Shown: piece after piece, positions 1 to 64,000 of the stretch | How positions within the stretch are numbered: position 1 is the stretch's first letter | Layout of the letters: every line of letters starts with the position of its first letter | Virus record (IMG/VR): IMGVR_UViG_3300028840_001395 | Location: 186,001-250,000 of that record | DNA length: 64,000 bases | Strand: one strand, 5' to 3' | The notes under the pieces: model-generated | Database searches by the model: none | What the model was told of the DNA's origin: nothing | The model's input: the letters and a program-made list of their open reading frames with translations, nothing else | Position numbers and translations under genes: made by a program

Positions 1-48
1 GATCAGAGCGGCCACGCGCTTCATCGTCTTGAGCAGTGATTCGTCCAT
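1..48 (-). CDS. Hypothetical protein, 5' end only (MDESLLKTMKRVAALI...), runs off the window
   Basis: ATG at 48 and open frame to the window edge. Confidence 0.45.
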   Translation of the reverse strand, partial: MDESLLKTMKRVAALI

Positions 49-95
49 GATCTTCCTCGACGTAGTGGTTCTACAAGGCCATCCCTATAGGGCAA

Positions 96-890
96 TCAAG
101 GGGCAATCGCCCTGGGACTCACCTTGACCGGATCCTCACTGAGCCGAAGATGGTCAAAGATCGCCTTGATGTAGAGCCGCTTGAGCAACTTCTGGGCTCG
201 CTCGATGAAGGTGTCGTCCGACCCCCGGAACGTGATCTCGCCCTTCCGAGACAAGGTGTCCGTCCCGACCATAATCCTGTAGGCCCACTGGAAAGGCTGT
301 TCACCCATGAAGCGGTTGTGAATCCGGCCCACGACGTTACCTTCGACGGCTCCGTTGACCTTGAACAGCATCGAGACGGGCTTGGTCGTGTCGTCGGTGT
401 GGTTGAACATCCACTTGACGGTCATGTCGTCAGCCACGTAGCGGATGATCTCCTGCGGGGCCTTCCCGCACTGGCGGAGGACTTCCAACGCCCCTCGAAT
501 CATGGCGTCGTTGTGGTGTCCCTGGTAGCCGTCCGGGAACAGGTCTGCCGGATCCATCATGCCGATCAACGTCTGCTGGGCCAGTTGGGCGATGCTCTCC
601 CAGATGTAGGACAGCCAACCGATGAGGTCGGCCTCGGTACGGGGCCTGTACGCGTCGAGACGCTTCGCAGCCTCGACGTTCCAGCGCCAGCGACCACCCG
701 CCTTCCACTCGACGCGGGCGACGTGGCTGGTCAGGTCGGTGTGCAGCAGGATGAAGTGCTTGCCGACGCGGAACGCCTCCGCGCCCTCCTTGTATTGATT
801 CTTGTCGAACAGGGCGGTGCCGTCGTCTTTCTCGGCTCCAGGGAAGATGCTCCGGATGATACGACCACCCTCGTCCATTCGGATGGTCAT
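96..890 (-). CDS. Hypothetical protein (~264 aa)
   Basis: Long ORF with GC3-rich codons; start MTIRMDEGG overlaps the stop of the upstream gene. Confidence 0.75.
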   Translation of the reverse strand: MTIRMDEGGRIIRSIFPGAEKDDGTALFDKNQYKEGAEAFRVGKHFILLHTDLTSHVARVEWKAGGRWRWNVEAAKRLDAYRPRTEADLIGWLSYIWESIAQLAQQTLIGMMDPADLFPDGYQGHHNDAMIRGALEVLRQCGKAPQEIIRYVADDMTVKWMFNHTDDTTKPVSMLFKVNGAVEGNVVGRIHNRFMGEQPFQWAYRIMVGTDTLSRKGEITFRGSDDTFIERAQKLLKRLYIKAIFDHLRLSEDPVKVSPRAIAP

Positions 891-1603
891 TGCTCCGCCC
901 TCCACAGGCTGTCGAGGCGCTCGATCTCCGGCTTGGTGATCTGGCCCGTCAGGCGGCTGTTCTCCCGCTGGTCCTTGTACATATCCGCCCACTGGGGGTC
1001 GGACTCCGCCTTCTCCTCCGGGTCTGCCAGACCCTCATCTACCGCCGCCTCCATCGGGGACTGGGGACAACGCCAGCCGTTCTCATCCGTGAGCATCCAC
1101 AGGAGCTTCTGGCGCTCCTCGGGATCCTTGACGTGCTTGATGTCGGCTTCCATCAGGATTGGCCATGCTTCGCCGCAGTCGTAGCACATGTAGGGCACTG
1201 GCTTGGTGACGTGCCCGTTGGTGATGCTCCGGCACGTCCGGCGGCGTCCGCCCCGCAGCGCGAGCCAGTTGAGGATGACCCGCTCCCACTCCCACTCGGG
1301 GCCACTCACGCTGTAGTTGAAGCCGATCTTGGTCGTGCCCTTGCCGTCGTGGTAGAAGATCTCCTTCGGCCCGACACAGAGGATGCTGGACGTATCCCCC
1401 CGCTGGATGGACGCACGGACATCATCCAGGGTGCCCCCGTTGTCGAGGATATGGCCATACATGAAGTTGGTTTCGGCCCACCTCTGGAAGTGCTCGCTCT
1501 CGGCCAGGATCTCCGTCCAGGGGCGCATGTGTTCGCGCAGGAAGGCGGCGAACAGGTCGCGGGCCTTCTTCGACTTCATGGTCACAGAGATCGAGTAGCC
1601 CAT
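887..1603 (-). CDS. Hypothetical protein (238 aa)
   Basis: ORF directly downstream of a motif promoter and a GGAGG RBS. Confidence 0.8.
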   Translation of the reverse strand: MGYSISVTMKSKKARDLFAAFLREHMRPWTEILAESEHFQRWAETNFMYGHILDNGGTLDDVRASIQRGDTSSILCVGPKEIFYHDGKGTTKIGFNYSVSGPEWEWERVILNWLALRGGRRRTCRSITNGHVTKPVPYMCYDCGEAWPILMEADIKHVKDPEERQKLLWMLTDENGWRCPQSPMEAAVDEGLADPEEKAESDPQWADMYKDQRENSRLTGQITKPEIERLDSLWRAEQ

Positions 1604-1619
1604 GTGGACACCTCCACGT

Positions 1620-1648
1620 AGACTACTCCGAAGGCAGGTCCGATAAGC
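1620..1648 (-). promoter_or_regulatory. Phage motif promoter copy 1
   Basis: GCTTAT-N17-TAGTCT followed by GTGGAGG RBS and ATG. Confidence 0.8.
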
Positions 1649-1651
1649 CCC

Positions 1652-1930
1652 CTACTTGATGCCCTTGAGCGCCTCACGCGCCTGCTCCTGGCATCTCCGC
1701 AACGCCTGGATGGCGAAGGTCCCGTCACTGGCCTTGACCAGATCGTCCTCTCGGGCGATCTCCTGAAGGGCATCTCGCATCTTCTCGTACTGCCGGGCCT
1801 GAATCCAGCGGCCCATGCCCGGCTTGGCCCGTGCCTTCTGCTCCTCGGGAGTCAGCGCACCGAACTTCGCAGTCCCCCAGTTGCAGTCTGCGACCCAGTA
1901 GTTCCACAGGACTCGGAGCCAGTAGCGCAT
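1652..1930 (-). CDS. Hypothetical protein
   Basis: MRYWLRVLWNY...; coupled to the upstream gene by TGATG. Confidence 0.65.
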   Translation of the reverse strand: MRYWLRVLWNYWVADCNWGTAKFGALTPEEQKARAKPGMGRWIQARQYEKMRDALQEIAREDDLVKASDGTFAIQALRRCQEQAREALKGIK

Positions 1931-2118
1931 CACTTCACCCTGTTGGGGCCGAGCAGCTTGCCGATGAGCCTCTCGGTCTTCTCGTCCAGCGTCCCTGGCT
2001 CGTCCTCGTAGAGCAGCCCGGCCAGACCCCGGAGCAGATTCTGCTTCTCCTCGGGGGTCATCCACTTGACCCTGGCCCGGAGCCGGGCGGATGCCTTCTT
2101 CTTGGGCTTCTCGGCCAT
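1930..2118 (-). CDS. Small hypothetical protein
   Basis: MAEKPKKKASA...; TGATG coupling at both ends. Confidence 0.6.
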   Translation of the reverse strand: MAEKPKKKASARLRARVKWMTPEEKQNLLRGLAGLLYEDEPGTLDEKTERLIGKLLGPNRVK

Positions 2119-2618
2119 CAGACCTTGCCCTTCCCGGCCCGCTTGAGTTCCTCGAACTGCTCGACCGTTAGGTCGGTGTTGTCCCACCCTCTCTCCGCAC
2201 AGTAGTCCCGGATGAAGTCGGTGCGCTCCTGCTGGACTTCCTCGCGGGTCTTGAAGTGTCGGGCCTCGGGCGGGTGAGCAAGCTCCTCGTCAGTCGGGTC
2301 GGCCTCTCCACAGCCGAGCTTCATCACCTTGAGCTTCTCCGAGGTCGGCACCTCGTCCCGATGGTAGGCGAGGTAGTGGATGCAGAGGGAGTTGGTCTCC
2401 AGGCCGTTGGGGAGCACGTAGTCGCACGAGGAACTGGGGATGTCACAGCCGGTCTTGTCGCAGCCGGTGCAGCCGTGGAACCCGAGCCACTGGGTTCCCA
2501 TCTCGGCCTGGCGCAACGCTGCCGCCATCTTGCGGGTCAGGCCGTCGATCACAGGCATGTCGGACGGGGGTTGCTGGGGTTCGATGTACAGGACGTGCTG
2601 GTCGTCGGTGTTGATCAC
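2118..2618 (-). CDS. Cys/His-containing hypothetical protein
   Basis: GTG start INTDDQ...; HGCTGC and CIHYLAYHR motifs. Confidence 0.7.
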   Translation of the reverse strand: MINTDDQHVLYIEPQQPPSDMPVIDGLTRKMAAALRQAEMGTQWLGFHGCTGCDKTGCDIPSSSCDYVLPNGLETNSLCIHYLAYHRDEVPTSEKLKVMKLGCGEADPTDEELAHPPEARHFKTREEVQQERTDFIRDYCAERGWDNTDLTVEQFEELKRAGKGKV

Positions 2619-2974
2619 GGGCCACCCCCGATCCCGTCCTTCTGGCGCATCTCCTTGATGTCCACCCAGCGGACGTGCTGACCACACGCGATGCAGTTGT
2701 CGAACTCCAGCAACTGGTAGGGCGGATTCTGGTTGCGAGACACCAGGAACAGACCGTCCTCGCAGAACGGACACTCGACCTTCCAGTCCGACTCGTCCGA
2801 GATCCTCTCCTGGTTGGCGTGCCGGAGGTCGATCACGTTCTCCCCAGCCATGCGCTCCCGGACGGCCTCGTCGGACATATCCACCGGCTCCGGCCCCTGC
2901 TGGTTGGGTTCTGGCTCCACGTCGCTGTTCGCGGGCGCACCGAGGGGCCAGTCGTCGTATCCTCGACCGCTCAT
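2615..2974 (-). CDS. Zn-ribbon hypothetical protein
   Basis: CPFC...CIAC motif pair. Confidence 0.7.
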   Translation of the reverse strand: MSGRGYDDWPLGAPANSDVEPEPNQQGPEPVDMSDEAVRERMAGENVIDLRHANQERISDESDWKVECPFCEDGLFLVSRNQNPPYQLLEFDNCIACGQHVRWVDIKEMRQKDGIGGGP

Positions 2975-3342
2975 CTCCGCCTCCCCGCACCGTCCTTGCC
3001 ATAGTGCTCTACACAGAAGTCGCACTCGTTGGAGCCGCCGTAGTTCTCATCCTCCAACACCTGCTCCGTGAGCCGGTCGAACCACTTCCGAAGGGCGTGC
3101 TCGGGCTGTCGCCGGAACCGAGAGTGCTTGCCTCCCGTCATGTAGCCGTAGCCCGCGATAGACAGACCCCGCATCACGCCGAACGCTTCGGCGTAGTAGC
3201 CGTCCTGCACCCGGAAGGTGATCTTGGTCGTGTCGTCGCCCCGGTTGCGGAGACAGTCCCGGCTCGCGTGCAAGAGCATCTTGACCTCGGTCTCGACCTT
3301 CTTGACCAACCTGGGTGGAATGTCCTTGTACTTGAAGGCCAT
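2971..3342 (-). CDS. Hypothetical protein
   Basis: ORF with RBS, overlapping its neighbour; C-terminal CDFC. Confidence 0.7.
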   Translation of the reverse strand: MAFKYKDIPPRLVKKVETEVKMLLHASRDCLRNRGDDTTKITFRVQDGYYAEAFGVMRGLSIAGYGYMTGGKHSRFRRQPEHALRKWFDRLTEQVLEDENYGGSNECDFCVEHYGKDGAGRRR

Positions 3343-3345
3343 CGG

Positions 3346-3702
3346 CTACCTCCCGTGTTCCTTCTCGAAAGCATCCATCTCTTCGGGCGTCGGTGGCTTG
3401 TCCCGCCACTCGTTGAACAGCGTCGAGGGACAGCCCATCCCGATACCACCCATGTCCGCCTTGGCCTGCTCTTTCTCTCGCCCCTCGGGCATGGACTCCA
3501 GGATCTCGCACCACCACCGCTCATCGTGGTACACGAGGAACTTGCACCGACCGTAGGTAGCCCCGTGGCGGTAGCCCTCCATGCAGGGCTGCGTGTAGCA
3601 GCACCATCCGCAGCCCACACAGGGCTGGATGGGGATGCCGTCTATTGATCCAAGAGGCGCTTCGGGGGAAGGCCCTCGGAAGCCCGTGTCGTGGTCGTCC
3701 AC
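3346..3702 (-). CDS. Cys-rich protein (CxxCxxCC; YkgJ-like Fe-S/Zn candidate), start uncertain
   Basis: CVGCGWCC...C...C...C pattern; no clear ATG immediately before the Cys cluster. Confidence 0.5.
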   Translation of the reverse strand: MDDHDTGFRGPSPEAPLGSIDGIPIQPCVGCGWCCYTQPCMEGYRHGATYGRCKFLVYHDERWWCEILESMPEGREKEQAKADMGGIGMGCPSTLFNEWRDKPPTPEEMDAFEKEHGR

Positions 3703-3866
3703 AACAGGCGAGTCGGGTGCAGTGTCGGGAACCTCTCGCACAGGGCGAGCAGACGCCCCAACAGTTCCGGCTTCCAGTCCGAGGTATCCTCCGGGAATCG
3801 GTGGATGACGTTGCCCTTCTTGTTCAGGATGAGGATCTCGTCCTCGGGGAACAGCTTGTCGAGCAT
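3642..3866 (-). CDS. Small hypothetical protein
   Basis: ORF with RBS (GAGAGAAAG) and ATG. Confidence 0.5.
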   Translation of the reverse strand: MLDKLFPEDEILILNKKGNVIHRFPEDTSDWKPELLGRLLALCERFPTLHPTRLLWTTTTRASEGLPPKRLLDQ

Positions 3867-3935
3867 GGTCTTTCTCTCCCACAGCAGCCGCTCCCATAGC
3901 TGGCTGCTCTGATTCAGTTCTGCTTCAACTTCCAG

Positions 3936-4220
3936 TCAGCGTGCAGTACTAGAATCAGAGCTATCTAGAGTATCCTCCCGATCCCCGTGCCGGTCCTTGA
4001 GCACCATCTCCTGGCCTCCGATCCGCAGCGTGATGGCGTCTGCGGCCTGGAACAGGGCCATGCCGATCTTCTTGAAAGTCGCTGCGGTCGCGACATCCCT
4101 CAGATCCGTTCTCCCCTCCGGGTTCAAGTGAAGGGGGATCTCGATCACCAACATCGGCGGCTCGGGGGCGTTGGCCCCCCACTCCGCCAGCGCCTTGACG
4201 GCTTCCTCGACCTTGCTCAT
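3936..4220 (-). CDS. Hypothetical protein
   Basis: MSKVEEAVKAL...; ATGA overlap. Confidence 0.65.
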   Translation of the reverse strand: MSKVEEAVKALAEWGANAPEPPMLVIEIPLHLNPEGRTDLRDVATAATFKKIGMALFQAADAITLRIGGQEMVLKDRHGDREDTLDSSDSSTAR

Positions 4221-4681
4221 GACAACTCCCACGGCGATGCGAGAATGACCCGCTCCTCGGGGTCAAGTCCCGCTGCCAGTCCTGCGTTCCGAACCCACTC
4301 GGCCATCGCGTCGCAGCCGATGGGCGTCCCCCTTCCCCTCTCCAGGGGCTTGCAGAGGATCGTCTGGCTGTGGCGGCACAGCTCGGGCGGGATGACCACA
4401 AGCACCATCACGTCTATCGGGGGCTGTGTGTAGCCCCCACGCTCGTCCTCATGCCAGTGGGGGTCCTGGTAGCTCATCACGACGCCCTCGTACTCGGGAG
4501 TCATCGGCTTGTTCCGGTCTCGACCCTGCACCGCGCTCTCGATCAACTCCTTCTTGATCCCGAGACTCGCTATCTGGCTACGCTCAAAATCCTTCAGAGC
4601 CTCCTCGAAGCTCTTGATGAGCTTGAACTCTCCCCGCCCGTGGCTCTGGGGTCGCCCCAGGGGCCAGCCGTCAGTCTCCAT
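4217..4681 (-). CDS. Hypothetical protein
   Basis: METDGWPLG...; codon bias, operon context. Confidence 0.65.
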   Translation of the reverse strand: METDGWPLGRPQSHGRGEFKLIKSFEEALKDFERSQIASLGIKKELIESAVQGRDRNKPMTPEYEGVVMSYQDPHWHEDERGGYTQPPIDVMVLVVIPPELCRHSQTILCKPLERGRGTPIGCDAMAEWVRNAGLAAGLDPEERVILASPWELS

Positions 4682-5066
4682 CTTCCTCGTCTTCCATGCA
4701 CGGCAACCGCTGCTGCCCGACCTTCTCCAGCCCGGCGTAGTCGATGGCGTCCGGGTTGCGAACTCGCGGGTCACTCGACGGCTCGACCTTGTTGCCCTCG
4801 TCATCCGTCAAGTCCGAGACGTGAATCCAGCCCCGGTTCTTGGTCACGGCCTGGTCGTCCATCTTGTCGTCGGCGCACTTGGTGAAGCTGGCGTGAACGC
4901 TGATCTCGGCATCTTCGAGGAGGGTTCTGGAATCCTCCTTGATCGCCTCTTCGGCCAGCTTGAGTGTCGCCTTGTCGTTGCCTTGATCCTCGACCCATAC
5001 GTGCATCATCTGGATGTCCACGTCCGGGGTCACGCACACCTTCCGCATGAACTTCTTCTCGGCCAT
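4671..5066 (-). CDS. Acidic hypothetical protein
   Basis: MAEKKFMRK...; GGAGG RBS. Confidence 0.7.
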   Translation of the reverse strand: MAEKKFMRKVCVTPDVDIQMMHVWVEDQGNDKATLKLAEEAIKEDSRTLLEDAEISVHASFTKCADDKMDDQAVTKNRGWIHVSDLTDDEGNKVEPSSDPRVRNPDAIDYAGLEKVGQQRLPCMEDEEDGD

Positions 5067-5071
5067 CGCCC

Positions 5072-5305
5072 TTACCTCCGCAGGTTGGCTGCCTGGGCGA
5101 CGAGCCTGTCCGTAGCATCCTGCTTGGACTCGAACGGAAAAGAGTCCGAATGCGTCGGGATCATGTTCCACGTCGCCGCCCACTTCTTCGTCCTGGGGTG
5201 ACGGGACACGATACCGATGAACTCGCTCCCCCGGAACACGTCATGGGCCTCGACGCCCTGGGCGTCCACCTCGATGCGGAGCTTGAACGTCAACTTGCCG
5301 GGCAT
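5072..5305 (-). CDS. Small hypothetical protein
   Basis: MPGKLTFKLR...; coupled to the upstream gene. Confidence 0.6.
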   Translation of the reverse strand: MPGKLTFKLRIEVDAQGVEAHDVFRGSEFIGIVSRHPRTKKWAATWNMIPTHSDSFPFESKQDATDRLVAQAANLRR

Positions 5306-5799
5306 CACGATCTCCGAACCTCGGAGCCATCGGGCAGGATGACGATCACCTTGCGTGCCCCGCCCGGCGGCTTCTTCCCCAGCTCGCCCGCCGAATACCG
5401 CACCGTGGCCCACGTCCCACCGCCCCGCTTCTGCTTGGGTTCCTCCATCTCCTTCGGACAGGCGATGACCCACACCGACTCGTCCGCGATGTCGTGGTCA
5501 CGGGCCAGGAACTTCTTCGGAGGACGTTCCTCGACCGCGTGGCGGCACTCGGCCCGGAGGTCACGAACGAGCGGCGGGTGGAGAACCACGTCACCGCCGA
5601 AGGCCAGGACGAGCGTGTGGAACTCGGCGTCCGCACCCTCGCAGTCGCCGTGGTGACCCCGGATCGTCCGGTGGTTGAAAGGCTCGACGGAGCCGTCCGG
5701 GGAGCCGCCCGCCGCCATGCGCTGGAAGATCGCTCCCAGCGTGCGAAGCTGGGCCGCAGTGCAGCCCTGGCGAGTCCCGGTGAAACCAATGTCGATCAC
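5305..5799 (-). CDS. SLOG-superfamily (YspA/DprA-like Rossmann fold) protein
   Basis: IGFTGTRQG, HHGDCEGADAEFH, RDHDIADES and GTWATVRY segments typical of SLOG proteins. Confidence 0.7.
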   Translation of the reverse strand: MIDIGFTGTRQGCTAAQLRTLGAIFQRMAAGGSPDGSVEPFNHRTIRGHHGDCEGADAEFHTLVLAFGGDVVLHPPLVRDLRAECRHAVEERPPKKFLARDHDIADESVWVIACPKEMEEPKQKRGGGTWATVRYSAGELGKKPPGGARKVIVILPDGSEVRRS

Positions 5800-5814
5800 G
5801 CATCACCTCCACCT

Positions 5815-5843
5815 AGACTACTCTGTCGGAAGGAGAAATAAGC
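5815..5843 (-). promoter_or_regulatory. Phage motif promoter copy 2
   Basis: GCTTAT-N17-TAGTCT then AGGTGGAGG RBS. Confidence 0.8.
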
Positions 5844-5849
5844 CCCAAG

Positions 5850-6147
5850 AAATGACGAAGCCCGCGCCTGGCGAGTCTTCCGGGGGTCGGAAGAGAGCCT
5901 GCTTGCGCGGGTCTCCGTAGCACCGGCATATCCAGAGAAGTCCAGATATGCCCGGCAGTGCCCTACCGGAGGGCAGTTTGTCTCATCCGGACTGCCCTCG
6001 CACCGACCCCCAGGCGTGTACGACCTCTCGCTCTAGCCTGGGGGCCTAGAACCGTGGGCCGGGACTTGCTAGAACCAGCGACCTCCGTGCAAAAGTAAGG
6101 CACCCTTCGATGAGGTGGGGGTTGGCAGCCCTTCACCTCGTGTGCTT
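5850..6147 (-). ncRNA. Putative structured ncRNA B (~300 nt), class unknown
   Basis: No credible ORF; own TAGTAT-type promoter without RBS; chain of stems (GAGGTG/CACCTC, CCCCCAGGC/GCCTGGGGG, GAGGGCAGT/ACTGCCCTC, CATATC/GATATG, TCTTCCG/CGGAAGA, CCCGCGC/GCGCGGG) ending in TTTCTT. Confidence 0.55.
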
Positions 6148-6154
6148 GACGCCT

Positions 6155-6184
6155 ATACTACTCTGTCCTGACAGAAAAGTAAGC
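6155..6184 (-). promoter_or_regulatory. Phage motif promoter copy 3 (TAGTAT variant, no RBS)
   Basis: GCTTAC-N18-TAGTAT. Confidence 0.75.
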
Positions 6185-6186
6185 CC

Positions 6187-6461
6187 AAGAAAACGCGATG
6201 CCCGCCGTGGTGGGCCTTCACTCAGGAGGGGTTGACGACAGGGAACCGACCACGCTCACGTCGGGAGCCTGCCGCCAGGAAGCCTCCGGCGAGGGAACCT
6301 GGGCGGGCACCGAGGGATGGTTTTGTTTAGGGGGTCATCCACCCCCTCATCAAACGTCGCGCCTCATGGCGCTTTTGAGAATACAATCTTCGGCCTAGAC
6401 CCCCACCTCCATGTCCTGCGGCACCCCGCAAGGCCCCACAGGCGGTCAACCTGGTGGGGCT
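6187..6461 (-). ncRNA. Putative structured ncRNA A (~270 nt), class unknown
   Basis: No credible ORF; own TAGTAT-type promoter; stems GCCCCAC/GTGGGGC, GCGCC/GGCGC, AGGGGGT/ACCCCCT, long-range TGCCCGCC/GGCGGGCA; loop GGTTGAC complementary to distal GTCAACC. Confidence 0.55.
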
Positions 6462-6467
6462 ACACCT

Positions 6468-6497
6468 ATACTACTCTGAAACCGCTGCGATGTAAGC
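6468..6497 (-). promoter_or_regulatory. Phage motif promoter copy 4 (TAGTAT variant, no RBS)
   Basis: GCTTAC-N18-TAGTAT. Confidence 0.75.
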
Positions 6498-6609
6498 CTC
6501 TAAAGATTCTGCGACCCTCGACCGTCACAGTTGGGGCGACAATTTAGAGGCGGGTGGTTTTACTTCTATCGGCGTAGGTATTGTGACAGTGCTATGAAGG
6601 GAGCAGAAT

Positions 6610-7050
6610 ATGAATGACTACAGCATCATCGAGACGAAGCCGGTCAACGTGGCCGTCATCGTCATCTTGTTCATCTTGCTGTTGTGCTTCGCGGGAGCGT
6701 CAGCGGTCTACTACACCAAGAGCCACCTGCTCGAAGTCGAGCTGGCTCACGAGCGCAGTGAGCACTTCAAGATGACCGACAAGGTGGAATACCTGGAACG
6801 CAAGGCCGAAGCCCTCCAGCACAACTACGTTGACCTGATTCTGACTGGCTACGTCCGGGTCGGCCCGAGTGACATGCGAGACCTGGTACAGCAGGCGCAG
6901 CATCTCCGGCAGGCTTCTCGGGAGAACTACCCGACCCATGAGGGTATCGGCGGCGGCGAGGATGAACTGGTCGCGGATCAGCCCAAGAAGGTCAAGCGGA
7001 AGGGGAAGAAGTCCCGCAAGTCCAAGCGCAAGGCCTCCCGCCGCCAGTAG
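6610..7050 (+). CDS. Membrane-anchored coiled-coil protein with basic C-terminal tail
   Basis: N-terminal hydrophobic helix VAVIVILFILLLCFAGA; K/R-rich tail; lone plus-strand gene in a minus-strand block. Confidence 0.7.
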   Translation: MNDYSIIETKPVNVAVIVILFILLLCFAGASAVYYTKSHLLEVELAHERSEHFKMTDKVEYLERKAEALQHNYVDLILTGYVRVGPSDMRDLVQQAQHLRQASRENYPTHEGIGGGEDELVADQPKKVKRKGKKSRKSKRKASRRQ

Positions 7051-8039
7051 AACCCGAACTCACCTTTCCCCACCCGCAGGGTGACGCGCCCGTCAGGCCC
7101 TCTGACGACGATAGCGTGGTCGGTGACCTTCTCCCGCACTCCGGCATAGGCCAGGAGGAGTTTTCGCACTACGGGGGACATGGGGGCGATTCTCGGCGTC
7201 CTGTGGATGGAGTGGAAGTTGAACTTGAGGAACGTCCCTTGGCGCGGGTCGAGGGGCCACGCCTTGACGGGGCCAGCGCCGGACAGCTTCTCGACCAGGA
7301 TGAGCGTGGGCTTCTCGCCCTCGGCCTGGATGATCAGGTCGCCCGGCTCGGCCCGCTGAAGGGCAGCGTTGATGGAGTCCTTGCGCTTGTGGTAGGCATC
7401 GTTCTCGGCCTTGCGCTTGGCCTCCTCCTCCGCATACTTGTACTGGGCGTTGATGCGCTCGAACTCCCGACGCATCTGGAACGCAGCCAACGACACGTTC
7501 TCGCCGTCCCCCTTCGCCTGGTCGCCCCTCTTGGGGTTGTCGTACTTGACGGGCGTGAGCGAGAGCCGGACCCTCCTGAACCTGTCCTCGTAGTGGGTCT
7601 TGCTCGGCGTGCGGTAGCGGATGATGACGGTGCTGCCCTTGGGCATGTTCAGCGCAGCCGCCTCCGACGTGTTGTAGGTCGCGGCGTCGAGGTCAGCGAG
7701 AAGGCGGCGCACCTTCTTGTTGAGCGACCCGCTGGGCTTCCGCTTCCACTTGCACAGCGGGATATCCTCGATGACGTGCTTCCACGCCCCGTGGATAGTG
7801 TCCGCATCCTCACGGGCCTTCTTCCCGTACATGTAGGGATACTGCTTGCCCAGCGCCTTCCCCTTGTGGCTGTTGCGGGGCCACGCCTCGATGCGGAAGG
7901 CCTCCTTCACGTCACCCCGCGCGTCCTTCTGGATGATGCAGATCAGGTCGAGCCGACCCTCGGGCCAGAGCGCCTGGAGCGCCTCGATGACCCGGTAGTC
8001 ATCGTTGATCTTGGCGAGAGCTTCAACCAGCTTGTTCAT
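6978..8039 (-). CDS. Hypothetical protein (353 aa)
   Basis: Long ORF, codon bias, ATGA overlap upstream. Confidence 0.75.
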   Translation of the reverse strand: MNKLVEALAKINDDYRVIEALQALWPEGRLDLICIIQKDARGDVKEAFRIEAWPRNSHKGKALGKQYPYMYGKKAREDADTIHGAWKHVIEDIPLCKWKRKPSGSLNKKVRRLLADLDAATYNTSEAAALNMPKGSTVIIRYRTPSKTHYEDRFRRVRLSLTPVKYDNPKRGDQAKGDGENVSLAAFQMRREFERINAQYKYAEEEAKRKAENDAYHKRKDSINAALQRAEPGDLIIQAEGEKPTLILVEKLSGAGPVKAWPLDPRQGTFLKFNFHSIHRTPRIAPMSPVVRKLLLAYAGVREKVTDHAIVVRGPDGRVTLRVGKGEFGFYWRREALRLDLRDFFPFRLTFLG

Positions 8040-8218
8040 AGCTCCACGTCCTTCGGCTCGAAGTGCGAGCAGACCGGCTCACGGTCGTAGAAGCACTTGG
8101 CGTTGGCGCAGTCCCCGCAGCGGGCCTTCAGGAGTTCTTGAAGCTGGTTGGAGCATTCGCCCAGGACACGCCTCGCCTCGGCGGAATCGAGGCGTTCGAT
8201 CATCTCCTCGCGGGTCAT
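8036..8218 (-). CDS. Small Cys-rich hypothetical protein
   Basis: MTREEMIERL...CGDCANAKC. Confidence 0.6.
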   Translation of the reverse strand: MTREEMIERLDSAEARRVLGECSNQLQELLKARCGDCANAKCFYDREPVCSHFEPKDVEL

Positions 8219-8712
8219 CACGTCCCCTCCCAGCCTTCCCACTCCTTCGGGTCGAGGGTGGCCGGATTCGTGTTCACGACCTTCTCGGCGGGCCAGTACT
8301 CCGGCAGTTCCTCCCACTTCTTGACCCACTCCTTGACCTTCTCCAGGGGGACGCCGTGCTTGTTGCGGGCGGCGGCGACCTCGGGAGCGCACTGGATGTG
8401 GATGACCTCGGCCTGGTAGCCATAGGCCTTTGCCGCCTGGTGGTAGGGCGCAAGCTCGGACATCCGGACGTTGGTGTTGTCCACCACGACGAACTTGTCG
8501 TTGCGGTCGCCGTTGAAGTTGGCCTGGATGACCTCGATGAACTTGCGGCAGCACTTGCCGTGGGCCAGGTCGGGATCCCTGAACTCGTACTCACCGGCCT
8601 CGTTGATGAAGTAGTGATCGGCGGAGCACACCACAGCGTCCGGGAAGTGCTGCTTGCGGTAGTGACTCTTGCCAGCACCGCTGAACCCACGCATGACGAT
8701 GACTCGGAGCAT
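8218..8712 (-). CDS. P-loop kinase, AAA_33/polynucleotide-kinase-like (N4BP2/CNPase N-terminal type)
   Basis: Walker A GFSGAGKS, CSADHYF, VVVDNTN, AARNKHGVP. Confidence 0.8.
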   Translation of the reverse strand: MLRVIVMRGFSGAGKSHYRKQHFPDAVVCSADHYFINEAGEYEFRDPDLAHGKCCRKFIEVIQANFNGDRNDKFVVVDNTNVRMSELAPYHQAAKAYGYQAEVIHIQCAPEVAAARNKHGVPLEKVKEWVKKWEELPEYWPAEKVVNTNPATLDPKEWEGWEGT

Positions 8713-8731
8713 TCGGTTCCTCCGCTCTGCG

Positions 8732-9334
8732 CTACGCTGCCCGCTTCGCTTCGCGGGCCTTGCGCTCGGCCTCCATCTTGGCGATCCGCTGGGCCTTGGT
8801 CATGCCGCCCTGGGTCACGTCGATGTGATCCTCGATGGCCTGCCAGTTGGGCTCCTCGCCACGCAAGTCCACGATGTTGAACAGGGTGACCACCCCGTCG
8901 AGCCACGCGCTGATGTGCATCTGACCCTTGCGGTCGATGGCGTACACGTACTCGATGTCACCCTCGATGTTGTCCTGGGTGATACGCCAGTCGTCCCGCT
9001 CGTTGCGGTCGCCGTGGCAGAAGCACTGCGGGGAACGTGCCCACAGGCGATGGGCCTCGGGGTCGTCCTTCTCGCTGACGAAGTTCCGGTAGCCGATCTC
9101 CAGGTTGAAGTCGGCCACGGGCTCGTCCGGGAGCGAGCTGAGGATGCTGCTCCACCCTCCCTTGTGCTCATTGATCAGCAGCCGGAGCATCGCCATGTGG
9201 TCGCCCTTGAAGTGACCGTGACAGAGGTGCCAGAGCGCCTTGCCCAGCCCCGTGGGGTAGGCGTCGTAGTGGTGGTAGCGCCCGGAGAAGCCCCCCTTCG
9301 GGGTCACGCGAGCAATGCAGCCTCTCGTACTCAT
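8732..9334 (-). CDS. Phage hypothetical protein (MSTR...YHHYDAYPTGLG type)
   Basis: ORF downstream of a motif promoter and RBS; N-terminal pattern recurs in phage proteins. Confidence 0.75.
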   Translation of the reverse strand: MSTRGCIARVTPKGGFSGRYHHYDAYPTGLGKALWHLCHGHFKGDHMAMLRLLINEHKGGWSSILSSLPDEPVADFNLEIGYRNFVSEKDDPEAHRLWARSPQCFCHGDRNERDDWRITQDNIEGDIEYVYAIDRKGQMHISAWLDGVVTLFNIVDLRGEEPNWQAIEDHIDVTQGGMTKAQRIAKMEAERKAREAKRAA

Positions 9335-9350
9335 GTCATTACCTCCACCT

Positions 9351-9379
9351 AGACTACTCTGTGGTCACCACAAGTAAGA
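9351..9379 (-). promoter_or_regulatory. Phage motif promoter copy 5
   Basis: TCTTAC-N17-TAGTCT then AGGTGGAGG. Confidence 0.8.
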
Positions 9380-9556
9380 CCACTCCCGAGGGACACCGAG
9401 ACCGAACACGTCGGGCTTGACCTCGATGGTTCCCCGGCCAGGTCGGGTCATGTGCAGCCACTTGCCCGCCGGGCGCATCTTGGTCACACGCAACGTCTGC
9501 GCGGGCTTGTCGCGCTTGTACTCGTACTCGATCTCGATGGCCTCGCCAGCTCTCAT
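9365..9556 (-). CDS. Small SH3/KOW-like hypothetical protein
   Basis: ATGA overlap; beta-rich sequence. Confidence 0.55.
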   Translation of the reverse strand: MRAGEAIEIEYEYKRDKPAQTLRVTKMRPAGKWLHMTRPGRGTIEVKPDVFGLGVPREWSYLW

Positions 9557-9771
9557 CGGTCAACCTCCGCTGTCCGGCAGACGGCGAGCCGCTGGAGCGA
9601 TCCACCCGGCCTGTCCTCCCGCAGGTCGGTCGAGGCCCGATCCTCGGAGGGGAACAGCAGGCAGACGTAGACGGTGCCCATCTTCCGAGTCCCCACGAAC
9701 GGACAGAACACCCCCGGAGACTCAGCACAGGTGTTCTCGCCACAGCGTACCTTGACCGTCAGAGTCTTCAT
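9553..9771 (-). CDS. Small Cys-rich hypothetical protein
   Basis: MKTLTVKVRCGENTC...CPF...CLL...C. Confidence 0.6.
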   Translation of the reverse strand: MKTLTVKVRCGENTCAESPGVFCPFVGTRKMGTVYVCLLFPSEDRASTDLREDRPGGSLQRLAVCRTAEVDR

Positions 9772-10265
9772 GTCAGATCCTCCCGGAAGGCGTCGATCCA
9801 CCCCGCGACCTTGTTCTTGAACCTCTGACACCGCTTGGAGTAGTGGCGCGGGAAGCGGAAGTAGGCAAGCTGCTGAGCTAGCTCATCCCAGTACGAAGCC
9901 GGGGGAAGTCGCTCGTCGTGCCAGACATTCTTCTCCCGCAGCCGGATGGCGATGCCGATGCGACGCTCCGAGATGTAGTTGACACCGACGCCTCCACCGG
10001 GATGCGGGCGGCGCTTGTGCTCGATGACCTTGACGGGCAGGTCGAAGAACTCGGCAGCGGCGAGCCCCGCTTCCTGTAGCTCCATCAGGATGCCCACGTC
10101 GGCGGGATGGGCCTCACCGATCTTGCCGTCGCCGGTCTTCCAGTCGCCTTCCTTCATCCTGCGGAGCAGGTCGTGACAGGGCTTGCACCAGCCTTTCGTC
10201 CCCGATGCGGAGAGGCGGGCCAGCTTCTTGATGCCGCTGCTACCGCAGTTCTCGCAGTAGGCCAT
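9768..10265 (-). CDS. Hypothetical protein with N-terminal Zn finger
   Basis: MAYCENC...WCKPC; TGATG coupling. Confidence 0.7.
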   Translation of the reverse strand: MAYCENCGSSGIKKLARLSASGTKGWCKPCHDLLRRMKEGDWKTGDGKIGEAHPADVGILMELQEAGLAAAEFFDLPVKVIEHKRRPHPGGGVGVNYISERRIGIAIRLREKNVWHDERLPPASYWDELAQQLAYFRFPRHYSKRCQRFKNKVAGWIDAFREDLT

Positions 10266-11005
10266 CAGTACCAGCCCCCCGCAGTCCCGAAGGAGCGGTA
10301 GCCCTGGCGGCGCAGGGAGCGGTCGAGGCGGCGACGCGCCTTGGTCGCGGCGGCGCTGAACTCCATCGTGACGTAGGAGCCGCCACCGCCCTCGTAGTGC
10401 TTGCACTCGTCGCGGTTGTACTCGTCGTTGCCGACGATCTGGCCCCCGCTGCCCCGCGTCCACTCGATCCGGCGCAGGGCGGCGAACAGCTTCTTGGCGA
10501 ACCAGTGGTCGCGGGCGTTCTCGACCGCGTGGTTGTTCTCGGGCACGTCCCACTCGACCGTGCGCCCCTTGTTGCGGAAGTGGACGCTGGCGTCGGGCAG
10601 GTGGATGTCCGCGTCCTTGGACACGGGCTTGAGATCGAGGGCCAACTTCTTCGGCGTCACCAGCTTGGTCCGGTCGTAGGCCCCCGGCCCGAGCTTGGGG
10701 TCGAAGACGAACAGCAAGCGGCGCATCGTGTCGAACCGCTCGCGGACCTCGTCGCTGGGGCACTCCCAACCCCACGACCGCAGAGTGAAGCCGCAGTGCC
10801 GGTAGAGCGCGGCCTTCTGCTCCTGGAAGCGCTTGTCCCCGCGCTTGCCCTTGGCGGCGGCGCGGAGCTTCGGCACGAGCGCCTTGGCCTCCGCGAGGAT
10901 CCCCTCCTGCTTGGCGTTCCACGCCGCGAGCAGACCCTTGCGGAACGTCGCCCACTCCTTCGCGGGAATCGTGATCGTCCCGCTCTCCCAGCAGTACTTG
11001 GACAT
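10265..11005 (-). CDS. Hypothetical protein (246 aa)
   Basis: Downstream of a motif promoter and AGGAGG RBS. Confidence 0.8.
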   Translation of the reverse strand: MSKYCWESGTITIPAKEWATFRKGLLAAWNAKQEGILAEAKALVPKLRAAAKGKRGDKRFQEQKAALYRHCGFTLRSWGWECPSDEVRERFDTMRRLLFVFDPKLGPGAYDRTKLVTPKKLALDLKPVSKDADIHLPDASVHFRNKGRTVEWDVPENNHAVENARDHWFAKKLFAALRRIEWTRGSGGQIVGNDEYNRDECKHYEGGGGSYVTMEFSAAATKARRRLDRSLRRQGYRSFGTAGGWY

Positions 11006-11023
11006 CGCATCACCTCCTGCCGC

Positions 11024-11052
11024 AGACTACTCTGTCAGCGACGGAAATAAGC
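11024..11052 (-). promoter_or_regulatory. Phage motif promoter copy 6
   Basis: GCTTAT-N17-TAGTCT. Confidence 0.8.
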
Positions 11053-11060
11053 CCCTGCTG

Positions 11061-11225
11061 TCAGCGACCGATGAAGTCGCGGAAGCAGCGGCGGTCGGCG
11101 GCGGAGAGGGCGGCGCGGGCACGGCGACGGGAGACCCGGCGCAAGCGGCCCCGGATCGACACCCAGACGAGCTGACCATCGGGGCGCTGGCACTCGGTCA
11201 CGGTCCCGGTCTTGAAGGCGTCCAT
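11061..11225 (-). CDS. Small basic hypothetical protein (54 aa)
   Basis: MDAFKTGTVTECQRPDG...; AG-rich RBS; translated by hand, not in the ORF track. Confidence 0.5.
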   Translation of the reverse strand: MDAFKTGTVTECQRPDGQLVWVSIRGRLRRVSRRRARAALSAADRRCFRDFIGR

Positions 11226-11264
11226 CTCCCTCTCCCCTCCCCGGTCGCTCCCGTGAGCGACCGG

Positions 11265-11438
11265 CTAGCGGTTCTCGCAGCCGCACTCGTCGCAGTAGCC
11301 GAGGGTGTCGAGCGCGTTGAGGTGCGCTCCGCACTCCTCGCACACGATGATCGTGTGGGCCAGCTCGTCCTCGGTCAGGTCGGCCATCTCCTTGTCCACG
11401 GTCGCGGCCATCTGCTCCCGAGTCATTCCGTTCGCCAT
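11265..11438 (-). CDS. Small Zn-finger protein (57 aa)
   Basis: MANGMTREQ...CEECG...CDECGC; follows a motif promoter and GGAGG. Confidence 0.65.
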   Translation of the reverse strand: MANGMTREQMAATVDKEMADLTEDELAHTIIVCEECGAHLNALDTLGYCDECGCENR

Positions 11439-11460
11439 CGTGTCCTCCCTCCGTTCACCT

Positions 11461-11489
11461 AGACTACTCTGGGCCGGGGCGAAATAAGA
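11461..11489 (-). promoter_or_regulatory. Phage motif promoter copy 7 (left arm of divergent pair)
   Basis: TCTTAT-N17-TAGTCT. Confidence 0.8.
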
Positions 11490-11557
11490 CCCCTATCAAA
11501 AGAAAACGCGCCCGCCCTCGCGCGTAGGGGTATGCCAAAATGGTATAGGCACGGGGG

Positions 11558-11586
11558 TCTTATCTTGAGTCCCGACAGAGTAGTCT
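11558..11586 (+). promoter_or_regulatory. Phage motif promoter copy 8 (right arm of divergent pair)
   Basis: TCTTAT-N17-TAGTCT then AGGTGAGGAG. Confidence 0.8.
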
Positions 11587-11607
11587 AGGTGAGGAGAGGA
11601 GCACGCG

Positions 11608-12114
11608 ATGAACACTCACGAAGCCTACGCCGAGGAAATCCGCCGAGGTGTCTGGGCCGACCCGAACCCCGACCGCTGCGGCTGCAAAGGAACCGGCCTG
11701 TGGGTGTCGGACTTCGACAGCTACCACGAGTGCCCGTTCCACGGCGACCCCGACATCCCCGACCCCGAGTGGGATGACGAGACCCACGGTCCCTGCACCT
11801 TCGACTGGGACGCCCACGAGCGCCGCATCTGCGTGGATGCCTACCGGCACTTCCGCGATCAGGCCGTCGAACTGGGCCTCTCCGCCGAGGTCTTCGAGGC
11901 CATCTGCCGCCGCGACCTGGGAGCGGGCGAGCACACCCCCCGCGAGTGGGTGAACGCCGCCAACGCCGCCGCCGAGGAGCTGGCCCACACCCTGGAGGAA
12001 GCCAACGCCCGCGCCGAGGGCTTCTCCTGCGCCCTGGAGCGCCGCCTCGAAGAGGAGTACGAGATCGAGATGCAGGAGTACGAGGAAGAAGTCCGAGCCA
12101 CGGGTATCCGATAG
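11608..12114 (+). CDS. Acidic Cys/His hypothetical protein
   Basis: ORF after promoter and RBS; CGC...CPFH. Confidence 0.75.
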   Translation: MNTHEAYAEEIRRGVWADPNPDRCGCKGTGLWVSDFDSYHECPFHGDPDIPDPEWDDETHGPCTFDWDAHERRICVDAYRHFRDQAVELGLSAEVFEAICRRDLGAGEHTPREWVNAANAAAEELAHTLEEANARAEGFSCALERRLEEEYEIEMQEYEEEVRATGIR

Positions 12115-12117
12115 GGG

Positions 12118-12146
12118 GCTTACTTCCGGCCCGGTGAGAGTAGTCT
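12118..12146 (+). promoter_or_regulatory. Phage motif promoter copy 9 (ligase N-half)
   Basis: GCTTAC-N17-TAGTCT then GGAGG. Confidence 0.8.
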
Positions 12147-12162
12147 GGTCACGGAGGTTTCG

Positions 12163-13302
12163 ATGGCCAAGTCCAAGATCGAGAAGCTCGCGGCCCTGAT
12201 CGCCAAGGCCAAGGACGCGTACTACAACGGGAAACCCATCATGGGTGACCCCGAGTATGACGCGCTCGAAGACGAGCTGCGGAAGCTCGACCCGAGCAAC
12301 CCCGTCCTGGCGATGGTCGGTGCAGACCCGACCGGGAGCGGCTGGCCCAAGGTCAAGCACGAGATCCCGATGGGGTCGCTCCGCAAGGCCCAGGACTCCG
12401 ACGACATGGACAAGTGGTTCTCGACGCAGAGCGTCAACACGCCGGTCTGTGTCTCCGACAAGCTCGACGGCATCAGCATCGGCCTGCGCTACGAGAAAGG
12501 CAAGCTCGTCCAGGGCTTGACGCGGGGCGACGGCGACACGGGTGAGGACATCACCAGGAACGTCATGCTGATGCAGGGCGCGGTCAAGGTGCTCCCCAAG
12601 ACGGTCAAGGGCAAGCCCCTCCCCGACGTGGTGTACGTGCGGGGCGAGGTGGTGGTCAAGAAGTCCGACTTCGCCGCCAACTTCAAGGGCGACTCCAACC
12701 CGAGGAACACCGCGAGCGGGACGGCCAAGCGCCAGAGTGACCCGAGCAAGTGCAAGCACCTGACCATCCTCGCGTACCAGTGGCTCCCGGACGGCATGGC
12801 CCCGGAGTTCAAGTGCGACGAGTTCCACGCGCTGGTCGAGGCCGGGTTCCAAACCGCCAACTTCAAGGTCTGCAAGAACGCGGCCCAGGTACAGGCCTTC
12901 TACCAGGAGTACGTGGACAAGACCCGCGACTCCCTGGACTACCTGATCGACGGGCTCGTGGTGGACATCGATGACCGGGACGTGCGCGAGGGCAAGGGCA
13001 CCACGGACGGTCGGCCCAAGGGCGCGGTGGCCTACAAGTTCCCGCACGAGAAGAAGCCGACCACGCTCCGGAACATCCGCTGGCAGGTGGGCAACTCGGG
13101 GCGCATCACCCCGGTCGCAGAGTTCGACACCGTGAACCTGGCGGGCGCGAACGTGAGCCAGGCCAGCCTCCACACGGTCGAGCGTGTCAAGAAGTTGAAA
13201 TTGTTCAAGGGATGCCGTATCCTGGTGTCGCGGCGAAATGATGTGATTCCAATGGTGGAGGCAAACCTGGATGAAAACATCAACATCAGCGACTTCGAGT
13301 AG
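12163..13302 (+). CDS. ligA: NAD-dependent DNA ligase, N-terminal half (Ia, adenylation and OB domains)
   Basis: YYNG...DPEYD, KLDG adenylation motif, LTRGDGDTGEDIT, RGEV, DGLVV, AVAYKF, WQVGNSGRITPVA, RNDVIP; stops before the Zn finger. Confidence 0.93.
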   Translation: MAKSKIEKLAALIAKAKDAYYNGKPIMGDPEYDALEDELRKLDPSNPVLAMVGADPTGSGWPKVKHEIPMGSLRKAQDSDDMDKWFSTQSVNTPVCVSDKLDGISIGLRYEKGKLVQGLTRGDGDTGEDITRNVMLMQGAVKVLPKTVKGKPLPDVVYVRGEVVVKKSDFAANFKGDSNPRNTASGTAKRQSDPSKCKHLTILAYQWLPDGMAPEFKCDEFHALVEAGFQTANFKVCKNAAQVQAFYQEYVDKTRDSLDYLIDGLVVDIDDRDVREGKGTTDGRPKGAVAYKFPHEKKPTTLRNIRWQVGNSGRITPVAEFDTVNLAGANVSQASLHTVERVKKLKLFKGCRILVSRRNDVIPMVEANLDENINISDFE

Positions 13303-14098
13303 CTATCTGGTATGCCCCGTCTGCCAGCGTAAGATGCGGTCTATCACCACACAGCACATCAAGAAGCATGGCTTTGAGGATGCGAAGTCATTCAAGAGAC
13401 ACTTCGGACTAGATTCTCTCAAGTGTGATGAGATGCGAGGACGCCAGTCCAAGTTCATGTCGTCACACAACCCCACCGCAGGGAATGGACACACCCCAAC
13501 GTCCATCAAGAAGATGAGGGAACGACGCAAGGGGAAAGGACTCGGTGTGGCCGGGAAGTACGAGAGGACTCCCGAGATACGCCTCAAGATATCGAAGGGT
13601 GTCACCCGAGCATGGGAAAAGGGGAAGAGAGGAAGAGGATGGTACGTTTACGGTCGCAAGGCTGAAAAGAAGGTATGGGTTCGGTCTTCCTGGGAAGAAC
13701 GGGTGGTGAGAGTCTTGGACTCCCATCCCTGTGTCCTTCGGTATGAGGTAGAACCCTTCCAGATTCCTTACTGGCATAACGGAAATCCGCATCGATACAC
13801 CCCTGACTTCTTGGTGATGTTGGAGGGTAACATCAAGGAACTGTGGGAGGTGAAACCACAGGAACTCCTGAATTTGCACCGTAATCCTTCCAAGATTGCT
13901 GCCTTGAATGAGTTTGCGGTAGATCACGGCATCAACACCAGGGTGGTTACTCTTGAGCACATAGAGGGGATGGAGAGACAGGTGGGAATCCAGCCGTGGA
14001 CGGGGGCTGGAGGGCCGTGGGTGAAACCGGATGACCCTGACTTCCGACCCCGAAGCCCCCGAGAACAAAAGGGCTTATCTGACGACTCAGTGGAGTAG
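13271..14098 (+). mobile_element. Free-standing homing-endonuclease-like gene (Zn finger + NUMOD3-like repeats + TnsA-N-like PD-(D/E)XK nuclease) inserted in ligA
   Basis: CPVC...H..HG; HTPTSIKKMRE and RTPEIRLKISK; RSSWE...YEVEPFQIPY...YTPDFLV...EVKP; visibly A/T-richer than flanks; GGAGG RBS inside the ligase 3' end. Confidence 0.8.
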
Positions 14099-14101
14099 TC
14101 T
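14073..14101 (+). promoter_or_regulatory. Phage motif promoter copy 10 (drives ligase C-half; overlaps endonuclease stop)
   Basis: GCTTAT-N17-TAGTCT then GAAGGAG and ATG; the TAG of the -10 box is the endonuclease stop codon. Confidence 0.8.
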
Positions 14102-14115
14102 AGGTGAAGGAGAAG

Positions 14116-14946
14116 ATGATGACCGTGTCAGCAGCGAGAGAGTATTTTGAAGCACCGACCCTCTGCCCCTCCTGCGGGGGCCAGCTCAAGCGGGACGGCG
14201 AGTACCTCATCTGCCCGAACACCGATGGCTGCGAGGCCCAGGCGACCGGCGCTATCAAGCGCTGGTGCAAGAAGATCGACGTGAAGCACGTCGGGGAGAG
14301 CCTCATCGTGGTGCTGGTCGAGGAGGGGCTGGTCAAGGACATCGCAGACCTGTACACGCTCGACCCCGCCGAGGTCGAGAACCTGACGATGGGCGACCGC
14401 CGGGTGGGCGGTACGGGTCGCAAGGCCGTGACCAACCTGCGGAACAAGATGGCCCTCCCGCTGCACGTCTTCGTCGGGAGTCTCGGCATCCCGCTCATCG
14501 GGCGCAGCATGGCCAAGACCATCGTGGACGGCGGTTTCGACAGCCTCTCGAAGATGCTCAAGGCCAAGATCTCCGAGGTCGCCGCCATCCCCGGCGTCGG
14601 CCAGAGCAAGGCCGACAGCTTCGTCAAGGGCTTCACCGCCAAGGCCGGGCTGGTCGCCAAGCTCATCTCGGTCGGCATCGTGGTGCAGAGCGCCACCGGG
14701 CCGCTCAAGGGCAAGGTCTTTTGCCTCACGGGCTTCCGCGACAGCGACCTGACCGAGGCCATCGAGCGGGCGGGTGGCACGGTCAAGTCCAGCGTGAGCA
14801 AGAAGCTGACGCACCTGGTGCTCAAGGATCCGTCCTCGACTTCGGGCAAGGCGAAGAAGGCCCGCGACTACAACAAGCAGGGCGTGGCCGACATCGAACT
14901 GATAGACCCGGACGAGGCGTGGGATCTCGCGGGAGGTCGTCCGTGA
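14116..14946 (+). CDS. ligA: NAD-dependent DNA ligase, C-terminal half (Zn finger, HhH repeats, BRCT)
   Basis: PTLCPSCG...CPNTDGC, IDVKHVGES, SLGIPLIG, IPGVG, LKGKVFCLTG...GGTVKSSVSKKLTHLV. Confidence 0.92.
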   Translation: MMTVSAAREYFEAPTLCPSCGGQLKRDGEYLICPNTDGCEAQATGAIKRWCKKIDVKHVGESLIVVLVEEGLVKDIADLYTLDPAEVENLTMGDRRVGGTGRKAVTNLRNKMALPLHVFVGSLGIPLIGRSMAKTIVDGGFDSLSKMLKAKISEVAAIPGVGQSKADSFVKGFTAKAGLVAKLISVGIVVQSATGPLKGKVFCLTGFRDSDLTEAIERAGGTVKSSVSKKLTHLVLKDPSSTSGKAKKARDYNKQGVADIELIDPDEAWDLAGGRP

Positions 14947-15185
14947 AAGCCGTCCACCGATACATCATCCTGGGCGGGAGCTACGCCGACATGGCCCACC
15001 TCCACACGCTCGCACAGAGCAGCGCGGAGGCCCTCCAGAAGTGGCGCGACCATTTCGGAGACAAGGTAGAGGGCTGGCCCGATCCCCCCGTGGACAACAT
15101 CGACACCGACCGGCCCGACCTGGCCAAACACTGGAAGGGGAACGGATACGATTACTACTACCGGGACAGGGGAGTGTCAGTGTGA
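14943..15185 (+). CDS. Small hypothetical protein
   Basis: GTGA overlap with the ligase stop. Confidence 0.55.
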   Translation: MKAVHRYIILGGSYADMAHLHTLAQSSAEALQKWRDHFGDKVEGWPDPPVDNIDTDRPDLAKHWKGNGYDYYYRDRGVSV

Positions 15186-15433
15186 GCAGCGCACGCACCA
15201 AGGTCAAGCGACTCCCGTGCGGTCTCCTGCTCGTCTACGGGCGTGACCGTCACGGTTGCCCCCACGTCGAGGTCTGCCGGGAAGACAAGAAGTACTCCCG
15301 ACCGGCATACCCCGTCGCCATAGGGCCGAGCCTCACCCTGACCTGGGGCGGCTGGTCGGCCACGGGAATCGACTACGACTCCCCGACCCGATGGGGTTTC
15401 GGGGTCGGTCGCCTGTGGGTCGAGGTGGTGTGA
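15182..15433 (+). CDS. Small hypothetical protein
   Basis: GTGA overlap. Confidence 0.5.
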   Translation: MSSARTKVKRLPCGLLLVYGRDRHGCPHVEVCREDKKYSRPAYPVAIGPSLTLTWGGWSATGIDYDSPTRWGFGVGRLWVEVV

Positions 15434-15744
15434 TGGGCCTCTACCTGCACCCGCCGGGCTTCCTCCCCGAATGGCTCAAGGAGAACGCCATCGAGATCAC
15501 CCGACAGGATGTTCTCGACGCCGACCTGACGGACGAAGATACGCTCCCCGTCTGTCTCGTCCCCAATCCCTACGCCGAGGGTGTGTGGGCCGCAGGGGTC
15601 ATCTACGACGACATCGAGCGCGCGGAGTTCACACGGGAGGATGACCCGCGACCGAAGACCTGGTGGTTGCTCGAAGTGGAGAAGATCAAGGAGTTCGCGG
15701 GGGAAGTCCACCGGCTTACCAGGCGGGGTCCCCGAGTAGTCTAG
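15433..15744 (+). CDS. Hypothetical protein
   Basis: MGLYLHPPG...; TGATG coupling. Confidence 0.65.
   Translation: MGLYLHPPGFLPEWLKENAIEITRQDVLDADLTDEDTLPVCLVPNPYAEGVWAAGVIYDDIERAEFTREDDPRPKTWWLLEVEKIKEFAGEVHRLTRRGPRVV
15714..15742 (+). promoter_or_regulatory. Phage motif promoter copy 11
   Basis: GCTTAC-N17-TAGTCT then GAGGAGG. Confidence 0.8.
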
Positions 15745-15758
15745 GCGAGGAGGAAGAG

Positions 15759-16382
15759 ATGCCAACCCTGAAACGCGAGTGGATCAAGGTAGCCGACCTG
15801 CCGGGCGCTCCGTTCCGGGGAGCCTTCCCGGACTACAAGGCGAAGCTCCTGCCCGTGCAGGCCGGGCAGACCATCCGTGTGCCGAAGGACACCAAGCTGT
15901 TCCGCATGAAGACCGGCGCGTTCCTGTCCAAGCGCACCTACCGGGTCAAGGTCGATCACGTCCTGACCGGATCCGACATGACCCACCTGGGCCACAAGAA
16001 CCGCGTGACCAATCCGCAGCCCCGCTGGCCCGGCTCCGGTGGCTACTGGACCGAGGCCGACATCAATGACGTGGAGGTCGAGGGCGCGTGGGTCTGGTGC
16101 CAGCCCTGGATCGAGCGTGAGCGTGGGTGGGGGGTTCGCCCGGACGGGTACACGCTCCACACGGACAAGGACGGGGCCAAGCGGATGCTCGCCAAGATGC
16201 GGAAGCGTGAGGCCAGCGAAGGCTACAGCGCCGCGAACGTACCGGACGAGTACTCCGAGCCTTCGGGCAAGCCCTACCGCTGCTTCATCACCGACCCCGC
16301 CGAGCTGGCTGCCATCGAGAAGGCCAAGGACGGCGTGTGGGGCAAGAACGGCAACACGACCCCGCCGGAGTGGAGGGACTAG
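15759..16382 (+). CDS. Hypothetical protein
   Basis: MPTLKREW...; promoter and RBS. Confidence 0.75.
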   Translation: MPTLKREWIKVADLPGAPFRGAFPDYKAKLLPVQAGQTIRVPKDTKLFRMKTGAFLSKRTYRVKVDHVLTGSDMTHLGHKNRVTNPQPRWPGSGGYWTEADINDVEVEGAWVWCQPWIERERGWGVRPDGYTLHTDKDGAKRMLAKMRKREASEGYSAANVPDEYSEPSGKPYRCFITDPAELAAIEKAKDGVWGKNGNTTPPEWRD

Positions 16383-16384
16383 CG

Positions 16385-16759
16385 ATGGAACGCCTGCCCC
16401 ACGCGGTCTACCCCGGACACCCACTCGTGGTCGCGCTCTACGCGATGCGTGAGTACCCGAGCGCACGCGAGGCTCTCGCCAGGACGGAACACGGCTGGCC
16501 CGAGATGGTCGGCAACTCGGCCATCCCTGGAGCGGGTGACGGGGCGCACGCGGGAGCGAGACTCCTGCGAGGCATTTGGGAGAACCGGGTTCCCATCCAG
16601 ACGGCCCACCAGGTCGCCCACGGGATATGGGCGGCGATGGTCGGGCCGGGCAGCGGGAACCACGAGGCCAAGTATGAGCCGGGCCTCAAACAGGCCGAGG
16701 AACTCCGCGAACTGTTCGAGGAAACCGCCCGCGAGTGGGACTGGAATCTTCCCGACTAG
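16385..16759 (+). CDS. Hypothetical protein
   Basis: MERLPHAVYPG...; GGAGG RBS. Confidence 0.65.
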   Translation: MERLPHAVYPGHPLVVALYAMREYPSAREALARTEHGWPEMVGNSAIPGAGDGAHAGARLLRGIWENRVPIQTAHQVAHGIWAAMVGPGSGNHEAKYEPGLKQAEELRELFEETAREWDWNLPD

Positions 16760-16762
16760 GGG

Positions 16763-16791
16763 GCTTATTTCTCCCCGCGACAGAGTAGTCT
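16763..16791 (+). promoter_or_regulatory. Phage motif promoter copy 12 (PARP gene)
   Basis: GCTTAT-N17-TAGTCT. Confidence 0.8.
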
Positions 16792-16812
16792 AGGGGAAGG
16801 GAGAACAGGACG

Positions 16813-18489
16813 ATGGCAGAGAAGCTCAAGAGACGCGAGTTCCCGTCCGGCTACAACCCGGACGACTTCGAGTACAAGGGTCGCCCGGCCAACGACCAGG
16901 GCGACTTCGGCGGCGACGTGGGCATCGCGGACATGGCCTGCGTCGATCAGTTCGGAGAGAAGAACGCCAGCAAGTTCTACCACGGCGGCGTCGTCCAGGC
17001 GAACGACGGCACCTGGTTCCTCTACACGGAGTGGGGCCGCTGCAAGCCCGGCAACTCCTGGTCGGGTTCGTCCTGGACGGGCAACGCCCAGGACTTCCAG
17101 TTCGTCCGCTGCGGCTCCGAGGATGAGACCCGCGCCGAGTTCGCCAAGAAGATGGCGAGCAAGAACACCAAGCGCCTGACGCAGATCGACGTGGGCGGCA
17201 AGAAGGTGTGGGCGGGCAAGAAGGGCAAGGACGGCTACATCGTCCAGCAGCTTGCCACCCGCGAGAAGGGCCTCCCCGACGCCCTCCGCATCAAGGACAA
17301 CTCGGGCGTCGGCTCCGCCGCCAACGGTGGCAACGGCAAGACGGCGAAGCCGAAGGCCAAGGGCAAGAAGGCCAAGGCCGCGAAGCCGACCCGCAAGTTC
17401 GACCAGCAGGTCGTGTCCCTCGCTTCGTCGCTGGTCGGCGGCACGCAGACCTACACCCGGTCGCTCTCGGCGGCGTCCGGCGTCACGCCGACGATGAACG
17501 CCATCGAGGAGGTCAGGAACGACCTGATCCCCGCCGCGATGGAGCGCATCAAGACGGTCGGTGACGACGTGAGCGCCCAGGTGCGGGACAACAAGCTCGT
17601 CGCCATCTCCAAGATGGTCGCCGCGATGGTTCCGCGCCCCATCCCGCGCAAGGGCCAGAGCGAGGAGGACGCGATCCTCTCCGGCGGCAACATCCTGGTC
17701 TTGCAGCAGGACTTGGACGCCTTCGAGGCCGCGCTCCTGAACGAGGACTTCGAGCAGGAGGCCCCCGACACCACGGTCAACCCGGACACGCTGCTCAACG
17801 CCCGGCTGTCCTACCTCGACCCCAAGGGTGACGGCAAGTGGGTCGCCCAGGCCTTCGCCAAGATGACCGCCAACCGGCACGGCTACATCCGGGGCCGGAT
17901 GAACGTGCGGCACATCTTCGCCGTCGAGCGCCCCGACCGCGACGCCCGGTTCATGAAGTGCGTCAAGCAGATCGCGGCCAAGCGCAAGGGCCGGTTCAGC
18001 CTGACGGCGAACCTCCAGCCCCGCTCGCGGAACGACCTGAACGGCATCGGGGACGACTATGGCCTGGCGAACGTGGTGCTGGCCATCCACGGCACCCGGC
18101 CCGTCAACATCGCCCCCATCATGGGGACGAACTTCCGACTGCCGCGCAGTCTGCCCGGCGCGCAGATCACCGGGGCCAACTTCGGTCACGGGGTGTACTT
18201 CGCCACGGACTGGAAGAAGTCCTACGGCTACACGGGGCGCGGGTACTGGGGGCACTCGGGCGGCGACATCCGCAACCGAGGGTGCTTCATGTTCCTCTGC
18301 GACATGGCGATGGGCGACCCCTACCGCGCCCCCTCGACCGGCTCATGGAGCCAGCCCCCGCAGGGCAAGGACTCCGTGTTCGGCGTCGGCGGCGACCGAG
18401 GCCACCGGCTGGAGAACGACGAACACGTCATCTTCAACCCGGACTACCAGCGCATCCGCTACCTGGTCGAGTTCGACTGGCTGACCTAG
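16813..18489 (+). CDS. PARP-like ADP-ribosyltransferase: WGR domain + helical regulatory domain + PARP catalytic domain
   Basis: SKFY...LYTEWGR (WGR); IHGT, NFGHGVYFATDWKKSYGY, MFLCDMAMG, DSVFG, NDEHVIFNPDYQRIRYLVEF (H-Y-E triad). Confidence 0.88.
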   Translation: MAEKLKRREFPSGYNPDDFEYKGRPANDQGDFGGDVGIADMACVDQFGEKNASKFYHGGVVQANDGTWFLYTEWGRCKPGNSWSGSSWTGNAQDFQFVRCGSEDETRAEFAKKMASKNTKRLTQIDVGGKKVWAGKKGKDGYIVQQLATREKGLPDALRIKDNSGVGSAANGGNGKTAKPKAKGKKAKAAKPTRKFDQQVVSLASSLVGGTQTYTRSLSAASGVTPTMNAIEEVRNDLIPAAMERIKTVGDDVSAQVRDNKLVAISKMVAAMVPRPIPRKGQSEEDAILSGGNILVLQQDLDAFEAALLNEDFEQEAPDTTVNPDTLLNARLSYLDPKGDGKWVAQAFAKMTANRHGYIRGRMNVRHIFAVERPDRDARFMKCVKQIAAKRKGRFSLTANLQPRSRNDLNGIGDDYGLANVVLAIHGTRPVNIAPIMGTNFRLPRSLPGAQITGANFGHGVYFATDWKKSYGYTGRGYWGHSGGDIRNRGCFMFLCDMAMGDPYRAPSTGSWSQPPQGKDSVFGVGGDRGHRLENDEHVIFNPDYQRIRYLVEFDWLT

Positions 18490-18515
18490 CCCGACAGGGC
18501 TAGGGGGAGGAAGAG

Positions 18516-18692
18516 ATGACCCTGCTCGACGGCTTCTGGTGGCTCTCGACTCCGCGTGCGACGTTCGGTGCCGAGGTCAAGGGCGGCATCGTGACCGAGT
18601 GCCCGATGGACGCCTACCAGGGACAGCCCTTCACCAAGGTACTCACCGAGTTGGTCGCTGGCCCCGGCGAGTTCCGCTGCGCGAGGATCTGA
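18516..18692 (+). CDS. Small hypothetical protein (58 aa)
   Basis: GGAGG RBS; translated by hand. Confidence 0.55.
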   Translation: MTLLDGFWWLSTPRATFGAEVKGGIVTECPMDAYQGQPFTKVLTELVAGPGEFRCARI

Positions 18693-18817
18693 TGGACGCA
18701 AGCTGGACAACCTGGGTGAGCCACTTCGGCGTCGTGATGCTGTTCTTCGTCGGCGTGAGCGTCGGCTACAAGTGGCGCGGGAACGTGGAGCGCAAGCGCC
18801 AGAGGGACGGCAACTGA
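18692..18817 (+). CDS. Small membrane protein
   Basis: Single hydrophobic helix; TGATG coupling. Confidence 0.55.
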   Translation: MDASWTTWVSHFGVVMLFFVGVSVGYKWRGNVERKRQRDGN

Positions 18818-19116
18818 TGGCTGTCATCGCATCTACTCTCACGATCTGCGGGATCGCCATTCTCCTCTGGCTCTCCGGCTATTGGCTCGGTCAGAAGAGC
18901 ACAAAGGACAAGTATCGCCACCCGAAGAAGGTCACCGAGGAGGAGATGCCCATCCTCCACCCGAACAGCGGTCGCTTCTGCCACGTCTGCGGCTGCGACA
19001 CGCACAAGTCCACCGTGTTCCACGACCAAAAGCAGCACGAGATCCCCAAAGCCCGCTACTGCCACATCTGCGGGGCCGGGCCAGGAGAGAACTGCGATGC
19101 AGGACTTCACGGATAG
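18817..19116 (+). CDS. Membrane-anchored double Zn-ribbon protein
   Basis: N-terminal TM helix; CHVCGC and CHICG. Confidence 0.7.
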   Translation: MAVIASTLTICGIAILLWLSGYWLGQKSTKDKYRHPKKVTEEEMPILHPNSGRFCHVCGCDTHKSTVFHDQKQHEIPKARYCHICGAGPGENCDAGLHG

Positions 19117-19408
19117 CCCTGGCTGGCACAACATCCCCAGGCCGCAGAAGATGATCGCGGTCGGTCTGGTGCTCATCGGGCTGTCCCTCGTCTGGTTCGG
19201 CCACCTCACCCCCCTTGGAGACAAGGGACAGAGCCTCGGTACCGACCTGATGCTGTTCGCGGGCATCTACGGGCTAGTGCATGAGCTGGCTGCCACGAAG
19301 AAGCGGCTCCGCAACATCCAACAGGTCATCAAGACCGAGAACGTGAACGTCGCCTGCCAGACGGTCAACATGATAGAGGGGGGCTTGTCGGAGCCTCCAA
19401 AGGAGTAG
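19097..19408 (+). CDS. Two-helix membrane protein
   Basis: Two hydrophobic segments. Confidence 0.6.
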   Translation: MQDFTDSPGWHNIPRPQKMIAVGLVLIGLSLVWFGHLTPLGDKGQSLGTDLMLFAGIYGLVHELAATKKRLRNIQQVIKTENVNVACQTVNMIEGGLSEPPKE

Positions 19409-19411
19409 TCT
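19383..19411 (+). promoter_or_regulatory. Phage motif promoter copy 13 (variant -35)
   Basis: GCTTGT-N17-TAGTCT; the -10 TAG is the upstream stop codon. Confidence 0.7.
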
Positions 19412-19453
19412 AGGAGAACAGGGTGCCAACCCACAGAGGGAGAGGAGATACCT

Positions 19454-20251
19454 ATGGCACAAATGACACCGGATCAGCTCGACCCACACAAGACCTACGG
19501 GCTTTACGAGGTGACCCGCCTGTGCGGGCTGTCGCAGAACCCGTTCTACTACCGAGCGGTTGTGCAAGGAGTAGCCTCGGAGAACTCCAAAGGTCGGATG
19601 GAGATCAAGGGCAAGGACGCGATTCCCCTCCTTCAGGAGTGCCTGAACTCCCCGAAGCGGGCCACGAAGAAGTCGGCGCTGGATGCCCCGATCAACGTGG
19701 ACAAGACCCTCGTGAAGCCGATCTCTTCGGATTCCAAGGTCAAGCACAAGCGACGCATGGTGGCTCCCCTTCCTCCGGGATTCAAGTGCTGGGAGGATGT
19801 GATCAAGGCGGTCCGGGCCACCTTGAACTCCGACCGCTACTACCAGATGAGAGGGCTCAGCAAGAAGTTCGGCATCATGCAAAACGGCATCTTCCTACGT
19901 CCCGAGAACCGGCGTCACGTCCGGGAGAGCGACGGGGAGAAGGTCGTTCGTGGCGATCACGCGAAGCGCATCCTCATCAAGGCGCTCCGTGGCCGGAGCT
20001 ACTTGGGTGCCCAGATGAAGGCGATGAAGGCCCAGAAGAAGGCCCAGAAGTACCAGAAGGACGTGGCCACTCCGCCCGCCGCCCCGAGCCAGCCCTCGAC
20101 CCCGGCCACGCCGAAGGACTCATCGCCCGAGAAGCAGCTCGCCCGGATCACATCCCTCGTCAACGATGTCAGGGAGTATCTCAGCACGGAGCCTCGTGAA
20201 GATGCCCTGATGATCGCCTGTATCCTCAAGAACTACTACGAGAAAGAGTAG
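19454..20251 (+). CDS. Basic hypothetical protein, possible N-terminal HTH
   Basis: YGLYEVTRLCGLSQNPFYYR resembles an HTH; Lys-rich. Confidence 0.65.
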   Translation: MAQMTPDQLDPHKTYGLYEVTRLCGLSQNPFYYRAVVQGVASENSKGRMEIKGKDAIPLLQECLNSPKRATKKSALDAPINVDKTLVKPISSDSKVKHKRRMVAPLPPGFKCWEDVIKAVRATLNSDRYYQMRGLSKKFGIMQNGIFLRPENRRHVRESDGEKVVRGDHAKRILIKALRGRSYLGAQMKAMKAQKKAQKYQKDVATPPAAPSQPSTPATPKDSSPEKQLARITSLVNDVREYLSTEPREDALMIACILKNYYEKE

Positions 20252-20259
20252 GTAGCACA

Positions 20260-21039
20260 ATGAAGATCGAAGACCCCCGCAACGCCCAGGCCATCGCCCA
20301 GTCCCCCGACTGGCGCACCGCCGTCACCGACCTGCTGACCCTGTGGGCCAACGAGAACCGGCCCTTCTCTTCGGGCGAGGTCGCCTCCGCCCTGCGGACG
20401 CACCGGCCCGACCTGCGGTTCAGCGTCCTGTCGGTGGGCGAGCACCTCCGCGACATGTTCTACTCGCAGACGATGCCGCCCTACGCCGGGGGCCAGCCGT
20501 TCCAGGTGCCCCGGCTCACCGAGGGCCTGTACCCGACCCGCACGACCGCCGGAACCGAGGTGTTCGTCTACGCCCCGCAGCCCGACGAGGGCGACTCGCA
20601 CGACTTCGAGGTCTACATCCCCGAGCCGGGCGAGACCATCGCGGACGCCCCGGCCCAGGCCATCCCGCAGACGCAGCAGGCGCAGCAGACCGGCGGGCCG
20701 ACCCCCGTGACCATCTTCGGGGCCAAGGTCGCCAACGCGGACATCAAGGCCAAGGTCCACGACGACAAGCGCCTCTGCGTCCCGCGCTCCGCCTTCGAGC
20801 TGTCCGTCCACCTGGGGGCGCAGCCCATGCGGGGCGGCGAGCCCGTGTACGTCACGATGGAGCCGGACAAGGTGACCGTCAGCCTGTCCGACCCCGGCAA
20901 CGGGGCCAAGCCCTACGACCTGTCGCAGACCAGGGGGCGCGTGCTGTTCCCCTCCCCCGACCCGGCCAAGCCCTTCTCGCCGGGCGCGGTGTTCCAGGTC
21001 AAGGTCGAGAAGGGCGTCCTGACCATCGACCTGCCCTAG
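20260..21039 (+). CDS. Putative DNA-binding protein with C-terminal AbrB/MraZ-like repeats
   Basis: KVHDDKRLCVP...PVYVTMEPDKVTV and TRGRVLFP...FQVKVEKGVLTI swapped-hairpin-like repeats. Confidence 0.55.
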   Translation: MKIEDPRNAQAIAQSPDWRTAVTDLLTLWANENRPFSSGEVASALRTHRPDLRFSVLSVGEHLRDMFYSQTMPPYAGGQPFQVPRLTEGLYPTRTTAGTEVFVYAPQPDEGDSHDFEVYIPEPGETIADAPAQAIPQTQQAQQTGGPTPVTIFGAKVANADIKAKVHDDKRLCVPRSAFELSVHLGAQPMRGGEPVYVTMEPDKVTVSLSDPGNGAKPYDLSQTRGRVLFPSPDPAKPFSPGAVFQVKVEKGVLTIDLP

Positions 21040-21064
21040 CCCACCGCTTCGCGAGGGGGCCACC

Positions 21065-22430
21065 ATGCCCGAGTACGTCCTCAAGATCCTCTTTCGGTTC
21101 GAGGAGATCGATGACGCCGAGGCTCGCGCCGACATGCGCGACATCCTGGCCCGACTCGACCCCGACAGTCATCCCTGCGAGTACACCCTCCGGGCTCTTG
21201 CCCGGAGGCACGGGGGCAAGACCGGGAAGGTCATCGATTCTGGTGTGTTCCCCGAGGAGAAGTGATGAGCTGGTTCCTCGCCATCATCTTCGGAGGGCTG
21301 GTTCTTGGCGTCGTCCTGATCTGCCTGTTCGTGCAGTTGTTCCTCGTCTGGATCCCGCGCTGGCTCCAGCACCGCGACGACAAGAGAGTCATGCAAGTCC
21401 GGCATGAGCGTGAACAGGCCATCCTACAGCGCATTCAGGAGGGCGAATGACCCCCGCCGAAGAGATGCGCCTCCAGTACGCCGAGCGCCGGGCCGAGCGC
21501 CAGAAGCTCAAGCTGATCGACATCCGTGACCGCCTTCGGGCCGCGACCGACCCACACTCCCTCACCAGTGTCCTCATGCTCATCCCCGATGAGATCGACG
21601 CCTTCCTGGCCGAGGAAGTCTGTCCGGGCGAAGGTCCGGTGGACAAGTGCCCGGACTGTGGCGAGCCGTGGTGGACGGTGCAGAAACGGTGCAAGTGCTG
21701 GCCAAAGCATGAGCAGGGTAGAGTGGACGCGGAGGTCAGTGATGAGTGACGGACGCCGGCGATTACTGATTCTGGACGCGATGGCCCGGATGGATGTCAA
21801 GGACAAGCAGACGTTCTCCCAGACCGTGACTGGCCTGGTCAAGATCGTGCCCGAGCTTCTCGCAGGGCGCATCCGGGAGAACGGGCGAGCCCACTTCGTC
21901 TTCGAGGGCGGCGAGGAAGTGTTCCTGACCATGAAGGAACTGATGGGCACCGATGAGCCGGTCGAGCCCACCATCACGGCCCAGGTGATCGAGCTAGGTG
22001 AATGCCACGGCTGCGGGAAGCCCGTGGTGGACGACAAGGGTGCAGCGGAGCCGGACGCCAAGCCCCCGGAAGGAAAGGTCTTTCTGGGGATGCAATACGC
22101 TGTTCGAGGTGACAGAAAGGCGCTGCTCTGTGAGGATTGCTTCGCCAATGGCCTCGTGTGGGCGGCGAAGGGTGCCTTGGGAAAGGTAGAGGTGGGTGAC
22201 TGATGAGGGACTTTCTGACTTCACTATCCGTCAACCAGAAGGTTGCCCTCTACCTGGGTCTGCTGCTGACCACCATCGCCGTCCTGTGGTCTCTCGACTT
22301 CGTGAGCATCACCTACACGTTCAATCCAACGTCCTTCCATTTCCAGATGGGAGGGGTCGGTTCAACGGTGGTAGCCCTTGTGACAGTGATCTTCTGGATT
22401 GGGGGGCATACGCCCAAGGGAGACAAGTGA
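21065..22430 (+). other. Run of five small coupled hypothetical CDSs (21065-21265, 21262-21450 TM, 21447-21749 Zn ribbon, 21742-22203 Zn ribbon, 22203-22430 TM)
   Basis: Contiguous ORFs with ATGA/TGATG overlaps. Confidence 0.6.
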
Positions 22431-23275
22431 TGGGTTGGCTCAGAGACAAGCTCGACGCCTGGTGCCGGAGTCGGCAATTCAACAAGGCGACGGGCAAGAA
22501 GAAGCGGATGCTGTTCTCCAGAATGCGGATGCAGGACTCCACCCTGTTCATCTCCAACAGCAACCTGGGCAGCATCACGGTGGACACCAACAGCAGCACG
22601 GGCTCGACCAACGTGATGATGACCGACCCCGACCGCCCCCGTCCCGAACCGCCCAAGGATGAGCGCATCGAGGTCAACCCCACCGAGGTCGTCGCCTTGC
22701 TGGAGACCGACGTGGATATCCCGCTCGATGACATGGAGGAGAAGCTCGACAAGCTGCGGGAGCGGGCGCTGTTCTACTCGACCACCCTGCACCAGTCCGT
22801 CCCCGCCGAGATCGGTCATGCCATCACCCTGCTTGAAGCCCGCAAGCAGTACACGAAGCTCCAGGCCCACATCCCCTGGCGGACCACGACCAAGGAGAAG
22901 ATCGACGCCCTGTGCAAGAAGTACCGCCTGGAGCATCACGACATCGACCGCTACATCCCCGAGCTTCCCGAGTACGTGGTCGAGGAGGTCGAGCGGTTCA
23001 AGGGTGTCTTCGAGAAGGCCGTCAAGAAGGTCCGGCACACCGACCCGGAGATGAAGCTCTCCCTGATAGCCAAGCCCGAACTGTTCACCAAGCGACCCAA
23101 GGGCGACCCGATTCTTCTCGCCCGGTCGCCCTTCGGCCCGTTCTTCTACGTCCTGTGCGCCTGGGACGAGGAGGTCAACTTCGTGGGCGACCTGCTGGGA
23201 GGCGGCATGACCCACGACATCGTGGACCTCGCGGACGACGAGCACACGGGCGACAACGAGAGTTCCGATGGCTAA
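22430..23275 (+). CDS. Hypothetical protein (~281 aa)
   Basis: MGWLRDKL...; strong codon bias; C-terminal DPILLARSPFG..FYVLCAWD. Confidence 0.75.
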   Translation: MGWLRDKLDAWCRSRQFNKATGKKKRMLFSRMRMQDSTLFISNSNLGSITVDTNSSTGSTNVMMTDPDRPRPEPPKDERIEVNPTEVVALLETDVDIPLDDMEEKLDKLRERALFYSTTLHQSVPAEIGHAITLLEARKQYTKLQAHIPWRTTTKEKIDALCKKYRLEHHDIDRYIPELPEYVVEEVERFKGVFEKAVKKVRHTDPEMKLSLIAKPELFTKRPKGDPILLARSPFGPFFYVLCAWDEEVNFVGDLLGGGMTHDIVDLADDEHTGDNESSDG

Positions 23276-24221
23276 GAAGCGCATCTTCGGGGCCGTCAAC
23301 GAGCACTGCCGGAAGCGGCTGAAGTCCTTCGTGGATGCCTTCGACCCCGAACGGCTCGACTACACCGACTACGGGGAGTCCGAGTCCATCGTCTTGACCC
23401 TGAAGAACGGCAAGCGCGTCAAGCTCAACGCCAACTCCAACACCGTGGACGGGGCCTGGATCACCGTGGACATCCTTGACCCCGTTACGCCGAAGTCGTA
23501 ACGGCGGAGACGTAATGGCCAAGGACAAGGTGCTGGACGTGAAGAAGGGCGGCTTCTCCATCGGTGACGCGGTGATGTTCGAGGACAACCGCTGCAAGGT
23601 CGTCGGCTTCGGCACCCAGACAGAATCCGCCATCGTCCGGGTCACAGTGCCCGGCAACAAGACCGGACGCCGCCTCGCGGTAGCGGTGGTGCCCATCGAC
23701 CAACTGAAGAAGGTCAAGAAGTGAGCAGCGACGCCTACAACAAGTACCTCCAACTGGAAGCCAAGCGGCACGTCATCCTCAAGACCCACAAGGGCACCCA
23801 GGACGAACTCGACGCCCTCGAAGACCCCATCCTCGAAGCAATGGACCCGCTCTGGTGGGAGATGACCGAGGAGGAACGGGCCAGCATCAACGAGGCCACG
23901 AGGAAACGAGCCACCACCCCTCGCACGGATGTCCCGAAGAAGTACACCTGTGCCTGGTGCCGGAAGAAGTTCGTCTCCGAGATCCGACCCCCTCTCCGAC
24001 TCCCGGATGGGGCCAAGCATGGTCGGGTGGGGGTGTCCAACAAGGTCGAGAAGCTGGGCGAGCCCATTGTCATCCAAGGCCATGCCGTGAGCCCCCCTGG
24101 AGGCGCTCTGTTCGAGGGTTCCGAGTTCGCCTGCTCGGTAGAGTGCTACGAGAACCTGACGGGCCAGGAGCCACCGGATGGCGCGACCCATAGCCAAGGT
24201 GCAAGTTCAGACCAGTCTTGA
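23268..24221 (+). other. Three small hypothetical CDSs (23268-23501, 23515-23724 SH3/KOW-like, 23721-24221 with CAWC...CSVEC Zn finger)
   Basis: Contiguous ORFs with overlaps. Confidence 0.6.
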
Positions 24222-25143
24222 CCGCTGGGCCTGGAAACGCCTTCAACGCATCCTGAAACACCGCGAGACCACGAAGAGATACGGCGAGGAATGGCCCAAT
24301 CAATCACTGATTCTGCGCGAGATCGTGCAGGCTTACATGGAGGAACACCCCGAAATGGATCCACACAGCGAAGCCCGGAGTCGTCTGATCGTCGCCCTCG
24401 ACATGCCCCACCGGGACGCCCTGGAGGCTGCCCGGAGGCTCAAAGGTCGTGTCGGAGCCTTCAAGCTCAACTCCGCCTTCGTGGGTGGCGGACCGGAGAT
24501 CCTCGCGGATTTCTTCCAAAACGCCGGACCAGTGTTTCTGGACATGAAGTTCCACGACATCCCCAACACCGTGGCCAACCACGTCACGGCGGTCACGGAG
24601 ATGGGCAGGCACTACCTGGCCGGAAAGCCTGGAGACCCCTATGTCTCGATGATGACCATCCACACGGCGGCAGGCGAAGCGGCGATGAAGGCGGCAATGG
24701 AAGCTGCCCGGAAGGCCGCGACTCACGCGAACCGCCCCCGGCCCAAGATTCTGGGTATCACCGTCCTGACCTCGCTCTCCGCCGAGGACTGCGAGGCGGT
24801 CGGGATGTCCGTCCACGGTGAGACTGATGCCGCTGCCGTCACCGATGTCGTCCTGAAGCGAGCCAAGCTGGCCCGTGACTGTGGCCTGGACGGACTGGTC
24901 TGCTCCGGCAAGGAGGTCGAGGCCGTCCGCGAGGTGGTCGGGGAAGAGATGAAGCTCGTGGTGCCGGGTATCCGTCCGGCTGGGGGGTCGGAAGATGACC
25001 AGGCGAGGGTAGTAACCCCTGAGAAGGCCATCAAGGCCGGGGCAGACTACCTCGTCGTGGGGCGCTCCATCTACGGGGCCAATGACCCCGGCCAAGCCGC
25101 CGATGAGATCGTGGCCCAGATCGCGGAGGCTCTGACCGGATGA
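24178..25143 (+). CDS. pyrF: Orotidine-5'-phosphate decarboxylase with ~60-aa N-terminal ribbon-helix-helix-like extension
   Basis: LIVALD, FKLN, FLDMKFHDIPNTV, ITVLTS, VVPGIRP, DDQARVVTP, GADYLVVGR; alternative internal ATG near 24355. Confidence 0.92.
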   Translation: MARPIAKVQVQTSLDRWAWKRLQRILKHRETTKRYGEEWPNQSLILREIVQAYMEEHPEMDPHSEARSRLIVALDMPHRDALEAARRLKGRVGAFKLNSAFVGGGPEILADFFQNAGPVFLDMKFHDIPNTVANHVTAVTEMGRHYLAGKPGDPYVSMMTIHTAAGEAAMKAAMEAARKAATHANRPRPKILGITVLTSLSAEDCEAVGMSVHGETDAAAVTDVVLKRAKLARDCGLDGLVCSGKEVEAVREVVGEEMKLVVPGIRPAGGSEDDQARVVTPEKAIKAGADYLVVGRSIYGANDPGQAADEIVAQIAEALTG

Positions 25144-25700
25144 GGATCTACATCGACTGTGACGACACCCTGTTCCCGTTCACCAAGGGCATCTTGGAGG
25201 CCTGCAACCGGGAGCATGGGACGAATCTGACAGTGGATGACGTGACCCAGTGGGCGGTCAACCCCGTGCTGCCTCCCGGAGTCCAGTGGTGGGAGTTCAC
25301 GGACAGAGAGGGCTTCTACAGGGACTTGGAGCCGTTGCCCGGTGCCCGAAGCCTGGTGAACGCCGTTCGTGCGTCAGGGAGGCCCTGGGGCTTCCTGACG
25401 AGCCTTCCTGTCAAGCACACCAGCAGCAATCTCATTGAGGAGCGCCGGATCTGCCTCGACAATAGCTTCGCAGTGGACGGACGGGATATCCCGAGCCGCA
25501 GGCTCATCGTGGCCAAGCGCAAGGATCTGGTCGTCCATGAGGGCGACGTGCTGATCGATGACTACATCGAGAACATCAAGGCGGTCGAGGCGGTAGGTGC
25601 AAAGGGCATCCTCGTGAAACAGCCCTCGAATCGTAATACCGCTAGACCGAGATGGACTCTCCCGGAAGTGACAGAGTGGGTGAAACAACTCCCGAGGTGA
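25140..25700 (+). CDS. 5'(3')-deoxyribonucleotidase (HAD, NT5C type)
   Basis: YIDCDDTL, FYRDLEPLPGA, GDVLIDDYIENI. Confidence 0.85.
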   Translation: MRIYIDCDDTLFPFTKGILEACNREHGTNLTVDDVTQWAVNPVLPPGVQWWEFTDREGFYRDLEPLPGARSLVNAVRASGRPWGFLTSLPVKHTSSNLIEERRICLDNSFAVDGRDIPSRRLIVAKRKDLVVHEGDVLIDDYIENIKAVEAVGAKGILVKQPSNRNTARPRWTLPEVTEWVKQLPR

Positions 25701-25704
25701 CCGA

Positions 25705-26361
25705 ATGGGTGGAGAAGCTGCCGAGTCTCCCCTGAAGCCCCTCGCAGACCTCGAAGAGATGACCCAGAATCGGGTCAACGAGGCGCTGCTGGACCTGCTA
25801 CCGGGGAGCCTGATCTCCGAGATAGTGGAGCAGAGAGTCCGGGACTTCATCGGACAGTCCCTCGATGCGATGGTCGAGAAGGCCGTCACCGAGCGTTTCG
25901 AGGAAGCGATGTCCGAGTGGCTGCGGGACGCCGGTTTCACCGACCGCATCGGTGAGATCGGCCAGCAGTTCATCGACAACAACATCCCCAAGGATCGCAT
26001 CGAGCGGGAAACCGAGAAGCGGGTCGCCACCCTCATGGGCGGCAAGGTCGATAAGATGATCTACGCTGCCGTGGAGAAGCGGTTCCAAGAGTGCATTGAC
26101 AACTGGGTGACCAAGAACCTCACCGAGCTTGAGTTCGGAGACAAGTACGAGGATATCGTCGCGGAAGCTGCCCATGAGTATGCCCGTGGGATGGGCCAGA
26201 ATCTCTTGACCAACGTGATGAAGGCATTGCAGATGGTCGGCTCGGGGGTCATCGCCACGGCCAATGCGGCTATGCACGATGACTTAGCCGTTTGCCCGAC
26301 GTGCAAGATCCTGGTCAAGAGCAACGAGCAGTGCCCGATGTGCAAGCAGTATGTCTACTGA
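25705..26361 (+). CDS. Helical hypothetical protein with C-terminal Zn ribbon
   Basis: CPTC...CPMC at the C-terminus. Confidence 0.7.
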   Translation: MGGEAAESPLKPLADLEEMTQNRVNEALLDLLPGSLISEIVEQRVRDFIGQSLDAMVEKAVTERFEEAMSEWLRDAGFTDRIGEIGQQFIDNNIPKDRIERETEKRVATLMGGKVDKMIYAAVEKRFQECIDNWVTKNLTELEFGDKYEDIVAEAAHEYARGMGQNLLTNVMKALQMVGSGVIATANAAMHDDLAVCPTCKILVKSNEQCPMCKQYVY

Positions 26362-26767
26362 CGACACCAGCAACGACGCCGAGATCCAGGGCCTCACGAT
26401 GACCCTGGTGAAGCAGGCATTCCGACACACCTTCCCCGGTGCCCGGTTCAAGCTCACCGACCGCCTGGGTGGCAAGGTGCTCACGTCCGTCATCTGGCAG
26501 TTCGAGGTCGAGCTGTCCGTGACCGAGAGGCCGATCTCCTACGCGGATACGGACGGCGAAGCCACGGTGACGATCACCTTCCGGCCTGCCGCCAAGAGGC
26601 CGACCATCGTGGTTCACCAGGAGAGCACAACGAGTCCGACGCGGGTATGGACTCTGGTGAAGGACACGCGGAAGTACCTGGAGGGCATCGCGGCAGCAAT
26701 CACGATGGCCTGCGAGGAACAGTACTACGACGACACGAATGATGTCCGTGACCTTTTCGGAGAGTGA
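26351..26767 (+). CDS. Hypothetical protein
   Basis: ORF overlapping both neighbours. Confidence 0.65.
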   Translation: MSTDDTSNDAEIQGLTMTLVKQAFRHTFPGARFKLTDRLGGKVLTSVIWQFEVELSVTERPISYADTDGEATVTITFRPAAKRPTIVVHQESTTSPTRVWTLVKDTRKYLEGIAAAITMACEEQYYDDTNDVRDLFGE

Positions 26768-26778
26768 GGGAGAAAGCG

Positions 26779-27609
26779 ATGCCCGATGTCCAGCAGATCC
26801 AGGTCGTATGCCGGTCAATCGACCAGGCCCACTTCAACTTCATCAGGGAGCTGTTCCAGCGGGGGCGCACCTACGTCAACCTGCGGGGCAGCTACGAGGG
26901 TCACCAGCGGCTGGAGTTCGGGTTCATCAACTTGCACCTGACCCATCCGGGCGAGGACACGGTGCCGATTCTGCCCCAGGGTGTCCCGGCGATGAGCACC
27001 CTGGAGGGCAACGAGAAGTACTTCCTCGACAAGCTCATGAATCCCGACCCCGAGCCGAACGAGCAGTACACCTATGGGCGCTTCATCGCCCCGCAGCTCC
27101 CGAAGATCGTCAAGATGCTGCGGGACACGCCGGACACCAACCAGGCCGTCATCTGCATCGGCAACGAGCACAGCGTCGATCAGGAGCATCCGCCCTGTCT
27201 CCGGCTGATCGACTTCCGTGTTCAGGGCGACCGGCTCCACATGTTCGTCTACTTCCGCTCCTGGGATCTCTGGGGTGGCCTCCCCGAGAACCTCGGTGGC
27301 CTGCGACACCTTCAGGAGTACGTCGCCACCGAGATCGACCGGGATGCGGGCGAGCTTCTCGCGGCCAGCAAGGGCCTGCACCTGTACGACATGGCGTGGC
27401 CCGTCGCCTTGATGCGCCTCGCGGACAACATGCCCGACAACTCGGTCATCACCCGGAAGCAGGCCGAACTGGGTGAGGGCTGGATGTCCGTCTGCGCTGC
27501 CTGTGGGGAGTCCATCGCGGAGGGTGAGGGCCACCGGGCGACGCGGCTCAACCCGGAGACGGGGCAGGACGAGTACGTGATGTACTGCAACGCCCACAAG
27601 GAGCCCTAG
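26779..27609 (+). CDS. thyA: Thymidylate synthase family protein (compact type) with C-terminal Zn-finger-like tail
   Basis: YTYG, HPPCLRLIDF (catalytic Cys), FRSWDLWGGLPENL (Asn = dUMP-type specificity), GLHLYD. Confidence 0.8.
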   Translation: MPDVQQIQVVCRSIDQAHFNFIRELFQRGRTYVNLRGSYEGHQRLEFGFINLHLTHPGEDTVPILPQGVPAMSTLEGNEKYFLDKLMNPDPEPNEQYTYGRFIAPQLPKIVKMLRDTPDTNQAVICIGNEHSVDQEHPPCLRLIDFRVQGDRLHMFVYFRSWDLWGGLPENLGGLRHLQEYVATEIDRDAGELLAASKGLHLYDMAWPVALMRLADNMPDNSVITRKQAELGEGWMSVCAACGESIAEGEGHRATRLNPETGQDEYVMYCNAHKEP

Positions 27610-27649
27610 AACCTCTCCGTATCGGGTAGATCTAGTCGGAGGTGAGAAG

Positions 27650-28728
27650 ATGGCACGATGCAACGGGTGTGGGAAGTGGATGGGCGCGTTCGAGACCGCC
27701 ACTTACTGCGATGATTGCCGGGAGGATTCGAGCAATCAATGCTGTTCGGTCTGCGGGAAGCGGGATGATGGTCACCGGAGCGAATGCACCTGCGAGACGA
27801 ACAACTATGACCCGGACTTCGACTGATGGCGACTACACAAGATATCGCAGACCGCATCACTTCGGGACGCCTCTACCCGCTAGGAATTGCTTTGGAGAGA
27901 TGGGGCCAAAGTCGTTGGCCGGATTTCCCAGAGGTTCTGAAATGGCACCCTGACCCAACCCTCAATCGACTTGGGCGGTTGCGTGACTATCTCGTGTTCC
28001 ACTCGATTCAGGCTCCGTTCAAACGTCGCTTCCATGCAACCGTCCTCAACCTCCTGTTGACGGCAGCCTACCGCTTGCAGTTGTTCGGTGTGGCTGATTC
28101 CTACCGACGCAAGTTCTTGCGGAGTGACCAGCCCATCGGCATCCGATAGGAGGGACAGATGGCGACCGAACACCTGCTCTATGAGGGCATCACCTACGAG
28201 GTCGAGGCCCGCTGGGAAGAGTTCAACGGCGGCATCGTCTATCAGGTCGGGGTCATCTTCAAACAGGCACGGAACATCGCTATGGCCCCTCTCCGAGTGA
28301 GCGACCGGGGCAATGACCCCCGTGAGGCGATGCACCATCTGGTGATGCTCATCAACGACCTGAAGCTGGCCGGGGTCTTGAAGAAGATCGAGGGTCGCCA
28401 GGGCCTCTACTTCGACCCCGAGGCTGAGGTGCCCATCGACCTGCAGAACCGAGTCTCTTCGTGAGGGACTGTCATGGGTGAGACCGCCTACCTCCTGTTC
28501 CTCTGTCAGATGACCGACAGACCCCCGTATATCAAGTTCCTCGAAGCGGACGTGTACTCCGAGCGCCACCCCACCACGATGTCCGGCTACGTGTATCTCT
28601 ACCTGTCAGAATCCACCGGCACCTCCTTCAAAGAGGCCAAGGCCAACGTCTTGAAGAAGGCCAAGGCCAGGTGGGGCGATGACTGGGTGCAGGGGGTCTT
28701 GAGCGCCGGGATTGGGGTAATCAGGTAG
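27650..28728 (+). other. Four small hypothetical CDSs (27650-27826 Cys-rich, 27826-28149, 28159-28464, 28474-28728)
   Basis: ORFs with RBSs; first translated by hand (MARCNGCGKW...). Confidence 0.6.
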
Positions 28729-29115
28729 ATGACCCTGAAGTGCCCAGAGTGCGGGGCTCCGATGGAGCTTCGACCCAGCCAGTTCGGCAAGAACCGGGTG
28801 TACTACGCCTGTATCGCGGACGACTGCCGAGGAGCGCACGGGGCACACCCGGACGGGACGCCGTTGGGCAAACCCGCTGACCAGGCGACCAAGCGGATGC
28901 GGATGGCGGCTCATGCGGAGTTCGACAAGCTCTGGAAGCGGGGCGACTTCACCCGCAAGCAGGCCTACGCCTGGATGCAAGAGACGCTGGGGCTGACCAA
29001 GGAGGAGGCGCACATCGCCAACTTCGATATCCCGACCTGCAAGCGGCTCATCGAGGCCGTCTGGGCGAAGCTCGAAGCCAATGATGATTCGATACTCCCC
29101 GACGAGTGGAGGTAG
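28729..29115 (+). CDS. DUF3268-like zinc-finger protein
   Basis: CPECG...YYAC...GAHPDGTPLGKPAD...RMAAHAEFDKLWK...AYAW...HIANFD...C. Confidence 0.75.
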   Translation: MTLKCPECGAPMELRPSQFGKNRVYYACIADDCRGAHGAHPDGTPLGKPADQATKRMRMAAHAEFDKLWKRGDFTRKQAYAWMQETLGLTKEEAHIANFDIPTCKRLIEAVWAKLEANDDSILPDEWR

Positions 29116-29120
29116 CGACG

Positions 29121-29345
29121 ATGGCAGACCTGGCAGACATGATGGATGAGAACTCTGTCCGGCTCGAAGTCGAGGTCATCAAGATGGATGACCAGTCCAT
29201 GCTGGTCGAGTATGAGGGCGAGCAGGAGTGGATTCCCTACAGCCTCATCGAGGAGGAATCCGAGATCACCGAATTTTCCGAGGACGGCGAGGAGGGGGCG
29301 CTGGTCATCCCTCGCTGGAAGGCCGAGGACGTGGGCTTCGTCTAG
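29121..29345 (+). CDS. Small acidic hypothetical protein
   Basis: GGAGG RBS; EWIPYSLI...LVIPRWKA. Confidence 0.65.
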   Translation: MADLADMMDENSVRLEVEVIKMDDQSMLVEYEGEQEWIPYSLIEEESEITEFSEDGEEGALVIPRWKAEDVGFV

Positions 29346-29854
29346 GCCCACCCACGTCCATAGAGCGCACTCATGATCTTTTTCACGCACTGGGACACCG
29401 TATCTTGCGGTGTCAGGCGGAGATCGTGTCCTTTGGGCTTCTCGAAGGGGTCGTCAACCCCGGTGAAGTGAGGGAGATCGCCCCGTCTGGCAGCCTCCCA
29501 CATCCCCTTCACATCACGTTCCTCGCAGACCTCGGTAGGGGCGTCCATCCAGACCAGAATCACCCGGTCGAGCACCCTCTGAATATCTTCGCGGTCCTTC
29601 TCATAGGGTGTGATGTTGGCGGCGACAACACAGATTCCCTGACGGTTGACGACCCCAGCCACCTCACGGACACGCCGGAGGTTCTCCCTGCGGTCAGGCA
29701 AACTGAAGCCCAGGTCAGAACACAACCCTGTCCGCACAGCGTCCCCGTCGAGGGACAAGCACGGGGAGGGAAGAGAGGGAACCAGAACGCGGGCAATCGT
29801 GGTTTTGCCTGAGCATGGAAGGCCCATCAACCAGACGGTGAATCCGTACTTCAC
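29342..29854 (-). CDS. cysC: Adenylyl-sulfate (APS) kinase
   Basis: [52 protein letters not shown]. Confidence 0.93.
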
Positions 29855-30888
29855 TCGGACTCTTTCCCCGCCAACTTCAGGTCGTGGGCCACCATGAGCC
29901 GCACGAGTTCCTCGAACTTGACGGAGGGTGTCCATCCGAGGCTGTCCGCTGCCTTGGAAGCGTCACCCAGTAGCTCCACGACATCCGTGGGCCGGAAGTA
30001 TCTCGGGTCAACCTGAACGCGGACTCGCCCACGTTCGTCAACCCCGTGACGATGAACCCCCTCACCCAAGAACTCCAGGGGCATCCCAGCACACGCGAAC
30101 GCCTCCCGGCAGAAGTCCTCGACCGAGTGGTCCTCACCCGTGGCCAGCACGTAGTCCTCGGGTGCGTCCTGCTGGAGCATCCGCCACATGCCCTCCACGA
30201 ACTCGGGAGCGTATCCCCAGTCCCGGCGGGCAGCCAGGTTACCCAGGTAGAGGCAATCCTGTAGGCCGTGCTTGATGCGACCCACGGCCCGAGTGATCTT
30301 CCGGGTGACGAAGGTCTCGCCTCGACGCTCCGACTCATGGTTGAACAGGATGCCGTTGCAGGCGTAGAGGCCGTAGGCTTCCCGGTAGTTCACCGTCACC
30401 CAGTAAGCGTACAGCTTGGCCGCAGCGTAGGGGCTGCAAGGACGGAAAGGTGTGCTCTCGCTCTGGGGTGACTCCTGCACCTTGCCATACAGCTCCGAGG
30501 TCGAAGCCTGGTAGAAGCGGGTCTTGATTCTGGCGTCCTTGATCGCGTCGAGCAGGCGAATGGTTCCCAGTCCCGTGACTTCAGCGGTGTACTCGGGCAC
30601 CTCGAAGCTGACCTTGACGTGACTCTGCGCCGCCAGGTTGTAAATCTCGTCCGGTTCCAGGCGCTCAATCAGGCGGGAGATGTTCGACCCATCCGTCAGG
30701 TCGCCGTAGTGCAGGAACAGCGTGCGGTCGTTGACGTGGGGGTCTTGATAGAGATGGTCGATGCGAGCCGTGTTGAAGGAGGACGAGCGACGGATGATGC
30801 CGTGAACCTCGTAGCCCTTGGCCAGCAGCAGTTCAGCCAGGTACGATCCGTCCTGGCCGGTGATTCCTGTGATGAGCGCCTTCCTCAT
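29851..30888 (-). CDS. gmd: GDP-mannose 4,6-dehydratase
   Basis: [61 protein letters not shown]. Confidence 0.97.
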
Positions 30889-31793
30889 GCGTGCCTCTTG
30901 AACCAGTCGTAGGTCTTGCGAATGCCGTCCTCCAGCGAGGTCTGTGCCTGCCAGCCCAGATCCCGTAGTCGGCTCACGTCGAGCAGCTTCCGGGGCGTCC
31001 CGTCCGGCATGTCGGTGTCCCAGAGGATGTCACCCTCGTATCCCACCACTTCCTTCAGCAGGGAGGCCAGTTCCGCAATCGTGAGATCTTCACCCACCCC
31101 GACGTTGACGAAGTTGTCCCGTCCGTCCGCATCGAAGTGCTCCATCAGGAACACCAGAGCGTCGGCCAGGTCATCCACGTAGAGGAACTCCCGGCGGGGT
31201 GCCCCCGTCCCCCACAGAGTCACCGAGGGCAATCCTGCGACTTTGGCATCGTGGAAGCGCCGCAGTAGGGCGGGCAGGACGTGGCTCCCGTGGGGGTCGA
31301 AGTTGTCGCCGGGGCCGTAGAGGTTCGTGGGCATCGCGGCGATGAAGTTGGTGCCGTGCTGCCGGTTGTAGCTCTGGCACATCAGGATGCCCGCGATCTT
31401 GGCGATGGCGTAGGCGTCGTTGGTCGGCTCCAGTGGCCCGGTCAGGAGGTGATCTTCTTGCATCGGTTGCGGCGCGAGCTTGGGATAGATGCAGGATGAC
31501 CCGAGGAACAGCAGCTTGCGGACACCGTGGCGATAAGCTGCATCGATCACGTTGGTCTGGATCTGGAGGTTGACCCGAAGGAAGTCCGCCGGGTAGGTGT
31601 CGTTGGCCAGAATCCCGCCCACCTTGGCTGCTGCGAGGAATACACCTTCGGGCTGCTCCTCGGAGAAGAACTCATCCACCGCCTGCGGGTCGGTGAGGTC
31701 GAGCTGGTCACGGTCGCGGACGAGGGGCGGTGTTGGGAGCCTCCGACACAAGGCGGACCCGACGAGGCCCTTATGACCGGCTACATACCACAT
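30885..31793 (-). CDS. fcl: GDP-L-fucose synthase
   Basis: [60 protein letters not shown]. Confidence 0.96.
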
Positions 31794-32482
31794 CACAGGT
31801 CTCGTGGAGCCTGCGGGGCGACCGGTTTCTCCCGGCCCTGTGCCCTCTCCACATCCTTTGCACTGCTCAGCATACACTGGTCACAGTGGAGCGGGAGATC
31901 GCCAATCTTCTCTTTCCAGTCGGGGTTGTCCTCCAGCTTGAGGCCCTTCCCGAGCGGAACACAGCAGGGATAAACGAACCCGTCCAGGCAAATGGTCGTG
32001 GTGTACTTGTTATTGCAGTCTCGTGGGTCTTGCCCAGGAGCCGACCAATGCACCGTCTTGGCCTCGGCTAGCTGGACACGCCCCTCGCAGTAGTGCCGGA
32101 GTTCCTGGATGGTGTGAGTGTTGCTCTTGCATCCTGGGTGGGTCTCGGAGGTGAGGACAGGGACTCGCACGGCATCGAAGTAGTCGAGGATGTCCAAGTG
32201 ATCAAGGATCAGATCCCCGTTGGTGGCCAAGAAGATCTTGTCGTAGGAATAGCCCTCACTGACGGCCTTGACCACCTCCTTCAGGCGAGGGTGAAGCAAA
32301 GGCTCCCCTCCCGTGATGCAGAGGTTGGGGATGTGGCCGATCAGGGGGGCCAGCTTCATGAGGAAATCCACATCCCAGTGCTGCGCCTTCCTGTGAGGGA
32401 TCCGAAAGCTACACGAGGGGCATTTCCTGTTACACGCGGTCGTGATCATCAGAGCCAGCAAGTGGAGGGGTGCTGTAGCCAC
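31793..32482 (-). CDS. Radical SAM protein with short SPASM/twitch-like C-terminal region
   Basis: CNRKCPSC (CxxxCxxC), [15 protein letters not shown]-terminal Cys cluster. Confidence 0.85.
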
Positions 32483-32483
32483 T

Positions 32484-33146
32484 TCAGCCCTCCTCGACAG
32501 GGGCATTGAGATCTTCCACGATGGCTACCACCTCTCGATACAAGAGATGGGCGGCTCCCTTTCCAAGGTGTATTCCATCCTCGGTAAATCCCTCCAAGAT
32601 GGCCCCCTCGGAGTCCACCACCTTGCTCCAGAGATCGCAGTAGCTCACTCCTCGGTTGCGGCATTCCTGCGCCAACAAGTCGTTGACCTTGATCGTCAGT
32701 TCCCGCCGTTCCTCCAAGCTGCCTTCACAGGGGAAATTGCGATTACGGCTGTTCATCGCCGGACTCACACTTAAAACGAATGACTGAGACTTGGTAAGCC
32801 TGGAAAATTCGGTGATGGTGTTCAGGTAAGGATGGACGAGCTTGGGCAGGGTTTCTGATCCCTGCTGTTCTGTGATACGGACGAGATGGCACCGCACATC
32901 AATCTCTCCGGACACCCATGCGATAACACTACCTGGGACAATCCTCGGGAGCCAGTTCCAAGAGTCCTCGCCAATACCTGCTTCCTTGATGGAAGCAAGA
33001 CCTTGAACCCCATCTCGGCCCACCCGGTGCATTGTCACAGGGCCAAGATGATGGACACACCCCTTATTGGCCAGGGGGAGGAACAACTGAGTATGACTAT
33101 CCCCGATAGCATGGAGATTCTGGATTCTGGTGTATTCCTGGCTCAA
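32484..33146 (-). CDS. SGNH/GDSL-like hydrolase (possible O-acyl modifying enzyme)
   Basis: IGDSH, GEIDVRCH, DGIHL; TTG start inferred. Confidence 0.7.
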   Translation of the reverse strand: MSQEYTRIQNLHAIGDSHTQLFLPLANKGCVHHLGPVTMHRVGRDGVQGLASIKEAGIGEDSWNWLPRIVPGSVIAWVSGEIDVRCHLVRITEQQGSETLPKLVHPYLNTITEFSRLTKSQSFVLSVSPAMNSRNRNFPCEGSLEERRELTIKVNDLLAQECRNRGVSYCDLWSKVVDSEGAILEGFTEDGIHLGKGAAHLLYREVVAIVEDLNAPVEEG

Positions 33147-33156
33147 GAGGTACCTC

Positions 33157-33765
33157 TTACTCGAACTTGTAACCGAACCGCTCCAAGTCCTCTGCGAAGA
33201 TCCTCTCCAAGAGCGCCCGTGATTCGTCGTCGTAGTAGTCCCGGTAGTCCTTCTTCCGTTGGGTGATGTTGACGTGGGGGAACTCGATCCTCGGGAGGCC
33301 CATCCGCTTCCGAAGATCGTGGACACAGGTGGGCAGCTCCTCGAACTTGAGCACCACATCCACGATCTGCTGACCATCCTCGTCCGTGACGAACTCGGTC
33401 AGCGTGGCATAGGAGTTGACCCCGTAGACCCGAGGCTCCTTGGTCTTCATCTCGTACCAGCGCAGGTACTCTGCGAGGCTCTTGCCCTGCATGAACTTGT
33501 GGAAGTTGTGGCCCGGCTTCTGGACGATGTAGAAGTAGGTGGAAAGCATCCAGTCGAAGGGATTGCGGACCATCAGGAACTTCAAAGCATCGTTCCACTC
33601 TTGAATCCGGCCCTTCGACTCGAACCACTTCTTCACGTCCCGAGGCAGAACGTGCCCACCCAGGATATCATCGCCACAACCCTCGAACACCTTCCGAAGG
33701 GACATCCCCCCTGTGCGGAAGATGTGGAAGAACAGGTAATTGTCGTCAGCATTGAAAAGAGCCAC
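33157..33765 (-). CDS. Sulfotransferase family 2 protein
   Basis: FFHIFRTGGMSL (PAPS loop), VRNPFDWMLSTY, KFEEL, DYRDYYD, DLERFGYKF. Confidence 0.85.
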   Translation of the reverse strand: MALFNADDNYLFFHIFRTGGMSLRKVFEGCGDDILGGHVLPRDVKKWFESKGRIQEWNDALKFLMVRNPFDWMLSTYFYIVQKPGHNFHKFMQGKSLAEYLRWYEMKTKEPRVYGVNSYATLTEFVTDEDGQQIVDVVLKFEELPTCVHDLRKRMGLPRIEFPHVNITQRKKDYRDYYDDESRALLERIFAEDLERFGYKFE

Positions 33766-33806
33766 GGGTATATCCTTTCGGGTTCTCGGTCAGTTTGTCG
33801 TCCACC

Positions 33807-34541
33807 TTACTTCCGAATGAGCACGAACCCTGCACTCAGATAGGGACGCCTCGCTGACGGAAGGCTGTTGGTCTGTATGTCATCGTAGAACTCCCGAGCC
33901 TGCTCCCGATACGCCTCGGTGTCCGGCAGATCGGTCGGCTCGGCTACCGTGGCCAAGTCCTCCACGGCTGCGAACAGATCACGGAAAGCGTCCGCATCGA
34001 AGTTGAACTGCTCGGGCCAACTTTGGTGGGGTTCCGGCCACTCCCCTTGCTGGTAGTAAGTGGCCACCTCAAAGGCCGGGACAGTCACCACGAGGGGAGC
34101 ACCGGGCTTCAGGAGTGACAGCAGGTTCCTGACGATTCGCAGAATCTTGTCCCAGTCGTTGTGCTCGATGGCACTGAGGCTCAGGATGCCATCGAAGGAG
34201 CCGGGGTCAAGCATGGGAGTATCTTCCAGATCCGATTGGATCAGGGTGGCCCGAGTGATGCAGTCCTGGTGGTGATGCCCTGGCTTGACATCGACGTTCA
34301 CAGCTTCGCCGTAGTTCTCAGCCAGGAAGTGCTGCATCGAACTCTGACCACCTCCAGCATCCATCACACGGGCCTTGTCGTGCGGCTGCTGGACGTAGGT
34401 AGCCAGCTTCTCACAAGCCCAGGAGTACTCTGCCGTGTAGGGCCAACGATCTGGCCACTTATACCCAGGACGCCGCTTCTCTCGAATCACAGCATGTTGC
34501 TGAAGAACGTCTTCCACACGGTAGTCGAGGGGGATAAGCAT
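33807..34541 (-). CDS. Class I SAM-dependent methyltransferase
   Basis: RVMDAGGG, FDGILSLSAIEH, LLKPGAPLVVTVP. Confidence 0.8.
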   Translation of the reverse strand: MLIPLDYRVEDVLQQHAVIREKRRPGYKWPDRWPYTAEYSWACEKLATYVQQPHDKARVMDAGGGQSSMQHFLAENYGEAVNVDVKPGHHHQDCITRATLIQSDLEDTPMLDPGSFDGILSLSAIEHNDWDKILRIVRNLLSLLKPGAPLVVTVPAFEVATYYQQGEWPEPHQSWPEQFNFDADAFRDLFAAVEDLATVAEPTDLPDTEAYREQAREFYDDIQTNSLPSARRPYLSAGFVLIRK

Positions 34542-34546
34542 GAGAT

Positions 34547-37500
34547 TTACCTCTTGATTCCGAGAAGATTCAGAGAGACGGTGTCGTAGGATGACCAGTC
34601 CCTCACCGCCTTGATCTCCGGTACTTCGTTACTCTTCCATTCCTTGATATCCTTGAACCCTGCTGCGATCAGCAGCTTGGTCAGGGACTCCTTCACGAAG
34701 GTCTGCTTGTGGCGGTCGGGTTCCTCCGCCGCCTTGCGGAAGTCTCCGAACAGGGGAGCGTTGGGGTCTTTTCCGAACTTGTGCGACTCGACGCAGTTGG
34801 CCACGATGAGTCGCAGATCAGGAACCGCGACCCGAAGGATACCTCCAGGACGTAGCGCCTGGTGCCAGTTCCGTAGGATGTCGAGGGTTTCCTCGGCGTA
34901 GAAGTGCTCAAGGACATGGCAGGCGTAGATCTCGGAATAGGCCGCGCTCGGGAGAGCTTCGTGGGCGTCGAGCACCTGATCGACTGCCGGGCCGGGCCTC
35001 AAGTCCGTGTTGATGTAGCCCTTGATGTGCTTGTCGCCACAGGCGATGTGGAGCTTCAGTTCTTTCTGGGGCGGGGTGGGTTCCACGATGTCTACCTCGG
35101 GAATCGAGACAGTTTCATGGTTTCCGGTTGGGAGCGCCAAGCCCCTCTGTCGGCGTTCCTCCCGGACGATGGCGAGAAGTTGTTCCATTGCAACGTCCCA
35201 CGTCCAGTGGTCACGGGCCAGTTCGTATCCGGCCTGCTGAATGACAGCCCTGTCCGCATCCCGTTCGGGTCTCAACCAGTCCCGGAGTAGCTCGACAAGC
35301 TCCTCGTTGTCCTTCCAGATGACGCAGTTGACCCCATCTTGCAGACCGTAGCCTTCCATGTCATCGAAGTACTGGACGGCACAGAAGCCCTTGGTGATGA
35401 GGGAGTCGGGAAGTCGGTCGGAAGTGTAGCGGCGGAGCTTCTGGAAGAGGGACTGCACGACCACGACGCGGGCGACGGAATGAAGCTCTGCACGCCGAGC
35501 CCGTGCGATAAACGGGTGTGATAGGATGGGCTGGCGGAGCTTGTTCCAGGAATGTCCGTAGCAGACATACATCCCCGGAAGGGCCTTCTCGATGTCCAGC
35601 GCCATCTGAACGCGAGGTGCCACCCCCGGCCCCTTGTGGAACCCAGTGTGAGGAGACCCTGTGAAGCAGGCCTTCCCAGCCGCTTTCCAGTCCTTCGGAT
35701 TCCCCTGACGAGGCCCGTTGACGGTGGTGTCCGTCCCGATAATATGGTGCCCAGTCTTGGCCCGGACACCCATCTCTCTGAGCTTCTCGGCGTAGGTACA
35801 CTCCGACGAGAGGAACAGGTCAAGTTCCTTGCACTGATCTGCCTGCCACGCCTCAACCGGCTCGTCAATGTCCGTCCGGACATCCCCCGTCCACGACACG
35901 ATGAGGCAGTTCGGAGGGGCGAGCTTCCGCATCTGACGGATGATGCCCGAGTTGAAAGCCCTGTTCCCCTGCACCTGCATCCAGATCAGAGTTGGCTGGT
36001 GCGTCCTGATCAGCTCATAGACCTCTTCATACATCCGATTGAGACCGACCTTCTGCCTTCGTTCGTTCCAACGGATCGTCTGATATGGCCCCATCCTTGC
36101 CAAAGCCAGACAGTGACCATGTTGGGCTTCATGCGACCCGGCAAGAGAGACGTGCAGGACTCTCTCGGGAGGCCCGGCTTCAATCGGTGACCGCCGGTGA
36201 GGCATCCCCCGCTTAGGGTTGTACACGTTGGGCCAACCCATCGGGTCTCGGGTGATAGGCCTCGCGTACTTCTTGTTGTATTTCTTATGCCACGCATCCC
36301 GGTGCTTATTGAGGCGCGTTGAGTTGGCTTCCCTGTTGGGATCGTCCAGAGTCTCATTCACCAGGTCGATGAGCGTCACATCAGGCTTACGCTCCATCTT
36401 CCAACCCAGCCGATGTCCTCGCAGCCCCCAGGCCGAGTCTCCCCCGTAGGTGTGATGTGTCCGGGTGTTTTCGTCGCCCCAGAAGGCCCCGAAGCCTTCC
36501 GCGATGATGTCCTCGCACATCTCCCGGCGAGCAACGACCTGGTTGGGGTGAGGAAGACCAGGGGCTTGAGGGAAGTCCATCTTCATGTAGGTCTTACCCC
36601 GGTCACGGCTCATGTGAAAAGCCACGGCCCCGAGAGTTGGGTCGGAGTCCAGGTGCCGTATCGCGTTCGCTATCGACTTCCCTTCGATGATGATGTCGTC
36701 GTTGATCTGACAGATGAACCTGCCCTTGGACGCTTCATACGCCCGGTTGAAAGCCGGAATCGCCCCCTCCATCCCTCCCAGGATGGGCCGGATATCAGAC
36801 TGCTCCTTCATCCACGTCATGGATGTGTCGGACTCATCGCCGTAGGCGATGACGATCTCGTAGGTGTAGTCGGAATCCTTGAGGCTCTCGCGGACAGATG
36901 CCACGCATTCCTTGAGCATCTCCGGTCGGTTGACTGTTCCCAGAATCACCGAGCAGTCGATAGGAGCCGCCGTGACCATGCGAGAGATATCCCGCTGCAG
37001 ATCAGGATGGAGGGGGGGAGGGGCAGGCTCGGGGATAACCTCGGGAGGCTTCTGTGGATGCCTGTTCTTCCACTTTCGCACGGAGTCCCGCATCGGCTTC
37101 CGACCGATGCGGGAAGGAGCTTCCTCGACCGGAACCGGAGGCTGATCCCCCCGGAGAGACTTCAGGAGCTTCCTCATGTCCTCCGGAATGTCCTCTGCAT
37201 CATCGAGGCTACCCTGACCGATGATCTCGAAGGAGCCCTTGCGTGAACGACCTTCTCGCTCCAACACCGCCCGGTTCCAGATGTTGTCCGCGTGCTGCAA
37301 GCAGACGATGAGGTCGATCTCCTTGGTGATATCCTTGAACACCGGGCGGGTGTTCATCCCCTTGCGGAAAGCTGCGGCCATCGGGCCGTCTTTGCCCCGT
37401 GCCCGCTCCGGCCAACCCCCGACCTTGCGGAGATGCTCTCCTGCGAAGGAGATGCTCGTCCCGATGAGTCCCTGCTCGGCCCGGCCTGTCCACCGCATCA

Positions 37501-38524
37501 CCCGATCTTCGGCCAGCGCGTAGAACAAAACCTCCGCGACACCCGACCAGTGAGCACCCTCATCGTGAGCCCGACAGGCTGCAGCCAGGCGACCGATGGG
37601 CTGGATGTCGTCATCGTCAGCCAAGAGCACCAGGTCAACGGTCGGACCCGCCGCCTGAAGAATGGCGTTGAGCTTCGAGGTCACCGTCTGACTGGTCACC
37701 TCAACGTAGCGCACCCGCTCCATCTTCTGCACGAGGCCCTTGCCTGCATCGGTGGGCTCCCCACCGACCAGAATCTCGTAGTCCCAACCCGCAGGCACAG
37801 TCTGCTGCTGAAGTCGCTTCAGGCAGGCTTCGAGCAACTTGGGGCGATGGGTCGTGGCGACGAAGAACGCAGCCCTCTTGCTACGAGTGGGCTTGGTCTG
37901 TCTTGGACTGGGCTTGACGGTGGGTGTCACCTTGGGGGCAGTTTGGGGCTTCGGCTTGGGCTTCTTCTTGGGAGCAGGGACCGTCCGGTCAACAAGGCTT
38001 CGGGCCACTCGATAGGTGGCGAGGTTCTTGATATTGGGCCATTCCCGCAAGTACTGCTCGGAGACCATGTAGCAGTGGTCGAGCTTCCCCGCGTTCTCCA
38101 AGGCCACCACGGGCTGGGGGAGGATATCCTTCGCTTCCGCCTCCCCTACCAGATTCAGAGCACCCAGCTTGTCCGGGGAGAGCTTGCCCCACGTCTTGAT
38201 CGCGCTGGCGAAGAAGTGTTGCGGGAGCGTCAGGCCCGAATGCAAGAAGAAGTTGTAGTCGGCAGGGTGGTCAGCCCACTTCTGATGGCACCACTCCCGG
38301 TACACGGGGGCTGACAGCTTCCGCTTGGACAGGAAGTAGCCCCACCCCTGCTTCTGGATGATCTTCCAGGCCGCGCTGAAGTCGCTCTTGAGCGCATTGT
38401 TGCAGACGATGACGTGAACCTGATAGAGCCGGGTCAACGTCTCCAGGTGGGCCAGCAGATTCTTGAGCCCGTTGGCCCCACTCCCTGCCGACACGAGGAT
38501 GGAGATCGAAGGCTTCTTGGTCAT
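34547..38524 (-). CDS. Giant multidomain glycosyltransferase (about three GT2-like domains + GT-B/CgeB-like domain + C-terminal methyltransferase), ~1325 aa
   Basis: SILVS; VATTHRP...LADDDD; SVILGTVNRP...QINDD; TSDRLPDSL...WTWD; KLHIACG...YINTD...CHVLEHF...LRPGGILRVAVPD. Confidence 0.85.
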   Translation of the reverse strand: MTKKPSISILVSAGSGANGLKNLLAHLETLTRLYQVHVIVCNNALKSDFSAAWKIIQKQGWGYFLSKRKLSAPVYREWCHQKWADHPADYNFFLHSGLTLPQHFFASAIKTWGKLSPDKLGALNLVGEAEAKDILPQPVVALENAGKLDHCYMVSEQYLREWPNIKNLATYRVARSLVDRTVPAPKKKPKPKPQTAPKVTPTVKPSPRQTKPTRSKRAAFFVATTHRPKLLEACLKRLQQQTVPAGWDYEILVGGEPTDAGKGLVQKMERVRYVEVTSQTVTSKLNAILQAAGPTVDLVLLADDDDIQPIGRLAAACRAHDEGAHWSGVAEVLFYALAEDRVMRWTGRAEQGLIGTSISFAGEHLRKVGGWPERARGKDGPMAAAFRKGMNTRPVFKDITKEIDLIVCLQHADNIWNRAVLEREGRSRKGSFEIIGQGSLDDAEDIPEDMRKLLKSLRGDQPPVPVEEAPSRIGRKPMRDSVRKWKNRHPQKPPEVIPEPAPPPLHPDLQRDISRMVTAAPIDCSVILGTVNRPEMLKECVASVRESLKDSDYTYEIVIAYGDESDTSMTWMKEQSDIRPILGGMEGAIPAFNRAYEASKGRFICQINDDIIIEGKSIANAIRHLDSDPTLGAVAFHMSRDRGKTYMKMDFPQAPGLPHPNQVVARREMCEDIIAEGFGAFWGDENTRTHHTYGGDSAWGLRGHRLGWKMERKPDVTLIDLVNETLDDPNREANSTRLNKHRDAWHKKYNKKYARPITRDPMGWPNVYNPKRGMPHRRSPIEAGPPERVLHVSLAGSHEAQHGHCLALARMGPYQTIRWNERRQKVGLNRMYEEVYELIRTHQPTLIWMQVQGNRAFNSGIIRQMRKLAPPNCLIVSWTGDVRTDIDEPVEAWQADQCKELDLFLSSECTYAEKLREMGVRAKTGHHIIGTDTTVNGPRQGNPKDWKAAGKACFTGSPHTGFHKGPGVAPRVQMALDIEKALPGMYVCYGHSWNKLRQPILSHPFIARARRAELHSVARVVVVQSLFQKLRRYTSDRLPDSLITKGFCAVQYFDDMEGYGLQDGVNCVIWKDNEELVELLRDWLRPERDADRAVIQQAGYELARDHWTWDVAMEQLLAIVREERRQRGLALPTGNHETVSIPEVDIVEPTPPQKELKLHIACGDKHIKGYINTDLRPGPAVDQVLDAHEALPSAAYSEIYACHVLEHFYAEETLDILRNWHQALRPGGILRVAVPDLRLIVANCVESHKFGKDPNAPLFGDFRKAAEEPDRHKQTFVKESLTKLLIAAGFKDIKEWKSNEVPEIKAVRDWSSYDTVSLNLLGIKR

Positions 38525-39546
38525 CAGAACCAATCCAGGCCGAACACGGCGTTGCGGACTTCATCCCAGTAGGCGAACTCTCGACACTCATCCAAGGAGT
38601 ACGTCTTGCGAAGCTCCGACCCGAACGTCGTGATGCGGGCCAACAGCCCAAGCTCGTTCTGGAAGTGCCACCACTCGGCTCCGCCCGCGTTGCCCGAAGT
38701 GAAGAAGCTCCGCCGGGCGCGGATGCGGTTGAAGCCGTGCTTGAGGGCGACATCGGTGAAGCTGAAGAACACCCCCTGCACCCGCTTGGTTGTCGGGATG
38801 TGGACGGTATTGCCCCCCGAGTCCTTCTGCTCGATGACCTGCCATGCCTCGATGGTCATCTTACCACCGGCCACGGAGCCGCCGTAGAGCTTCTTGATGA
38901 GCGCATCCTTGTCCAACGAGGACCGGCACCAGACCTCCCAGTGTCGGTCGGAGTGCGGGTCGGCTTCGATGATGTAGGGGTCTGTCTCGGGATCGGCCAT
39001 CCCTGACAAGGGAGCGAGGTCGAAGGCCCGTCCGACATAGTGGAAGGACTTCTTCGAGCGGTTGGCGTTCGACCCCGCCGTGAGCAACCTCCGGCCACCC
39101 GCCGAGGTGACGATGCCACCGAGGTCGTGAACCTCGTCATAGAGGGCCTGGTAGAAGGGTGCGATGTCTGACCGGAGAACGGTGCCCTCGTTGCCCTGGC
39201 CGTTGAACTGGTCAGCCGGGCAGGCGGGCCAGTAGGGCTTGGTCAGGTTGAGCTGGCTGCCGTCATCGTCGCTCGGCTCGATCTCGGTATCGGGGGTCAC
39301 ATCTACGTTGTAGTCGATGTGGTAGGCTGCTCCCCCGTCGCCCAGAGCGAAGTTGTAGGCCGAAAGGGTGCTGTCCCCCACCTCACCATCCGAAAGGAGC
39401 CCAGAGGCCGTCTGGAAGGCGCTGACGGCTCTTTCTGTCCCCTCTCCGAACACCCCATCTGCGATGCCGGGATGATAGCCCAGGTAGGCGAGTCCTAGCT
39501 GGAGGTTGCGGACATCCTCTCCGCGTGATCCTATCCTCAGAATCAT
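38524..39546 (-). CDS. Peptidoglycan-binding + M15-like zinc peptidase (endolysin or virion lysin)
   Basis: PG_binding_1 pattern LRIGSRGEDVRNLQ...DGVFGEGTERAVSAFQ...DGEVG; SFHYVGRAFD and EWWHFQ. Confidence 0.85.
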   Translation of the reverse strand: MILRIGSRGEDVRNLQLGLAYLGYHPGIADGVFGEGTERAVSAFQTASGLLSDGEVGDSTLSAYNFALGDGGAAYHIDYNVDVTPDTEIEPSDDDGSQLNLTKPYWPACPADQFNGQGNEGTVLRSDIAPFYQALYDEVHDLGGIVTSAGGRRLLTAGSNANRSKKSFHYVGRAFDLAPLSGMADPETDPYIIEADPHSDRHWEVWCRSSLDKDALIKKLYGGSVAGGKMTIEAWQVIEQKDSGGNTVHIPTTKRVQGVFFSFTDVALKHGFNRIRARRSFFTSGNAGGAEWWHFQNELGLLARITTFGSELRKTYSLDECREFAYWDEVRNAVFGLDWF

Positions 39547-39621
39547 GGCCCCTCCACGGTCGATTCTATCTACCGATACGCGATAGACAAATCACCATAC
39601 CACCGAGGGGCTTGTGAGGGG

Positions 39622-39936
39622 TCAGTTGATGTGGAAATGAACCTCGACCCGTCGAGGCTCGGGACGGGTCTCTCGTTCGATCCAGTTGATGAGCGTCCCC
39701 CTGTACATGGACATCAGTTCGGCGGCGTCCTCCCAGGTGCCACCGGCCTGCTCCACGTCCCGCACGAAGTCCAGAGCTTGTTGGCGGGTCTTGTCGTGGT
39801 AACGGCATCGACGGCCCCGCGACCGGGCCTCCTTGGCGATGCGCTTCATCTTGACCAGGAACCGAAGGTGCTCCGTTGCGTCCATCCGAACCTCCTCTGT
39901 ATAGACTTCGGGGTGTTGCAGGTGGCGTGCCATCAC
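39622..39936 (-). CDS. Small hypothetical protein, possible HTH, probably leaderless
   Basis: TATAAT just upstream of GTG/ATG; WEDAAELMSMYRGTLINW resembles an HTH. Confidence 0.6.
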   Translation of the reverse strand: MMARHLQHPEVYTEEVRMDATEHLRFLVKMKRIAKEARSRGRRCRYHDKTRQQALDFVRDVEQAGGTWEDAAELMSMYRGTLINWIERETRPEPRRVEVHFHIN

Positions 39937-40152
39937 TATTATATGCTCCCCACCCCCGTATTGATTGCAGTTTTTTCAAGTCGCCCGCTTAGCCTCATGG
40001 CGTTTACCACAGAGTAAATGGCGATTGACTCCAGAGTAAACACCCGTCCCGAAGTCGGGTATGGCTGATACAAGCCCATCTTAGCTATAGTGCCGGGCCG
40101 TCTCAGGGTCACCCCCTTGGCACACCAGGGGAGCGTCTGAGCCAAAGAAAGT

Positions 40153-40731
40153 TCAGGTGAGGTCGCGGGCGTCCCGCAGCTTGTCGAGGGTGTCCTGCAT
40201 CAGATCTACGGCCTTCTGGCTCCGGCCCTGTCGCAGAATGTAGGACGGGTGGTAGGCCGCGAGGAGAGGAATATCTCCCGCGTCGAGGTAGGTCAGATCC
40301 GTCCGCCGGGCCAGTGACCCCATCGTCGTGAACTGAAGAGACAGACGGCAGCCGGAGAAGCGACCCAGGGTGATGATGGCAGCGGGCTTGATGACCTGGA
40401 TTTGTTGTTCCAGGTAGGGCAGGCAGGCGACAAGCTCGCCGGACTCAGGGTCTCGGTTGCCGGGCGGACGGCACTTGAGCATGTTGGCGATGAATACGTG
40501 GTTCCGGCTCATCCCGGCCTTCTTCAAGAGCTTGTCGAGCAGATGCCCCGACCGGCCCACGAAGGGGAGGCCCTGCTCATCCTCATCCTTGCCCGGAGCC
40601 TCGCCCACAATCATGATGCCTGCAGCGTCGTTGCCCGCTCCGAACACGGGGTTGGTTCGGGTCGCGTGGAGCGGGCAGCGGGTACAGACGGCTATCGCCG
40701 TGTCGATCTCCTTGAGTGACTCGGGCATCAC
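40153..40731 (-). CDS. Uracil-DNA glycosylase family 4 (4Fe-4S)
   Basis: [34 protein letters not shown]. Confidence 0.92.
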
Positions 40732-41546
40732 TTGGCCCCTTCCACTTCGAGCCAGTTGCCGTTCTCATCCATCATCTTCATCTTACCCACCACCGAATCG
40801 TAGTAGAGGTCGCCAGGCTTCGCCCCAGTCGGGTCGGAAAGGACATTGGCGGTCTTCGGGAACGGCTGAAGATTTACCGGGAATTTCTTGGGTTTCGGTG
40901 GCTCCCACCCCCTCGTCCGGATGTCCCCGTTGTTCTTGAGCAGGTCGAGCGCACCCTCCCTGGTCATCTCGAACAGAAACTCATCGTCCTCCGCGAAGGC
41001 GTGATACTTGGCCGGGGCTGCCGTTGATTCCCAGGAGCAGTCTATCAGCCGGATCTCCCGCACCATCGAGAACGGCCCCTCGGCCCGGCGGATAGCCCGT
41101 GTCTTCCAGAGAACATCCTCGTAGGCACGGGCCTGGATGCGACGGGTGCCCCCGACCATCCCAACCACCTGGCCCTGGCTGTTCTTGTTCGTGCTGAAGT
41201 AGGCGGAGTGCCCCTGCGAAGCGAGCACCGTCAGGCTGTTGCGGCGCTCCCAGGCCGTTGCGTGCCCGAGGTTCGCCAGAATGTCGTTCAGGAGGTCTTG
41301 GAGCTTGCGCTCTATCTGGTGGTCAGGGGCGACGATGAGGACATCCTCCTGCGCCATGCGGAGAGCAGCCGAGACAAGCATCCAGGTCGTGGCCCCGATC
41401 CCTCGGAACTGGTAGGCCATCGTCCCCCGGCGAGGGTCGGGATCCTTGGGGTCAATGATGCCTTCACGATTGAACGCGAGCCGATTCTGGATGAACGTGT
41501 CGAGGGGGGTGAGACCCAGGCTCTCATAGGCCTGGTCGAGGGTCAT
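40728..41546 (-). CDS. Hypothetical protein, paralogue of 41549-42124
   Basis: [16 protein letters not shown]...[14 protein letters not shown]. Confidence 0.75.
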
Positions 41547-41548
41547 GC

Positions 41549-42124
41549 TCAAGGTGCCTCCCACCCGACCGTCTGGATGTCCTCATTCATCCGAATGAGG
41601 TCGAGGGCACCACTTCCAGTCAGCTCGAAGAGAAACCCACCGTCCCCACCGAAGGCGAGGAACTGGTCACGGCCTGGCTCATCCCACGGGGCGCTCTTTC
41701 GCCGGATCTCGTGGATTCTCCCGAACGGCCCCCGTTCGGCCTTCAGGGTGGCCTTGGCCTTCCAGTCGTAGTCGTGGAACTTCGGGCCGAAGAAAGGCCG
41801 CTCTCCTCGACCGTTGCTACAGAAGGCCCGGCTGTTGTTTACCGACTTGAGGCACCTGACATCCATCCCCTTGTCCCAGGAAGCGAAGTAACCCAACCCC
41901 TTGAGAATGCGGCGCAACGGGTTCAAGAGGTCTTCTCCATTGGGGTCAATCAGGAGCACACTGCCCCTTCTCATCTTCAAGGCGGCGGACACCAGCATCC
42001 AGGTCGTGGCCCCGATGCCCTGGTGGAACGGTCGCCCGTCTCTTCGGTTCCAGGAGGCCCTCTGCTCGATGAAGTCATCGAGGGGTGTCAGACCGAGCTT
42101 GCGGTAGGCCTCGTGGAGAGTCAT
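41549..42124 (-). CDS. Hypothetical protein, paralogue of 40728-41546
   Basis: MTLHEAYRKLGLTPLD...[14 protein letters not shown]. Confidence 0.75.
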   Translation of the reverse strand: MTLHEAYRKLGLTPLDDFIEQRASWNRRDGRPFHQGIGATTWMLVSAALKMRRGSVLLIDPNGEDLLNPLRRILKGLGYFASWDKGMDVRCLKSVNNSRAFCSNGRGERPFFGPKFHDYDWKAKATLKAERGPFGRIHEIRRKSAPWDEPGRDQFLAFGGDGGFLFELTGSGALDLIRMNEDIQTVGWEAP

Positions 42125-42136
42125 GCCCCTACTACC

Positions 42137-42715
42137 CTATCCAAGCAGATCCTTTACCGGGTGAATCCGCTCTTGCTTGAATAGAGGATACCCGGCCTTC
42201 CAGTCTTCGAGGAAGGACGCAGACATCTCGGTGTCGATCAGACGCTCGATGACCGTCCGGCGAGGGACATCGAAGCCGAAGTAGACCCAGCCTTCGGGGA
42301 TGACCCCGATGATGCGGTCCGGCAGGCGACCTCGGTGATTCGGCTCCTCGGTGCGCCAGGTCAAGTCCACCACCTTGCCGTTGATGGCCAGCCAAGCGTG
42401 CAACACGGGCATTCCTGCCGGGCCACAGGCATAGCCCTCGCAGTAGGTCAGGGTCTCGGCCTGGTCGTAGAACAGGAGCACCTGAGCGTTGTAGAAGCAC
42501 TCCCCCAGCTTGAACCGCTTGCCCCAGTTGTCCACAGCGGCGAAGACCTGCTTGCGCTCCTCGGCGGTCAGGGGCGCGGACAGATACTCGTGACCACGGT
42601 CGAGGAGGTAATCCTCGGCACCGAGATAGTTGTATCCCTTCGGGGGATTCATGATATACCGCTTCATCTCAAGGATGGCCCGGAGGAAGTCACGGAGCCG
42701 GTCAGCCTGGGTCAC
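42137..42715 (-). CDS. Hypothetical protein (CFYNA...YCEG...HAW, transglutaminase-like triad candidate)
   Basis: GECFYNA, EGYA, LHAWL, VVDLT; AGGAGG RBS and GTG start. Confidence 0.65.
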   Translation of the reverse strand: MTQADRLRDFLRAILEMKRYIMNPPKGYNYLGAEDYLLDRGHEYLSAPLTAEERKQVFAAVDNWGKRFKLGECFYNAQVLLFYDQAETLTYCEGYACGPAGMPVLHAWLAINGKVVDLTWRTEEPNHRGRLPDRIIGVIPEGWVYFGFDVPRRTVIERLIDTEMSASFLEDWKAGYPLFKQERIHPVKDLLG

Positions 42716-44050
42716 CTTGAGTCCTCCTTGCGACGCTCCCAGCCTCAATCATCTGACGGGCGCGAGCAAGTTCGTCGCAAGGCCCCAGGCGCTCGTCCTC
42801 GGTCACGGCGGATTCCATGTCATCGAAGTACAGCTTCTCGTCACAGTTGATGAGAGTCATCCATCCCTCCAACGGACGGAACTGCCAGATGGGGCTACAA
42901 AAAACCCTCCCATCCTTCATCTTGACGAGGGTGTCGTGCATGTATCCTCCCGATCAGTGCAAGCCCTGCTCCCGTCGCTTCTGGAGTTCGACGTTGATCT
43001 CGGCCAAGAGGTAGTCGGTGTCGGGGATCTTGACGGTGGCCCGCTGGAGCCTGCGCCGCCATCGCCGCAGCTCGTCGCTGGAGTGCCTGATCACGACGCG
43101 ACACACCACGTCGCGGGTGTAGCCGCAGGCCTCGTTGAACACGCGCTCATGCCTGTCCGCAAGGCCGTCCGTGTCGGTGACCCAACACCGGAGGACGCGC
43201 TCCAGCACGTCCTTGGCGCTCTGAAGCTCGATGCCCTTGATCAGGACAGCATCCCGGACGAGTCTCTCGACCTCGGCCTGGGTGTAGGTGCGTTCGTCAG
43301 CCATCGCCGTCCATCTCCTTCTGGGCCTCTGCGACGCCCTTCGCATAAGCCCGGATGTAGGTCAGGATGGCGTTGAGCTTGTCGTTGATACCCACGAGCA
43401 GCAGGATGGTGACGGTCCAGGCGAACCCGACCAGGAAGCCCCGGAGGCCCACGTCGAGAACCCACCAGCCCACCGCGAGTCCCACGGCCAGGGCAACGAT
43501 GGTACCGAGGACCATCAGGATGCCGTTCTTGATGCGCTCACGCAGGTACATCTTGGCTCCCCCTCTCAATCCCGGCCCCCTTGAGCCAGCCGTTCTCCCA
43601 CTGCCGGTGCTTGCGGGTGCCGGGCTTGTGGGGGTTGATGTCCTCCATCATCACGAGGCAGATGTCGCGGCTCCGACCCTCGAACAGCCCGAACTTGGCC
43701 AGCTCGTGGTAGGCCGCTTCGCCCTTCTTGGTTGCCCGGTTGGACAGTCGGTCGAGCATGGTCATCCCTCACTCCCCCCGTCGCGGGTTGCCGGGGCAAC
43801 CGCTGCAGTAGCCCTCGCAGCCACCCTCACCGCCGCAGATGCCAGCCGCCCAGAACAGACCACGCGGGGCGCGGGCGGGCTCGCGGGCCATCGCGGCATC
43901 CACGGCCATCTCGGCGGCGGTGTCCGCGTCCACGCCGTTCGCCACCAGCTCGGCGGCGACCTCATCCCACGGGCGGCTGTCCTGTGCCATCCTCGCGCTC
44001 CTTTCCGGGGTGGTGACGGCCCTTGCCCGCTCAGGCTCGGTAACTGTCAC
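42702..44050 (-). other. Five small hypothetical CDSs (42702-42941, 42954-43304, 43297-43551 two-TM, 43538-43765, 43769-44050)
   Basis: Contiguous ORFs downstream of promoter copy 14. Confidence 0.6.
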
Positions 44051-44065
44051 TCTCCCCCGTTGTCT

Positions 44066-44094
44066 AGACTACTCTGTCACCGACCGGGATAAGC
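44066..44094 (-). promoter_or_regulatory. Phage motif promoter copy 14
   Basis: GCTTAT-N17-TAGTCT. Confidence 0.8.
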
Positions 44095-44325
44095 CGTTCC
44101 CTCGGCCCACTCGCGGTAGCGGTCGAGCTGCGCCTCGGCCTCCGCGATGGCCTGCTCCAGGGTCAGCCAGGGAGGCACCCCGGTGTCGTCGCCGTCGCGG
44201 AGCAGCCGCAGGTCGTGCTCGGTCTCGGCCACGCACTCCCAGGGGGTCGGCGCGTCGAAGTTGAGCGGCTCCCGCCGCATGTCCTCACGCGCATCTGCGA
44301 TCTCGGCTCCGAACACGTTCATCAT
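44077..44325 (-). CDS. Small acidic hypothetical protein
   Basis: Promoter and GAGGAGG RBS. Confidence 0.65.
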   Translation of the reverse strand: MMNVFGAEIADAREDMRREPLNFDAPTPWECVAETEHDLRLLRDGDDTGVPPWLTLEQAIAEAEAQLDRYREWAEGTAYPGR

Positions 44326-44340
44326 CTTTCCTCCTCACCT

Positions 44341-44369
44341 AGACTACTCTGGGCCAGAGAGAAATAAGA
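44341..44369 (-). promoter_or_regulatory. Phage motif promoter copy 15 (left arm of divergent pair)
   Basis: TCTTAT-N17-TAGTCT. Confidence 0.8.
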
Positions 44370-44411
44370 CCCTTCTTTTCAAAAGAAATCGCGCATATTC
44401 GCGCGTGAGGG

Positions 44412-44440
44412 TCTTATCTCGGGCTGCAGGGGAGTAGTCT
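44412..44440 (+). promoter_or_regulatory. Phage motif promoter copy 16 (right arm of divergent pair)
   Basis: TCTTAT-N17-TAGTCT. Confidence 0.8.
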
Positions 44441-44458
44441 AGGTGAGGCAAGAGGAGG

Positions 44459-44968
44459 ATGACGATGAGCTGGGATGACGACTGGGATGAGTGGGACGAG
44501 GCCGGTGACTTTCACTGGGTCAAGTGCTCCCACTGCGGGTGGTCGGGCAAGACGGATGGCGACCCCGAGTGTGGCTGCTACGACCGTCACGGCGAGTCCG
44601 AGCCCCGTGAGCCGGACGAGTCCTGCGAGTGCGGGGCGTGCCGGTGGGAGGACATCGAGTACAACCCGACCTGCACCGAGTGCGGGACGGGGCCGCTCAC
44701 CGAGGGCATCTACCGCACCTCGACCCACACGGCCCGCAAGCACTTCTACGCGGGTTCCCCCAACATCGAGATCCGCCCCGGCGACCGCTACCGCAAGACG
44801 GTCAGCCGGGACTTCTACCCCGGTGGGGCGTGGGGTCCCTGGCACCTCCACCGGAAACGCATCTCCAAGGGCTGGGGCTGGGCCGACCAGCACACGGTCG
44901 AGCCGAAGCCCTCGGGCTGGGACGAGCAACGGGCGTGGGACGGACACCCGCTCGGAGATTCCGCATGA
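44459..44968 (+). CDS. Cys-rich hypothetical protein
   Basis: CSHC, CGC, CECGAC, CTEC; GAGGAGG RBS. Confidence 0.7.
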   Translation: MTMSWDDDWDEWDEAGDFHWVKCSHCGWSGKTDGDPECGCYDRHGESEPREPDESCECGACRWEDIEYNPTCTECGTGPLTEGIYRTSTHTARKHFYAGSPNIEIRPGDRYRKTVSRDFYPGGAWGPWHLHRKRISKGWGWADQHTVEPKPSGWDEQRAWDGHPLGDSA

Positions 44969-46231
44969 CCGACCTCCCCCGAACTCGTGACGCCATTGCG
45001 GCCTACGACCGCGAGTGGGCCAAACCCACCAAGAGCTATGCGAAGCTCGAAGAACTGGGCGAGGCGGTCGGCATCGCCTTCGGTGAGGACACCAAGGAGT
45101 TCAACAACCCGGCCAACTGCCGGGCGCTCGTGCGACCCGGCCCGCCGATTCCAGGGCCAGGGTTCGAGCTGTCCTTCGTCCGGAGGATGGTCAAGAGATG
45201 GGTGGAGGGCCGATGACCCGCAAAGGAAATCCCGGAGATACCTGCCCCGTCTGTCGGGGTGGAGGCCACTACCTGCACATCGAGCGCTGGGAGTCCGGCG
45301 AGATCATGTGGGACGGCTTCATCGAATGCGAGAACTGCGACGGCATCGGGGTCGTCCCTGATGACGAGGAGGAGATCGAATGAGCGACGGAGCATCTATC
45401 CCCCGCTGGCCCTACGACTGCGACAACTGCAAGTTCAACTGGAACTGCGGCCCTCGCGCCCGCTGCAACTACACCTACCACATCGATGACAAGGAAGCGG
45501 GCCAGCTCAACCGCTTCGGGCAGGCCCACAAGATGAAACCCACGCCCCCGGCCCGACTGCGGGCTGTTCGGCGTATTGTAAAGAAGATGCGGGAGGAGCG
45601 GGGATACGCATGACCATCGAGGAAGCTCTCCAGTGGTGCATGGACAACGGAGTCGAACTCGGCTTCGGGACGCACCCGCACGACGGGTCACCCACGGTCT
45701 CGATGCGACACGGCATCATCACACGGGACTGGGAGCCAGGCACCTCGGCGGAGAAGATCATCCGGCTCGTGAAGCGAGCAACGAGGGACGATTGACCACG
45801 ATGGCGAAGAGATGGAGTGACGGGGACTGGATCGACTTCTTCGTCCTGCGGTTCCTGCCCGTTGTGGGCATCCTGCTCGGGGGCATCACCCTCTGGGCAC
45901 TCGGGGTAACCATCAAGACGGTCTTCTGGGCACTCGGAGGGTGACGCTGATGCACAGATTCCTGATGGAAAGCAAGTACGGCGGTGTGATCATCGCCTCC
46001 TTCGGGGCCATTCTGATCGCGGGCTTCCTCACTCTCGTCACCTACCTGCATGAGGCCCGCCAGGAGAGACAGGCTCGTCGGATGGAGATGCTGAATCTGT
46101 CCCTTGACATCCTGCTGGACTCCGCGAAGCATGAGCAGGAGCGCAAGGAGAAGCTCAAGGAGATCAAGGCCAACCAGCACCCCTTCCAGGAGTTCTGGGA
46201 CGCACCCTATCAGAAGGGCGGAGGCGACTGA
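44965..46231 (+). other. Six small hypothetical CDSs (44965-45216, 45213-45383 Zn finger, 45380-45613, 45610-45795, 45801-45944 TM, 45941-46231 TM)
   Basis: Contiguous ORFs with ATGA/GTGA overlaps. Confidence 0.6.
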
Positions 46232-47052
46232 TGGGCATCCGGGTCAACAAGGTCATCGGCTACGGGGTGAAGAACCTCAAGCCCGATGACCCCCGCGTCG
46301 ATTGGAAGGAGCTTCACCATCCCGAGCGCCGTGAGAAGCGATACGACACGGACATGTCCCAGTTCATCCGCTGGCTCCAACGCAAGAAGGTTCAGGAGCG
46401 CCTGATGGCACTGAACCTGCGGGAGTATCCTGGCATCGATGACGGGATGCGACGCTTCATCGAGACTGACATCAAGTTCCTCATCCAGAACATCAAGACC
46501 CAGATGAAGAACAGCCCAACCGCGTGGCTCTACCTGCGAGGTGGCCCTTCAGCGTGTCTTGTCCACGAGGGCGAAGGCAGCAAGCAGAACGTGATGGTGT
46601 TCCTCCAGCCCGATTGCCCGGACTGGCACCGGCACGACGACATCATGGACTACTACGAGGAGACCAGGAGCGACGGCCCAAGTAGCCGCGTGGTGGACTT
46701 GACGAACCGAGGGGGCATCCACCCCTACAACAGCGCCATGATTCGCTTCAGGAAGCCCTCCAAGGGCGTCTACGAGGGTCAGAAGAAGCCCTTCGAGAGC
46801 AAGCACGACCTCCGGGTGGATGAACACGGTCTCGTCTCGATGGGTGTCGGCACCTACAACCAGTTGGTCGGTCGCTGGGACCCCAAGATGAAACCGTGGG
46901 CCAAGGGGAAGTTCCTGGCCCACCTCCGGCGGTCGTGGAGACCGAAGGTGCCTCTCGGTGTGCTCGCTGTGATGCTCTGGCACGACTGCTTTCCGAACCT
47001 GGAGAAGTTCATCGATGACCTCCGACCCATGATCTACGTCTGGTGGGGTTGA
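46231..47052 (+). CDS. Hypothetical protein (273 aa)
   Basis: MGIRVNKVIGYG...RPMIYVWWG; TGATG coupling. Confidence 0.75.
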   Translation: MGIRVNKVIGYGVKNLKPDDPRVDWKELHHPERREKRYDTDMSQFIRWLQRKKVQERLMALNLREYPGIDDGMRRFIETDIKFLIQNIKTQMKNSPTAWLYLRGGPSACLVHEGEGSKQNVMVFLQPDCPDWHRHDDIMDYYEETRSDGPSSRVVDLTNRGGIHPYNSAMIRFRKPSKGVYEGQKKPFESKHDLRVDEHGLVSMGVGTYNQLVGRWDPKMKPWAKGKFLAHLRRSWRPKVPLGVLAVMLWHDCFPNLEKFIDDLRPMIYVWWG

Positions 47053-47054
47053 CC

Positions 47055-47231
47055 ATGTGGGAGGGACTACGGCGCTGGGTGGTCGTGTTGATGGGCATCT
47101 TCTGGATGCTAGCTGCTGCTGTCTATCTGACGACGGAGAAGGCTCACGTTGTCTCGGGCGTCACGCTCTTGGTTGCGGGAGCCTTGACTGTGGGCATCGG
47201 GTTCCTGATGGCGGAGTGGGAGTCTAGGTGA
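47055..47231 (+). CDS. Small two-TM membrane protein
   Basis: Two hydrophobic helices. Confidence 0.6.
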   Translation: MWEGLRRWVVVLMGIFWMLAAAVYLTTEKAHVVSGVTLLVAGALTVGIGFLMAEWESR

Positions 47232-48124
47232 ACATCAAGAATCTCCGACCGGGTGTCCGCGTCCGGGTGCAGCACGGCCTCGATCATCGAAAGGCACCCC
47301 CGACCGGACAGTCCTACATCGACGCACGAGAGCCGCACGAGGGGTGCATCGGACTCATTGTCAGCACCTACGATGAAGAGGGCCGTGCTGCCTGGGTGCG
47401 CTTCGATGACGGGGTGGACGCGCCATTCTGGTTTTACGAGCTTGACCATGCCCCTCATTCAGCGCAAGTGTCCGAAGATACTGGATGGGAAGGAAATCCA
47501 CCGGGGAGCTGTCAGAATGACGACCTCCCGAGCGTCACAGAGGGCATGGAGGAAGAAACCATGCCTGAGATTCACATTCACGACTTCGTTCGCCGCCAGA
47601 CCCCCGACAGCCGGTTCTCCCACTGGCTCCTGTCCGACGAGGAGCTTCTCGACCGCATCTACCAGGGCTGGGACAAGCGCCAGCAGGGCTACCGGGATGG
47701 TGTCATCCTCGTGCCTGTGGACCCCGAGGGCTTCTTCACGGGCGTCGTGACGCTCCAGGAGGGTGACAAGCTGCGGGGCTCGTTCGTCCCCCGCCAGAAG
47801 GGTGAAGACCCCCGCAAGCAGACCTCGCTCGACTCCGGCAAGTCCGACGTGGCCAGTCGGAAGCCTCCCGCCGTGGCGGTCGATATCGTGCTCTACCGGG
47901 ACGACGTGCTGGCCGAGGACGGCGACGACACGGGCCACGAGTGGAACATCATCTCGGTCAACGCCAATCCCGTGGAAGGGACTGTGCCCATGTCTCCGGG
48001 CACCCTGATGGCCAACCACTTCCACGACTCGGGCGGCACTCAGACGGACATGAGCGACGAGGAGTTCGTCAAGGCCCTCCGCGAGGCGTACTTCTTCTGG
48101 AAGGACAAGGCCTTCATCGGCTGA
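47228..48124 (+). CDS. DUF3228-like protein (domain from 47561) with in-frame N-terminal SH3/KOW-like domain
   Basis: FVRRQ...SRFSH, GYRDGVILVPV, GEDPRK, VLAED, NHFHDSGGT, FWKDKA; internal GGAGG + ATG at 47561. Confidence 0.65.
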   Translation: MNIKNLRPGVRVRVQHGLDHRKAPPTGQSYIDAREPHEGCIGLIVSTYDEEGRAAWVRFDDGVDAPFWFYELDHAPHSAQVSEDTGWEGNPPGSCQNDDLPSVTEGMEEETMPEIHIHDFVRRQTPDSRFSHWLLSDEELLDRIYQGWDKRQQGYRDGVILVPVDPEGFFTGVVTLQEGDKLRGSFVPRQKGEDPRKQTSLDSGKSDVASRKPPAVAVDIVLYRDDVLAEDGDDTGHEWNIISVNANPVEGTVPMSPGTLMANHFHDSGGTQTDMSDEEFVKALREAYFFWKDKAFIG

Positions 48125-48160
48125 TCATGGGGTATCATAGGTGAACCGAGGAGGTTCACC

Positions 48161-48796
48161 ATGTACGCCGTGTTCGATGGGATCGATGGTTCGGGCAAGG
48201 ACACCCAGCGCGACCTGCTCCGCATCAAGCTCCGCACCCACAAAGACCAGACTTCGCTCTGCCTCAACGAGCCTGACGAGGCCAACCCCATCGGAAGGCT
48301 CATCCGGCAACTCTTGAAGTCCGGAGAACTTCCCGAGAGTCACGCCCCTCTCTTCGTGGCCGACCGCATCGCGCTCCAGACACTGACTATTGGCCCGGCG
48401 CTCAAGGCCGGGGATTCTGTCCTCTGTTCCCGCAGCTTCCTCTCGACCCTGGTGTATCAGCAGGAGAACTGGCCACTCGACTGGCTGTTCGACCTGCACC
48501 GGGAGTTGCCGATCAAGCCCGACTTCGTGTTCATCCTCGACATCGACCCCAAGGAGAGCCTGGAACGCGCCCAGAAGCGTCCGGGTCACATGGAGTACTA
48601 CGAGAAGCTCCCCATCCAAGAGCGGAACCGGGAGAGATACAAGGCTCTGGTGGACGACTCTCGCTTGCAAGACCTCCTGGCACCGGGCGGCAAGGCTGTT
48701 CTCCTTGACGCCAGTGGGTCGAAGTGGCAAGTCCACAAGCGCGTGCTCGAAGCGATGGGGTGGCACGAAGCCGCAGCGGAGATCATCGATGGGTAA
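48161..48796 (+). CDS. tmk: Thymidylate (dTMP) kinase
   Basis: FDGIDGSGKDTQ, LFVADR, SRSFLSTLVYQ, PDFVFILDIDP. Confidence 0.9.
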   Translation: MYAVFDGIDGSGKDTQRDLLRIKLRTHKDQTSLCLNEPDEANPIGRLIRQLLKSGELPESHAPLFVADRIALQTLTIGPALKAGDSVLCSRSFLSTLVYQQENWPLDWLFDLHRELPIKPDFVFILDIDPKESLERAQKRPGHMEYYEKLPIQERNRERYKALVDDSRLQDLLAPGGKAVLLDASGSKWQVHKRVLEAMGWHEAAAEIIDG

Positions 48797-49319
48797 GAAG
48801 AACAAGGCCCGGAACGCCCAGAAGAAACGCCAGAAATCGGCACTCAAGGATGCTCGCCGCCGGGCTGCCCAGAAACCCAAGCCCCAAGGGTCCAAGAAGC
48901 CCACCGTCACCGAAGAGATGTTCCCCGAAGAGGATCTGGTGTTCTGGCTGGCTCACGGTGTCAACTACCTCGTATCCGACTACGAAAACGCGACCTGGAC
49001 GCCGATGTTCGAGGAGATCTACGAGGGGGCCAAGCTCACGCCGGAGGACATCGCCAAGGCCATCGTGGACAAGTTCGGGGAGTCCTACGAGAAGTGGCCT
49101 CCGGAGGGCGAGGCTGCTCTGGCTTGGTCGGTTCAGCCGAGGGAGACCGTCTACATCTACTTCCTGGAGATCCTGCGTCGGCTGCGGGAGAAGAAGTACT
49201 CTCGGGAGCAGTCCGGGAAGCTGGCTGTGAGTCCGCACAACGGCGTCGTCTGGGGGGTGTTCCGCATGGTCGAGAAGGAGATGTCGGAACGCCGGAAGAA
49301 GAGAGAGGGCAAGGCATGA
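48789..49319 (+). CDS. Hypothetical protein with basic N-terminus
   Basis: MGKKNKARNAQKK... Confidence 0.7.
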   Translation: MGKKNKARNAQKKRQKSALKDARRRAAQKPKPQGSKKPTVTEEMFPEEDLVFWLAHGVNYLVSDYENATWTPMFEEIYEGAKLTPEDIAKAIVDKFGESYEKWPPEGEAALAWSVQPRETVYIYFLEILRRLREKKYSREQSGKLAVSPHNGVVWGVFRMVEKEMSERRKKREGKA

Positions 49320-49576
49320 CCGACCGGGACGGTGTGTTGGAGGTGCTGGCCGAGGCGGATGCGCTACTGGTGGATGGCTTCGAGGGTGCCCTCATCGGCT
49401 ACTGCCAGCAGTTCAACAAGACGGTGGCGCTCTACGACTATGACAAGTGCATCAAGATTCTGATGCAGCGGGATGGCATGGACTGGGATAGTGCCGTCGA
49501 GTTCTTCGAGTTCAACACGCTGGGGGCCTACGTGGGGGAGAAGACTCCCGCTTTTGCTACGCTGATCACGGTCTAG
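49316..49576 (+). CDS. Phage hypothetical protein (DGFEGALIG...FNTLGAYVGEKTP type)
   Basis: Pattern recurs in many phage genomes. Confidence 0.75.
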   Translation: MTDRDGVLEVLAEADALLVDGFEGALIGYCQQFNKTVALYDYDKCIKILMQRDGMDWDSAVEFFEFNTLGAYVGEKTPAFATLITV

Positions 49577-49619
49577 CTCGGTTCTCTCCCTATCCGGCTC
49601 CCCCTGTGAGGAGGCTGTG

Positions 49620-49796
49620 ATGGCCAAGCGACGTTGCTGGCTGTGGCATCGATGGCAGGTCGTGGGAGAACGCGGGCCTGACCGCTACGAAGAGTGCAAG
49701 GACTGTGGCCTTCGACGGGTTCGGAAGTTCAAGATGGTCGAGTCACCTATCGACAAGGACTGGCTCTCTGGAAGAAAGGAAACCCTCGATGACTGA
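49620..49796 (+). CDS. Small Zn-binding protein (58 aa)
   Basis: CWLWH...CKDC; GAGGAGG RBS; translated by hand. Confidence 0.6.
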   Translation: MAKRRCWLWHRWQVVGERGPDRYEECKDCGLRRVRKFKMVESPIDKDWLSGRKETLDD

Positions 49797-50352
49797 CAAG
49801 GAAAAGCTCCTCAGCCTCCTGAAGACCCTCTCCTACAAGGAAGGCACCTTCACCCTGAAGTCCGGGCGGGAGTCCGACTTCTACATCGACTGTCGCCTGA
49901 CCTCGTTCCATCCCGAAGGCAGCTTCCTCTGTGGCGTCGAGATGCACGAGATCATCCAGACACACTTCCCCGACGCGGTGGCCGTCGCGGGGGTGCCCAC
50001 CGGGGCCATCCCCCTGGCCACCTCGGTCACCAATCGCAGCTACCAGATCGGCAAGCGTCCGCTGCCCCAGATCGGTATCCGCAAGGATGCCAAGGCCCAC
50101 GGCAATGACCCCGGCTCCCTGCTGATCAACCACAAGCAGTTCGATGAAGGGGCCGAGGTCGTCCTTCTGGAAGACGTGACCACCACGGGCGGTAGCGTCC
50201 TCAAGGCGGCGGCGATTCTGGAAGCGGCAGGCTTCGAGGTCATCGGCATCATCGTCCTGGTAGACCGCCAGGAGGGGTCGCGGGAGACCATCGAGCACGC
50301 GGGCTACGACATGGAGGCCGTGTTCACCCGGAAGGACGTGAAGGGCGAGTGA
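49789..50352 (+). CDS. pyrE: Orotate phosphoribosyltransferase
   Basis: FTLKSGRESDFYIDCR, GVPTGAIP, IRKDAKAHG, VLLEDVTTTGGS (PRPP motif), LVDRQEG. Confidence 0.93.
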   Translation: MTDKEKLLSLLKTLSYKEGTFTLKSGRESDFYIDCRLTSFHPEGSFLCGVEMHEIIQTHFPDAVAVAGVPTGAIPLATSVTNRSYQIGKRPLPQIGIRKDAKAHGNDPGSLLINHKQFDEGAEVVLLEDVTTTGGSVLKAAAILEAAGFEVIGIIVLVDRQEGSRETIEHAGYDMEAVFTRKDVKGE

Positions 50353-51119
50353 CCCTCGTTGAGGCCATCAAGCACGCCGAAGAGATTGGGGCGGGAGACT
50401 GCGCCTGTGCAGCCGAGCACGTCCAACTCGCGGGGTGGCTCCGAGAGCTACGGACGGCACGGGTCAAGCTCGACCTGGCCGATGAGCTGATCGGGGACTT
50501 CTGTGACTACCAGTGCGACCGGGCCGAAGAGAACGGTGGCGACCCGTGCCCCGAGATTCTGGACGACGACGGCGAGCCTATGTTCGAGGATCCAGACGAC
50601 TGGTGCCCCTTCTGCCGGGCGCGGGACTGGGTAGGGACAGAGTGACATGGCACCGCTGATCGAGATCTGGGCGGATTTCAACGCCAAGCTGGAAGATGAG
50701 CGCATCAGCCTGATGACCCGAGGCTCCCAGGCAGCGATCAACGACTACTGGCGTGAGGGGAACGCGGTCGGCAACAAGGTGTTCCTCTGCGACGGCGAGA
50801 TCGGTTGCGTGGCCATCATCGAGGAAGCCGAACCCGGTTACCTGGTGGGTCGGCCCATCACCCCCTACATGGACGTGAACGACTGATGGCACTCGTAGAA
50901 CCCCGCATCATCAAGCTCACAGAGGACGTGCCCGATGCCTTTCGGGGCGAGATCATCCCCATCGACACGGTGGGCGAGATTCTGGTTCGGGAGTGGGTGG
51001 CTGGTCGGCAGGTCTGGTTCGTGGAGTTCGTGGTGGTCACTTCGGTAGGCAGCGAGGTCACGATGCACGCGGACGTGTTCCCCGATCAGGCTGTCTTGTT
51101 CGACCCAGGGGATGATTAG
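50349..51119 (+). other. Three small hypothetical CDSs (50349-50645 Cys-rich, 50647-50886, 50886-51119)
   Basis: Contiguous coupled ORFs. Confidence 0.6.
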
Positions 51120-51274
51120 AGGGTGAAGTCGATCACGGCGATGCCCCGCTCCGGCTCCTCGTCCTCCAGCGCCTCCGGCGGCGGCTCGGGAAGCGGGAGC
51201 TGCAGGGTGGGCTGATTCTCCGCCGGGCGATCCTCCCGGCGGAGCTTGTCCAGTCGGTCTTTCCACCAGGTCAT
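51116..51274 (-). CDS. 52-aa Pro/acidic protein (PTLQLPLP...EEPERGIAVIDF)
   Basis: Own motif promoter and GAGGAGG RBS; resembles small proteins I associate with myxobacteria. Confidence 0.7.
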   Translation of the reverse strand: MTWWKDRLDKLRREDRPAENQPTLQLPLPEPPPEALEDEEPERGIAVIDFTL

Positions 51275-51293
51275 CGAGCACCTCCTCTCATCT

Positions 51294-51322
51294 AGACTAC
51301 TCTGTCGAACCCCGAAGTAAGA
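51294..51322 (-). promoter_or_regulatory. Phage motif promoter copy 17 (back-to-back pair)
   Basis: TCTTAC-N17-TAGTCT. Confidence 0.8.
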
Positions 51323-51327
51323 CGGGG

Positions 51328-51356
51328 GCTTACTCGCGTGCGGAATGGAGTAGTCT
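51328..51356 (+). promoter_or_regulatory. Phage motif promoter copy 18 (back-to-back pair)
   Basis: GCTTAC-N17-TAGTCT. Confidence 0.8.
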
Positions 51357-51373
51357 GGGTGTGGAGGTGCCAC

Positions 51374-52240
51374 ATGCCCAAGTATGGCAACATCCCGACC
51401 CGGCTCAAGGTGTTCCTGCGGGCGGCTATCCAGTTCAAGCGGCCCCACGGGGACGCAGTGCAGTGCTGTCCGGCCTTCGTGACCGACCTGGACAGGCCCA
51501 AGACCCACGACACCGCCCGCCGATGGGCGGGTCGTGCCCAGTACAACCCCTCCTACGCGGTGGTCTACCCGAACACCAAGGTCGAGGGATTGGGGCAGGA
51601 CAACAAGCCCATCCCCAGCGTCACGTTGGTCGGTACGGACGCCCGGCAAGAGGGTGGCTTCGCCTTCAAGGTGGTGACCCCGGAGGGCTGGCTCGTGGAC
51701 CTCCGCAAGGAGGAGTTCTACGAGGTGCTGTTCAAGAAGGGCATCCCCAAGTCCGGCAAGATGGTGGGGCCGTTCCAGTGGGTCGTCAACGGCAGCCAGA
51801 TGCGGCTCACGCTGGTCGGGTCGAGGCTCTACAAGGAGATCGAGGAACTGTCCAAGATCCGCAAGAAGCCTCGGAAGGGCAAGCTCGGGATTCGTGACCT
51901 CGAAGTCGGGGGAGTCTACACGAGCCAGGGTGGCAACAACTACGGATGCGATGCCGTCTTCCTGGGCCGTGCCCGCTTCGACGGCAAGCTCAAGTGCGCC
52001 TGGGTCTACGTCGCCGGGCACTACAGCTCGGTAGCCGGGTATCAGACGGCCTACCAGCGGGCGCTCAAGGAGGGGTGGAATCGGCCCGTTGTGGTCCTGA
52101 CCAGCGGTTGCTCCTACACGGAGTGCGTTGGTAAGGTGGATCTGAAGCCGAACCCGCGTGAGTCTCCGATGACGGAGCACGTCGAGTTCCAGGACGGCTA
52201 CGGGACGAAGCTGTATCGCCCCCGAGTGACGGAGTGGTAG
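51374..52240 (+). CDS. Hypothetical protein (~288 aa)
   Basis: Promoter and GGAGG RBS; FKVVTPEGWLVDLR...F.WV..GSQMRL. Confidence 0.75.
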   Translation: MPKYGNIPTRLKVFLRAAIQFKRPHGDAVQCCPAFVTDLDRPKTHDTARRWAGRAQYNPSYAVVYPNTKVEGLGQDNKPIPSVTLVGTDARQEGGFAFKVVTPEGWLVDLRKEEFYEVLFKKGIPKSGKMVGPFQWVVNGSQMRLTLVGSRLYKEIEELSKIRKKPRKGKLGIRDLEVGGVYTSQGGNNYGCDAVFLGRARFDGKLKCAWVYVAGHYSSVAGYQTAYQRALKEGWNRPVVVLTSGCSYTECVGKVDLKPNPRESPMTEHVEFQDGYGTKLYRPRVTEW

Positions 52241-52242
52241 AG

Positions 52243-52713
52243 ATGGACATCAAATCCAAGGGCAAGTACCCGTCGAACGCACTGTCGAACTTCGCCCCGC
52301 ATCCGTTCTACCTGGACGGCATCCTGTGCAACTCGATGGAGGGGTTCCTCCAGTCGCTCAAGTTCGACAAGCCGCACATCCAGGCTGAAGTCTGCAAGCT
52401 GACGGGTCTGGCGGCGAAGAAGCGTGGGTCGAAGCGCACCAAGACCTGGCAGAAGGTACAGAGGCTCTGGTGGCAGGGACAGATCTACGACCGGCACGGA
52501 GAGAGCTACCAGCGGCTGCTCGACCGGGCCTACGCTGCTTTGGCCAAGAACGAGAAGTTCAAGAAGGCCCTCCTCGCCACGGGTGACGCCGTGCTGACCC
52601 ACAGCATCGGGCACTCCAACGCCCGTCAGACTATCCTGACCGAGCGGGAGTTCGTCCGGCGGCTCATGGCAATGCGGAAGGTTCTCCAGTGGAAGGAGGA
52701 GGCCGAGGGATGA
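52243..52713 (+). CDS. NADAR-family protein (T4 gp30.3/YbiA-like ADP-ribosylhydrolase fold)
   Basis: ALSNFAPHPFYLDG...SMEGFLQSLK, LWWQG, NEKFKKALLATG, ILTEREF. Confidence 0.82.
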   Translation: MDIKSKGKYPSNALSNFAPHPFYLDGILCNSMEGFLQSLKFDKPHIQAEVCKLTGLAAKKRGSKRTKTWQKVQRLWWQGQIYDRHGESYQRLLDRAYAALAKNEKFKKALLATGDAVLTHSIGHSNARQTILTEREFVRRLMAMRKVLQWKEEAEG

Positions 52714-53003
52714 AGCCCGCACGCATCAAGTTCCTGACCGCCGAGGAGGGTGGCCGGAAGGCTCCCCCACAACACGACAGGCCCTTCAACTACCGGACTC
52801 ACGCGGGGCCGACAACCGACCACAACGACGCCTCGTGGACGCTCGTAGTCGAGTTCGAGAAGAATCCAGGGGCCGGGCAGTGGGAGGACTGCACGGTCAA
52901 CTACCTGGCCTACAACCATCCCAAGTGCCCGCCGCTGACGCCGGGCACCGAGCTTTTCTTGTTCGAGGGCTACAGGATCGTGGCGCTCGTCAAGGTGGCC
53001 TGA
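52710..53003 (+). CDS. Stand-alone EF-Tu domain III-like protein
   Basis: FLTAEEGGRKAP...YR...LTPGTELFLFEGYRIVA matches the EF-Tu C-terminal pattern LSKDEGGRHTP...FAIREGGRTVG. Confidence 0.6.
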   Translation: MKPARIKFLTAEEGGRKAPPQHDRPFNYRTHAGPTTDHNDASWTLVVEFEKNPGAGQWEDCTVNYLAYNHPKCPPLTPGTELFLFEGYRIVALVKVA

Positions 53004-53485
53004 TGCGCCAGAAGCTCATCTTCCTCGACATCGACGGGGTGCTGAACAACTCCGGCTGGTGGGAGAAGCTCTACGCCGATCAGTCACAGAGTCCCTATCT
53101 GTTCGACCCCCAGAACGTCACGTCCCTCAACATGATCCTCGACCAGACCGGAGCGAACATCGTGATCTCGTCGGCCTGGCGGCACGGCAAGAAGCTCAAC
53201 TGGCTCAAGAAACACCTGCGGAAGCAAGGCGTCCGAGGTCACGTCCTCGGTGTCACACCCGATGGCTGGAACATCAAGAGCTTCCCCGAAAACTGGGTTC
53301 GGGGTCACGAGATCGAACTCTGGCTCAAGAGGCATACGGACGGGAAGGCCGTGTTCGTCATTCTGGATGACGACGATGACATGGGGCCGCTGATGGACCG
53401 GCTCGTCCAGACGGATATGAAGTACGGGCTGACGCCGGAACTGGCGGCGAAAGCGACCCGGATGCTCAAGGGGGTGACCTGGTGA
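53003..53485 (+). CDS. HAD phosphatase, Swiss-Army-Knife RNA-repair type (HAD_SAK_2)
   Basis: IFLDIDGVL, IVISSAWR, RGHEIELWL, FVILDD, VQTD..YGLT. Confidence 0.85.
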   Translation: MRQKLIFLDIDGVLNNSGWWEKLYADQSQSPYLFDPQNVTSLNMILDQTGANIVISSAWRHGKKLNWLKKHLRKQGVRGHVLGVTPDGWNIKSFPENWVRGHEIELWLKRHTDGKAVFVILDDDDDMGPLMDRLVQTDMKYGLTPELAAKATRMLKGVTW

Positions 53486-53922
53486 GCGAACCCACGACCT
53501 CGGAAGAGATGCGGGTCAAGCTGGTCGAGCTATATCAGGCGATGTACAGCTTGACGGAGCCGGAGTGTGCCTGCGAGTGCAAGATTCCCCGCTCCTGCTG
53601 CTCTCCCGAGTACTGCGAGATGACCATCTCCCATGCGAAGGAGAGGTGGGGTGTCGAGTTGGTGAGGACGGCCCACGCCCGGCTGCCCTTGATGGGGGAC
53701 AAGGGTTGCGTGGCTGCCCCGCACTTGCGACCGATGTGTACCTTGCACACTTGCACGATCAACTCCCTCGGTTTCAAGCCCAACGACCCCGAGTGGAACG
53801 ACAAGTACTTCGACCTGCGGGGTCAGATCGATGCCCTGGAGTACAATCTGACGTGCGAACTGGAGCGCGTCAAGTCCGAAGATTCTGGGCCTCGTCCGGA
53901 TACTTCTTCAGCAGCGCCCTGA
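53482..53922 (+). CDS. Cys-rich hypothetical protein
   Basis: CACECK..SCCSPEYC...C..APHLRPMCTLHTC. Confidence 0.7.
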   Translation: MSEPTTSEEMRVKLVELYQAMYSLTEPECACECKIPRSCCSPEYCEMTISHAKERWGVELVRTAHARLPLMGDKGCVAAPHLRPMCTLHTCTINSLGFKPNDPEWNDKYFDLRGQIDALEYNLTCELERVKSEDSGPRPDTSSAAP

Positions 53923-54340
53923 GCTGTTCCCGCTCCCGCCGCTCCCGCTGCTCCGCCAGTCGCTTCGCCACCCGCTGACGCTCCCGCTCTTCCCGCTCCT
54001 TCTTCTCCTTGGCTTCGGCACGGGCCTTGGTCTCCCACTCGTCGCTCCACAGATCCTCGATGTCGAAGGTCTCGGTGTAGTAGTCATAGTCACCGCAGCG
54101 CCCGTACTCCTTCCACTCGATGGTGATCCAGCCATCCTCGTCGTGGAAGTCGAGGCTGCCGTCCTCATCATCGTCGGCCAGGTTCGAGATGTTGATGTAG
54201 CCGTGGTCGTAGTCCGGGTCGAACTCGCTCCGCAGGTCCACGTAGTCCTGGATCATGTCGGTCAGTTCCCAGGTCGCCTCGTCCTTCTCGCGGGACTCCT
54301 TGAGGGCCTGGAGCACTTCCTGCTTGGTTGCGATAGCCAT
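53870..54340 (-). CDS. Acidic coiled-coil hypothetical protein
   Basis: MAIATKQEV...; TGATG coupling. Confidence 0.7.
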   Translation of the reverse strand: MAIATKQEVLQALKESREKDEATWELTDMIQDYVDLRSEFDPDYDHGYINISNLADDDEDGSLDFHDEDGWITIEWKEYGRCGDYDYYTETFDIEDLWSDEWETKARAEAKEKKEREERERQRVAKRLAEQRERREREQLRALLKKYPDEAQNLRT

Positions 54341-54570
54341 CACTTCACCCCCGCCTTCTGCATGTTGCCCTCGGAGGTGATCACGAGCATCTTCTTCGGA
54401 ATCAAGGCCTCGAACACCCCGCGCTTGCTTTTGAAGCTCAGGCAGTGGGAGGCCCGTTCCTCGGTGATCGGCTGGCCCCCCTTGTCCTTCTCGCAGTAGC
54501 AGAGGGAGCCTTCCTTCCACCAGCACTTCCAGCAGCACACCGGGAGGCCCTTGTAGGTCGAGATAGCCAT
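54340..54570 (-). CDS. Small Cys-rich hypothetical protein
   Basis: MAISTYKG..CCWKC...CYC...C. Confidence 0.65.
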   Translation of the reverse strand: MAISTYKGLPVCCWKCWWKEGSLCYCEKDKGGQPITEERASHCLSFKSKRGVFEALIPKKMLVITSEGNMQKAGVK

Positions 54571-55256
54571 CACGCCACCTCCGACTTCAGCTTCGTCTCG
54601 GCCTCGCGGAGCGCGACCTCCGCAGCCTTGACCTCGGCCTCGGCCCGCTCCAGGGCGGACTCGCACCGCTGGAGGTTGTCCTGCTCCCGCTTGACGGCGG
54701 ACTCCTTGTACTGCAGCGTGCTCTTGGCGTTCAACGCCCGGCGGCGAGCGGTCATCAACTCGTTCTTGGCCTTGGTCAGCCGGGCTGCCTCCTCGAAGGC
54801 AGCCCCCACCTTGGTCGCGGACACGTCCCCGGCGTCGAACCAGAGCTTGATGGCGGACAGCACCATGTCCTTGCTCGGGCCACCGTAGTAGAAGGCGTAC
54901 TCCGCGATCAGCTTCGGGTCGGGCTTGTTGTCCTCGCGGCACTTGCTCTCCATCTGCTTGTAGGTGCGGCCCCGCAGGTAGCCGTAGGCCAGCAGCCGGT
55001 GGCGGCGCTGACGGCCTCCCTGCTGCCCGTGGTCGCGCCAGACGCTCTCCTGCTTCCACAGCTCGTTGAGCTTCCGCTTGTGGTTGCCCTTGTCCTTGAA
55101 GCCCTTGTCACCCCGCTCCCACAGGTCGTGGTACTGCTGCTTGGCCTTGGCGGAGCCACGGCGGGCCAGGGTGGTCACAGCGGCACTGTACTTGATCTGG
55201 GCCTTGAGGCGGGCCACCCAGTTCCAGTATGCGGTCTTGTCGGTCTTGGTATCCAT
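54570..55256 (-). CDS. Hypothetical protein (RHRLLAYGYLRGRTY motif, C-terminal coiled coil)
   Basis: CAGGAGG RBS; motif recurs in phage proteins. Confidence 0.75.
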   Translation of the reverse strand: MDTKTDKTAYWNWVARLKAQIKYSAAVTTLARRGSAKAKQQYHDLWERGDKGFKDKGNHKRKLNELWKQESVWRDHGQQGGRQRRHRLLAYGYLRGRTYKQMESKCREDNKPDPKLIAEYAFYYGGPSKDMVLSAIKLWFDAGDVSATKVGAAFEEAARLTKAKNELMTARRRALNAKSTLQYKESAVKREQDNLQRCESALERAEAEVKAAEVALREAETKLKSEVA

Positions 55257-55385
55257 CTCACGTTCCTCCTGAAACACGAATAGCGTTAGTCCTTCGAGGG
55301 AACCAACGCTACTAGGAGGACCGCGAGCCTATGGCGGGTGTCGGCCCTACGTGAAGCTGGTGTAGTAGTTCTTCATCACGCCCCC

Positions 55386-55414
55386 ATAGTAGGGGCCTTC
55401 TGGCCCCGTGTCAA
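55386..55414 (-). promoter_or_regulatory. Host sigma70-type promoter
   Basis: TTGACA-N17-TACTAT, near-consensus. Confidence 0.75.
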
Positions 55415-55929
55415 GATCCTTCTCCGCCTTCCATGACCGCCAGCATCGACCGGAACGTCGCCCCATCGTCCGTGGGGCCAGGAACGAGAACCTCTTTCCA
55501 GTTCGAGCCTATCTGCTTGATGACCCCCAACCGGAACTTGATGATGGCCTTGGCCTCGACCTGGCGGATGCGCTCACGGGTCAGGTTGAACAGCTCACCC
55601 ACCTTCTCCAAGGTGAGGCCATCTGGATTCCTCTCGGCCACGTCGAGGACACAGCTCTCCCCTCCGATGTGCTCTCCCGCTTCGACCTCGGGGAAGTTCG
55701 GCATGATGGAGCCAGCGTGGCTCACGTCGAGGTAGAGGTTGTACTTGCAGGTGACGTAGGGACAGGGCCGAACCCCGTGCCTGCAATGCGCCCGGAGACG
55801 GGGGAGATGACGGGGTGTCCTCGGCCCCTGGAGAGGTTCTTCGTTGTTGACCGGGATGGTCTTCTTGAACTTGCGTTTCGGGTTCATCTCGGGATCGATC
55901 TGAAGTGCTGTGGCTCCTTCTTCCATCAC
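55411..55929 (-). CDS. Stand-alone sigma-70 region 4 HTH protein with Cys-containing N-terminal domain
   Basis: LTLEKVGELFNLTRERIRQVEAKAI (sigma region 4.2); RPCPYVTCKYNLYLDV...CVLDVAE; no sigma region 2. Confidence 0.85.
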   Translation of the reverse strand: MMEEGATALQIDPEMNPKRKFKKTIPVNNEEPLQGPRTPRHLPRLRAHCRHGVRPCPYVTCKYNLYLDVSHAGSIMPNFPEVEAGEHIGGESCVLDVAERNPDGLTLEKVGELFNLTRERIRQVEAKAIIKFRLGVIKQIGSNWKEVLVPGPTDDGATFRSMLAVMEGGEGS

Positions 55930-55942
55930 TTCCTCACGTTCA

Positions 55943-56033
55943 TGGTCGCTCCGACAGGAATCGAACCTGCGATGCGGGTGTCACCCCGAGCGGATTTAGA
56001 GTCCGCCTCCTTCGACCACTCGGACACGGAGCG
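55943..56033 (-). tRNA. Amber-suppressor tRNA (anticodon CUA), class II, encoded CCA
   Basis: CGCTCCG/CGGAGCG acceptor + A73 + CCA; D arm TCC-GAGTGGTCGAA-GGA; GCGGA-CTCTAAA-TCCGC; 19-nt variable arm; GCAGG-TTCGATT-CCTGT. Confidence 0.9.
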
Positions 56034-56043
56034 ATTGAAGTGT

Positions 56044-56258
56044 GGCGCGTGACAGGAGTCGAACCTGCATAACCCTCCCCACAAGGGGGAAGGCAAAGAA
56101 GAGGCCAGGCCTGGTCAAGAGAGGGGCCTGCGACATCCACGCCGAGCGGGCCTAGCAGGCCCGTGTCCCGACTCATCCCATCTGCATGGCGATCCACCAT
56201 GCGTGCCCTTCTTCTCCCCCGGTTAAAGCGGGGGGCCTCACCGTTGGGCTACACGCGC
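56044..56258 (-). tRNA. Ochre-anticodon (UUA) tRNA-Gln-like RNA with 148-nt insertion in the variable region
   Basis: GCGCGTG/CACGCGC acceptor; GCC-CAACGGTGA-GGC D arm; CCCCG-CTTTAAC-CGGGG anticodon arm; GCAGG-TTCGACT-CCTGT T arm; no canonical encoded CCA (C73-ACA). Confidence 0.65.
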
Positions 56259-56268
56259 ACTGTCCTCT

Positions 56269-56297
56269 ATACTACTCTCTAAGGCGGGAGGATAAGC
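56269..56297 (-). promoter_or_regulatory. Phage motif promoter copy 19 (TAGTAT variant, tRNA operon)
   Basis: GCTTAT-N17-TAGTAT, 10 nt upstream of the first tRNA base. Confidence 0.8.
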
Positions 56298-56779
56298 CCA
56301 GGAGCATCGAAGTGGGCCATCCCCCCATCCCACCAGCCTACCCGAGCCTTGAACGCAGGATAGCCCTTTCTTATGTCCATGTCACCCGATTTCTTGCGGA
56401 TCAGGTCATTCGCGTAGGCCGGAACCACCCCCGTGGCCGTCGAGACTGTGACGTGGGGAGTCCGGCCCGCTACAGTCCGGAACTTCGTGGGAGGTTTCAC
56501 AATGAGCACCTGGGCCTTCTCATCCGAGACCTCCCCGACCACCTTGACCGCGACCGACTTGCCCCACGGGAGACTGTGGGGCCTTGTCTCTTCGCCGTCC
56601 TTGAAGTGCCAGATGGTCATGTGGTGAGCGAGTCTGACAGGGAAGCTCGGGGGAAAGGCCCGAAGGAGTCGTTGGCGGTCTTGGGAGGCGATGAACAGGG
56701 CGATGTAGATCACGCCATCGTCGGGGTGTCCAGCAACACGTCGCAGCCACCTGGCCGCGACTCGGTTGGCTGCTATCAC
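56279..56779 (-). CDS. 2H phosphoesterase (cyclic phosphodiesterase, tRNA-ligase CPD-like)
   Basis: Two Hx(T/S) motifs: AHHMTI and PHVTVST. Confidence 0.75.
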   Translation of the reverse strand: MIAANRVAARWLRRVAGHPDDGVIYIALFIASQDRQRLLRAFPPSFPVRLAHHMTIWHFKDGEETRPHSLPWGKSVAVKVVGEVSDEKAQVLIVKPPTKFRTVAGRTPHVTVSTATGVVPAYANDLIRKKSGDMDIRKGYPAFKARVGWWDGGMAHFDAPGLILPP

Positions 56780-57198
56780 GTAGTACCCGGCGGAGTGGGG
56801 ATCACCGAGGTTTCAAGCCAGTATCTCTTGACATCCTTCAGAAGGTTCTCCAGGTCACCATAGTTGATCGGCTTGACCACGTAGGAGTTCGCCCCATCGT
56901 AGAAAGACTGGAAGATGTCCGCCTCCAGCTTCGAGGTCGTCATCACGATCACCGGGATGTGGCGCAAGCTCGGATCATTCCGGATTTCCCGGAGGGCTTC
57001 CTGGCCGTCCATCAAGGGCATCTGCAAGTCGAGCATGACCACATCGGGTAACTTGCCCGACCGGAGACGCTCCAAGAGCTTCTGACCGTTCTCGACCCGC
57101 TCGACTTGAAGCGAGCAGTCGCAGTCCTTCATCGCTTCCTGAATGAGAACCCAGTCCTCACGATCATCTTCGGCAAAAAGAACCAGCGGGTCACTCAT
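56776..57198 (-). CDS. Single-domain response regulator (Rcp1/CheY-like)
   Basis: LFAEDD, PDVVMLDLQMPLMDG, IPVIVMTTS, GANSYVVKP. Confidence 0.93.
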   Translation of the reverse strand: MSDPLVLFAEDDREDWVLIQEAMKDCDCSLQVERVENGQKLLERLRSGKLPDVVMLDLQMPLMDGQEALREIRNDPSLRHIPVIVMTTSKLEADIFQSFYDGANSYVVKPINYGDLENLLKDVKRYWLETSVIPTPPGTT

Positions 57199-58288
57199 TG
57201 TGGGACTCCGGGGTCAAAGGGATTCTGATAATGAACGCAGCGCCGACGCCAGGTTCACCGCGAGCTTCGATGGTCGCCCCATACTGCTCAAGCAGACGAC
57301 GACAGAGGGCCAAACCAATACCCGTACCGGGATAGTCAAAGCGGGTGTGCAGCCTCGTGAACACCTCGAAGATCTTGTCCGCGTGCCCCTGGTCGAAACC
57401 AATGCCATTGTCCTGAACCACCACCACCGCGTCGTCTCCCTCGACGGTGCCGTGAATCTTGATCACCAAGGGGCGTTCGGGGTGGCGGAACTTGAGTGCA
57501 TTGGACAGGAGATTGGCGAACACCTGCCGAATCTGCATCGTATGGGCATGGACGGTCGGAAGTTCCCCCACCACGACCTCGGCGTTCGCCTCCTGCACCC
57601 TCAACTCAAGGTCTTGCAGGGCTTCCCGCAGCACACGACCCAGATCGACCACCATGAGAGGTACGTCGGTGTATCCAGCCCGTGCGTAGCTCAGCAGGTT
57701 ATCGATGAGATGGGACATCCGTTCTGTGGCCGAGAGCATCACCTGGAGATATTCGGCCCCGCGTTGGTCTATCTGGTCACTATACTTCTCTGTGAGGATC
57801 TTCCCGAACCCCTTGATCTTGTTCAAAGGTTCCCGGAGGTCGTGAGAGGCAGCATAGGCGAAGCTCTGGAGGGCTCGGTTGGAGGACTCAAGTTGCTTGG
57901 TGCGCTCCTGAACAGCATCTTCGAGCTTCTTCTGGGCCTTCTTCTGCTCGGACACATCCCTGATCACAACGATCACCTCGTTGTCTCCCGAGGCAGAGAA
58001 GCGGGCCTCGAACACACAGTCGGGGAACTCGTCCAGGGTGTATTCCCAGAGCAGGACTTCGCCGGTCTCCAAAGCTCCGAGGATGTAGTGCATCGCCTGT
58101 TCAGTGAACTCGGCGTCAAAGATCTCACCGACGGTCCGACCCACATACTCACTCGGAGAGACAAGCGACGGAACCTTCCCGACATGGGTGTCGAGGAATC
58201 GACCTTCTCGATTGAGCAGGTGGAGCATGTCCGGAGTTGCCCGAACGAATGCTCGGTAACGAGCCTCAATCGTGGTCAAGTGATCCAT
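57191..58288 (-). CDS. PAS-domain sensor histidine kinase (HisKA + HATPase_c)
   Basis: N-terminal PAS; ASHDLREPL (H box); NLLSNALKF; DNGIG; GTGIGLALC. Confidence 0.93.
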   Translation of the reverse strand: MDHLTTIEARYRAFVRATPDMLHLLNREGRFLDTHVGKVPSLVSPSEYVGRTVGEIFDAEFTEQAMHYILGALETGEVLLWEYTLDEFPDCVFEARFSASGDNEVIVVIRDVSEQKKAQKKLEDAVQERTKQLESSNRALQSFAYAASHDLREPLNKIKGFGKILTEKYSDQIDQRGAEYLQVMLSATERMSHLIDNLLSYARAGYTDVPLMVVDLGRVLREALQDLELRVQEANAEVVVGELPTVHAHTMQIRQVFANLLSNALKFRHPERPLVIKIHGTVEGDDAVVVVQDNGIGFDQGHADKIFEVFTRLHTRFDYPGTGIGLALCRRLLEQYGATIEARGEPGVGAAFIIRIPLTPESHNE

Positions 58289-59073
58289 CCCGACCCCGAC
58301 GCACTCACCATGCTCTTGAGGTCTTTCAAGTCCTTGAGCTTGTCCACGTTGAGTGCATCGAGCAGGAGTACGAACAGAACAGCGACGAGCACCAAGCACA
58401 GGAACATGACGATGGCGGCGACGGGATGGGCACCAATCCACTCAAGTGCCCACTTCCAGGCAGACTTGTTGGCGTTCTTGACCTCCTCCAGAATCGCATC
58501 GTGCTGGGTCTTGTCCTCCTCGGCCCGACGCTTCATCCCCTGGGAGAAGTCACGTCGAAGCTCTGACATCTCCTGAGAGGTCTTGGTCTGGGCCTGGACG
58601 GACTCTCGGGTCAACCCCACAAGCTGCTCGATGAGAACTCCGACACCGGGCGCACCGTCACCATTCTGGCGGCGCTTCTCCTGCACCCCGATGGCATAGA
58701 GGCAAGTGCGCTCCAGCAGGTCGCCCCCAAAGGTGCCCTTCTCCAGATACTCGACAGCCCCGATGTCCATTGCCTGAAGCTGAAGGTTCCGGTCTCCATG
58801 ACTGGTCACGATGATGACAGGAGTATGGAAGTGCAGCTCGTGGAGCTTGCGGAGAAACGTGATGCCGTCACTGTCCGGCAGCTTGTAGTCGAGGAGGACT
58901 ACATCGTAGCGGTGATGCGTCTGCTGGAGTTGGTAGAAGCCTTCCTGTGCCGTGTGCGCGTCGTCAACGACGAACTTCGCTCGGCTGGCGTCCTCTAGCA
59001 GATCCCGGATGAGACGGCAATCGTCCTGATCGTCATCAATCACCAAGACCCGGACGGTCAAAGGAGAAGGCAT
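58276..59073 (-). CDS. Response regulator receiver fused to a coiled coil and C-terminal TM helix
   Basis: LVIDDDQDD, VLLDYKLPDSDG, IIVTSHG, YLEKG; then coiled coil and VAAIVMFLCLVLVAVLFVLLL. Confidence 0.85.
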   Translation of the reverse strand: MPSPLTVRVLVIDDDQDDCRLIRDLLEDASRAKFVVDDAHTAQEGFYQLQQTHHRYDVVLLDYKLPDSDGITFLRKLHELHFHTPVIIVTSHGDRNLQLQAMDIGAVEYLEKGTFGGDLLERTCLYAIGVQEKRRQNGDGAPGVGVLIEQLVGLTRESVQAQTKTSQEMSELRRDFSQGMKRRAEEDKTQHDAILEEVKNANKSAWKWALEWIGAHPVAAIVMFLCLVLVAVLFVLLLDALNVDKLKDLKDLKSMVSASGSGWIT

Positions 59074-59095
59074 CTAAGTCCACCCCGCACCCCTG

Positions 59096-60133
59096 TCAGG
59101 AGCAGTAGGAAAGCTGCTTGGTCAGGTAGCGGTTGAGGTTCGTGAGCGCCCGGAACAGCGTGCGACTGTCGTCCACCGTCGCATGAATGGCCTTTTCGAG
59201 ATAGTTGTCGATCTTCCGGGCCATCGTGCTGTCCTGGCGAGCGACCTTGGCAAGCAAGACCGAAGCCCGGTCAAGGGCAGTCTGGATGGCCTCCGCATCC
59301 GGCTCATAGCCGCCCTTGATGAGATCCATCGCCGTGCTGATCTCGACCTGAAGCTGCTTCAGGCCAGGGATGCACACGGTCACGCTCTGGGTGCCCCAGC
59401 CGAAGCCCACGTCGCGGGCCAGACCCACCGGGTACTCGCCCTGGGGCAGCTTCTTGCCGTCCACCGGGGAGACATGGTTGCGACCGAAGGCGTCCACGTA
59501 GCCGTGGCTCACGCGCTTGGCGTAGTGCTTCTGAAGCTCACGCTTGGCCATGTTGAGGTCAGGGAACCAGAATCGCTGGTCGGTATCGAACTTGGCCCCG
59601 TCGATGCGACCCGTTGCGCCGGAGTCCGTCATCGCGCCCCAGCGCCGGATGACCTTGAAGCCACCCTCGTCCGGGACGACCATGCCCTCGTAGAACTTCG
59701 ACTTGTTCTTCGCGGCATCGATCAGGTAGACCATGAAAGCCTCACCCGCCTTGACCTTGTTCCGGTTCAGGCCCTCCCGTTGCAGGATCGGCTTGTGGGC
59801 CACCTTGCGGAGCAGGGCATACTTCTCCATGCAGGTCAGGCCCGCCCACTTCTGGACGGTCATGCCCTGCTTCTGGTAGCAGAAGCACGCGATCTTCGCG
59901 GCCTCGACGGCTTCGAGGCGCATCTCATGGGCCTGCTTGAGCAGTGGGATGAGGTGCTGCCGGGTCTCCGGGTTATCGGAGGCGCACTTCTGCATCTCAG
60001 CCAGCAGACCCGACTCCTGGGCCTCGCTCAGCTCCACGAACTCATCCTGGTCGAACACGTCCAGGTAGGGCTGATCGGGGGTCATCGTCTGGTGCTTCTT
60101 CTTGGCACCGATTTCCTGGGGGTCAAAGTCCAT
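59096..60133 (-). CDS. WGR-domain protein (non-catalytic)
   Basis: KNKSKFYEGMVV...KVIRRWGA...KRVSHGY in the centre; helical flanks. Confidence 0.65.
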   Translation of the reverse strand: MDFDPQEIGAKKKHQTMTPDQPYLDVFDQDEFVELSEAQESGLLAEMQKCASDNPETRQHLIPLLKQAHEMRLEAVEAAKIACFCYQKQGMTVQKWAGLTCMEKYALLRKVAHKPILQREGLNRNKVKAGEAFMVYLIDAAKNKSKFYEGMVVPDEGGFKVIRRWGAMTDSGATGRIDGAKFDTDQRFWFPDLNMAKRELQKHYAKRVSHGYVDAFGRNHVSPVDGKKLPQGEYPVGLARDVGFGWGTQSVTVCIPGLKQLQVEISTAMDLIKGGYEPDAEAIQTALDRASVLLAKVARQDSTMARKIDNYLEKAIHATVDDSRTLFRALTNLNRYLTKQLSYCS

Positions 60134-60195
60134 CACATCCTCCCGCAAGGGTATTCGTCTCCACCCCTACGGAAATATCAAAGCCCTACCGAGAA

Positions 60196-60699
60196 TCAGA
60201 TGGTGAGGAAGTCGAAATCGTCCTCGTCTTCGTCGTCTTCCCCGAGGAGGTTCTCCACGGTCTCCTTGGACTTCGGCGGCAGCTTGTCATTGAGATACGC
60301 CTCAAGCTCGGCCAGGTCGAACTCGTCATCCTCTGTCTCTTCCGGCAGACCGGGTGTGGATACGGTCGAGAAGCCGCACATCTGGGTGATGGCGGCGGAG
60401 ATGCCGAGGAGGTGCTTCTTGAGTTCTTGCAGCACCACCCGGAGAGCAATGGGGTCGCAGAAGTCCTCCTTGTGCATCCACAGAAGGCAGTTCCCGTGTG
60501 TGTCCGTCTTGGCCTTCATGTAGGCGGCAATGCCCTTGCCACGAGCACTCCCTCGCTGGACATTGGTTAAGACCGCGATTTCAATGATAATCTCACCGAT
60601 CTCGATGGTGTCTATCCAGCCGGTCTTGAACTCCTCACGGGATACCACGGCTCCGGGGAAGAACTCCTGCATCTCGGTATCGAAGGTTCGTCTATCCAT
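60196..60699 (-). CDS. Hypothetical protein with acidic tail
   Basis: MDRRTFDTE...; AGGAG RBS. Confidence 0.7.
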   Translation of the reverse strand: MDRRTFDTEMQEFFPGAVVSREEFKTGWIDTIEIGEIIIEIAVLTNVQRGSARGKGIAAYMKAKTDTHGNCLLWMHKEDFCDPIALRVVLQELKKHLLGISAAITQMCGFSTVSTPGLPEETEDDEFDLAELEAYLNDKLPPKSKETVENLLGEDDEDEDDFDFLTI

Positions 60700-60775
60700 G
60701 CTCCTACTACCCTTTTTCTGGCAAGGGGGCTCCCCCTCCGTCCGATAGGGTATCAGAGGGGAAGGAGGTGCAAGC

Positions 60776-61564
60776 ATGAGCACCGCAGCAGTCGATACGA
60801 ACACTGGCGACGTGAAGATGGCCTCCGTTCTCTCCGAGATCGGTGACCTCGATCAGGGCACCCTCGTATCCGCCCGGCTCAAGAAGAAGGGCGTGCAGCG
60901 GGGCCAGGCAGGCTCCAAGGTCGTGTACGATGACGACTTCGTTCACGTCCTGATCTGGAGTGGCTTCCACTACCAGGCGCTGGTCGAGCGTTCCTTCAAG
61001 AAACTCCACCAGTTGTGGGGCAAGGGCGACCTGGCCACCAAGCTCATCGAGGCGACCCGCAACAAGGGTCAGCTCGGGGTCACCGTGGGCGACGTGACCA
61101 CGGCCATCCAGGAGGTCGAGGACGCCCTCCTCAAGGTCATCCGGTCCGGCCAGAAAACCGAGTCCATCTACGCCGAAGAGATTGAGCAGCCCATCTCGGT
61201 CTGGACCCCGCTGGAGGTGGGCGGCAAGCGCATCCGGGGAGCCAAGGTCTATGACGGGGCGGGTGACCCGAACAACCCGCGTGCGCCCAAGCCGGGCACC
61301 GTGTACATCGACGGCGTGAAGCTCGGGGAGAAGATTCTGACCCCCGCGCCGAACGGTTCCTGGAAGCCCAAGCAGAAGGCCAAGACGGTCGCCAAGGACA
61401 TCCTGCGGTCGTGGCTGCCCATCGGGCTGTACGTCCGCTACGCGCTGGAGAAGGAGCGGCTGCTCGACGTGAAGGTCGGGGATGAGGCCGGTCAGTTCGC
61501 CAAGTCCGAAGGCGTGCCGGTGGATCCGATGGCGGTCAAGTCGCTGTTCAAGATCGCCCCCTAG
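60776..61564 (+). CDS. Hypothetical protein (262 aa)
   Basis: AAGGAGG RBS; strong codon bias. Confidence 0.8.
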   Translation: MSTAAVDTNTGDVKMASVLSEIGDLDQGTLVSARLKKKGVQRGQAGSKVVYDDDFVHVLIWSGFHYQALVERSFKKLHQLWGKGDLATKLIEATRNKGQLGVTVGDVTTAIQEVEDALLKVIRSGQKTESIYAEEIEQPISVWTPLEVGGKRIRGAKVYDGAGDPNNPRAPKPGTVYIDGVKLGEKILTPAPNGSWKPKQKAKTVAKDILRSWLPIGLYVRYALEKERLLDVKVGDEAGQFAKSEGVPVDPMAVKSLFKIAP

Positions 61565-62334
61565 CTGTCGGGGTCGTCGGGATCTTCGACCTCGATGAAC
61601 GTGCCCCCGTCGTAGGCGTCGTTCAGCGTCACCTCATCGACAATCTTGTCCATGTCGATCTCCGACACCAGACGCTCGCTCTCCTCGCGCCAGAGCTTCT
61701 CCTTGGCGTCAGCGTGACAGGGAGGACTCACGGCCAGCCACACGTCATCCTGCTCGCAGATGTGCTTGGCCTCCTTGAGTGACTCGGCGGGAGCCAGGGG
61801 CAGGTTGTTGTTGCAGTCGTCATCGAACACGCGCCAGCAGAGGATCGCTTCCTCCCCCTCGACCACGAGATGCGTGATGATGGTCTCGAAGTCCTTATCC
61901 TCTCCGGGAACGATGTAGATCATCCGGTGGTAGTGCAGGTTGGCGTCGATGCCTTCCAGCACCCCCGGAGGGATGGTCATCCAGCCCCGGTCGAGAGGGA
62001 TCTGTCCGTTCATGCAGCCCTCGATCTCTTCCAGCGCCTTTGCCCGCTTGGCTTCCTGGCGCTCGACGCCTTCGGCCACATACTCCAGTAGCGTCTTGCC
62101 CCGTAGACGGGCGACGATGAACATGACCACGAACAAGGGCCAGCGAATGAACGCTCCGAGAGCCTTCATCAAGGGGATACCCCCCTCGGACTCGCCCAAG
62201 ACCTTACGGAGCCAGTCACGGAAGCTCGCGCCCCTCGATTGGACGAGGGCGACCTCGAACAAGATCACTGTGGGCAGCGCGAAGGTGCCCACGAAGAGAT
62301 ACCCGAGTGAGATATTGAGGAAGGTGTCCATCAT
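61561..62334 (-). CDS. Membrane protein with soluble C-terminal domain
   Basis: Two N-terminal hydrophobic helices. Confidence 0.7.
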   Translation of the reverse strand: MMDTFLNISLGYLFVGTFALPTVILFEVALVQSRGASFRDWLRKVLGESEGGIPLMKALGAFIRWPLFVVMFIVARLRGKTLLEYVAEGVERQEAKRAKALEEIEGCMNGQIPLDRGWMTIPPGVLEGIDANLHYHRMIYIVPGEDKDFETIITHLVVEGEEAILCWRVFDDDCNNNLPLAPAESLKEAKHICEQDDVWLAVSPPCHADAKEKLWREESERLVSEIDMDKIVDEVTLNDAYDGGTFIEVEDPDDPDS

Positions 62335-62762
62335 TCCTCCGCACTTTGGCGGCGGCGCATCACCAGGAGGGCGTCACGCTTCTTGTTGATGCTCTCGATG
62401 GCCTGTTGCATCTTCGTCCAGACCGAGGCGTTGTCCGAGTGAATCCGGATCTCGTCCGGTATCACGTCCAGGTTCTCGTGGACGGCGATCTGCTCCTCCA
62501 ACCACGTCAACACGTCGTAGCCCGTGCGGCCTTCGGGGTCTGGTGTCCCGAACCCGTAGCAGCCACCCAGGTCGTGATCGAGCGAGAGGATGCCGACCTC
62601 GCCGGTCTCCAGCATGGCGATGGTGTCGGCCACAGACCGAACCACGAGCCAGGTCGTCGGTGAATCCTTGATGTACTCGGGCGGATGCTCGACCCACACG
62701 CCCTTGTCGTCCGGCACACCCCGGATGTCGTCCAGGTAGACGTTGACCTTGTTGTCACCCAT
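62331..62762 (-). CDS. Cyclic-phosphate-processing receiver domain protein (RNA-repair associated)
   Basis: VYLDDIR, W.VVRS, LSLDHDLG, TGYDVLTW, IRIHSDN. Confidence 0.8.
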   Translation of the reverse strand: MGDNKVNVYLDDIRGVPDDKGVWVEHPPEYIKDSPTTWLVVRSVADTIAMLETGEVGILSLDHDLGGCYGFGTPDPEGRTGYDVLTWLEEQIAVHENLDVIPDEIRIHSDNASVWTKMQQAIESINKKRDALLVMRRRQSAEE

Positions 62763-62788
62763 AACGCTCAACCCTCCCTGGCTCTATT

Positions 62789-63250
62789 CTACACGGCAAC
62801 CTTGCGACGTTCCAGTTCCGCCAAGATCGCCTCCAGGGGCACCTCCCGCAGCCCGTAGGGGTCGAGAGGCTCGTCGGGGTCGGTGAGGCACGCCTGGAAG
62901 CTCTCGGCCTCCTTCACGGCGGTCTTCGGTCCCTTGGAGGGCATCAGGACGAGCTTGTCCGCGTGAACCTCGGTGATGACCCCCCACATCCGGTCGCGGC
63001 TGCGTCGGCCCCCGCCCGAGATGTAGTCCCCGGCGAACTCGACCGGGACTCCGGGTTTGGCCCACTCGGGAATCAGGTAGTAGAAGTCGTCCCCCCGCGC
63101 CTTGTCTGCGAAGTGGCGCTTGAGGCCACCGGGGGCGGTCGGGTCGATGGCGATCTTGGCCCACCAGTTCTTGCCCCGCTTGTGGTTCTCCCACTTGGGA
63201 ACCTCGGTCAGTGCGCCGTGCTCGATGGCCAGGGTGATGGTGTCGCTCAT
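62789..63250 (-). CDS. Hypothetical protein
   Basis: MSDTITLAIE...GKNWWAKI. Confidence 0.7.
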   Translation of the reverse strand: MSDTITLAIEHGALTEVPKWENHKRGKNWWAKIAIDPTAPGGLKRHFADKARGDDFYYLIPEWAKPGVPVEFAGDYISGGGRRSRDRMWGVITEVHADKLVLMPSKGPKTAVKEAESFQACLTDPDEPLDPYGLREVPLEAILAELERRKVAV

Positions 63251-63429
63251 CGCCCGATCCCCTTGAAGTTGTAGTTGCCCGCCCGGATTGCCGCCTCGTC
63301 GGCCCTCCGTGCCTCCTCGAAGCGCGGATCCTCCCGCTCCTTGTCGGAGCAGTCGAGGCAGATCTCCTGGGTGTTGAACATCGACATGATGTGGCAGCTT
63401 GTCTCTTTCCCGCATCGCTGGCAGCGCAT
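63247..63429 (-). CDS. Small Zn-finger protein
   Basis: CQRC...SMFNTQEICLDC...E..HP-like pattern. Confidence 0.7.
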   Translation of the reverse strand: MRCQRCGKETSCHIMSMFNTQEICLDCSDKEREDPRFEEARRADEAAIRAGNYNFKGIGR

Positions 63430-63442
63430 CGTGACCTCCCGG

Positions 63443-64000
63443 CTAGCTCGCGTTGGCCTTGCGGAAGCGGTCGTAGCACTCGGACTCGGTGACCTCGCGG
63501 CCCAGCTCCTTGAACAGCGCCCGGAGCGCCCGGTTGTAGGCGGTGGACCGGCGCTGGACCTCGGAGCGGCTGCACTCGCCGTCGCAGGTCAGGTTCTCGG
63601 GCGACAGGTTCCCGTACACCCGGTCGATGTCATCGAGGATGTCATCCTCGTCGCGCTTGCCGGTGAGCGGGGTCACGTCGCTGCGCTTGGGGGTCCGGGT
63701 CTCGCCCGTGGTGAGCAGGAGCCGGACGCGCCCGTCGCCCAGGAAGCCCTCGACCGTGCCGGTCTCGGTGCCGTTGAAGGGGTTGGTGTAGGTCACCCGG
63801 TCGCCCACCTTGAAGTCGTGGTTCGCGCCGCCGTCCGCGTCGGGCAGGTTCGGAACCACCTGGGAGACCATCATCTTGTAGCGGCCCCCGCGAGCCCCCT
63901 CCACCAGGATGGGGTACTTGCGGTTGCGGGGCTTGAGCCCCGTGATGGTGAACTCGCGCCCCTCGCACTGGAACTTCGCGCCGAAGTGCTCGGGCTTGAG
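63443..64000 (-). CDS. Hypothetical protein, 5' end outside window; SH3-like module + NLSPENLTCDGE motif domain
   Basis: Open frame to the window edge; FKVGDRVT SH3-like segment. Confidence 0.7.
   Translation of the reverse strand, partial: LKPEHFGAKFQCEGREFTITGLKPRNRKYPILVEGARGGRYKMMVSQVVPNLPDADGGANHDFKVGDRVTYTNPFNGTETGTVEGFLGDGRVRLLLTTGETRTPKRSDVTPLTGKRDEDDILDDIDRVYGNLSPENLTCDGECSRSEVQRRSTAYNRALRALFKELGREVTESECYDRFRKANAS

What the first reader, a model, noticed from the sequence alone, without database searches (positions are those of the whole stretch)
55943..56297. Tandem amber (CUA) and ochre (UUA) stop-codon-reading tRNA genes under a dedicated phage promoter, in a genome that still stops at TAG
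Seen: promoter GCTTAT-N17-TAGTAT, then an RNA with anticodon loop CU-UUA-AC, then 10 nt later a complete tRNA with loop CU-CUA-AA and encoded CCA, then the sigma-region-4 gene. Both RNAs share a near-identical T arm (GCAGG-TTCGA(C/T)T-CCTGT with a G49.U65 pair). Seen: many full-length genes here end in TAG (PARP, cysC, ThyA-like, both ligA-associated ORFs ending at 13302 and 14098), and conserved enzymes have no internal TAG, so this is not genome-wide code-15 recoding. Known: recoded phages carry single suppressor tRNAs; UUA can read UAA and UAG. Inference: timed suppression of two of the three stop codons, leaving only UGA reliable, could sabotage host termination, counter an RF- or tRNA-targeting defence, or switch on readthrough isoforms.
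Basis: partly seen in the sequence, partly recalled or inferred. Interest (0 to 1): 0.92.

Follow-up and report, generated by a model that had tools for sequence, protein, structure and literature searches.

The report
Amber suppressor tRNA beside giant-armed tRNA
A 436-kb standard-code phage carries, in one small operon, a genuine UAG-reading tRNA and a second tRNA-shaped RNA whose variable loop holds a conserved 148-base folded domain; that domain, not two-stop-codon suppression, is the unusual part.

Summary
The sequence facts are right. RNA2 (56033-55943, minus strand) is a real class II tRNA with anticodon CUA and an encoded CCA. It looks Tyr-like. In six related phage contigs U33-CUA-A37 never changes while the stems change in compensating pairs. 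Where a homing-endonuclease gene destroyed it, another CUA tRNA sits in its place.

RNA1 (56258-44) is not an ordinary ochre tRNA. ARAGORN and Rfam miss it because about 148 nt of conserved structure sit where the variable loop should be (45 pairs, 13 compensatory). With that stretch removed in silico it is a 73-nt tRNA. Its anticodon is UUA in four relatives and UGU, in a typical Thr loop, in two. The insert carries an invariant hairpin that recurs in other small RNAs of these phages. Rfam has no family for it, and 185,579 bacterial and archaeal genomes gave only four apparently chance matches.

The promoter is real but is the phage's general one. About 140 kb of this genome uses the standard code, with TAG ending about a third of genes, no in-frame TAG, and an intact tail sheath gene.

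So conserved amber suppression in a standard-code megaphage is supported. Coordinated suppression of two stop codons is not. RNA1 is most likely a tRNA-framed functional RNA, or a tRNA with a new kind of intervening sequence.

The parts
56267..56297 (-). Promoter: -35-like GGCTTA(T) at 56298-56292 and -10-like box GAGTAGTATAG at 56277-56267. It overlaps the TAG stop of the 2H gene.
   Evidence: Sequence. The box GAGTAGTMTAG has 23 hits at up to 2 mismatches in the window against 3.4 expected. The aligned promoters show GG(G/T)CTTAY-N15/16-GAGTAGTMTAGG. The TATAG variant also precedes the phage tmRNA and two other RNA candidates. The simple sigma-70 consensus scan does not call it.
56044..56258 (-). 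RNA1, a tRNA-shaped RNA of 215 nt. It has a 7-bp acceptor stem, D arm, anticodon arm (loop CUUUAAC, UUA at 56226-56224), a hypertrophied variable region, T arm (56068-56052) and discriminator C (56044). No CCA is encoded.
   Evidence: The minimum-energy fold gives the cloverleaf plus the insert domain, z = -3.0. In the six-sequence alignment A5, 68 pairs are 95.5% paired and 17 are compensatory, against 3-7 in slid controls. ARAGORN calls a 73-nt tRNA only after the insert is deleted. It is not called in native form.
56069..56216 (-). Inserted structured domain in the variable region of RNA1. It consists of a long stem, a three-way junction with a variable hairpin, an arm ending in the invariant hairpin, and a second C/G-rich hairpin.
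   Evidence: 45 predicted pairs, 94% paired, 13 compensatory, against 3-5 in slid controls. It is present in all six relatives, at 140-170 nt. No Rfam family matches at E up to 10.
56131..56155 (-). Invariant hairpin module: C-UAGGCCCGC-NNN-GCGUGGAUGUC-G, closed by a stem that covaries.
   Evidence: One copy in the window against 0 expected. It recurs in nine other RNA contexts with closing stems CUGC/GCAG, UUAC/GUAG, ACGC/GCGU, UCUC/GAGA and GGGC/GCCU. The four hits in 185,579 genomes look like chance matches.
55943..56033 (-). RNA2, a class II tRNA of 91 nt. It has anticodon CUA (55999-55997), a long variable arm, C1-G72, A73 and an encoded CCA. It is an amber suppressor and is Tyr-like.
   Evidence: ARAGORN. 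Rfam tRNA at 55 bits. The D arm and anticodon stem are 89-94% identical to phage tRNA-Tyr genes. In alignment A6, U33-CUA-A37 is invariant and the stems change in compensating pairs.
55411..55929 (-). Gene for a protein with sigma-70 region 4. It starts 13-25 nt after RNA2 with no terminator in between, so it is probably co-transcribed.
   Evidence: Pfam Sigma70_r4, E 1e-6. No terminator-like site was found on this strand. The same order holds in L003, L004, L005, L145, L147 and L149.
56279..56779 (-). Upstream gene for a 2H phosphoesterase of the CNPase / tRNA-ligase CPD type.
   Evidence: Two HxT motifs are invariant in 13 homologues. There is a weak Pfam match to tRNA_lig_CPD. The AlphaFold model has pLDDT 81. 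The best structural matches are CNPase (TM about 0.6), the fungal tRNA ligase kinase-CPD, and giant-virus RNA ligases; Acb1 matches more weakly. The gene is dispensable for the RNAs: an HNH insertion destroyed it in L145, and it is absent in L088/L147 and L149.

Best explanation
The locus is a small RNA operon. One copy of the phage's general promoter drives RNA1, RNA2 and the sigma-region-4 gene, probably as one transcript.

Shown:
- RNA2 is a working-type class II tRNA with anticodon CUA. It is kept by selection across the clade.
- RNA1 has a complete tRNA body with a conserved, folded insert of 140-170 nt in the position of the long variable arm.
- The insert contains an invariant hairpin that also occurs in stand-alone small RNAs, and in another RNA framed by an acceptor stem and T arm, in these phages.
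- The anticodon of RNA1 is UUA or UGU, depending on the relative.

Inferred:
- RNA2 is probably charged with tyrosine and inserts an amino acid at UAG. Because a third of the phage's own genes end in TAG, with no back-up stops, this is likely at modest efficiency.
- The conserved function of RNA1 lies in its inserted domain, not in reading UAA.
- The tRNA body of RNA1 most likely serves as a frame for RNase P and 3'-end processing, CCA addition and stability, and possibly for delivery to the translation machinery, as in tmRNA.

The neighbourhood is an RNA-repair and NAD/ADP-ribose island. It holds the CPD-type 2H enzyme, a HAD 'Swiss Army Knife' RNA-repair domain, a gp30.3/NADAR protein, and PARP and WGR proteins. 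The operon therefore probably belongs to the phage's takeover or protection of translation during infection.
For: RNA2:
- It is called as a tRNA.
- It resembles phage tRNA-Tyr genes.
- Conservation with compensatory changes is shown.
- L149 keeps only this tRNA.
- In L088/L147 an HNH gene replaced its 3' half, and a different 74-nt CUA tRNA sits next to it.

RNA1:
- Cloverleaf plus insert is shown.
- It becomes a tRNA on deleting the insert.
- The UGU allele is seen in L004 and L145.
- The core tertiary nucleotides are kept (U8, A14, G18G19, the T loop, and a conserved AU before the T stem).

The hairpin module outside RNA1:
- L012/L064 is elsewhere in the same genome.
- It also occurs in L100, L075, L040 (just before a tRNA array) and the second L005 copy. 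That copy lies in an RNA framed by an acceptor stem and T arm with no normal anticodon arm.

Standard code.

Promoter family, including the tmRNA promoter.

RNA-repair neighbourhood.
Against: - There is no expression, processing or aminoacylation data.
- The Tyr identity of RNA2 rests on partial BLAST similarity and A73. C1-G72 is atypical for bacterial tRNA-Tyr, and L149 has G1-C72 and G73.
- Four of six relatives keep the exact loop CUUUAAC, so ochre reading may still matter.
- The adjacent CPD-type 2H enzyme is the kind used in protein-mediated tRNA splicing, which favours the intron rival.
- Only about a third of the genome was examined for in-frame stops.
- The function of the hairpin is unknown.
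Confidence: 0.5

Rival explanations
1. RNA1 is a pre-tRNA with a new kind of intervening sequence in the variable loop. A protein endonuclease cuts it out, possibly recognising the invariant hairpin. The halves are rejoined by a heal-and-seal pathway (CPD-type 2H enzyme, kinase, RNA ligase). This yields a mature 73-nt ochre (or Thr) tRNA and a released small RNA.
For: - Deleting the insert gives a canonical tRNA.
- The adjacent 2H enzyme is closest to CNPase and the Trl1 CPD.
- In L009 an RNA ligase gene lies two genes from the 2H homologue.
- The window has an AAA_33 kinase-like gene and a HAD_SAK_2 RNA-repair gene.
- Lak megaphages have conserved 'enigmatic' tRNA introns, including one in tRNA-Thr(TGT) (PMC6784885).
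- Archaeal tRNA introns that encode functional small RNAs are a precedent (my own knowledge).
Against: - No bulge-helix-bulge motif is apparent by eye at the junctions, and no group I intron or ribozyme matches.
- The 2H gene is destroyed in L145 and absent in L088/L147, yet RNA1 is intact there.
- Relatives L006-8 pair the 2H gene with an ordinary 76-nt UUA tRNA.
- The same hairpin occurs in RNAs that are not tRNAs.
- No endonuclease candidate was identified.
Confidence: 0.3
2. Both RNAs are active suppressors expressed together, so that UAG and UAA are read through and only UGA terminates reliably. The purpose would be to damage host termination, beat a defence, or make read-through isoforms.
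For: - Both anticodons are present under one promoter.
- UUA and CUA tRNAs recur next to the 2H gene in more distant relatives (L006-8 have UUA, L009/10 have CUA).
- TGA is the commonest phage stop codon, ending 62% of called genes.
Against: - RNA1 carries a 148-nt domain and has UGU in two of six relatives.
- L149 lacks RNA1.
- About a third of phage genes end in TAG, and their next in-frame TGA is no closer than for TGA-ending genes (median 63 against 46 codons, p = 0.17).
- Only two same-frame TAG junctions were found. One is an ordinary junction with a Shine-Dalgarno site and ATG.
Confidence: 0.12
3. The amber suppressor exists because a few genes in the unread two thirds of the genome carry in-frame TAG. 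This would be partial recoding of late or lysis genes, as in code-15 phages, but inserting Tyr.
For: - Recoded phages keep standard-code regions and encode their suppressor tRNAs there. Standard-code relatives can acquire suppressors first (10.1101/2021.08.26.457843).
- There is strong selection to keep a CUA tRNA at this locus.
Against: - No in-frame TAG signal appears in about 140 kb, which includes a tail sheath gene and large neighbouring ORFs of 401-1008 aa.
- The genome is 62% GC and uses TAG as a frequent stop, which is the opposite of the TAG-depleted state described as the precursor of recoding.
- Gene density under the standard code is high in the relatives' contigs.
Confidence: 0.15
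4. One or both RNAs are decoys or non-decoding tRNA mimics. They would soak up host tRNA-targeting nucleases or other tRNA-binding defence proteins.
For: - The neighbourhood is rich in RNA-repair and ADP-ribose genes.
- tRNA-Tyr is a known defence target; Septu cleaves its variable loop (PMC13096335).
- The anticodon of RNA1 is not fixed.
Against: - The CUA anticodon and its flanking U33 and A37 are invariant in RNA2, which a decoy recognised by its body would not need.
- No defence system that this would counter has been identified.
Confidence: 0.1

Closest known systems
supF-type amber suppressor (bacterial tRNA-Tyr with GUA changed to CUA)
   Same: RNA2 is a class II tRNA with A73. Its D arm and anticodon stem are about 90% identical to phage tRNA-Tyr genes, differing at position 34.
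   Different: RNA2 is a natural, conserved phage gene rather than a laboratory mutant. It has C1-G72 instead of the bacterial G1-C72. Its amino-acid identity is untested.
Suppressor tRNAs of stop-codon-recoded phages (crAss-like, Lak, Agate and others; Borges et al., Devoto et al.)
   Same: A phage-encoded CUA tRNA lies in a standard-code region, and the genome is very large.
   Different: I found no recoding here, and no release factor or aminoacyl-tRNA synthetase gene among the window ORFs searched. The genome is GC-rich and TAG ends about a third of its genes. The described route to recoding starts from AT-rich, TAG-poor genomes.
tRNA Sup:UUA of the cultivated megaphage G
   Same: It is a UUA-anticodon tRNA in a standard-code megaphage (PMC12484599). 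Relatives L006-8 also have an ordinary 76-nt UUA tRNA.
   Different: RNA1 carries a 148-nt structured insert and alternates with UGU.
'Enigmatic' conserved introns in Lak megaphage tRNAs
   Same: These are phage tRNA genes with conserved intervening sequences of unknown mechanism, including one in tRNA-Thr(TGT).
   Different: The Lak introns were predicted with tRNAscan's eukaryote settings, which look for introns in the anticodon loop (the position is my inference). Here the insert is in the variable region, has strong covariation, and shares a motif with other small RNAs.
Class II tRNAs and allo-tRNAs (long variable arms)
   Same: The extra structure emerges at the variable-arm position, and the flanking core nucleotides are kept.
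   Different: Known variable arms reach roughly 20-25 nt (my own knowledge). This one is 140-170 nt and has a three-way junction.
tmRNA and YrlA (RNAs framed by tRNA-like parts)
   Same: A tRNA-like acceptor stem and T arm frame a large functional RNA. The phage's own tmRNA uses the same promoter variant.
   Different: RNA1 keeps full D and anticodon arms. It has no G3-U70, no tag reading frame, and no tmRNA call from ARAGORN or Rfam.

Membership tests
tRNA (Rfam RF00005), RNA2 | Cloverleaf scoring above the family's gathering score, and called by a tRNA finder | tested here: met
   55 bits against a gathering score of 29. ARAGORN nt with anticodon CUA.
tRNA (Rfam RF00005), RNA1 | Cloverleaf scoring above the family's gathering score, and called by a tRNA finder | tested here: not met
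   There is no hit even at E up to 10 and no ARAGORN call. It is called as a 73-nt tRNA only after the insert is removed in silico. All four arms are supported by covariation.
Functional suppressor tRNA | Aminoacylation and read-through of the stop codon | not testable with these tools
   Only conservation of the anticodon loop could be shown. It is invariant for RNA2. It is UUA in four relatives and UGU in two for RNA1.
tRNA-Tyr identity (bacterial) | Long variable arm, A73, U35; G1-C72 is usual | tested here: inconclusive
   The long arm, A73 (five of six relatives) and U35 are present. The sequence is 89-94% identical to phage tRNA-Tyr over the D arm and anticodon stem. However, the first pair is C1-G72, and L149 has G73.
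Stop-codon-recoded phage (code 15-like) | In-frame TAG in genes, and low coding density under the standard code | tested here: not met
   Coding fraction is 0.80 in the window under the standard code. Only two same-frame TAG junctions were found, no more than expected by chance. None were found in 76 kb of other stretches. The tail sheath gene is intact. About 300 kb was not examined.
Group I intron in a tRNA gene | Conserved catalytic core (P3-P9), usually in the anticodon loop | tested here: not met
   No Intron_gpI or other ribozyme match at E up to 10. The insert is about 148 nt, lies in the variable region, and forms a Y-shaped fold.
tmRNA | tRNA-like domain with G3-U70, a tag reading frame, and pseudoknots | tested here: not met
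   ARAGORN and Rfam are negative for RNA1. The third acceptor pair is G3-C70. There is no conserved reading frame. The phage has a separate true tmRNA.
2H phosphoesterase, CNPase / tRNA-ligase CPD branch (upstream gene) | Two HxT/S motifs and the 2H fold | tested here: met
   H53-x-T55 and H109-x-T111-x-S113 are invariant. Structural matches to CNPase have TM 0.55-0.62, and the fungal tRNA ligase kinase-CPD (6u05, TM 0.46) also matches. Acb1 matches more weakly. Pfam tRNA_lig_CPD falls below its cutoff. Enzyme activity is untested.

The most novel reading that the evidence does not exclude
RNA1 may represent a new class of RNA: a complete tRNA whose variable arm has grown into a conserved functional domain of 140-170 nt. 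That domain is built around a phage-specific hairpin shared with other tRNA-framed and free small RNAs. It might bring a bound factor or regulatory module to the translation machinery. Alternatively, it might be a new protein-spliced intron that releases a small RNA. Either way, together with the neighbouring amber suppressor, tmRNA-class promoter and RNA-repair genes, it would form a phage toolkit for rewiring termination and ribosome rescue.
Probability: 0.35. Interest if true: 0.8.

Novelty: new variant of a known kind. Interest (0 to 1): 0.62.

Why it matters
Phage suppressor tRNAs have mostly been discussed as tools of stop-codon recoding. Here a CUA tRNA is under clear selection in a GC-rich megaphage that itself ends a third of its genes in TAG. 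This makes the question of what suppressors do in non-recoded phages directly testable.

Separately, a tRNA with a conserved folded domain of about 150 nt in its variable region lies outside what tRNA finders and Rfam recognise. If it is processed, it defines a new kind of bacterial or phage tRNA intervening sequence. If it is not processed, it is a natural 'tRNA scaffold' RNA. It also points to a family of phage small RNAs that share one invariant hairpin. In addition, it shows that automated tRNA counts in huge phages miss such genes.

Tried and rejected
- **Rfam.** I searched the whole window at gathering thresholds and the locus at E up to 10. Only RNA2 was found. Rfam was also negative for the other RNA candidates.
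- **BLAST against 50,697 phage records.** The genome has no relative there. The 5' part of RNA1 has no tRNA match.
- **Hairpin scan of metagenomes.** It returned 120 or more stretches, but nearly all were chance matches inside coding DNA. Only L040, L075, L088, L100 and the same phage (L064/L076) were real.
- **Genome scan.** The four hits look like chance matches.
- **nhmmer with the insert profile.** It found no further copy in the window.
- **Origin of RNA1 and RNA2.** Neither is close to the phage's own tRNAs. The best match is about 70% (Lys for RNA1), so RNA1's amino-acid identity stays open among Lys-, Gln- and Thr-like.
- **Other RNA classes considered for the insert and rejected.** These were group I intron, tmRNA, RNase P-like, Y RNA-like and k-turn. 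They were rejected on Rfam results or by inspection.
- **Acb1-like anti-CBASS role for the 2H protein.** This is less likely than a CPD-type role, because the structural matches are weaker.
- **Read-through fusion candidates.** The junction at 3346 (minus strand) is an ordinary gene junction. The one at 12112 (plus strand) has a promoter-like box (12138-12148) between the two genes and no family match.
- **Minimum-energy folds of the other tRNA-framed RNAs.** They were not better than shuffled sequence.
Full report
**What the window is.** The window is 100% identical to positions of about 186,001-250,000 of IMGVR_UViG_3300028840_001395, a 435,804-bp viral contig. The same phage also appears as Ga0180438_10000016. 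The window's GC content is 62%. It has no relative among 50,697 deposited phage records. A tail sheath, rIIA, a clamp loader, an endolysin-like protein and many nucleotide-metabolism genes mark it as a huge tailed phage. Homologues of its sigma-region-4 protein are common in Myxococcota-type bacteria, which may hint at the host.

**Checking the observation.** On the minus strand the order is as follows:
- a 2H-phosphoesterase gene (56779-56279);
- a promoter-like pair of boxes (GCTTAT 56297-56292, then 17 nt, then TAGTAT 56274-56269);
- RNA1 (56258-56044);
- ten nt of spacer;
- RNA2 (56033-55943);
- a Sigma70_r4 gene (55929-55411).

ARAGORN and Rfam call only RNA2. It is 91 nt with anticodon CUA, a long variable arm and an encoded CCA, and it scores 55 bits. 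However, about 148 nt separate its anticodon stem from its T stem.

**The promoter.** The box GAGTAGT(A/C)TAG occurs 23 times in the window at up to 2 mismatches, against 3.4 expected. When aligned, the sites share GG(G/T)CTTAY-N15/16-GAGTAGTMTAGG. Before protein genes, a Shine-Dalgarno site and a start codon follow within about 25 nt. A scan of IMG/VR with this pattern hit 12 stretches, all in this same contig. The TATAG variant precedes RNA1, the phage tmRNA (L137) and two further RNA candidates in the window. It is not exclusive to RNA genes. So this is a genuine phage promoter class, not one dedicated to these RNAs. No terminator-like site separates RNA2 from the sigma-region-4 gene. The tRNAs sit in that gene's leader in every relative.

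**RNA2.** Its D arm and anticodon stem are 89-94% identical to annotated tRNA-Tyr genes of unrelated phages, and the difference falls at position 34. With A73 and a long variable arm, this fits a Tyr-type amber suppressor. C1-G72 is unusual for a bacterial tRNA-Tyr, and L149 has G73, so I hold the identity at moderate confidence. Six related contigs (window, L003, L004, L005, L145, L149) keep U33-CUA-A37 exactly, while the acceptor, D and anticodon stems change in compensating pairs.
- In L088/L147 an HNH endonuclease gene replaced the 3' half of RNA2, and a different 74-nt CUA tRNA lies right beside it.
- In L149, RNA1 and the 2H gene are both missing, but the CUA tRNA remains.

A CUA tRNA at this locus is therefore under selection. 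Because the assemblies are independent, sequencing error is ruled out.

**RNA1.** The single-sequence fold already gives a cloverleaf plus an inserted domain. Six homologues align well (A5).
- The RNAalifold consensus has 68 pairs, of which 95.5% of cells are paired.
- 17 pairs show compensatory double changes. Slid-partner controls give 3-7, and column shuffles give a mean of 9.1.
- For the insert alone the figures are 45 pairs, 94% paired and 13 compensatory, against 3-5 in slid controls.

Deleting the insert in silico turns each homologue into a 73-nt tRNA for ARAGORN. Four have UUA (window, L003, L005, L088) and one has UGU (L004). L145, fetched later, carries the same UGU loop. The UGU loop, CUUGUAA, is a textbook tRNA-Thr loop. 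The body also has G1-C72 and C2-G71, which are ThrRS identity elements (my own knowledge). L145 looks recombinant: its 5' tRNA half is L004-like and its insert is L003-like. The nucleotides that build the tRNA core are kept, including an invariant AU just before the T stem that is consistent with an A15-U48 pair. The insert therefore sits exactly where class II tRNAs carry their long arm.

**The insert and its hairpin.** The insert is a long stem leading to a three-way junction. One arm is a hairpin of variable length. The other arm ends in an invariant hairpin. A second C/G-rich hairpin follows. The invariant element is C-UAGGCCCGC-N2-3-GCGUGGAUGUC-G. It also occurs in these places:
- in a stand-alone RNA elsewhere in the same genome (L012/L064) and in its homologue L100;
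- in L075;
- at the start of L040, just before an array of six tRNAs;
- in a second RNA between RNA1 and RNA2 of L005, which is closed by an acceptor-like stem and a T arm but has no normal anticodon arm.

The closing stem covaries: CUGC/GCAG, UUAC/GUAG, ACGC/GCGU, UCUC/GAGA, GGGC/GCCU. A variant in the window RNA candidate X2 lengthens the inner helix, which supports the predicted pairing register. Rfam has no matching family. The four hits in one genome from each of 185,579 bacterial and archaeal species look like chance matches. Most of the 120 or more metagenome hits were also chance matches in coding DNA. I could not assign a function to the hairpin. Its complete sequence conservation in very different surroundings suggests a binding site for a protein or another RNA.

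**Genetic code.** With a GC3-based gene call, the window has 87 genes covering 80% of the sequence. Their stops are TGA 55, TAG 26 and TAA 6. About 76 kb from other parts of the same genome gives TGA 31, TAG 24 and TAA 3, with ORFs up to 1008 aa and an intact tail sheath gene. Same-frame continuation of coding signal across a stop was seen for two TAGs and two TGAs in all. One TAG case is an ordinary junction (GGGAGG, TAG, then ATG). The other lies ahead of the ligase gene, with a promoter-like box between the two ORFs. TAG-ending genes do not have closer back-up TGA stops than TGA-ending genes (median 63 against 46 codons, p = 0.17). The phage therefore uses the standard code as far as I could read, and it shows no sign of adaptation to strong amber read-through. 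About 300 kb remains unread.

**Neighbourhood.**
- *The 2H protein.* It has both HxT motifs. A confident model (pLDDT 81) matches CNPase, the fungal tRNA-ligase kinase-CPD and giant-virus RNA ligases better than it matches Acb1.
- *Other genes nearby.* Within a few kb are a HAD domain of 'Swiss Army Knife' RNA-repair proteins, a gp30.3/NADAR protein, a WGR protein and a two-component system. PARP and a kinase-like AAA_33 protein lie further away.
- *Distant relatives.* In these the 2H gene sits beside an ordinary UUA tRNA (L006-8). In L009/10 it sits two genes from an RNA ligase, with a CUA tRNA 3 kb away.
- *Not required.* The 2H gene is not needed for RNA1 or RNA2 to persist.

**The rest of the translation kit.** The genome carries more than 30 ordinary tRNAs and a tmRNA elsewhere. 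The suppressor pair is therefore a separate unit. Neither RNA is a recent copy of those tRNAs.

**Literature.**
- Suppressor tRNAs are well known in recoded phages and have been seen in standard-code relatives (10.1101/2021.08.26.457843).
- Megaphage G has a UUA tRNA (PMC12484599).
- Lak megaphages have conserved 'enigmatic' tRNA introns, one of them in tRNA-Thr(TGT) (PMC6784885).
- A recent survey reports intronic sequences in many jumbo-phage tRNAs (PMC13037316).
- I found no description of a variable-region insert like this one.

**Verdict.** The amber suppressor is real and conserved, and it sits in a standard-code genome. The 'ochre tRNA' is something else: a tRNA body carrying a conserved structured domain, with an anticodon that is not fixed. 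My preferred reading is a tRNA-framed functional RNA, with a protein-spliced intervening sequence as the main rival. Coordinated suppression of two stop codons is unlikely. What the amber suppressor is for remains open.

Noticed in passing
window 5870-6460 (minus strand): There are two further candidate small RNA genes, X1 at about 6455-6230 and X2 at about 6150-5870. Each sits behind the TATAG variant of the phage promoter, in a stretch with no coding signal. X2 carries a variant of the invariant hairpin (UCUAGGCCC[CCAGGC...GCCUGG]GGGUCGG) and shares a block (GGGCAUAUCUGG) with the RNA at the start of L040. Rfam has no match.
   Followed up: partly
window 12163-14946 (plus strand): The NAD-dependent DNA ligase is split. 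The adenylation and OB domains are at 12163-13302 and the HhH and BRCT domains are at 14104-14946. A TnsA-like / endonuclease I-like ORF (13271-14098) lies between them, which looks like a mobile endonuclease insertion.
   Followed up: partly
L134 (same genome, outside the window), 840-1112 minus strand: An RNA of about 265 nt is closed by a 7-bp acceptor-like stem (GCGGGUG/CACCCGC), a T arm and ACCA, but has no recognisable D or anticodon arm. It lies between two tRNA-Gln genes. Its 5' strand overlaps the end of a small ORF. ARAGORN and Rfam do not call it.
   Followed up: partly
L134, L137, L140, L142 (same genome, outside the window): The genome has large tRNA arrays (23, 3, 3 and 2 genes) and a tmRNA with tag ANDEAVLQAA. 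Three of the tRNAs have 8-nt anticodon loops, reported by ARAGORN as four-base anticodons (tatc once, ggga twice). They could be frameshift-type tRNAs.
   Followed up: no
L145 3590-4290; L147 2770-3370 (= L088): HNH homing-endonuclease genes have invaded this locus in relatives. One cuts the 2H gene at its first HxT motif and deletes most of the rest. Another replaces the 3' half of RNA2 and is followed by a Gln/Glu-like CUA tRNA.
   Followed up: yes
window 52234-53485 (plus strand); 16813-18489; 59096-60148; 8218-8712: There is a cluster of RNA-repair and NAD/ADP-ribose genes: gp30.3/NADAR, HAD_SAK_2 ('Swiss Army Knife' RNA repair), a PARP catalytic domain, a WGR protein and an AAA_33 kinase-like protein. 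A histidine kinase and two response regulators (56776-59073) lie next to the RNA operon.
   Followed up: partly
window-wide, e.g. 11578, 14093, 16783, 44432 (plus strand); 5823, 9359, 11469, 51302 (minus strand): A phage-specific promoter consensus, GG(G/T)CTTAY-N15/16-GAGTAGTCTAGG, is followed within about 25 nt by a Shine-Dalgarno site and a start codon. It does not match the sigma-70 consensus well, and the phage encodes small proteins that contain only sigma region 4.
   Followed up: partly
window 29851-38533 (minus strand): This is a sugar-modification block: GDP-mannose 4,6-dehydratase, an epimerase, a sulfotransferase-like protein, and a 1328-aa protein with several glycosyltransferase domains and a methyltransferase domain.
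   Followed up: no

What the first reader, a model, noticed from the sequence alone, without database searches (positions are those of the whole stretch)
55943..56033. Amber tRNA has chimeric identity elements (supF-like anticodon arm, C1:G72, A73, long variable arm)
Seen: GCGGA-CUCUAAA-UCCGC is like tRNA-Tyr (GCAGA-CUGUAAA-UCUGC) with G34C, plus A73, but the first pair is C1:G72 and the variable arm is 19 nt. Known: bacterial TyrRS needs G1:C72, while archaeal/eukaryal TyrRS uses C1:G72; SerRS and LeuRS read the long variable arm and largely ignore the anticodon. Inference: the amino acid inserted is uncertain (Ser, Leu or Tyr), and the tRNA might be orthogonal to the host and need a phage synthetase encoded elsewhere, which would be of synthetic-biology interest.
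Basis: partly seen in the sequence, partly recalled or inferred. Interest (0 to 1): 0.65.

Follow-up and report, generated by a model that had tools for sequence, protein, structure and literature searches.

The report
Tyrosine-type amber suppressor tRNA in huge phage
A 436-kb phage that uses the ordinary genetic code carries a well-formed, promoter-driven tRNA that reads the UAG stop codon; it looks like a tyrosine tRNA with a reversed first base pair and a longer side arm, has one clear relative in an unrelated phage, and the phage encodes no enzyme of its own to charge it.

Summary
Window 55943-56033 (minus strand) encodes a 91-nt tRNA with anticodon CUA, C1:G72, A73, encoded CCA and a 19-nt variable arm (Rfam 55 bits). 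Compared region by region with 17 Tyr, 32 Ser and 6 Leu references, its anticodon stem, T arm, discriminator and variable-arm base geometry are Tyr-type. Its D arm fits Tyr and Ser equally. Only the variable-arm length is Ser-like, and nothing is Leu-like. A sister tRNA in an unrelated 101-kb phage contig (L075) has the same layout: 34/38 unpaired bases identical and 14/25 pairs changed on both sides yet still paired. So this is a selected, functional tRNA family. L075 has G1:C72, so the first-pair orientation is not fixed in the family. The phage's own tRNA-Tyr(GUA) also has C1:G72. The complete 435.8-kb genome encodes none of seven synthetase families and no class I release factor. It is not recoded: TAG ends about 35% of genes. 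The tRNA shares a phage promoter with an interrupted tRNA(UUA). Most likely it is a supF-like, host-charged tyrosine-inserting amber suppressor. The idea of an orthogonal pair with a phage synthetase is not supported. Its biological role in a genome rich in TAG stops is unresolved.

The parts
55943..56033 (-). tRNA(CUA), class II, Tyr-type body, C1:G72, A73, 19-nt variable arm, CCA encoded; anticodon at 55999-55997
   Evidence: ARAGORN, Rfam 55 bits, arm-by-arm parse, isotype comparison, covariation with L075
56044..56258 (-). Interrupted tRNA-like gene with anticodon loop CUUUAAC (UUA, ochre-type), 10 nt upstream of the amber tRNA. A 140-nt insert follows the anticodon loop (alternative reading: 147 nt in the variable region). 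G1:C72, discriminator C, no CCA encoded.
   Evidence: The MFE fold keeps the cloverleaf, z = -3.0. No Rfam family at E<=1. The insert is single-copy.
56269..56298 (-). Phage promoter-like motif GGCTTAT-N15-AGTAGTAT, ending 10 nt upstream of the first base of the tRNA(UUA)-tRNA(CUA) pair
   Evidence: 10 copies in the window against 0 expected from 100 shuffles. 35 copies in the genome against about 0 in shuffles, usually 17-20 nt before an RBS and start codon; also precedes the tmRNA and another tRNA.
55411..55929 (-). Downstream gene for a 172-aa protein with sigma-70 region 4. Its start lies about 14-17 nt after the tRNA's CCA with no terminator between, so it is probably co-transcribed.
   Evidence: Pfam Sigma70_r4 28.5 bits; sequence; no minus-strand terminator
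56279..56713 (-). Upstream gene for a small 2H-phosphoesterase-like protein (two HxTx motifs). Its TAG stop lies inside the promoter motif.
   Evidence: Pfam tRNA_lig_CPD E 1.7e-3, below cut-off; motifs HMTI and HVTV in the translation

Best explanation
This is a functional, phage-encoded amber suppressor tRNA of tyrosine type, a natural counterpart of E. coli supF. Its D arm, anticodon arm, T arm, A73 discriminator and variable-arm base geometry are those of bacterial-type tRNA-Tyr, with C34 in place of G34. It is transcribed from a phage-specific promoter together with an interrupted tRNA(UUA) and probably a sigma-region-4 gene. It would be cut out by host RNase P and 3' processing, with CCA already encoded. 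Because the phage has no synthetase, it would be charged by the host TyrRS, mainly through A73, U35 and the variable arm. It would then insert tyrosine at UAG in competition with RF1. The phage uses the standard code, so the effect would be partial read-through of TAG stops rather than sense decoding. C1:G72 is a lineage-specific acceptor feature shared with one of the phage's own tRNA-Tyr(GUA) genes. It reflects either the acceptor rule of the unknown host's TyrRS or a deliberately weakened substrate. Shown: the tRNA, its features, its Tyr-type body, family covariation, the promoter motif, the absence of synthetases and release factor, and standard code. Inferred: charging with Tyr by the host enzyme, actual suppression, and the biological purpose.
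For: A real, canonical tRNA. Against GenBank phages, positions 7-45 match annotated tRNA-Tyr at 87-94% in most hit records, with no Ser or Leu hit. U8-U45 equals the consensus of five phage tRNA-Tyr genes except G34C. Against 301 and 201 bacterial genomes the best body identities are Tyr 0.89, Ser 0.79, Leu 0.68. The anticodon stem is identical to cellular Tyr, with the A31:U39 pair where Ser has U31:A39. T-arm mean identity is 0.79 for Tyr and 0.64 for Ser. A73 matches 17/17 Tyr, while Ser has G in 31/32. Variable-arm unpaired bases are 1 on the 5' side and 4 on the 3' side, like Tyr (1 and 3) and unlike Ser (1 and 1). The sister tRNA L075 has the same 88-nt layout, 34/38 unpaired positions identical, 18/50 stem positions identical and 14/25 compensatory pairs, with A73 and CUA conserved. 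The phage's own Tyr(GUA) has C1:G72 and A73. The promoter motif sits directly upstream. There is no synthetase of seven Pfam families and no RF. The standard code scores best: density 0.907 against 0.859, with stops TGA 289, TAG 171, TAA 34. The A36-A37-A38 context suits i6A37 modification as in supF (established knowledge). A73 and U35 are the critical Tyr determinants (PMC9976931).
Against: C1:G72 is the reverse of the bacterial Tyr rule and is held to explain non-cross-reactivity (PMC1934993), so a canonical host TyrRS may charge it poorly. The 19-nt variable arm is longer than in any of 17 Tyr references (10-15 nt) and falls in the Ser range. The D arm is identical to cellular tRNA-Ser(GGA), and CUA is also one substitution from Ser CGA. 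The host and its TyrRS are unknown. There is no RNA or protein evidence of expression, charging or suppression. TAG ends about 35% of phage genes, with no enrichment of back-up stops (median 28 against 26 codons, p = 0.23) and no excess of read-through fusions, so the benefit of suppression is unclear.
Confidence: 0.58

Rival explanations
1. It is a serine-inserting (supD-like) amber suppressor. It derives from tRNA-Ser(CGA) by G35U and is charged by host SerRS through its long variable arm, which ignores the anticodon.
For: The D arm is 100% identical to cellular tRNA-Ser(GGA) in 4 genomes. The 19-nt variable arm lies within the Ser range of 15-24 nt. tRNA-Ser(CGA) is the best hit in one phylum sample (E 5e-9). 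G2:C71 is present. Serine identity relies mainly on the variable arm (PMC9976931). Ser-type (G73) class II CUA tRNAs exist in other phages (L077, L079).
Against: A73 instead of G73 (31/32 Ser references have G). C1:G72, although G1-C72 is described as absolutely conserved in most bacterial tRNA-Ser (PMC9976931). The 31:39 pair and anticodon stem are Tyr-type (mean identity 0.84 for Tyr, 0.56 for Ser). The T arm is Tyr-like. The variable stem is only 4 bp with 4 unpaired 3' bases, against 5-7 bp and 1 base in Ser. A73 is conserved in the sister tRNA L075.
Confidence: 0.13
2. It is a deliberately weak or mischarged suppressor. A canonical host TyrRS rejects C1:G72, so the tRNA is charged only slowly, or partly by LysRS or GlnRS through U35 and A73. 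That would give low-level read-through which a genome rich in TAG stops can tolerate.
For: The 1:72 orientation is held to explain non-cross-reaction of Tyr systems (PMC1934993). A C1:G72 amber tRNA-Tyr is slightly mis-lysylated in an E. coli system (PMC1483225). TAG ends 35% of phage genes without protective back-up stops, which is easier to reconcile with weak suppression.
Against: The phage also keeps a C1:G72 tRNA-Tyr with the sense anticodon GUA, which would be pointless if such tRNAs were not charged usefully. Two Tyr-type lineages carry C1:G72 here while their nearest relatives carry G1:C72, which looks like adaptation rather than decay.
Confidence: 0.12
3. It has a non-translational role or is a pseudo-tRNA. 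It could serve as an RNA-processing punctuation mark for the downstream sigma-like mRNA, as a decoy for a host tRNA-targeting nuclease, or be an inert relic.
For: It is embedded in a probable polycistronic unit about 14-17 nt before a coding gene, with no terminator. The phage carries RtcB and a 2H phosphoesterase, which are typical tRNA-repair functions. No target TAG codons were found.
Against: All canonical tertiary positions, the 7-nt anticodon loop, A37 and CCA are intact. Loops, anticodon and discriminator are conserved and stems covary with L075, which argues for selection on a decoding tRNA. A mere processing signal would not need a conserved CUA anticodon loop.
Confidence: 0.09
4. It is the tRNA half of an orthogonal pair charged by a phage-encoded synthetase.
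For: The acceptor end is atypical (C1:G72). Some huge phages do encode synthetases: the 415-kb phage behind L079 has a PF00579 enzyme.
Against: No match to PF00579, PF00587, PF00133, PF00749, PF00152 or PF01409 in six-frame searches of a genome rated 100% complete with terminal repeats, while controls hit 14/14 reference genomes.
Confidence: 0.03
5. It is the decoding tRNA of a TAG-recoded (code-15-like) genome or genome segment.
For: This is the usual context of phage CUA tRNAs (Borges preprint 10.1101/2021.08.26.457843; PMC13037316).
Against: The standard code gives the highest coding density and score. TAG terminates 171 of 494 called genes. Same-frame TAG junctions all show a restart (RBS plus ATG/GTG, often the promoter motif). 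RtcB and GDP-mannose dehydratase are full-length without internal stops. No RF2 gene was found.
Confidence: 0.02

Closest known systems
E. coli supF (su+3), tRNA-Tyr(CUA) amber suppressor
   Same: Class II tRNA-Tyr body with G34 changed to C, anticodon loop CUCUAAA, A73, A36-A37-A38 context, and charging expected from the resident TyrRS.
   Different: supF is a laboratory mutant of a host gene with G1:C72 and a 13-nt variable arm (from memory). This tRNA is a natural phage gene with C1:G72 and a 19-nt arm, and it belongs to a small covarying phage family.
Suppressor tRNAs of stop-codon-recoded phages (crAss-like, Lak, Agate, Jade; Borges et al., 10.1101/2021.08.26.457843)
   Same: Phage-encoded tRNA with a stop-reading anticodon, most often charged by host enzymes.
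   Different: Those phages are low-GC and depleted in TAG or TGA stops. They carry in-frame stops in late genes, reassign TAG to Gln or TGA to Trp, and sometimes encode RF2 or a synthetase. This genome is 62% GC, uses the standard code, ends 35% of genes in TAG, and has a Tyr-type class II tRNA with no RF or synthetase.
CPR-bacterial tRNA-Tyr with C1-G72 plus V-arm (Mukai et al. 2017, PMC5370408)
   Same: Combines a bacterial-type long variable arm with the archaeal/eukaryal C1:G72 and A73 acceptor end.
   Different: Those are cellular GUA tRNAs paired with an archaeal-type TyrRS in the same genome. Here the tRNA is viral, has CUA, and no such enzyme is encoded by the phage. The host is unknown and unlikely to be CPR given a 436-kb, 62% GC phage (inference).
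IMG/VR contig IMGVR_UViG_3300035208_002958 tRNA(CUA) (locus L075:11226-11313, minus)
   Same: Identical element layout; 34/38 unpaired bases identical; the same variable arm (U, 4 bp, GURACA, CAUC); A73; CUA; standard-code context.
   Different: G1:C72, no encoded CCA, its own sigma-70-type promoter and upstream terminator, a 41% GC phage in which TAG stops are rare (1/16).

Membership tests
tRNA (Rfam RF00005), canonical elongator cloverleaf | 7-bp acceptor, D, anticodon and T arms, conserved U8, A14, G18G19, U33, GTTCRA T loop, score above the gathering threshold | tested here: met
   55 bits against 29, model positions 1-71 of 71; ARAGORN cloverleaf
Amber suppressor tRNA | Anticodon CUA in a 7-nt loop with U33 and a purine at 37 | tested here: met
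   Loop CUCUAAA
Amber suppressor tRNA | Inserts an amino acid at UAG in vivo | not testable with these tools
   No RNA or proteome data; only DNA contigs in public runs
Bacterial-type tRNA-Tyr | Discriminator A73 | tested here: met
   A73; 17/17 Tyr references have A
Bacterial-type tRNA-Tyr | U35 (major anticodon determinant) and G34 | tested here: inconclusive
   U35 is present. G34 is replaced by C, as in supF-type suppressors, so this does not exclude Tyr charging (PMC9976931)
Bacterial-type tRNA-Tyr | G1:C72 first pair | tested here: not met
   C1:G72. 16/17 Tyr references have G1; the exception is the phage's own Tyr(GUA)
Bacterial-type tRNA-Tyr | Long variable arm with a short stem and about 3 unpaired 3' bases | tested here: met
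   4-bp stem, 1 unpaired base 5' and 4 unpaired 3'; but total length is 19 nt against 10-15 in references
Bacterial-type tRNA-Tyr | D arm, anticodon stem and T arm sequence resemble tRNA-Tyr more than other class II tRNAs | tested here: met
   Best body identity Tyr 0.89, Ser 0.79, Leu 0.68; annotated phage hits are Tyr only
Archaeal/eukaryal-type Tyr identity (incl. the CPR variant with V-arm) | C1:G72 plus A73 | tested here: met
   rule from PMC1934993 and PMC5370408
Archaeal/eukaryal-type Tyr identity (incl. the CPR variant with V-arm) | Cognate archaeal-type TyrRS available (phage or host) | tested here: inconclusive
   None in the phage (PF00579, no hit). The host is unknown, so the host enzyme cannot be examined
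Bacterial tRNA-Ser | G73, G1:C72 and G2:C71 | tested here: not met
   A73 and C1:G72; only G2:C71 fits (PMC9976931)
Bacterial tRNA-Ser | Long variable arm (5-7 bp stem, one unpaired base on each side) | tested here: not met
   The length fits (19 nt), but the stem is 4 bp with 4 unpaired 3' bases
Bacterial tRNA-Leu | A73 plus the hinge determinants A15-U48, the G18G19 position and A20a | tested here: not met
   A73 is present, but it has G15:C48 and a D loop AGUGGUCGA of Ser/Tyr layout, where all six phage Leu tRNAs have the Leu-type core GGAAU(U)GG(U/G)AGAC (rule from PMC9976931)
tRNA-Pyl (ARAGORN's label) | Compact tRNA with a 3-nt variable loop and a small D loop, plus PylRS | tested here: not met
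   19-nt variable arm and 9-nt D loop; no PF01409-type enzyme. The label follows from the anticodon alone
Stop-codon-recoded phage (TAG as sense) | In-frame TAG in genes and better gene models with TAG as sense; often RF2 | tested here: not met

The most novel reading that the evidence does not exclude
Two independent Tyr-type tRNA lineages in this phage, the amber tRNA and one tRNA-Tyr(GUA), carry C1:G72 although their nearest relatives (L075, Aeromonas phage TS3) carry G1:C72. This would mean the phage is adapted to a high-GC, non-CPR bacterial host whose TyrRS uses the archaeal/eukaryal acceptor rule or ignores pair 1:72. Together with the co-transcribed interrupted tRNA(UUA), the amber tRNA would form a promoter-timed read-through module in a standard-code phage. 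That module would extend a subset of the 171 TAG-ended (and 34 TAA-ended) proteins at a defined stage of infection, a use of suppressor tRNAs distinct from stop-codon recoding.
Probability: 0.15. Interest if true: 0.75.

Novelty: new variant of a known kind. Interest (0 to 1): 0.5.

Why it matters
Phage suppressor tRNAs are currently understood as tools of stop-codon recoding in low-GC lineages depleted in TAG or TGA stops. This case and its sister L075 show a distinct, structurally conserved class II, Tyr-type amber suppressor in phages that keep the standard code, and here TAG ends a third of the genes. That raises the question of what regulated read-through does for such a phage. The C1:G72 acceptor end on a V-arm-bearing Tyr body, shared with a sense tRNA-Tyr of the same phage, is a natural experiment on the 1:72 species barrier of TyrRS and hints at an unrecognised host Tyr identity rule. 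For synthetic biology the pair L075 (G1:C72) and this tRNA (C1:G72) offers matched natural scaffolds for testing orthogonality. There is, however, no ready-made phage synthetase partner.

Tried and rejected
- **Whole-genome or regional TAG recoding:** rejected. My own codon-model gene caller gave the best density and score under the standard code, and the same-frame stop clusters are ordinary *M junctions.
- **Back-up stops after TAG:** no enrichment.
- **Read-through fusion partners:** no excess. TAG pairs are in the same frame 37% of the time, about the one-third expected; the TAG/TGA difference comes from TGA overlaps.
- **TAG-stop cold spot ending at the tRNA gene:** scan-statistic P is 0.006-0.024 for windows of 30-60 genes and 0.25 for 20 genes. 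It is real but ambiguous, because the block is a sugar-nucleotide and glycosyltransferase island that may simply be horizontally acquired.
- **Close relatives of the phage:** none found by neighbour proteins, by the promoter motif, or by the tRNA pattern in JGI metagenomes (which found only the same phage).
- **Host:** not identified. The histidine kinase's best hit is 39% identical, to an Actinomycetota MAG.
- **Read laying:** no variants in or near the tRNA and no RNA runs.
- **The variable arm elsewhere:** not found with any other anticodon in IMG/VR. In 401 Pseudomonadota genomes it occurs only at chance level.
- **Giant genes after TAG junctions:** orphans with no Pfam or PHROG family apart from one SNF2 helicase. 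I did not read them through with another code, because the genome shows no recoding.
- **TAG=Y:** used once, only as a test on L075, with no gain.
- **Origin of the acceptor and T arm from tRNA-Arg(CCU):** suggestive only; my rough estimate puts it near chance after multiple comparisons.
- **Complex prediction, structure prediction and the big protein searches:** not used, because no claim here rests on them.

Full report
**What is there**

ARAGORN finds one tRNA in the 64-kb window, at 55943-56033 on the minus strand, with anticodon CUA. Rfam's tRNA model scores it at 55 bits against a gathering score of 29, E 4e-9. Read from the sequence, it is:

- acceptor CGCUCCG / CGGAGCG (C1:G72, G2:C71), then U8 G9
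- D arm UCCG-AGUGGUCGA-AGGA, then G26
- anticodon arm GCGGA-CUCUAAA-UCCGC
- variable arm U-CGGG-GUGACA-CCCG-CAUC (19 nt)
- T arm GCAGG-UUCGAUU-CCUGU
- discriminator A73, then an encoded CCA

ARAGORN's "Pyl" label reflects only the anticodon. The tRNA has none of the compact tRNA-Pyl features, and the genome has no PylRS-type enzyme.

**Genomic setting**

The window is bases 186001-250000 of a single 435,804-bp IMG/VR virus record. The record has direct terminal repeats (a 144-bp end overlap), is rated 100% complete, and is 62% GC. It comes from sediment and seawater metagenomes. A second assembly of 435,783 bp carries an identical tRNA.

The genome encodes about 70 tRNAs and a tmRNA, in arrays at 85-123 kb. 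The amber tRNA sits alone at 241.9 kb.

**The genome is not recoded**

My own codon-model gene caller compared four readings of the genome:

| Code | Coding density |
|---|---|
| Standard | 0.907 (494 genes; stops TGA 289, TAG 171, TAA 34) |
| TAG as sense | 0.859 |
| TAA as sense | 0.901 |
| TGA as sense | 0.746 |

- Same-frame stop clusters are ordinary junctions, where the stop is followed by M and a new small protein.
- Every TAG followed by a long in-frame coding stretch has a restart signal.
- RtcB and GDP-mannose dehydratase are full-length without internal stops.

**No charging enzyme and no release factor**

Six-frame searches of the whole genome found no Tyr/TrpRS, class IIa (Ser, Thr, Pro, His, Gly), Leu/Ile/ValRS, Glu/GlnRS, Asp/Asn/LysRS or Phe/PylRS-type domain, and no class I release factor. 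Each model hit its control genomes: 14 of 14 for the synthetase families and 10 of 14 for the bacterial RF family. Any charging must therefore be done by a host enzyme.

**Which amino acid**

*Annotated phages.* Against GenBank phages, positions 7-45 match annotated tRNA-Tyr genes at 87-94% in most hit records, and no hit is annotated Ser or Leu. From U8 to U45 the tRNA equals the consensus of five such tRNA-Tyr genes except for G34C.

*Cellular genomes.* The picture here is more mixed. In 301 genomes of one phylum the best hit is tRNA-Tyr(GUA), E 6e-8. In 201 genomes of another phylum it is tRNA-Ser(CGA), E 5e-9, with Tyr next at 7e-7. CUA is one substitution from both GUA and CGA.

*Region by region.* I scored the tRNA against 17 Tyr, 32 Ser and 6 Leu references:

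| Feature | Amber tRNA | Tyr | Ser | Leu |
|---|---|---|---|---|
| D arm | UCCG-AGUGGUCGA-AGGA | identical in phage Tyr | identical in cellular Ser(GGA) | different layout |
| Anticodon stem, mean identity | n/a | 0.84 (identical in several; A31:U39) | 0.56 (U31:A39) | 0.47 |
| T arm, mean identity | n/a | 0.79 | 0.64 | 0.69 |
| Best body identity (D arm + anticodon stem + T arm) | n/a | 0.89 | 0.79 | 0.68 |
| Discriminator | A | A in 17/17 | G in 31/32 | A in 6/6 |
| Variable-arm length | 19 nt | 10-15 | 15-24 | 14-18 |
| Unpaired bases at the arm's base (5' and 3') | 1 and 4 | 1 and 3 | 1 and 1 | n/a |
| First base | C | G in 16/17 | G in 31/32 | G in 6/6 |

*Measured against published identity rules* (PMC9976931):

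- Leu fails. The tRNA has G15:C48 instead of A15-U48, and a Ser/Tyr-type D loop.
- Ser fails at G73 and at G1-C72.
- Tyr passes on A73 and U35. It fails only on the bacterial 1:72 orientation.

I therefore rank Tyr well ahead of Ser, with Leu unlikely. Slight mis-lysylation of a C1:G72 amber tRNA-Tyr by a bacterial system is documented (PMC1483225), so that remains a minor possibility.

**The C1:G72 pair**

- It is not unique to this tRNA. One of the phage's two tRNA-Tyr(GUA) genes (genome 85990-86076) also has C1:G72, A73 and CCA. The other has G1:C72.
- The nearest annotated relatives of that Tyr(GUA), in Aeromonas and Vibrio phages, have G1:C72.
- Both phage tRNA-His genes are also non-canonical, so acceptor-end deviation is a general trait of this tRNA set.
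- C1-G72 with a V-arm is a known natural Tyr identity in CPR bacteria that carry an archaeal-type TyrRS (PMC5370408).
- The literature attributes the species barrier between Tyr systems to this pair (PMC1934993). So either the unknown host's TyrRS accepts C1:G72, or these tRNAs are charged weakly.
- The acceptor stem and T arm are also nearly identical to proteobacterial tRNA-Arg(CCU), which naturally has C1:G72 and A73. A mosaic origin is possible, but by my rough estimate the match is only suggestive.

**A sister tRNA and covariation**

A scan of 2.9 million IMG/VR contigs for a class II D arm followed by a CUA loop found only five loci. Most are Ser-type (G73), including one on a 415-kb contig whose phage does encode a Tyr/TrpRS-family enzyme.

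One locus is clearly the same kind of tRNA as ours: L075, on a 101-kb contig of 41% GC.

- The element-by-element layout is identical (88 nt before the CCA).
- 34 of 38 unpaired positions are identical, but only 18 of 50 stem positions.
- 14 of 25 base pairs are changed on both sides yet still paired.
- The variable arm has the same form: U, a 4-bp stem with all four pairs different, loop GUGACA against GUAACA, and spacer CAUC.
- A73 and CUA are conserved.

This is strong evidence for a functional tRNA family under selection, and against a pseudo-tRNA. In L075 the first pair is G:C, so its orientation is not fixed in the family.

The L075 locus also reads best in the standard code, has TAG at 1 of 16 stops, and gives the tRNA its own sigma-70-type promoter after a terminator.

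With the anticodon left open, the variable-arm pattern finds no other viral tRNA. In 401 proteobacterial genomes it finds only chance-level near-matches.

**Expression signals and partner**

The motif GGCTTAY-N15-AGTAGTMT occurs 35 times in the genome against about 0 in shuffles. It occurs 10 times in the window against 0 expected. It usually lies 17-20 nt before an RBS and start codon.

One copy (56269-56298, minus strand) lies directly upstream of a second tRNA-like gene at 56044-56258, which is 10 nt upstream of the amber tRNA. With introns allowed, ARAGORN calls that gene tRNA(UUA), "Stop", with a 140-nt insert. It of 20 bridged versions the same way. The native sequence folds with the cloverleaf intact, z = -3.0. 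No Rfam family, including group I introns and small ribozymes, matches at E<=1.

No opal suppressor is present in the genome.

A gene for a protein with sigma-70 region 4 starts about 14-17 nt after the amber tRNA's CCA, with no terminator between them. Upstream lies a small protein with two HxTx motifs, which marks it as a 2H phosphoesterase. The genome also encodes RtcB.

**What it does**

This part is inferred, not shown. I found no gene that needs UAG decoding.

- Back-up stops are not closer after TAG than after TGA.
- Same-frame neighbours after TAG occur at the chance rate.
- The genome-wide minimum of TAG stops ends at the tRNA gene. The scan P is 0.006-0.024 for windows of 30-60 genes and 0.25 for 20 genes. 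That block is largely a sugar-nucleotide and glycosyltransferase island, whose TGA bias may simply reflect horizontal origin.

The best-supported reading is a host-charged, tyrosine-inserting amber suppressor that gives partial read-through while its promoter class is active. Its purpose is open. It could extend particular proteins, interfere with host termination, buffer nonsense mutations, or be a first step toward recoding as proposed by Borges et al. (10.1101/2021.08.26.457843). This phage does not fit that model's starting condition of low GC and few TAG stops. L075 does.

**Limits**

- The host is unknown.
- The phage has no sampled close relatives.
- Public runs show no variation and include no RNA.
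- Gene calls come from my own simple caller.
- The reference tRNA sets were gathered by similarity to the query, so they are the closest Tyr and Ser tRNAs rather than random ones.
- I named TAG=Y only once, as a test on L075, and adopted no alternative code.

Noticed in passing
window 56044-56258 (-): Interrupted tRNA-like gene with an ochre-type anticodon (UUA). It has a ~140-147-nt structured insert bounded by a near-repeat (CGGGGGAG / UGGGGAGG), discriminator C and no encoded CCA. It matches no known intron or ribozyme family. It shares the promoter with the amber tRNA.
   Followed up: partly
window 1620-56298, 10 sites (e.g. 12117-12146 +, 51327-51356 +, 56269-56298 -): Phage-specific promoter-like motif GGCTTAY-N15-AGTAGTMT. 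There are 35 copies genome-wide against about 0 expected, concentrated at genome 44-242 kb and rare in the block of giant genes at 321-405 kb. It also precedes the tmRNA and an odd tRNA.
   Followed up: partly
window 6156-6184 (-) and 6469-6497 (-): Two promoter-motif copies with a 16-nt spacer and no ORF start within 350-670 nt downstream. These may mark unannotated non-coding RNA genes; the second is followed by GUGUAGCCCC, which resembles the 5' end of the interrupted tRNA.
   Followed up: no
window 56279-56713 (-): Small protein with two HxTx motifs (HMTI, HVTV), i.e. a 2H phosphoesterase, immediately upstream of the tRNA pair. It could act in RNA-end healing or in degrading cyclic-nucleotide signals.
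   Followed up: partly
window 56776-60148 (-): A phage-borne two-component system (response regulator, PAS-like histidine kinase, second response regulator) followed by a protein with a WGR domain. The kinase's best bacterial hit is only 39% identical.
   Followed up: partly
window 29851-39546 (-): Sugar-nucleotide and glycan island: GDP-mannose 4,6-dehydratase, an epimerase, methyltransferases, a 1328-aa multi-glycosyltransferase, and a protein with a peptidoglycan-binding domain. It coincides with the genome's lowest density of TAG stops.
   Followed up: partly
genome 412787-412950 (+), 114406-114481 (-), outside the window: tRNAs with enlarged anticodon loops (ARAGORN anticodons GGGA twice, TATC). 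One has C1:G72, A73 and CCA and its own promoter motif. They may be frameshift-suppressor-like tRNAs.
   Followed up: no
genome 108446-108598 (-), outside the window: Both tRNA-His genes lack the bacterial G-1/C73 signature. One has G1·U72 with U73, the other C1:G72 with A73.
   Followed up: no
genome 101242-102504 (+); 112409-112720, 276275-276469, 419985-420305, outside the window: A full-length RtcB RNA ligase (299 bits) lies between the tRNA arrays. ARAGORN with introns allowed also proposes three more tRNA genes with long interruptions: Leu-CAG, His-GUG and Ile-GAU. None was verified.
   Followed up: no
L079:5048-5135 (+), IMGVR_UViG_3300050120_000230 (415 kb): Another huge phage carries a Ser-type (G73) class II amber suppressor next to tRNA-Ser(UGA), and encodes a Tyr/TrpRS-family enzyme (245 bits) elsewhere on the contig.
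   Followed up: partly

Follow-up and report, generated by a model that had tools for sequence, protein, structure and literature searches.

Large RNAs built on or around a tRNA are few, and the locus described here is best introduced by comparison with each of them in turn. Class II tRNAs (Leu, Ser, Tyr, Sec) carry an extra helix between the anticodon and T arms on an otherwise canonical cloverleaf, and their variable regions reach about 21-23 nt. In tmRNA a tRNA-like acceptor and T arm is joined to a large structured RNA domain, but the anticodon arm is lacking and a tag reading frame and pseudoknots are present. The bacterial Y RNA-like YrlA, the Ro60 partner, combines a tRNA-like module with a protein-binding module and is encoded next to RNA-repair genes, and jumbo phages are known to carry this kind of system (PMC7824862). 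In YrlA the 5' and 3' ends form the Ro-binding stem and the tRNA-like part is internal. GOLLD and ROOL are ornate phage RNAs of 600-800 nt and of unknown function, found next to tRNA genes, and GOLLD sometimes has a tRNA embedded in its linker (10.1101/2024.12.08.627333). Finally, tRNA genes can be interrupted by a structured RNA: bacterial group I introns sit in the anticodon loop, are about 200 nt or longer and have a P3-P9 core, while archaeal introns need a bulge-helix-bulge motif and EndA.

Here we describe an otherwise normal-looking tRNA of a huge phage with a conserved, folded RNA domain of about 120 nt and unknown function in its variable loop, which appears to be a new kind of tRNA-fused non-coding RNA. 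As in class II tRNAs the extra structure emerges between the anticodon and T arms, and a second hairpin followed by a conserved AU before the T stem looks like a class II arm, but the variable region is 148 nt long and has two arms, one of them a three-way-junction domain with an invariant loop. Like tmRNA, which some phages also encode, it joins tRNA elements to a large structured domain, but its anticodon arm is intact and no tag was found. Compared with YrlA the topology is reversed, and compared with GOLLD and ROOL, which contain or flank tRNAs, it is the domain that sits inside the tRNA.

A tRNA with a 148-nt variable region

The window, that is the whole 64-kb stretch of DNA that was analysed, is part of the 435.8-kb phage contig IMGVR_UViG_3300028840_001395. 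The sequence-only reading had reported a tRNA scaffold with a structured insert in its variable loop, and this observation is confirmed: the feature lies on the minus strand, at the coordinates originally given, as a complete tRNA of 215 nt read 56258->56044. Its parts and immediate neighbours are as follows.

56279..56779 (-), upstream gene, predicted 2H phosphoesterase of the CNPase / tRNA-ligase CPD type
56267..56277 (-), phage promoter-like motif GAGTAGTATAG, ending 8 nt upstream of tRNA position 1
56044..56258 (-), whole chimeric RNA, tRNA body plus 148-nt variable region (56216-56069)
56252..56258 (-), acceptor stem 5' strand GCGCGUG, paired with 56045-56051 (CACGCGC); discriminator C at 56044, no encoded CCA (ACA follows the discriminator)
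56235..56249 (-), D arm, preceded by U8, with a GCC/GGC stem and a GG-containing loop
56217..56233 (-), anticodon arm CCCCG-CUUUAAC-CGGGG, with U33 and A37; anticodon UUA at 56224-56226
56096..56213 (-), inserted domain (extra arm 1), a three-way junction: P1, 56207-56213 with 56096-56102; P2 hairpin, 56184-56202; conserved joiner AGAUGGGA, 56173-56183; P3, 56166-56172 with 56114-56120; P4, 56155-56162 with 56124-56131
56131..56155 (-), invariant 25-nt apical hairpin module CUAGGCCCGC-UCG-GCGUGGAUGUCG
56072..56093 (-), extra arm 2, an 8-bp hairpin just before the T arm (class II-like variable arm)
56052..56068 (-), T arm GCAGG-UUCGACU-CCUGU, preceded by an invariant AU (A15-U48-type partner)
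55943..56033 (-), neighbouring class II tRNA with anticodon CUA, 10 nt downstream, with encoded CCA
55411..55929 (-), downstream gene, small sigma-70 region-4-like protein, probably co-transcribed

The minimum-free-energy fold reproduces the cloverleaf with the insert as a separate domain (-109.7 kcal/mol, z = -3.2, 1 of 200 shuffles as good). Standard tRNA finders miss such a gene: neither ARAGORN nor Rfam at gathering threshold calls the feature, and an Rfam E-value scan of a 651-nt region also missed it. Only on the isolated 231-nt stretch does the Rfam tRNA model (RF00005) align end to end, with all 148 nt as a variable-region insertion, at 28.2 bits against a gathering score of 29 (E = 3.6e-4). 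The cloverleaf criteria for a tRNA (7-bp acceptor, D arm, 5-bp anticodon stem with a 7-nt loop containing U33 and R37, T arm with a UUCRA loop) are satisfied, while the variable region far exceeds the 4-5 nt of class I or the roughly 21 nt of class II tRNAs.

BLAST of the 401-nt region against GenBank phages found no match, and scans of IMG/VR with a 34-mer, with a degenerate 5' half and for relatives of both flanking proteins returned only this phage, the locus retrieved by exact pattern being 100% identical to window 47926-62550. Homologues of the two flanking proteins in a large protein collection, however, led to short metagenomic phage contigs (denoted L with a number) with the same gene order: response regulator, 2H phosphoesterase-like gene, RNA genes, then the small sigma-70 region-4-like gene. 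Five further distinct copies of the interrupted tRNA sit at the same locus, in L004:3542-3758, L069:1773-1989, L005:2036-2268, L006:582-826 and L026:1682-1901 (minus strand); L073 is the same phage as L026, with 3016 nt shared at 99.9% identity. All keep both the tRNA body and the insert, and the whole RNA is 215-245 nt across the copies, which puts the variable region at about 148-178 nt. The Rfam tRNA model scores L004, L005 and L006 at 38.4-43.9 bits, above gathering, again with the insert in the variable region.

Conservation and covariation of the inserted domain

RNAalifold on the six distinct sequences gives the four tRNA arms plus P1 (7 bp) closing the insert, a P2 hairpin of variable length, a conserved joiner AAGAUGGGAC, P3 (7 bp), a CAC/CUC internal loop, P4 (8 bp), the apical 25-nt element and a separate hairpin just before the T arm. 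On this structure 95.5% of cells are standard pairs and 17 of 68 pairs show compensatory changes. No shuffle out of 500 reaches either figure, and sliding the 3' partners by 1-3 columns gives only 45-53% pairing and 3-7 compensated pairs. Six sequences, two of them close to each other, make a small alignment, and the shuffle control does not correct for relatedness, though the slid controls do. Compensated pairs occur in the acceptor stem (two pairs in L026), in the D and anticodon stems, in P1, P2, P3 and P4 (2-3 pairs in each of four helices of the domain) and in the last hairpin, where sequence and length vary but pairing is kept, with 3 compensated pairs. The anticodon stem is nonetheless recorded as invariant in the arm-by-arm comparison of the copies. 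A covariance model of the domain (R1) scores 116-151 bits on homologues. Lack of covariation in homologues had been named beforehand as an outcome that would count against the feature, and this was not what the alignment showed.

The sequence-only reading had proposed a long-range helix (GAAGAAGG/CCUCUUCUU, here P1), a GCAUGG/CCAUGC hairpin and a final hairpin, all of which are supported by compensatory changes. One detail is not supported: the proposed local hairpin CGGGCCU/AGGCCCG has no compensatory change and three mismatched cells, whereas the competing long-range helix GGGCCUGC/GCAGGCCC (P4) has two compensated pairs. The local hairpin is therefore rejected as the conserved structure, although it may be an alternative conformer. 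The 5' strand of P4 (GGGCCUG) can pair either with the P4 3' strand or with AGGCCC inside the invariant hairpin (56155-56172 / 56131-56155, minus strand), a possible two-state switch specific to the tRNA-embedded copies.

Identity to the window copy is 79-91% in the tRNA parts, 81-97% in P3-P4-apical, 33-72% in P1, P2 and the last hairpin, and 67-83% in the DNA of the 2H and sigma-like genes. Both the tRNA body and the core of the insert are therefore under purifying selection. This disfavours a decaying tRNA gene disrupted by a selfish insertion without function of its own, a reading for which it can be said that the element is lost in L075 and truncated in mid-insert in L064, and that mobile insertions do occur in the window, where a homing-endonuclease-type ORF splits a ligase gene. 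Against it, both the tRNA body and the insert core are more conserved than the neighbouring protein genes, the 17 compensated pairs include pairs in the tRNA stems, and there is neither a second copy of the insert in the window nor any flanking direct repeat, so that we consider this reading very unlikely. A MITE or terminal-inverted-repeat element is rejected because of the missing second copy and the absence of a target-site duplication. An overlapping protein-coding explanation is also rejected, since the overlapping ORFs (56186-56863 on the plus strand, 55940-56200 on the minus strand) do not appear in the high-GC3 lists and the homologues differ in length by amounts that are not multiples of three.

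The apical element, CUAGGCCCGC-N(2-5)-GCGUGGAUGUCG, is invariant in all six copies and recurs in other non-coding RNAs of this phage group. A pattern scan of IMG/VR found a second copy in the same phage, 1.7 kb beyond the window's end (L007), and a metagenome scan found further copies, while the window itself holds no second one. With a covariance model of the hairpin (R2) eleven instances score 42-71 bits, and their closing helices have unrelated sequences. The contexts differ. In L007 (same contig as the window) and L028 the module lies inside a conserved non-coding region of about 600 nt (L007:130-730, about 1.1-1.7 kb past the window end), behind a GAGTAGTCTAG motif and with no Rfam match, which may be a large structured phage RNA. 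In L006:839-1000 (L006b) it is inside a second tRNA-like RNA, between the interrupted tRNA and tRNA(CUA), with an acceptor stem (GGGGUGG/CCACCCC), a T arm and a D-like hairpin but no anticodon arm. In L029 it lies in the leader between the 2H gene and an uninterrupted tRNA(UUA), in L012 just upstream of a six-tRNA array, and in L019 there is no tRNA nearby. A scan of genome contigs with the hairpin pattern gave 20 hits, and all of these hits in cellular genomes look like chance matches in coding DNA. In L059:4600-5125 about 500 nt of non-coding sequence after an uninterrupted tRNA(UUA) end in a T-arm-like GUGCGGUUCGAUUCCGCA and may be another tRNA-like RNA, but models R1 and R2 give no hit there.

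No known intron, ribozyme, tmRNA, Y RNA or ornate-RNA family matches the feature. Rfam scans at E<=10 over 55800-56450 or 56036-56266 list no Intron_gpI, no Y RNA, no tmRNA and no known self-cleaving ribozyme (hammerhead, twister, pistol, hatchet, HDV-like, hairpin), and there are no GOLLD or ROOL hits in the window or in L004-L007. Nor do the position of the insertion, in the variable region rather than the anticodon loop, and its size of 120-148 nt fit a group I intron. An archaeal-type intron would need a bulge-helix-bulge (two 3-nt bulges around a 4-bp helix) at the exon-intron junctions, but these flank a continuous 7-bp P1 with 1-5 unconserved linker nucleotides, and the gene content is of the bacterial-phage type. 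ARAGORN finds no tmRNA and no tag reading frame in the window, and no tmRNA in the related loci scanned; L006b is closer to tmRNA topology but also lacks a tag call. For a Y RNA, there is no conserved Ro-site sequence, as the candidate helix P3 covaries rather than keeping a consensus, and no TROVE protein is found among roughly 50 window ORFs scanned against Pfam or PHROGs, which cover only this part of the 436-kb genome.

Genomic context and decoding capacity

The motif GAGTAGT(A/C)TAG occurs 23 times in the window against 3.4 expected, mostly 5-20 nt before ORF starts (for example at 14093-14103 (+), 16783-16793 (+), 44432-44442 (+) and 56267-56277 (-)), and is probably this phage's own promoter. 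The copy ending 8 nt upstream of tRNA position 1 is conserved upstream of every homologue. No terminator-like site separates the RNA genes from the sigma-like gene (Pfam Sigma70_r4), which is syntenic in relatives, and the likely unit is therefore promoter, interrupted tRNA, tRNA(CUA), sigma-like gene. The tRNA(CUA) is called by ARAGORN and by Rfam at 55 bits and has an unusual C1-G72 first pair, A73 and an encoded CCA. A tRNA(CUA) follows in every relative checked, in the class II form in L004, L005, L006, L069 and L075 and in a class I form in L064 and L073.

The protein encoded upstream has two conserved HxT motifs. Pfam tRNA_lig_CPD is weak in the window protein (17.9 bits, E = 0.0023, below the 23-bit cut-off) and above the cut-off in three homologues. 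A profile search of the family against PDB sequences gave nothing significant, but in a fold search the AlphaFold2 model (pLDDT 81) matches the CNPase catalytic domain at TM about 0.58, placing the protein as a predicted 2H cyclic phosphodiesterase of the RNA-end-healing type. The linkage to this gene is frequent but not strict: L026/L073 and L069 keep the RNA with only a remnant of the gene, L075 lacks both the gene and the interrupted tRNA but keeps tRNA(CUA), and more distant 2H homologues (L065, L066, L068) have no RNA gene downstream. Directly upstream of the 2H gene the phage encodes a histidine kinase (PAS-HisKA-HATPase) and two response-regulator receiver proteins (56776-57198, 57191-58441, 58276-59073, minus strand), syntenic in relatives. 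The window also encodes a set of NAD/ADP-ribose and RNA-repair-type genes (16813-18489 (+), 59096-60148 (-), 62331-62783 (-), 52162-52713 (+), 49621-50352 (+)), comprising a PARP catalytic domain, WGR, a cREC cyclic-phosphate-processing receiver, gp30.3/NADAR and a phosphoribosyltransferase. A NAD-dependent DNA ligase is split into an adenylation+OB ORF and an HhH+BRCT ORF with an HNH-like endonuclease ORF between them (12115-13299, 13271-14098, 14104-14946, plus strand), which looks like a homing-endonuclease insertion. This is the kind of NAD/ADP-ribose and RNA-repair gene set described for jumbo phages (PMC7824862). Elsewhere in the window, a 1328-aa protein (34547-38533, minus strand) combines glycosyltransferase family 2, a GT1-like domain and methyltransferase domains, next to two nucleotide-sugar epimerase genes (29851-31877).

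Such a setting could suit a counter-defence tRNA, in which the hypertrophied variable region would shield the tRNA from host nucleases that cut tRNA variable or anticodon loops, or would act as a bait for them, with the neighbouring 2H enzyme repairing cut ends. Host nucleases that cut tRNA variable loops are known (PMC13096335), the locus lies in an island of RNA-repair and NAD/ADP-ribose conflict genes and the neighbouring tRNA(CUA) is class II. However, a bait should resemble the host target, and no host is known; an invariant complex domain is not needed for mere resistance, and the module also occurs outside tRNAs. The nuclease-decoy role, also suggested by the sequence-only reading, remains plausible background, but in our opinion it is an unlikely main explanation.

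The anticodon loop is CUUUAAC (UUA) in the window, L004, L006 and L026, but CUUGUAA (UGU, a canonical Thr-type loop) in L005 and L069, a coordinated three-base difference that yields another canonical loop with A38. In the window the 52 best GC3-supported ORFs end in TGA (32), TAG (16) and TAA (4), and apparent in-frame TAGs lie mostly in the promoter-like motif, whose two TAGs create false in-frame stop signals, or at gene boundaries. Wholesale stop-codon recoding is therefore rejected for this window, which covers only 15% of the genome, and the RNA does not fit a suppressor tRNA of a stop-codon-recoded phage there. A working decoder with the domain in place, either an aminoacylated tRNA or a tmRNA-like molecule entering the ribosome at UAA or ACA codons, has in its favour that all tRNA identity and tertiary-interaction positions are conserved (U8, A14, GG in the D loop, U33, R37, T-loop, A15-U48) and that class II tRNAs tolerate an arm at this site. 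Against this, no tmRNA features are detected, there is no sign of recoding in the window, the anticodon is not conserved, and the size of the domain makes a steric clash likely, although the latter is an inference. We regard this possibility as very unlikely.

Possible roles of the inserted domain

Of the three options offered without preference by the sequence-only reading, the tRNA-fused functional RNA is supported in its general form, its specific tmRNA-analogous version that enters the ribosome at stop codons is not supported, and the non-canonical intron or processing substrate is not excluded, so that its interpretation is partly supported. Two readings survive, which the present data do not separate, and our preference for the first is tentative. 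In this reading the RNA is a stable, tRNA-scaffolded molecule whose working part is the hairpin module. What the analysis establishes is that the cloverleaf and the helices of the domain are both kept by selection across six diverged copies, that the domain core (P3-P4 capped by the invariant hairpin) is as conserved as the tRNA body, that the same module is reused in unrelated RNA contexts of the same phage group, and that the gene has its own promoter-like motif and sits among RNA-end-healing and NAD/ADP-ribose genes. The mechanism, in contrast, is inferred from sequence alone: the RNA would be made and kept as one molecule, with the tRNA part supplying folding, RNase P and 3'-end processing, CCA addition and stability, and possibly recognition by tRNA-binding enzymes, while the protruding domain would present the invariant hairpin as a binding site for a phage or host protein or RNA, no such partner being identified. 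The tRNA would then be the scaffold and address label of the module, with a role in the tRNA-centred conflict between phage and host rather than in ordinary decoding.

The main alternative, which we consider possible but more doubtful, is an intervening sequence that is cut out after transcription by protein enzymes, the halves then being healed and sealed (2H cyclic phosphodiesterase, kinase, RNA ligase) or simply staying paired as a split tRNA. The product would be a working tRNA(UUA) or tRNA(UGU), the conserved hairpin would be the recognition site for the processing enzyme, and removal could time suppressor activity. The anticodon arm is kept in fully canonical form (U33, purine 37, invariant stem) and its anticodon is switched in a coordinated way, suggesting that it is read by something, which a pure scaffold would not require. 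Non-orthologous but uninterrupted tRNA(UUA) genes sit right after the same 2H gene in more distant relatives (L059, L029), so a working UUA tRNA may be what is selected at this locus. Also against the scaffold reading, the loss in L075 and truncation in L064 show that the interrupted element is dispensable. A domain of about 120 nt on the variable region is also hard to reconcile with passage through the ribosome (an inference). The gene immediately upstream is of the CNPase/Trl1-CPD type, the end-healing step of tRNA splicing and repair; an RNA ligase gene sits two genes upstream of the 2H gene in relative L062, and the cREC gene is nearby in the window. Introns predicted in jumbo-phage tRNAs are reported in the literature (PMC13037316), and the module upstream of tRNAs in L029 and L012 would also fit a processing signal.

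On the other hand, the nucleotides at both ends of the insert are not conserved while its interior is, which is what a functional appendage predicts and the reverse of what a spliced-out spacer predicts. There is no group I core, bulge-helix-bulge motif or known ribozyme, no endonuclease was identified, and the 2H gene is missing or degraded in L026/L073 and L069, which still keep the RNA. In L006b, removing the domain would leave no anticodon arm, so this RNA cannot be a decoding tRNA interrupted by an intron, and the module is found in other non-intron contexts as well. An intron at this position is not known in bacteria or phages. More speculatively, and in our view improbably, the domain could be a built-in regulator of the tRNA that carries it. 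The invariant hairpin, which displays a UAG triplet, and the stacked P1-P3-P4 arm might fold back on, or capture in trans, a stop-codon-reading anticodon, keeping the suppressor tRNA masked until a phage factor releases or excises the domain; or the domain might be removed by a previously unknown bacterial or phage protein-dependent tRNA splicing pathway that uses the adjacent CNPase/Trl1-type 2H enzyme. Either would be a new way of controlling or maturing a tRNA outside archaea and eukaryotes.

tRNA-fused non-coding RNAs such as tmRNA and YrlA, and tRNAs embedded in GOLLD, have each been informative about translation or RNA repair. The RNA described here has the reverse arrangement, a full tRNA that hosts a conserved folded domain at the one site where extra arms are tolerated, and its invariant hairpin defines a small unannotated family of phage RNA modules that recur around tRNA genes of huge phages. 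If the domain is retained, it marks an unknown partner in the tRNA-centred phage-host conflict; if it is excised, it would be the first protein-dependent tRNA intron known in a bacterial virus, and a possible timer for suppressor tRNA activity.
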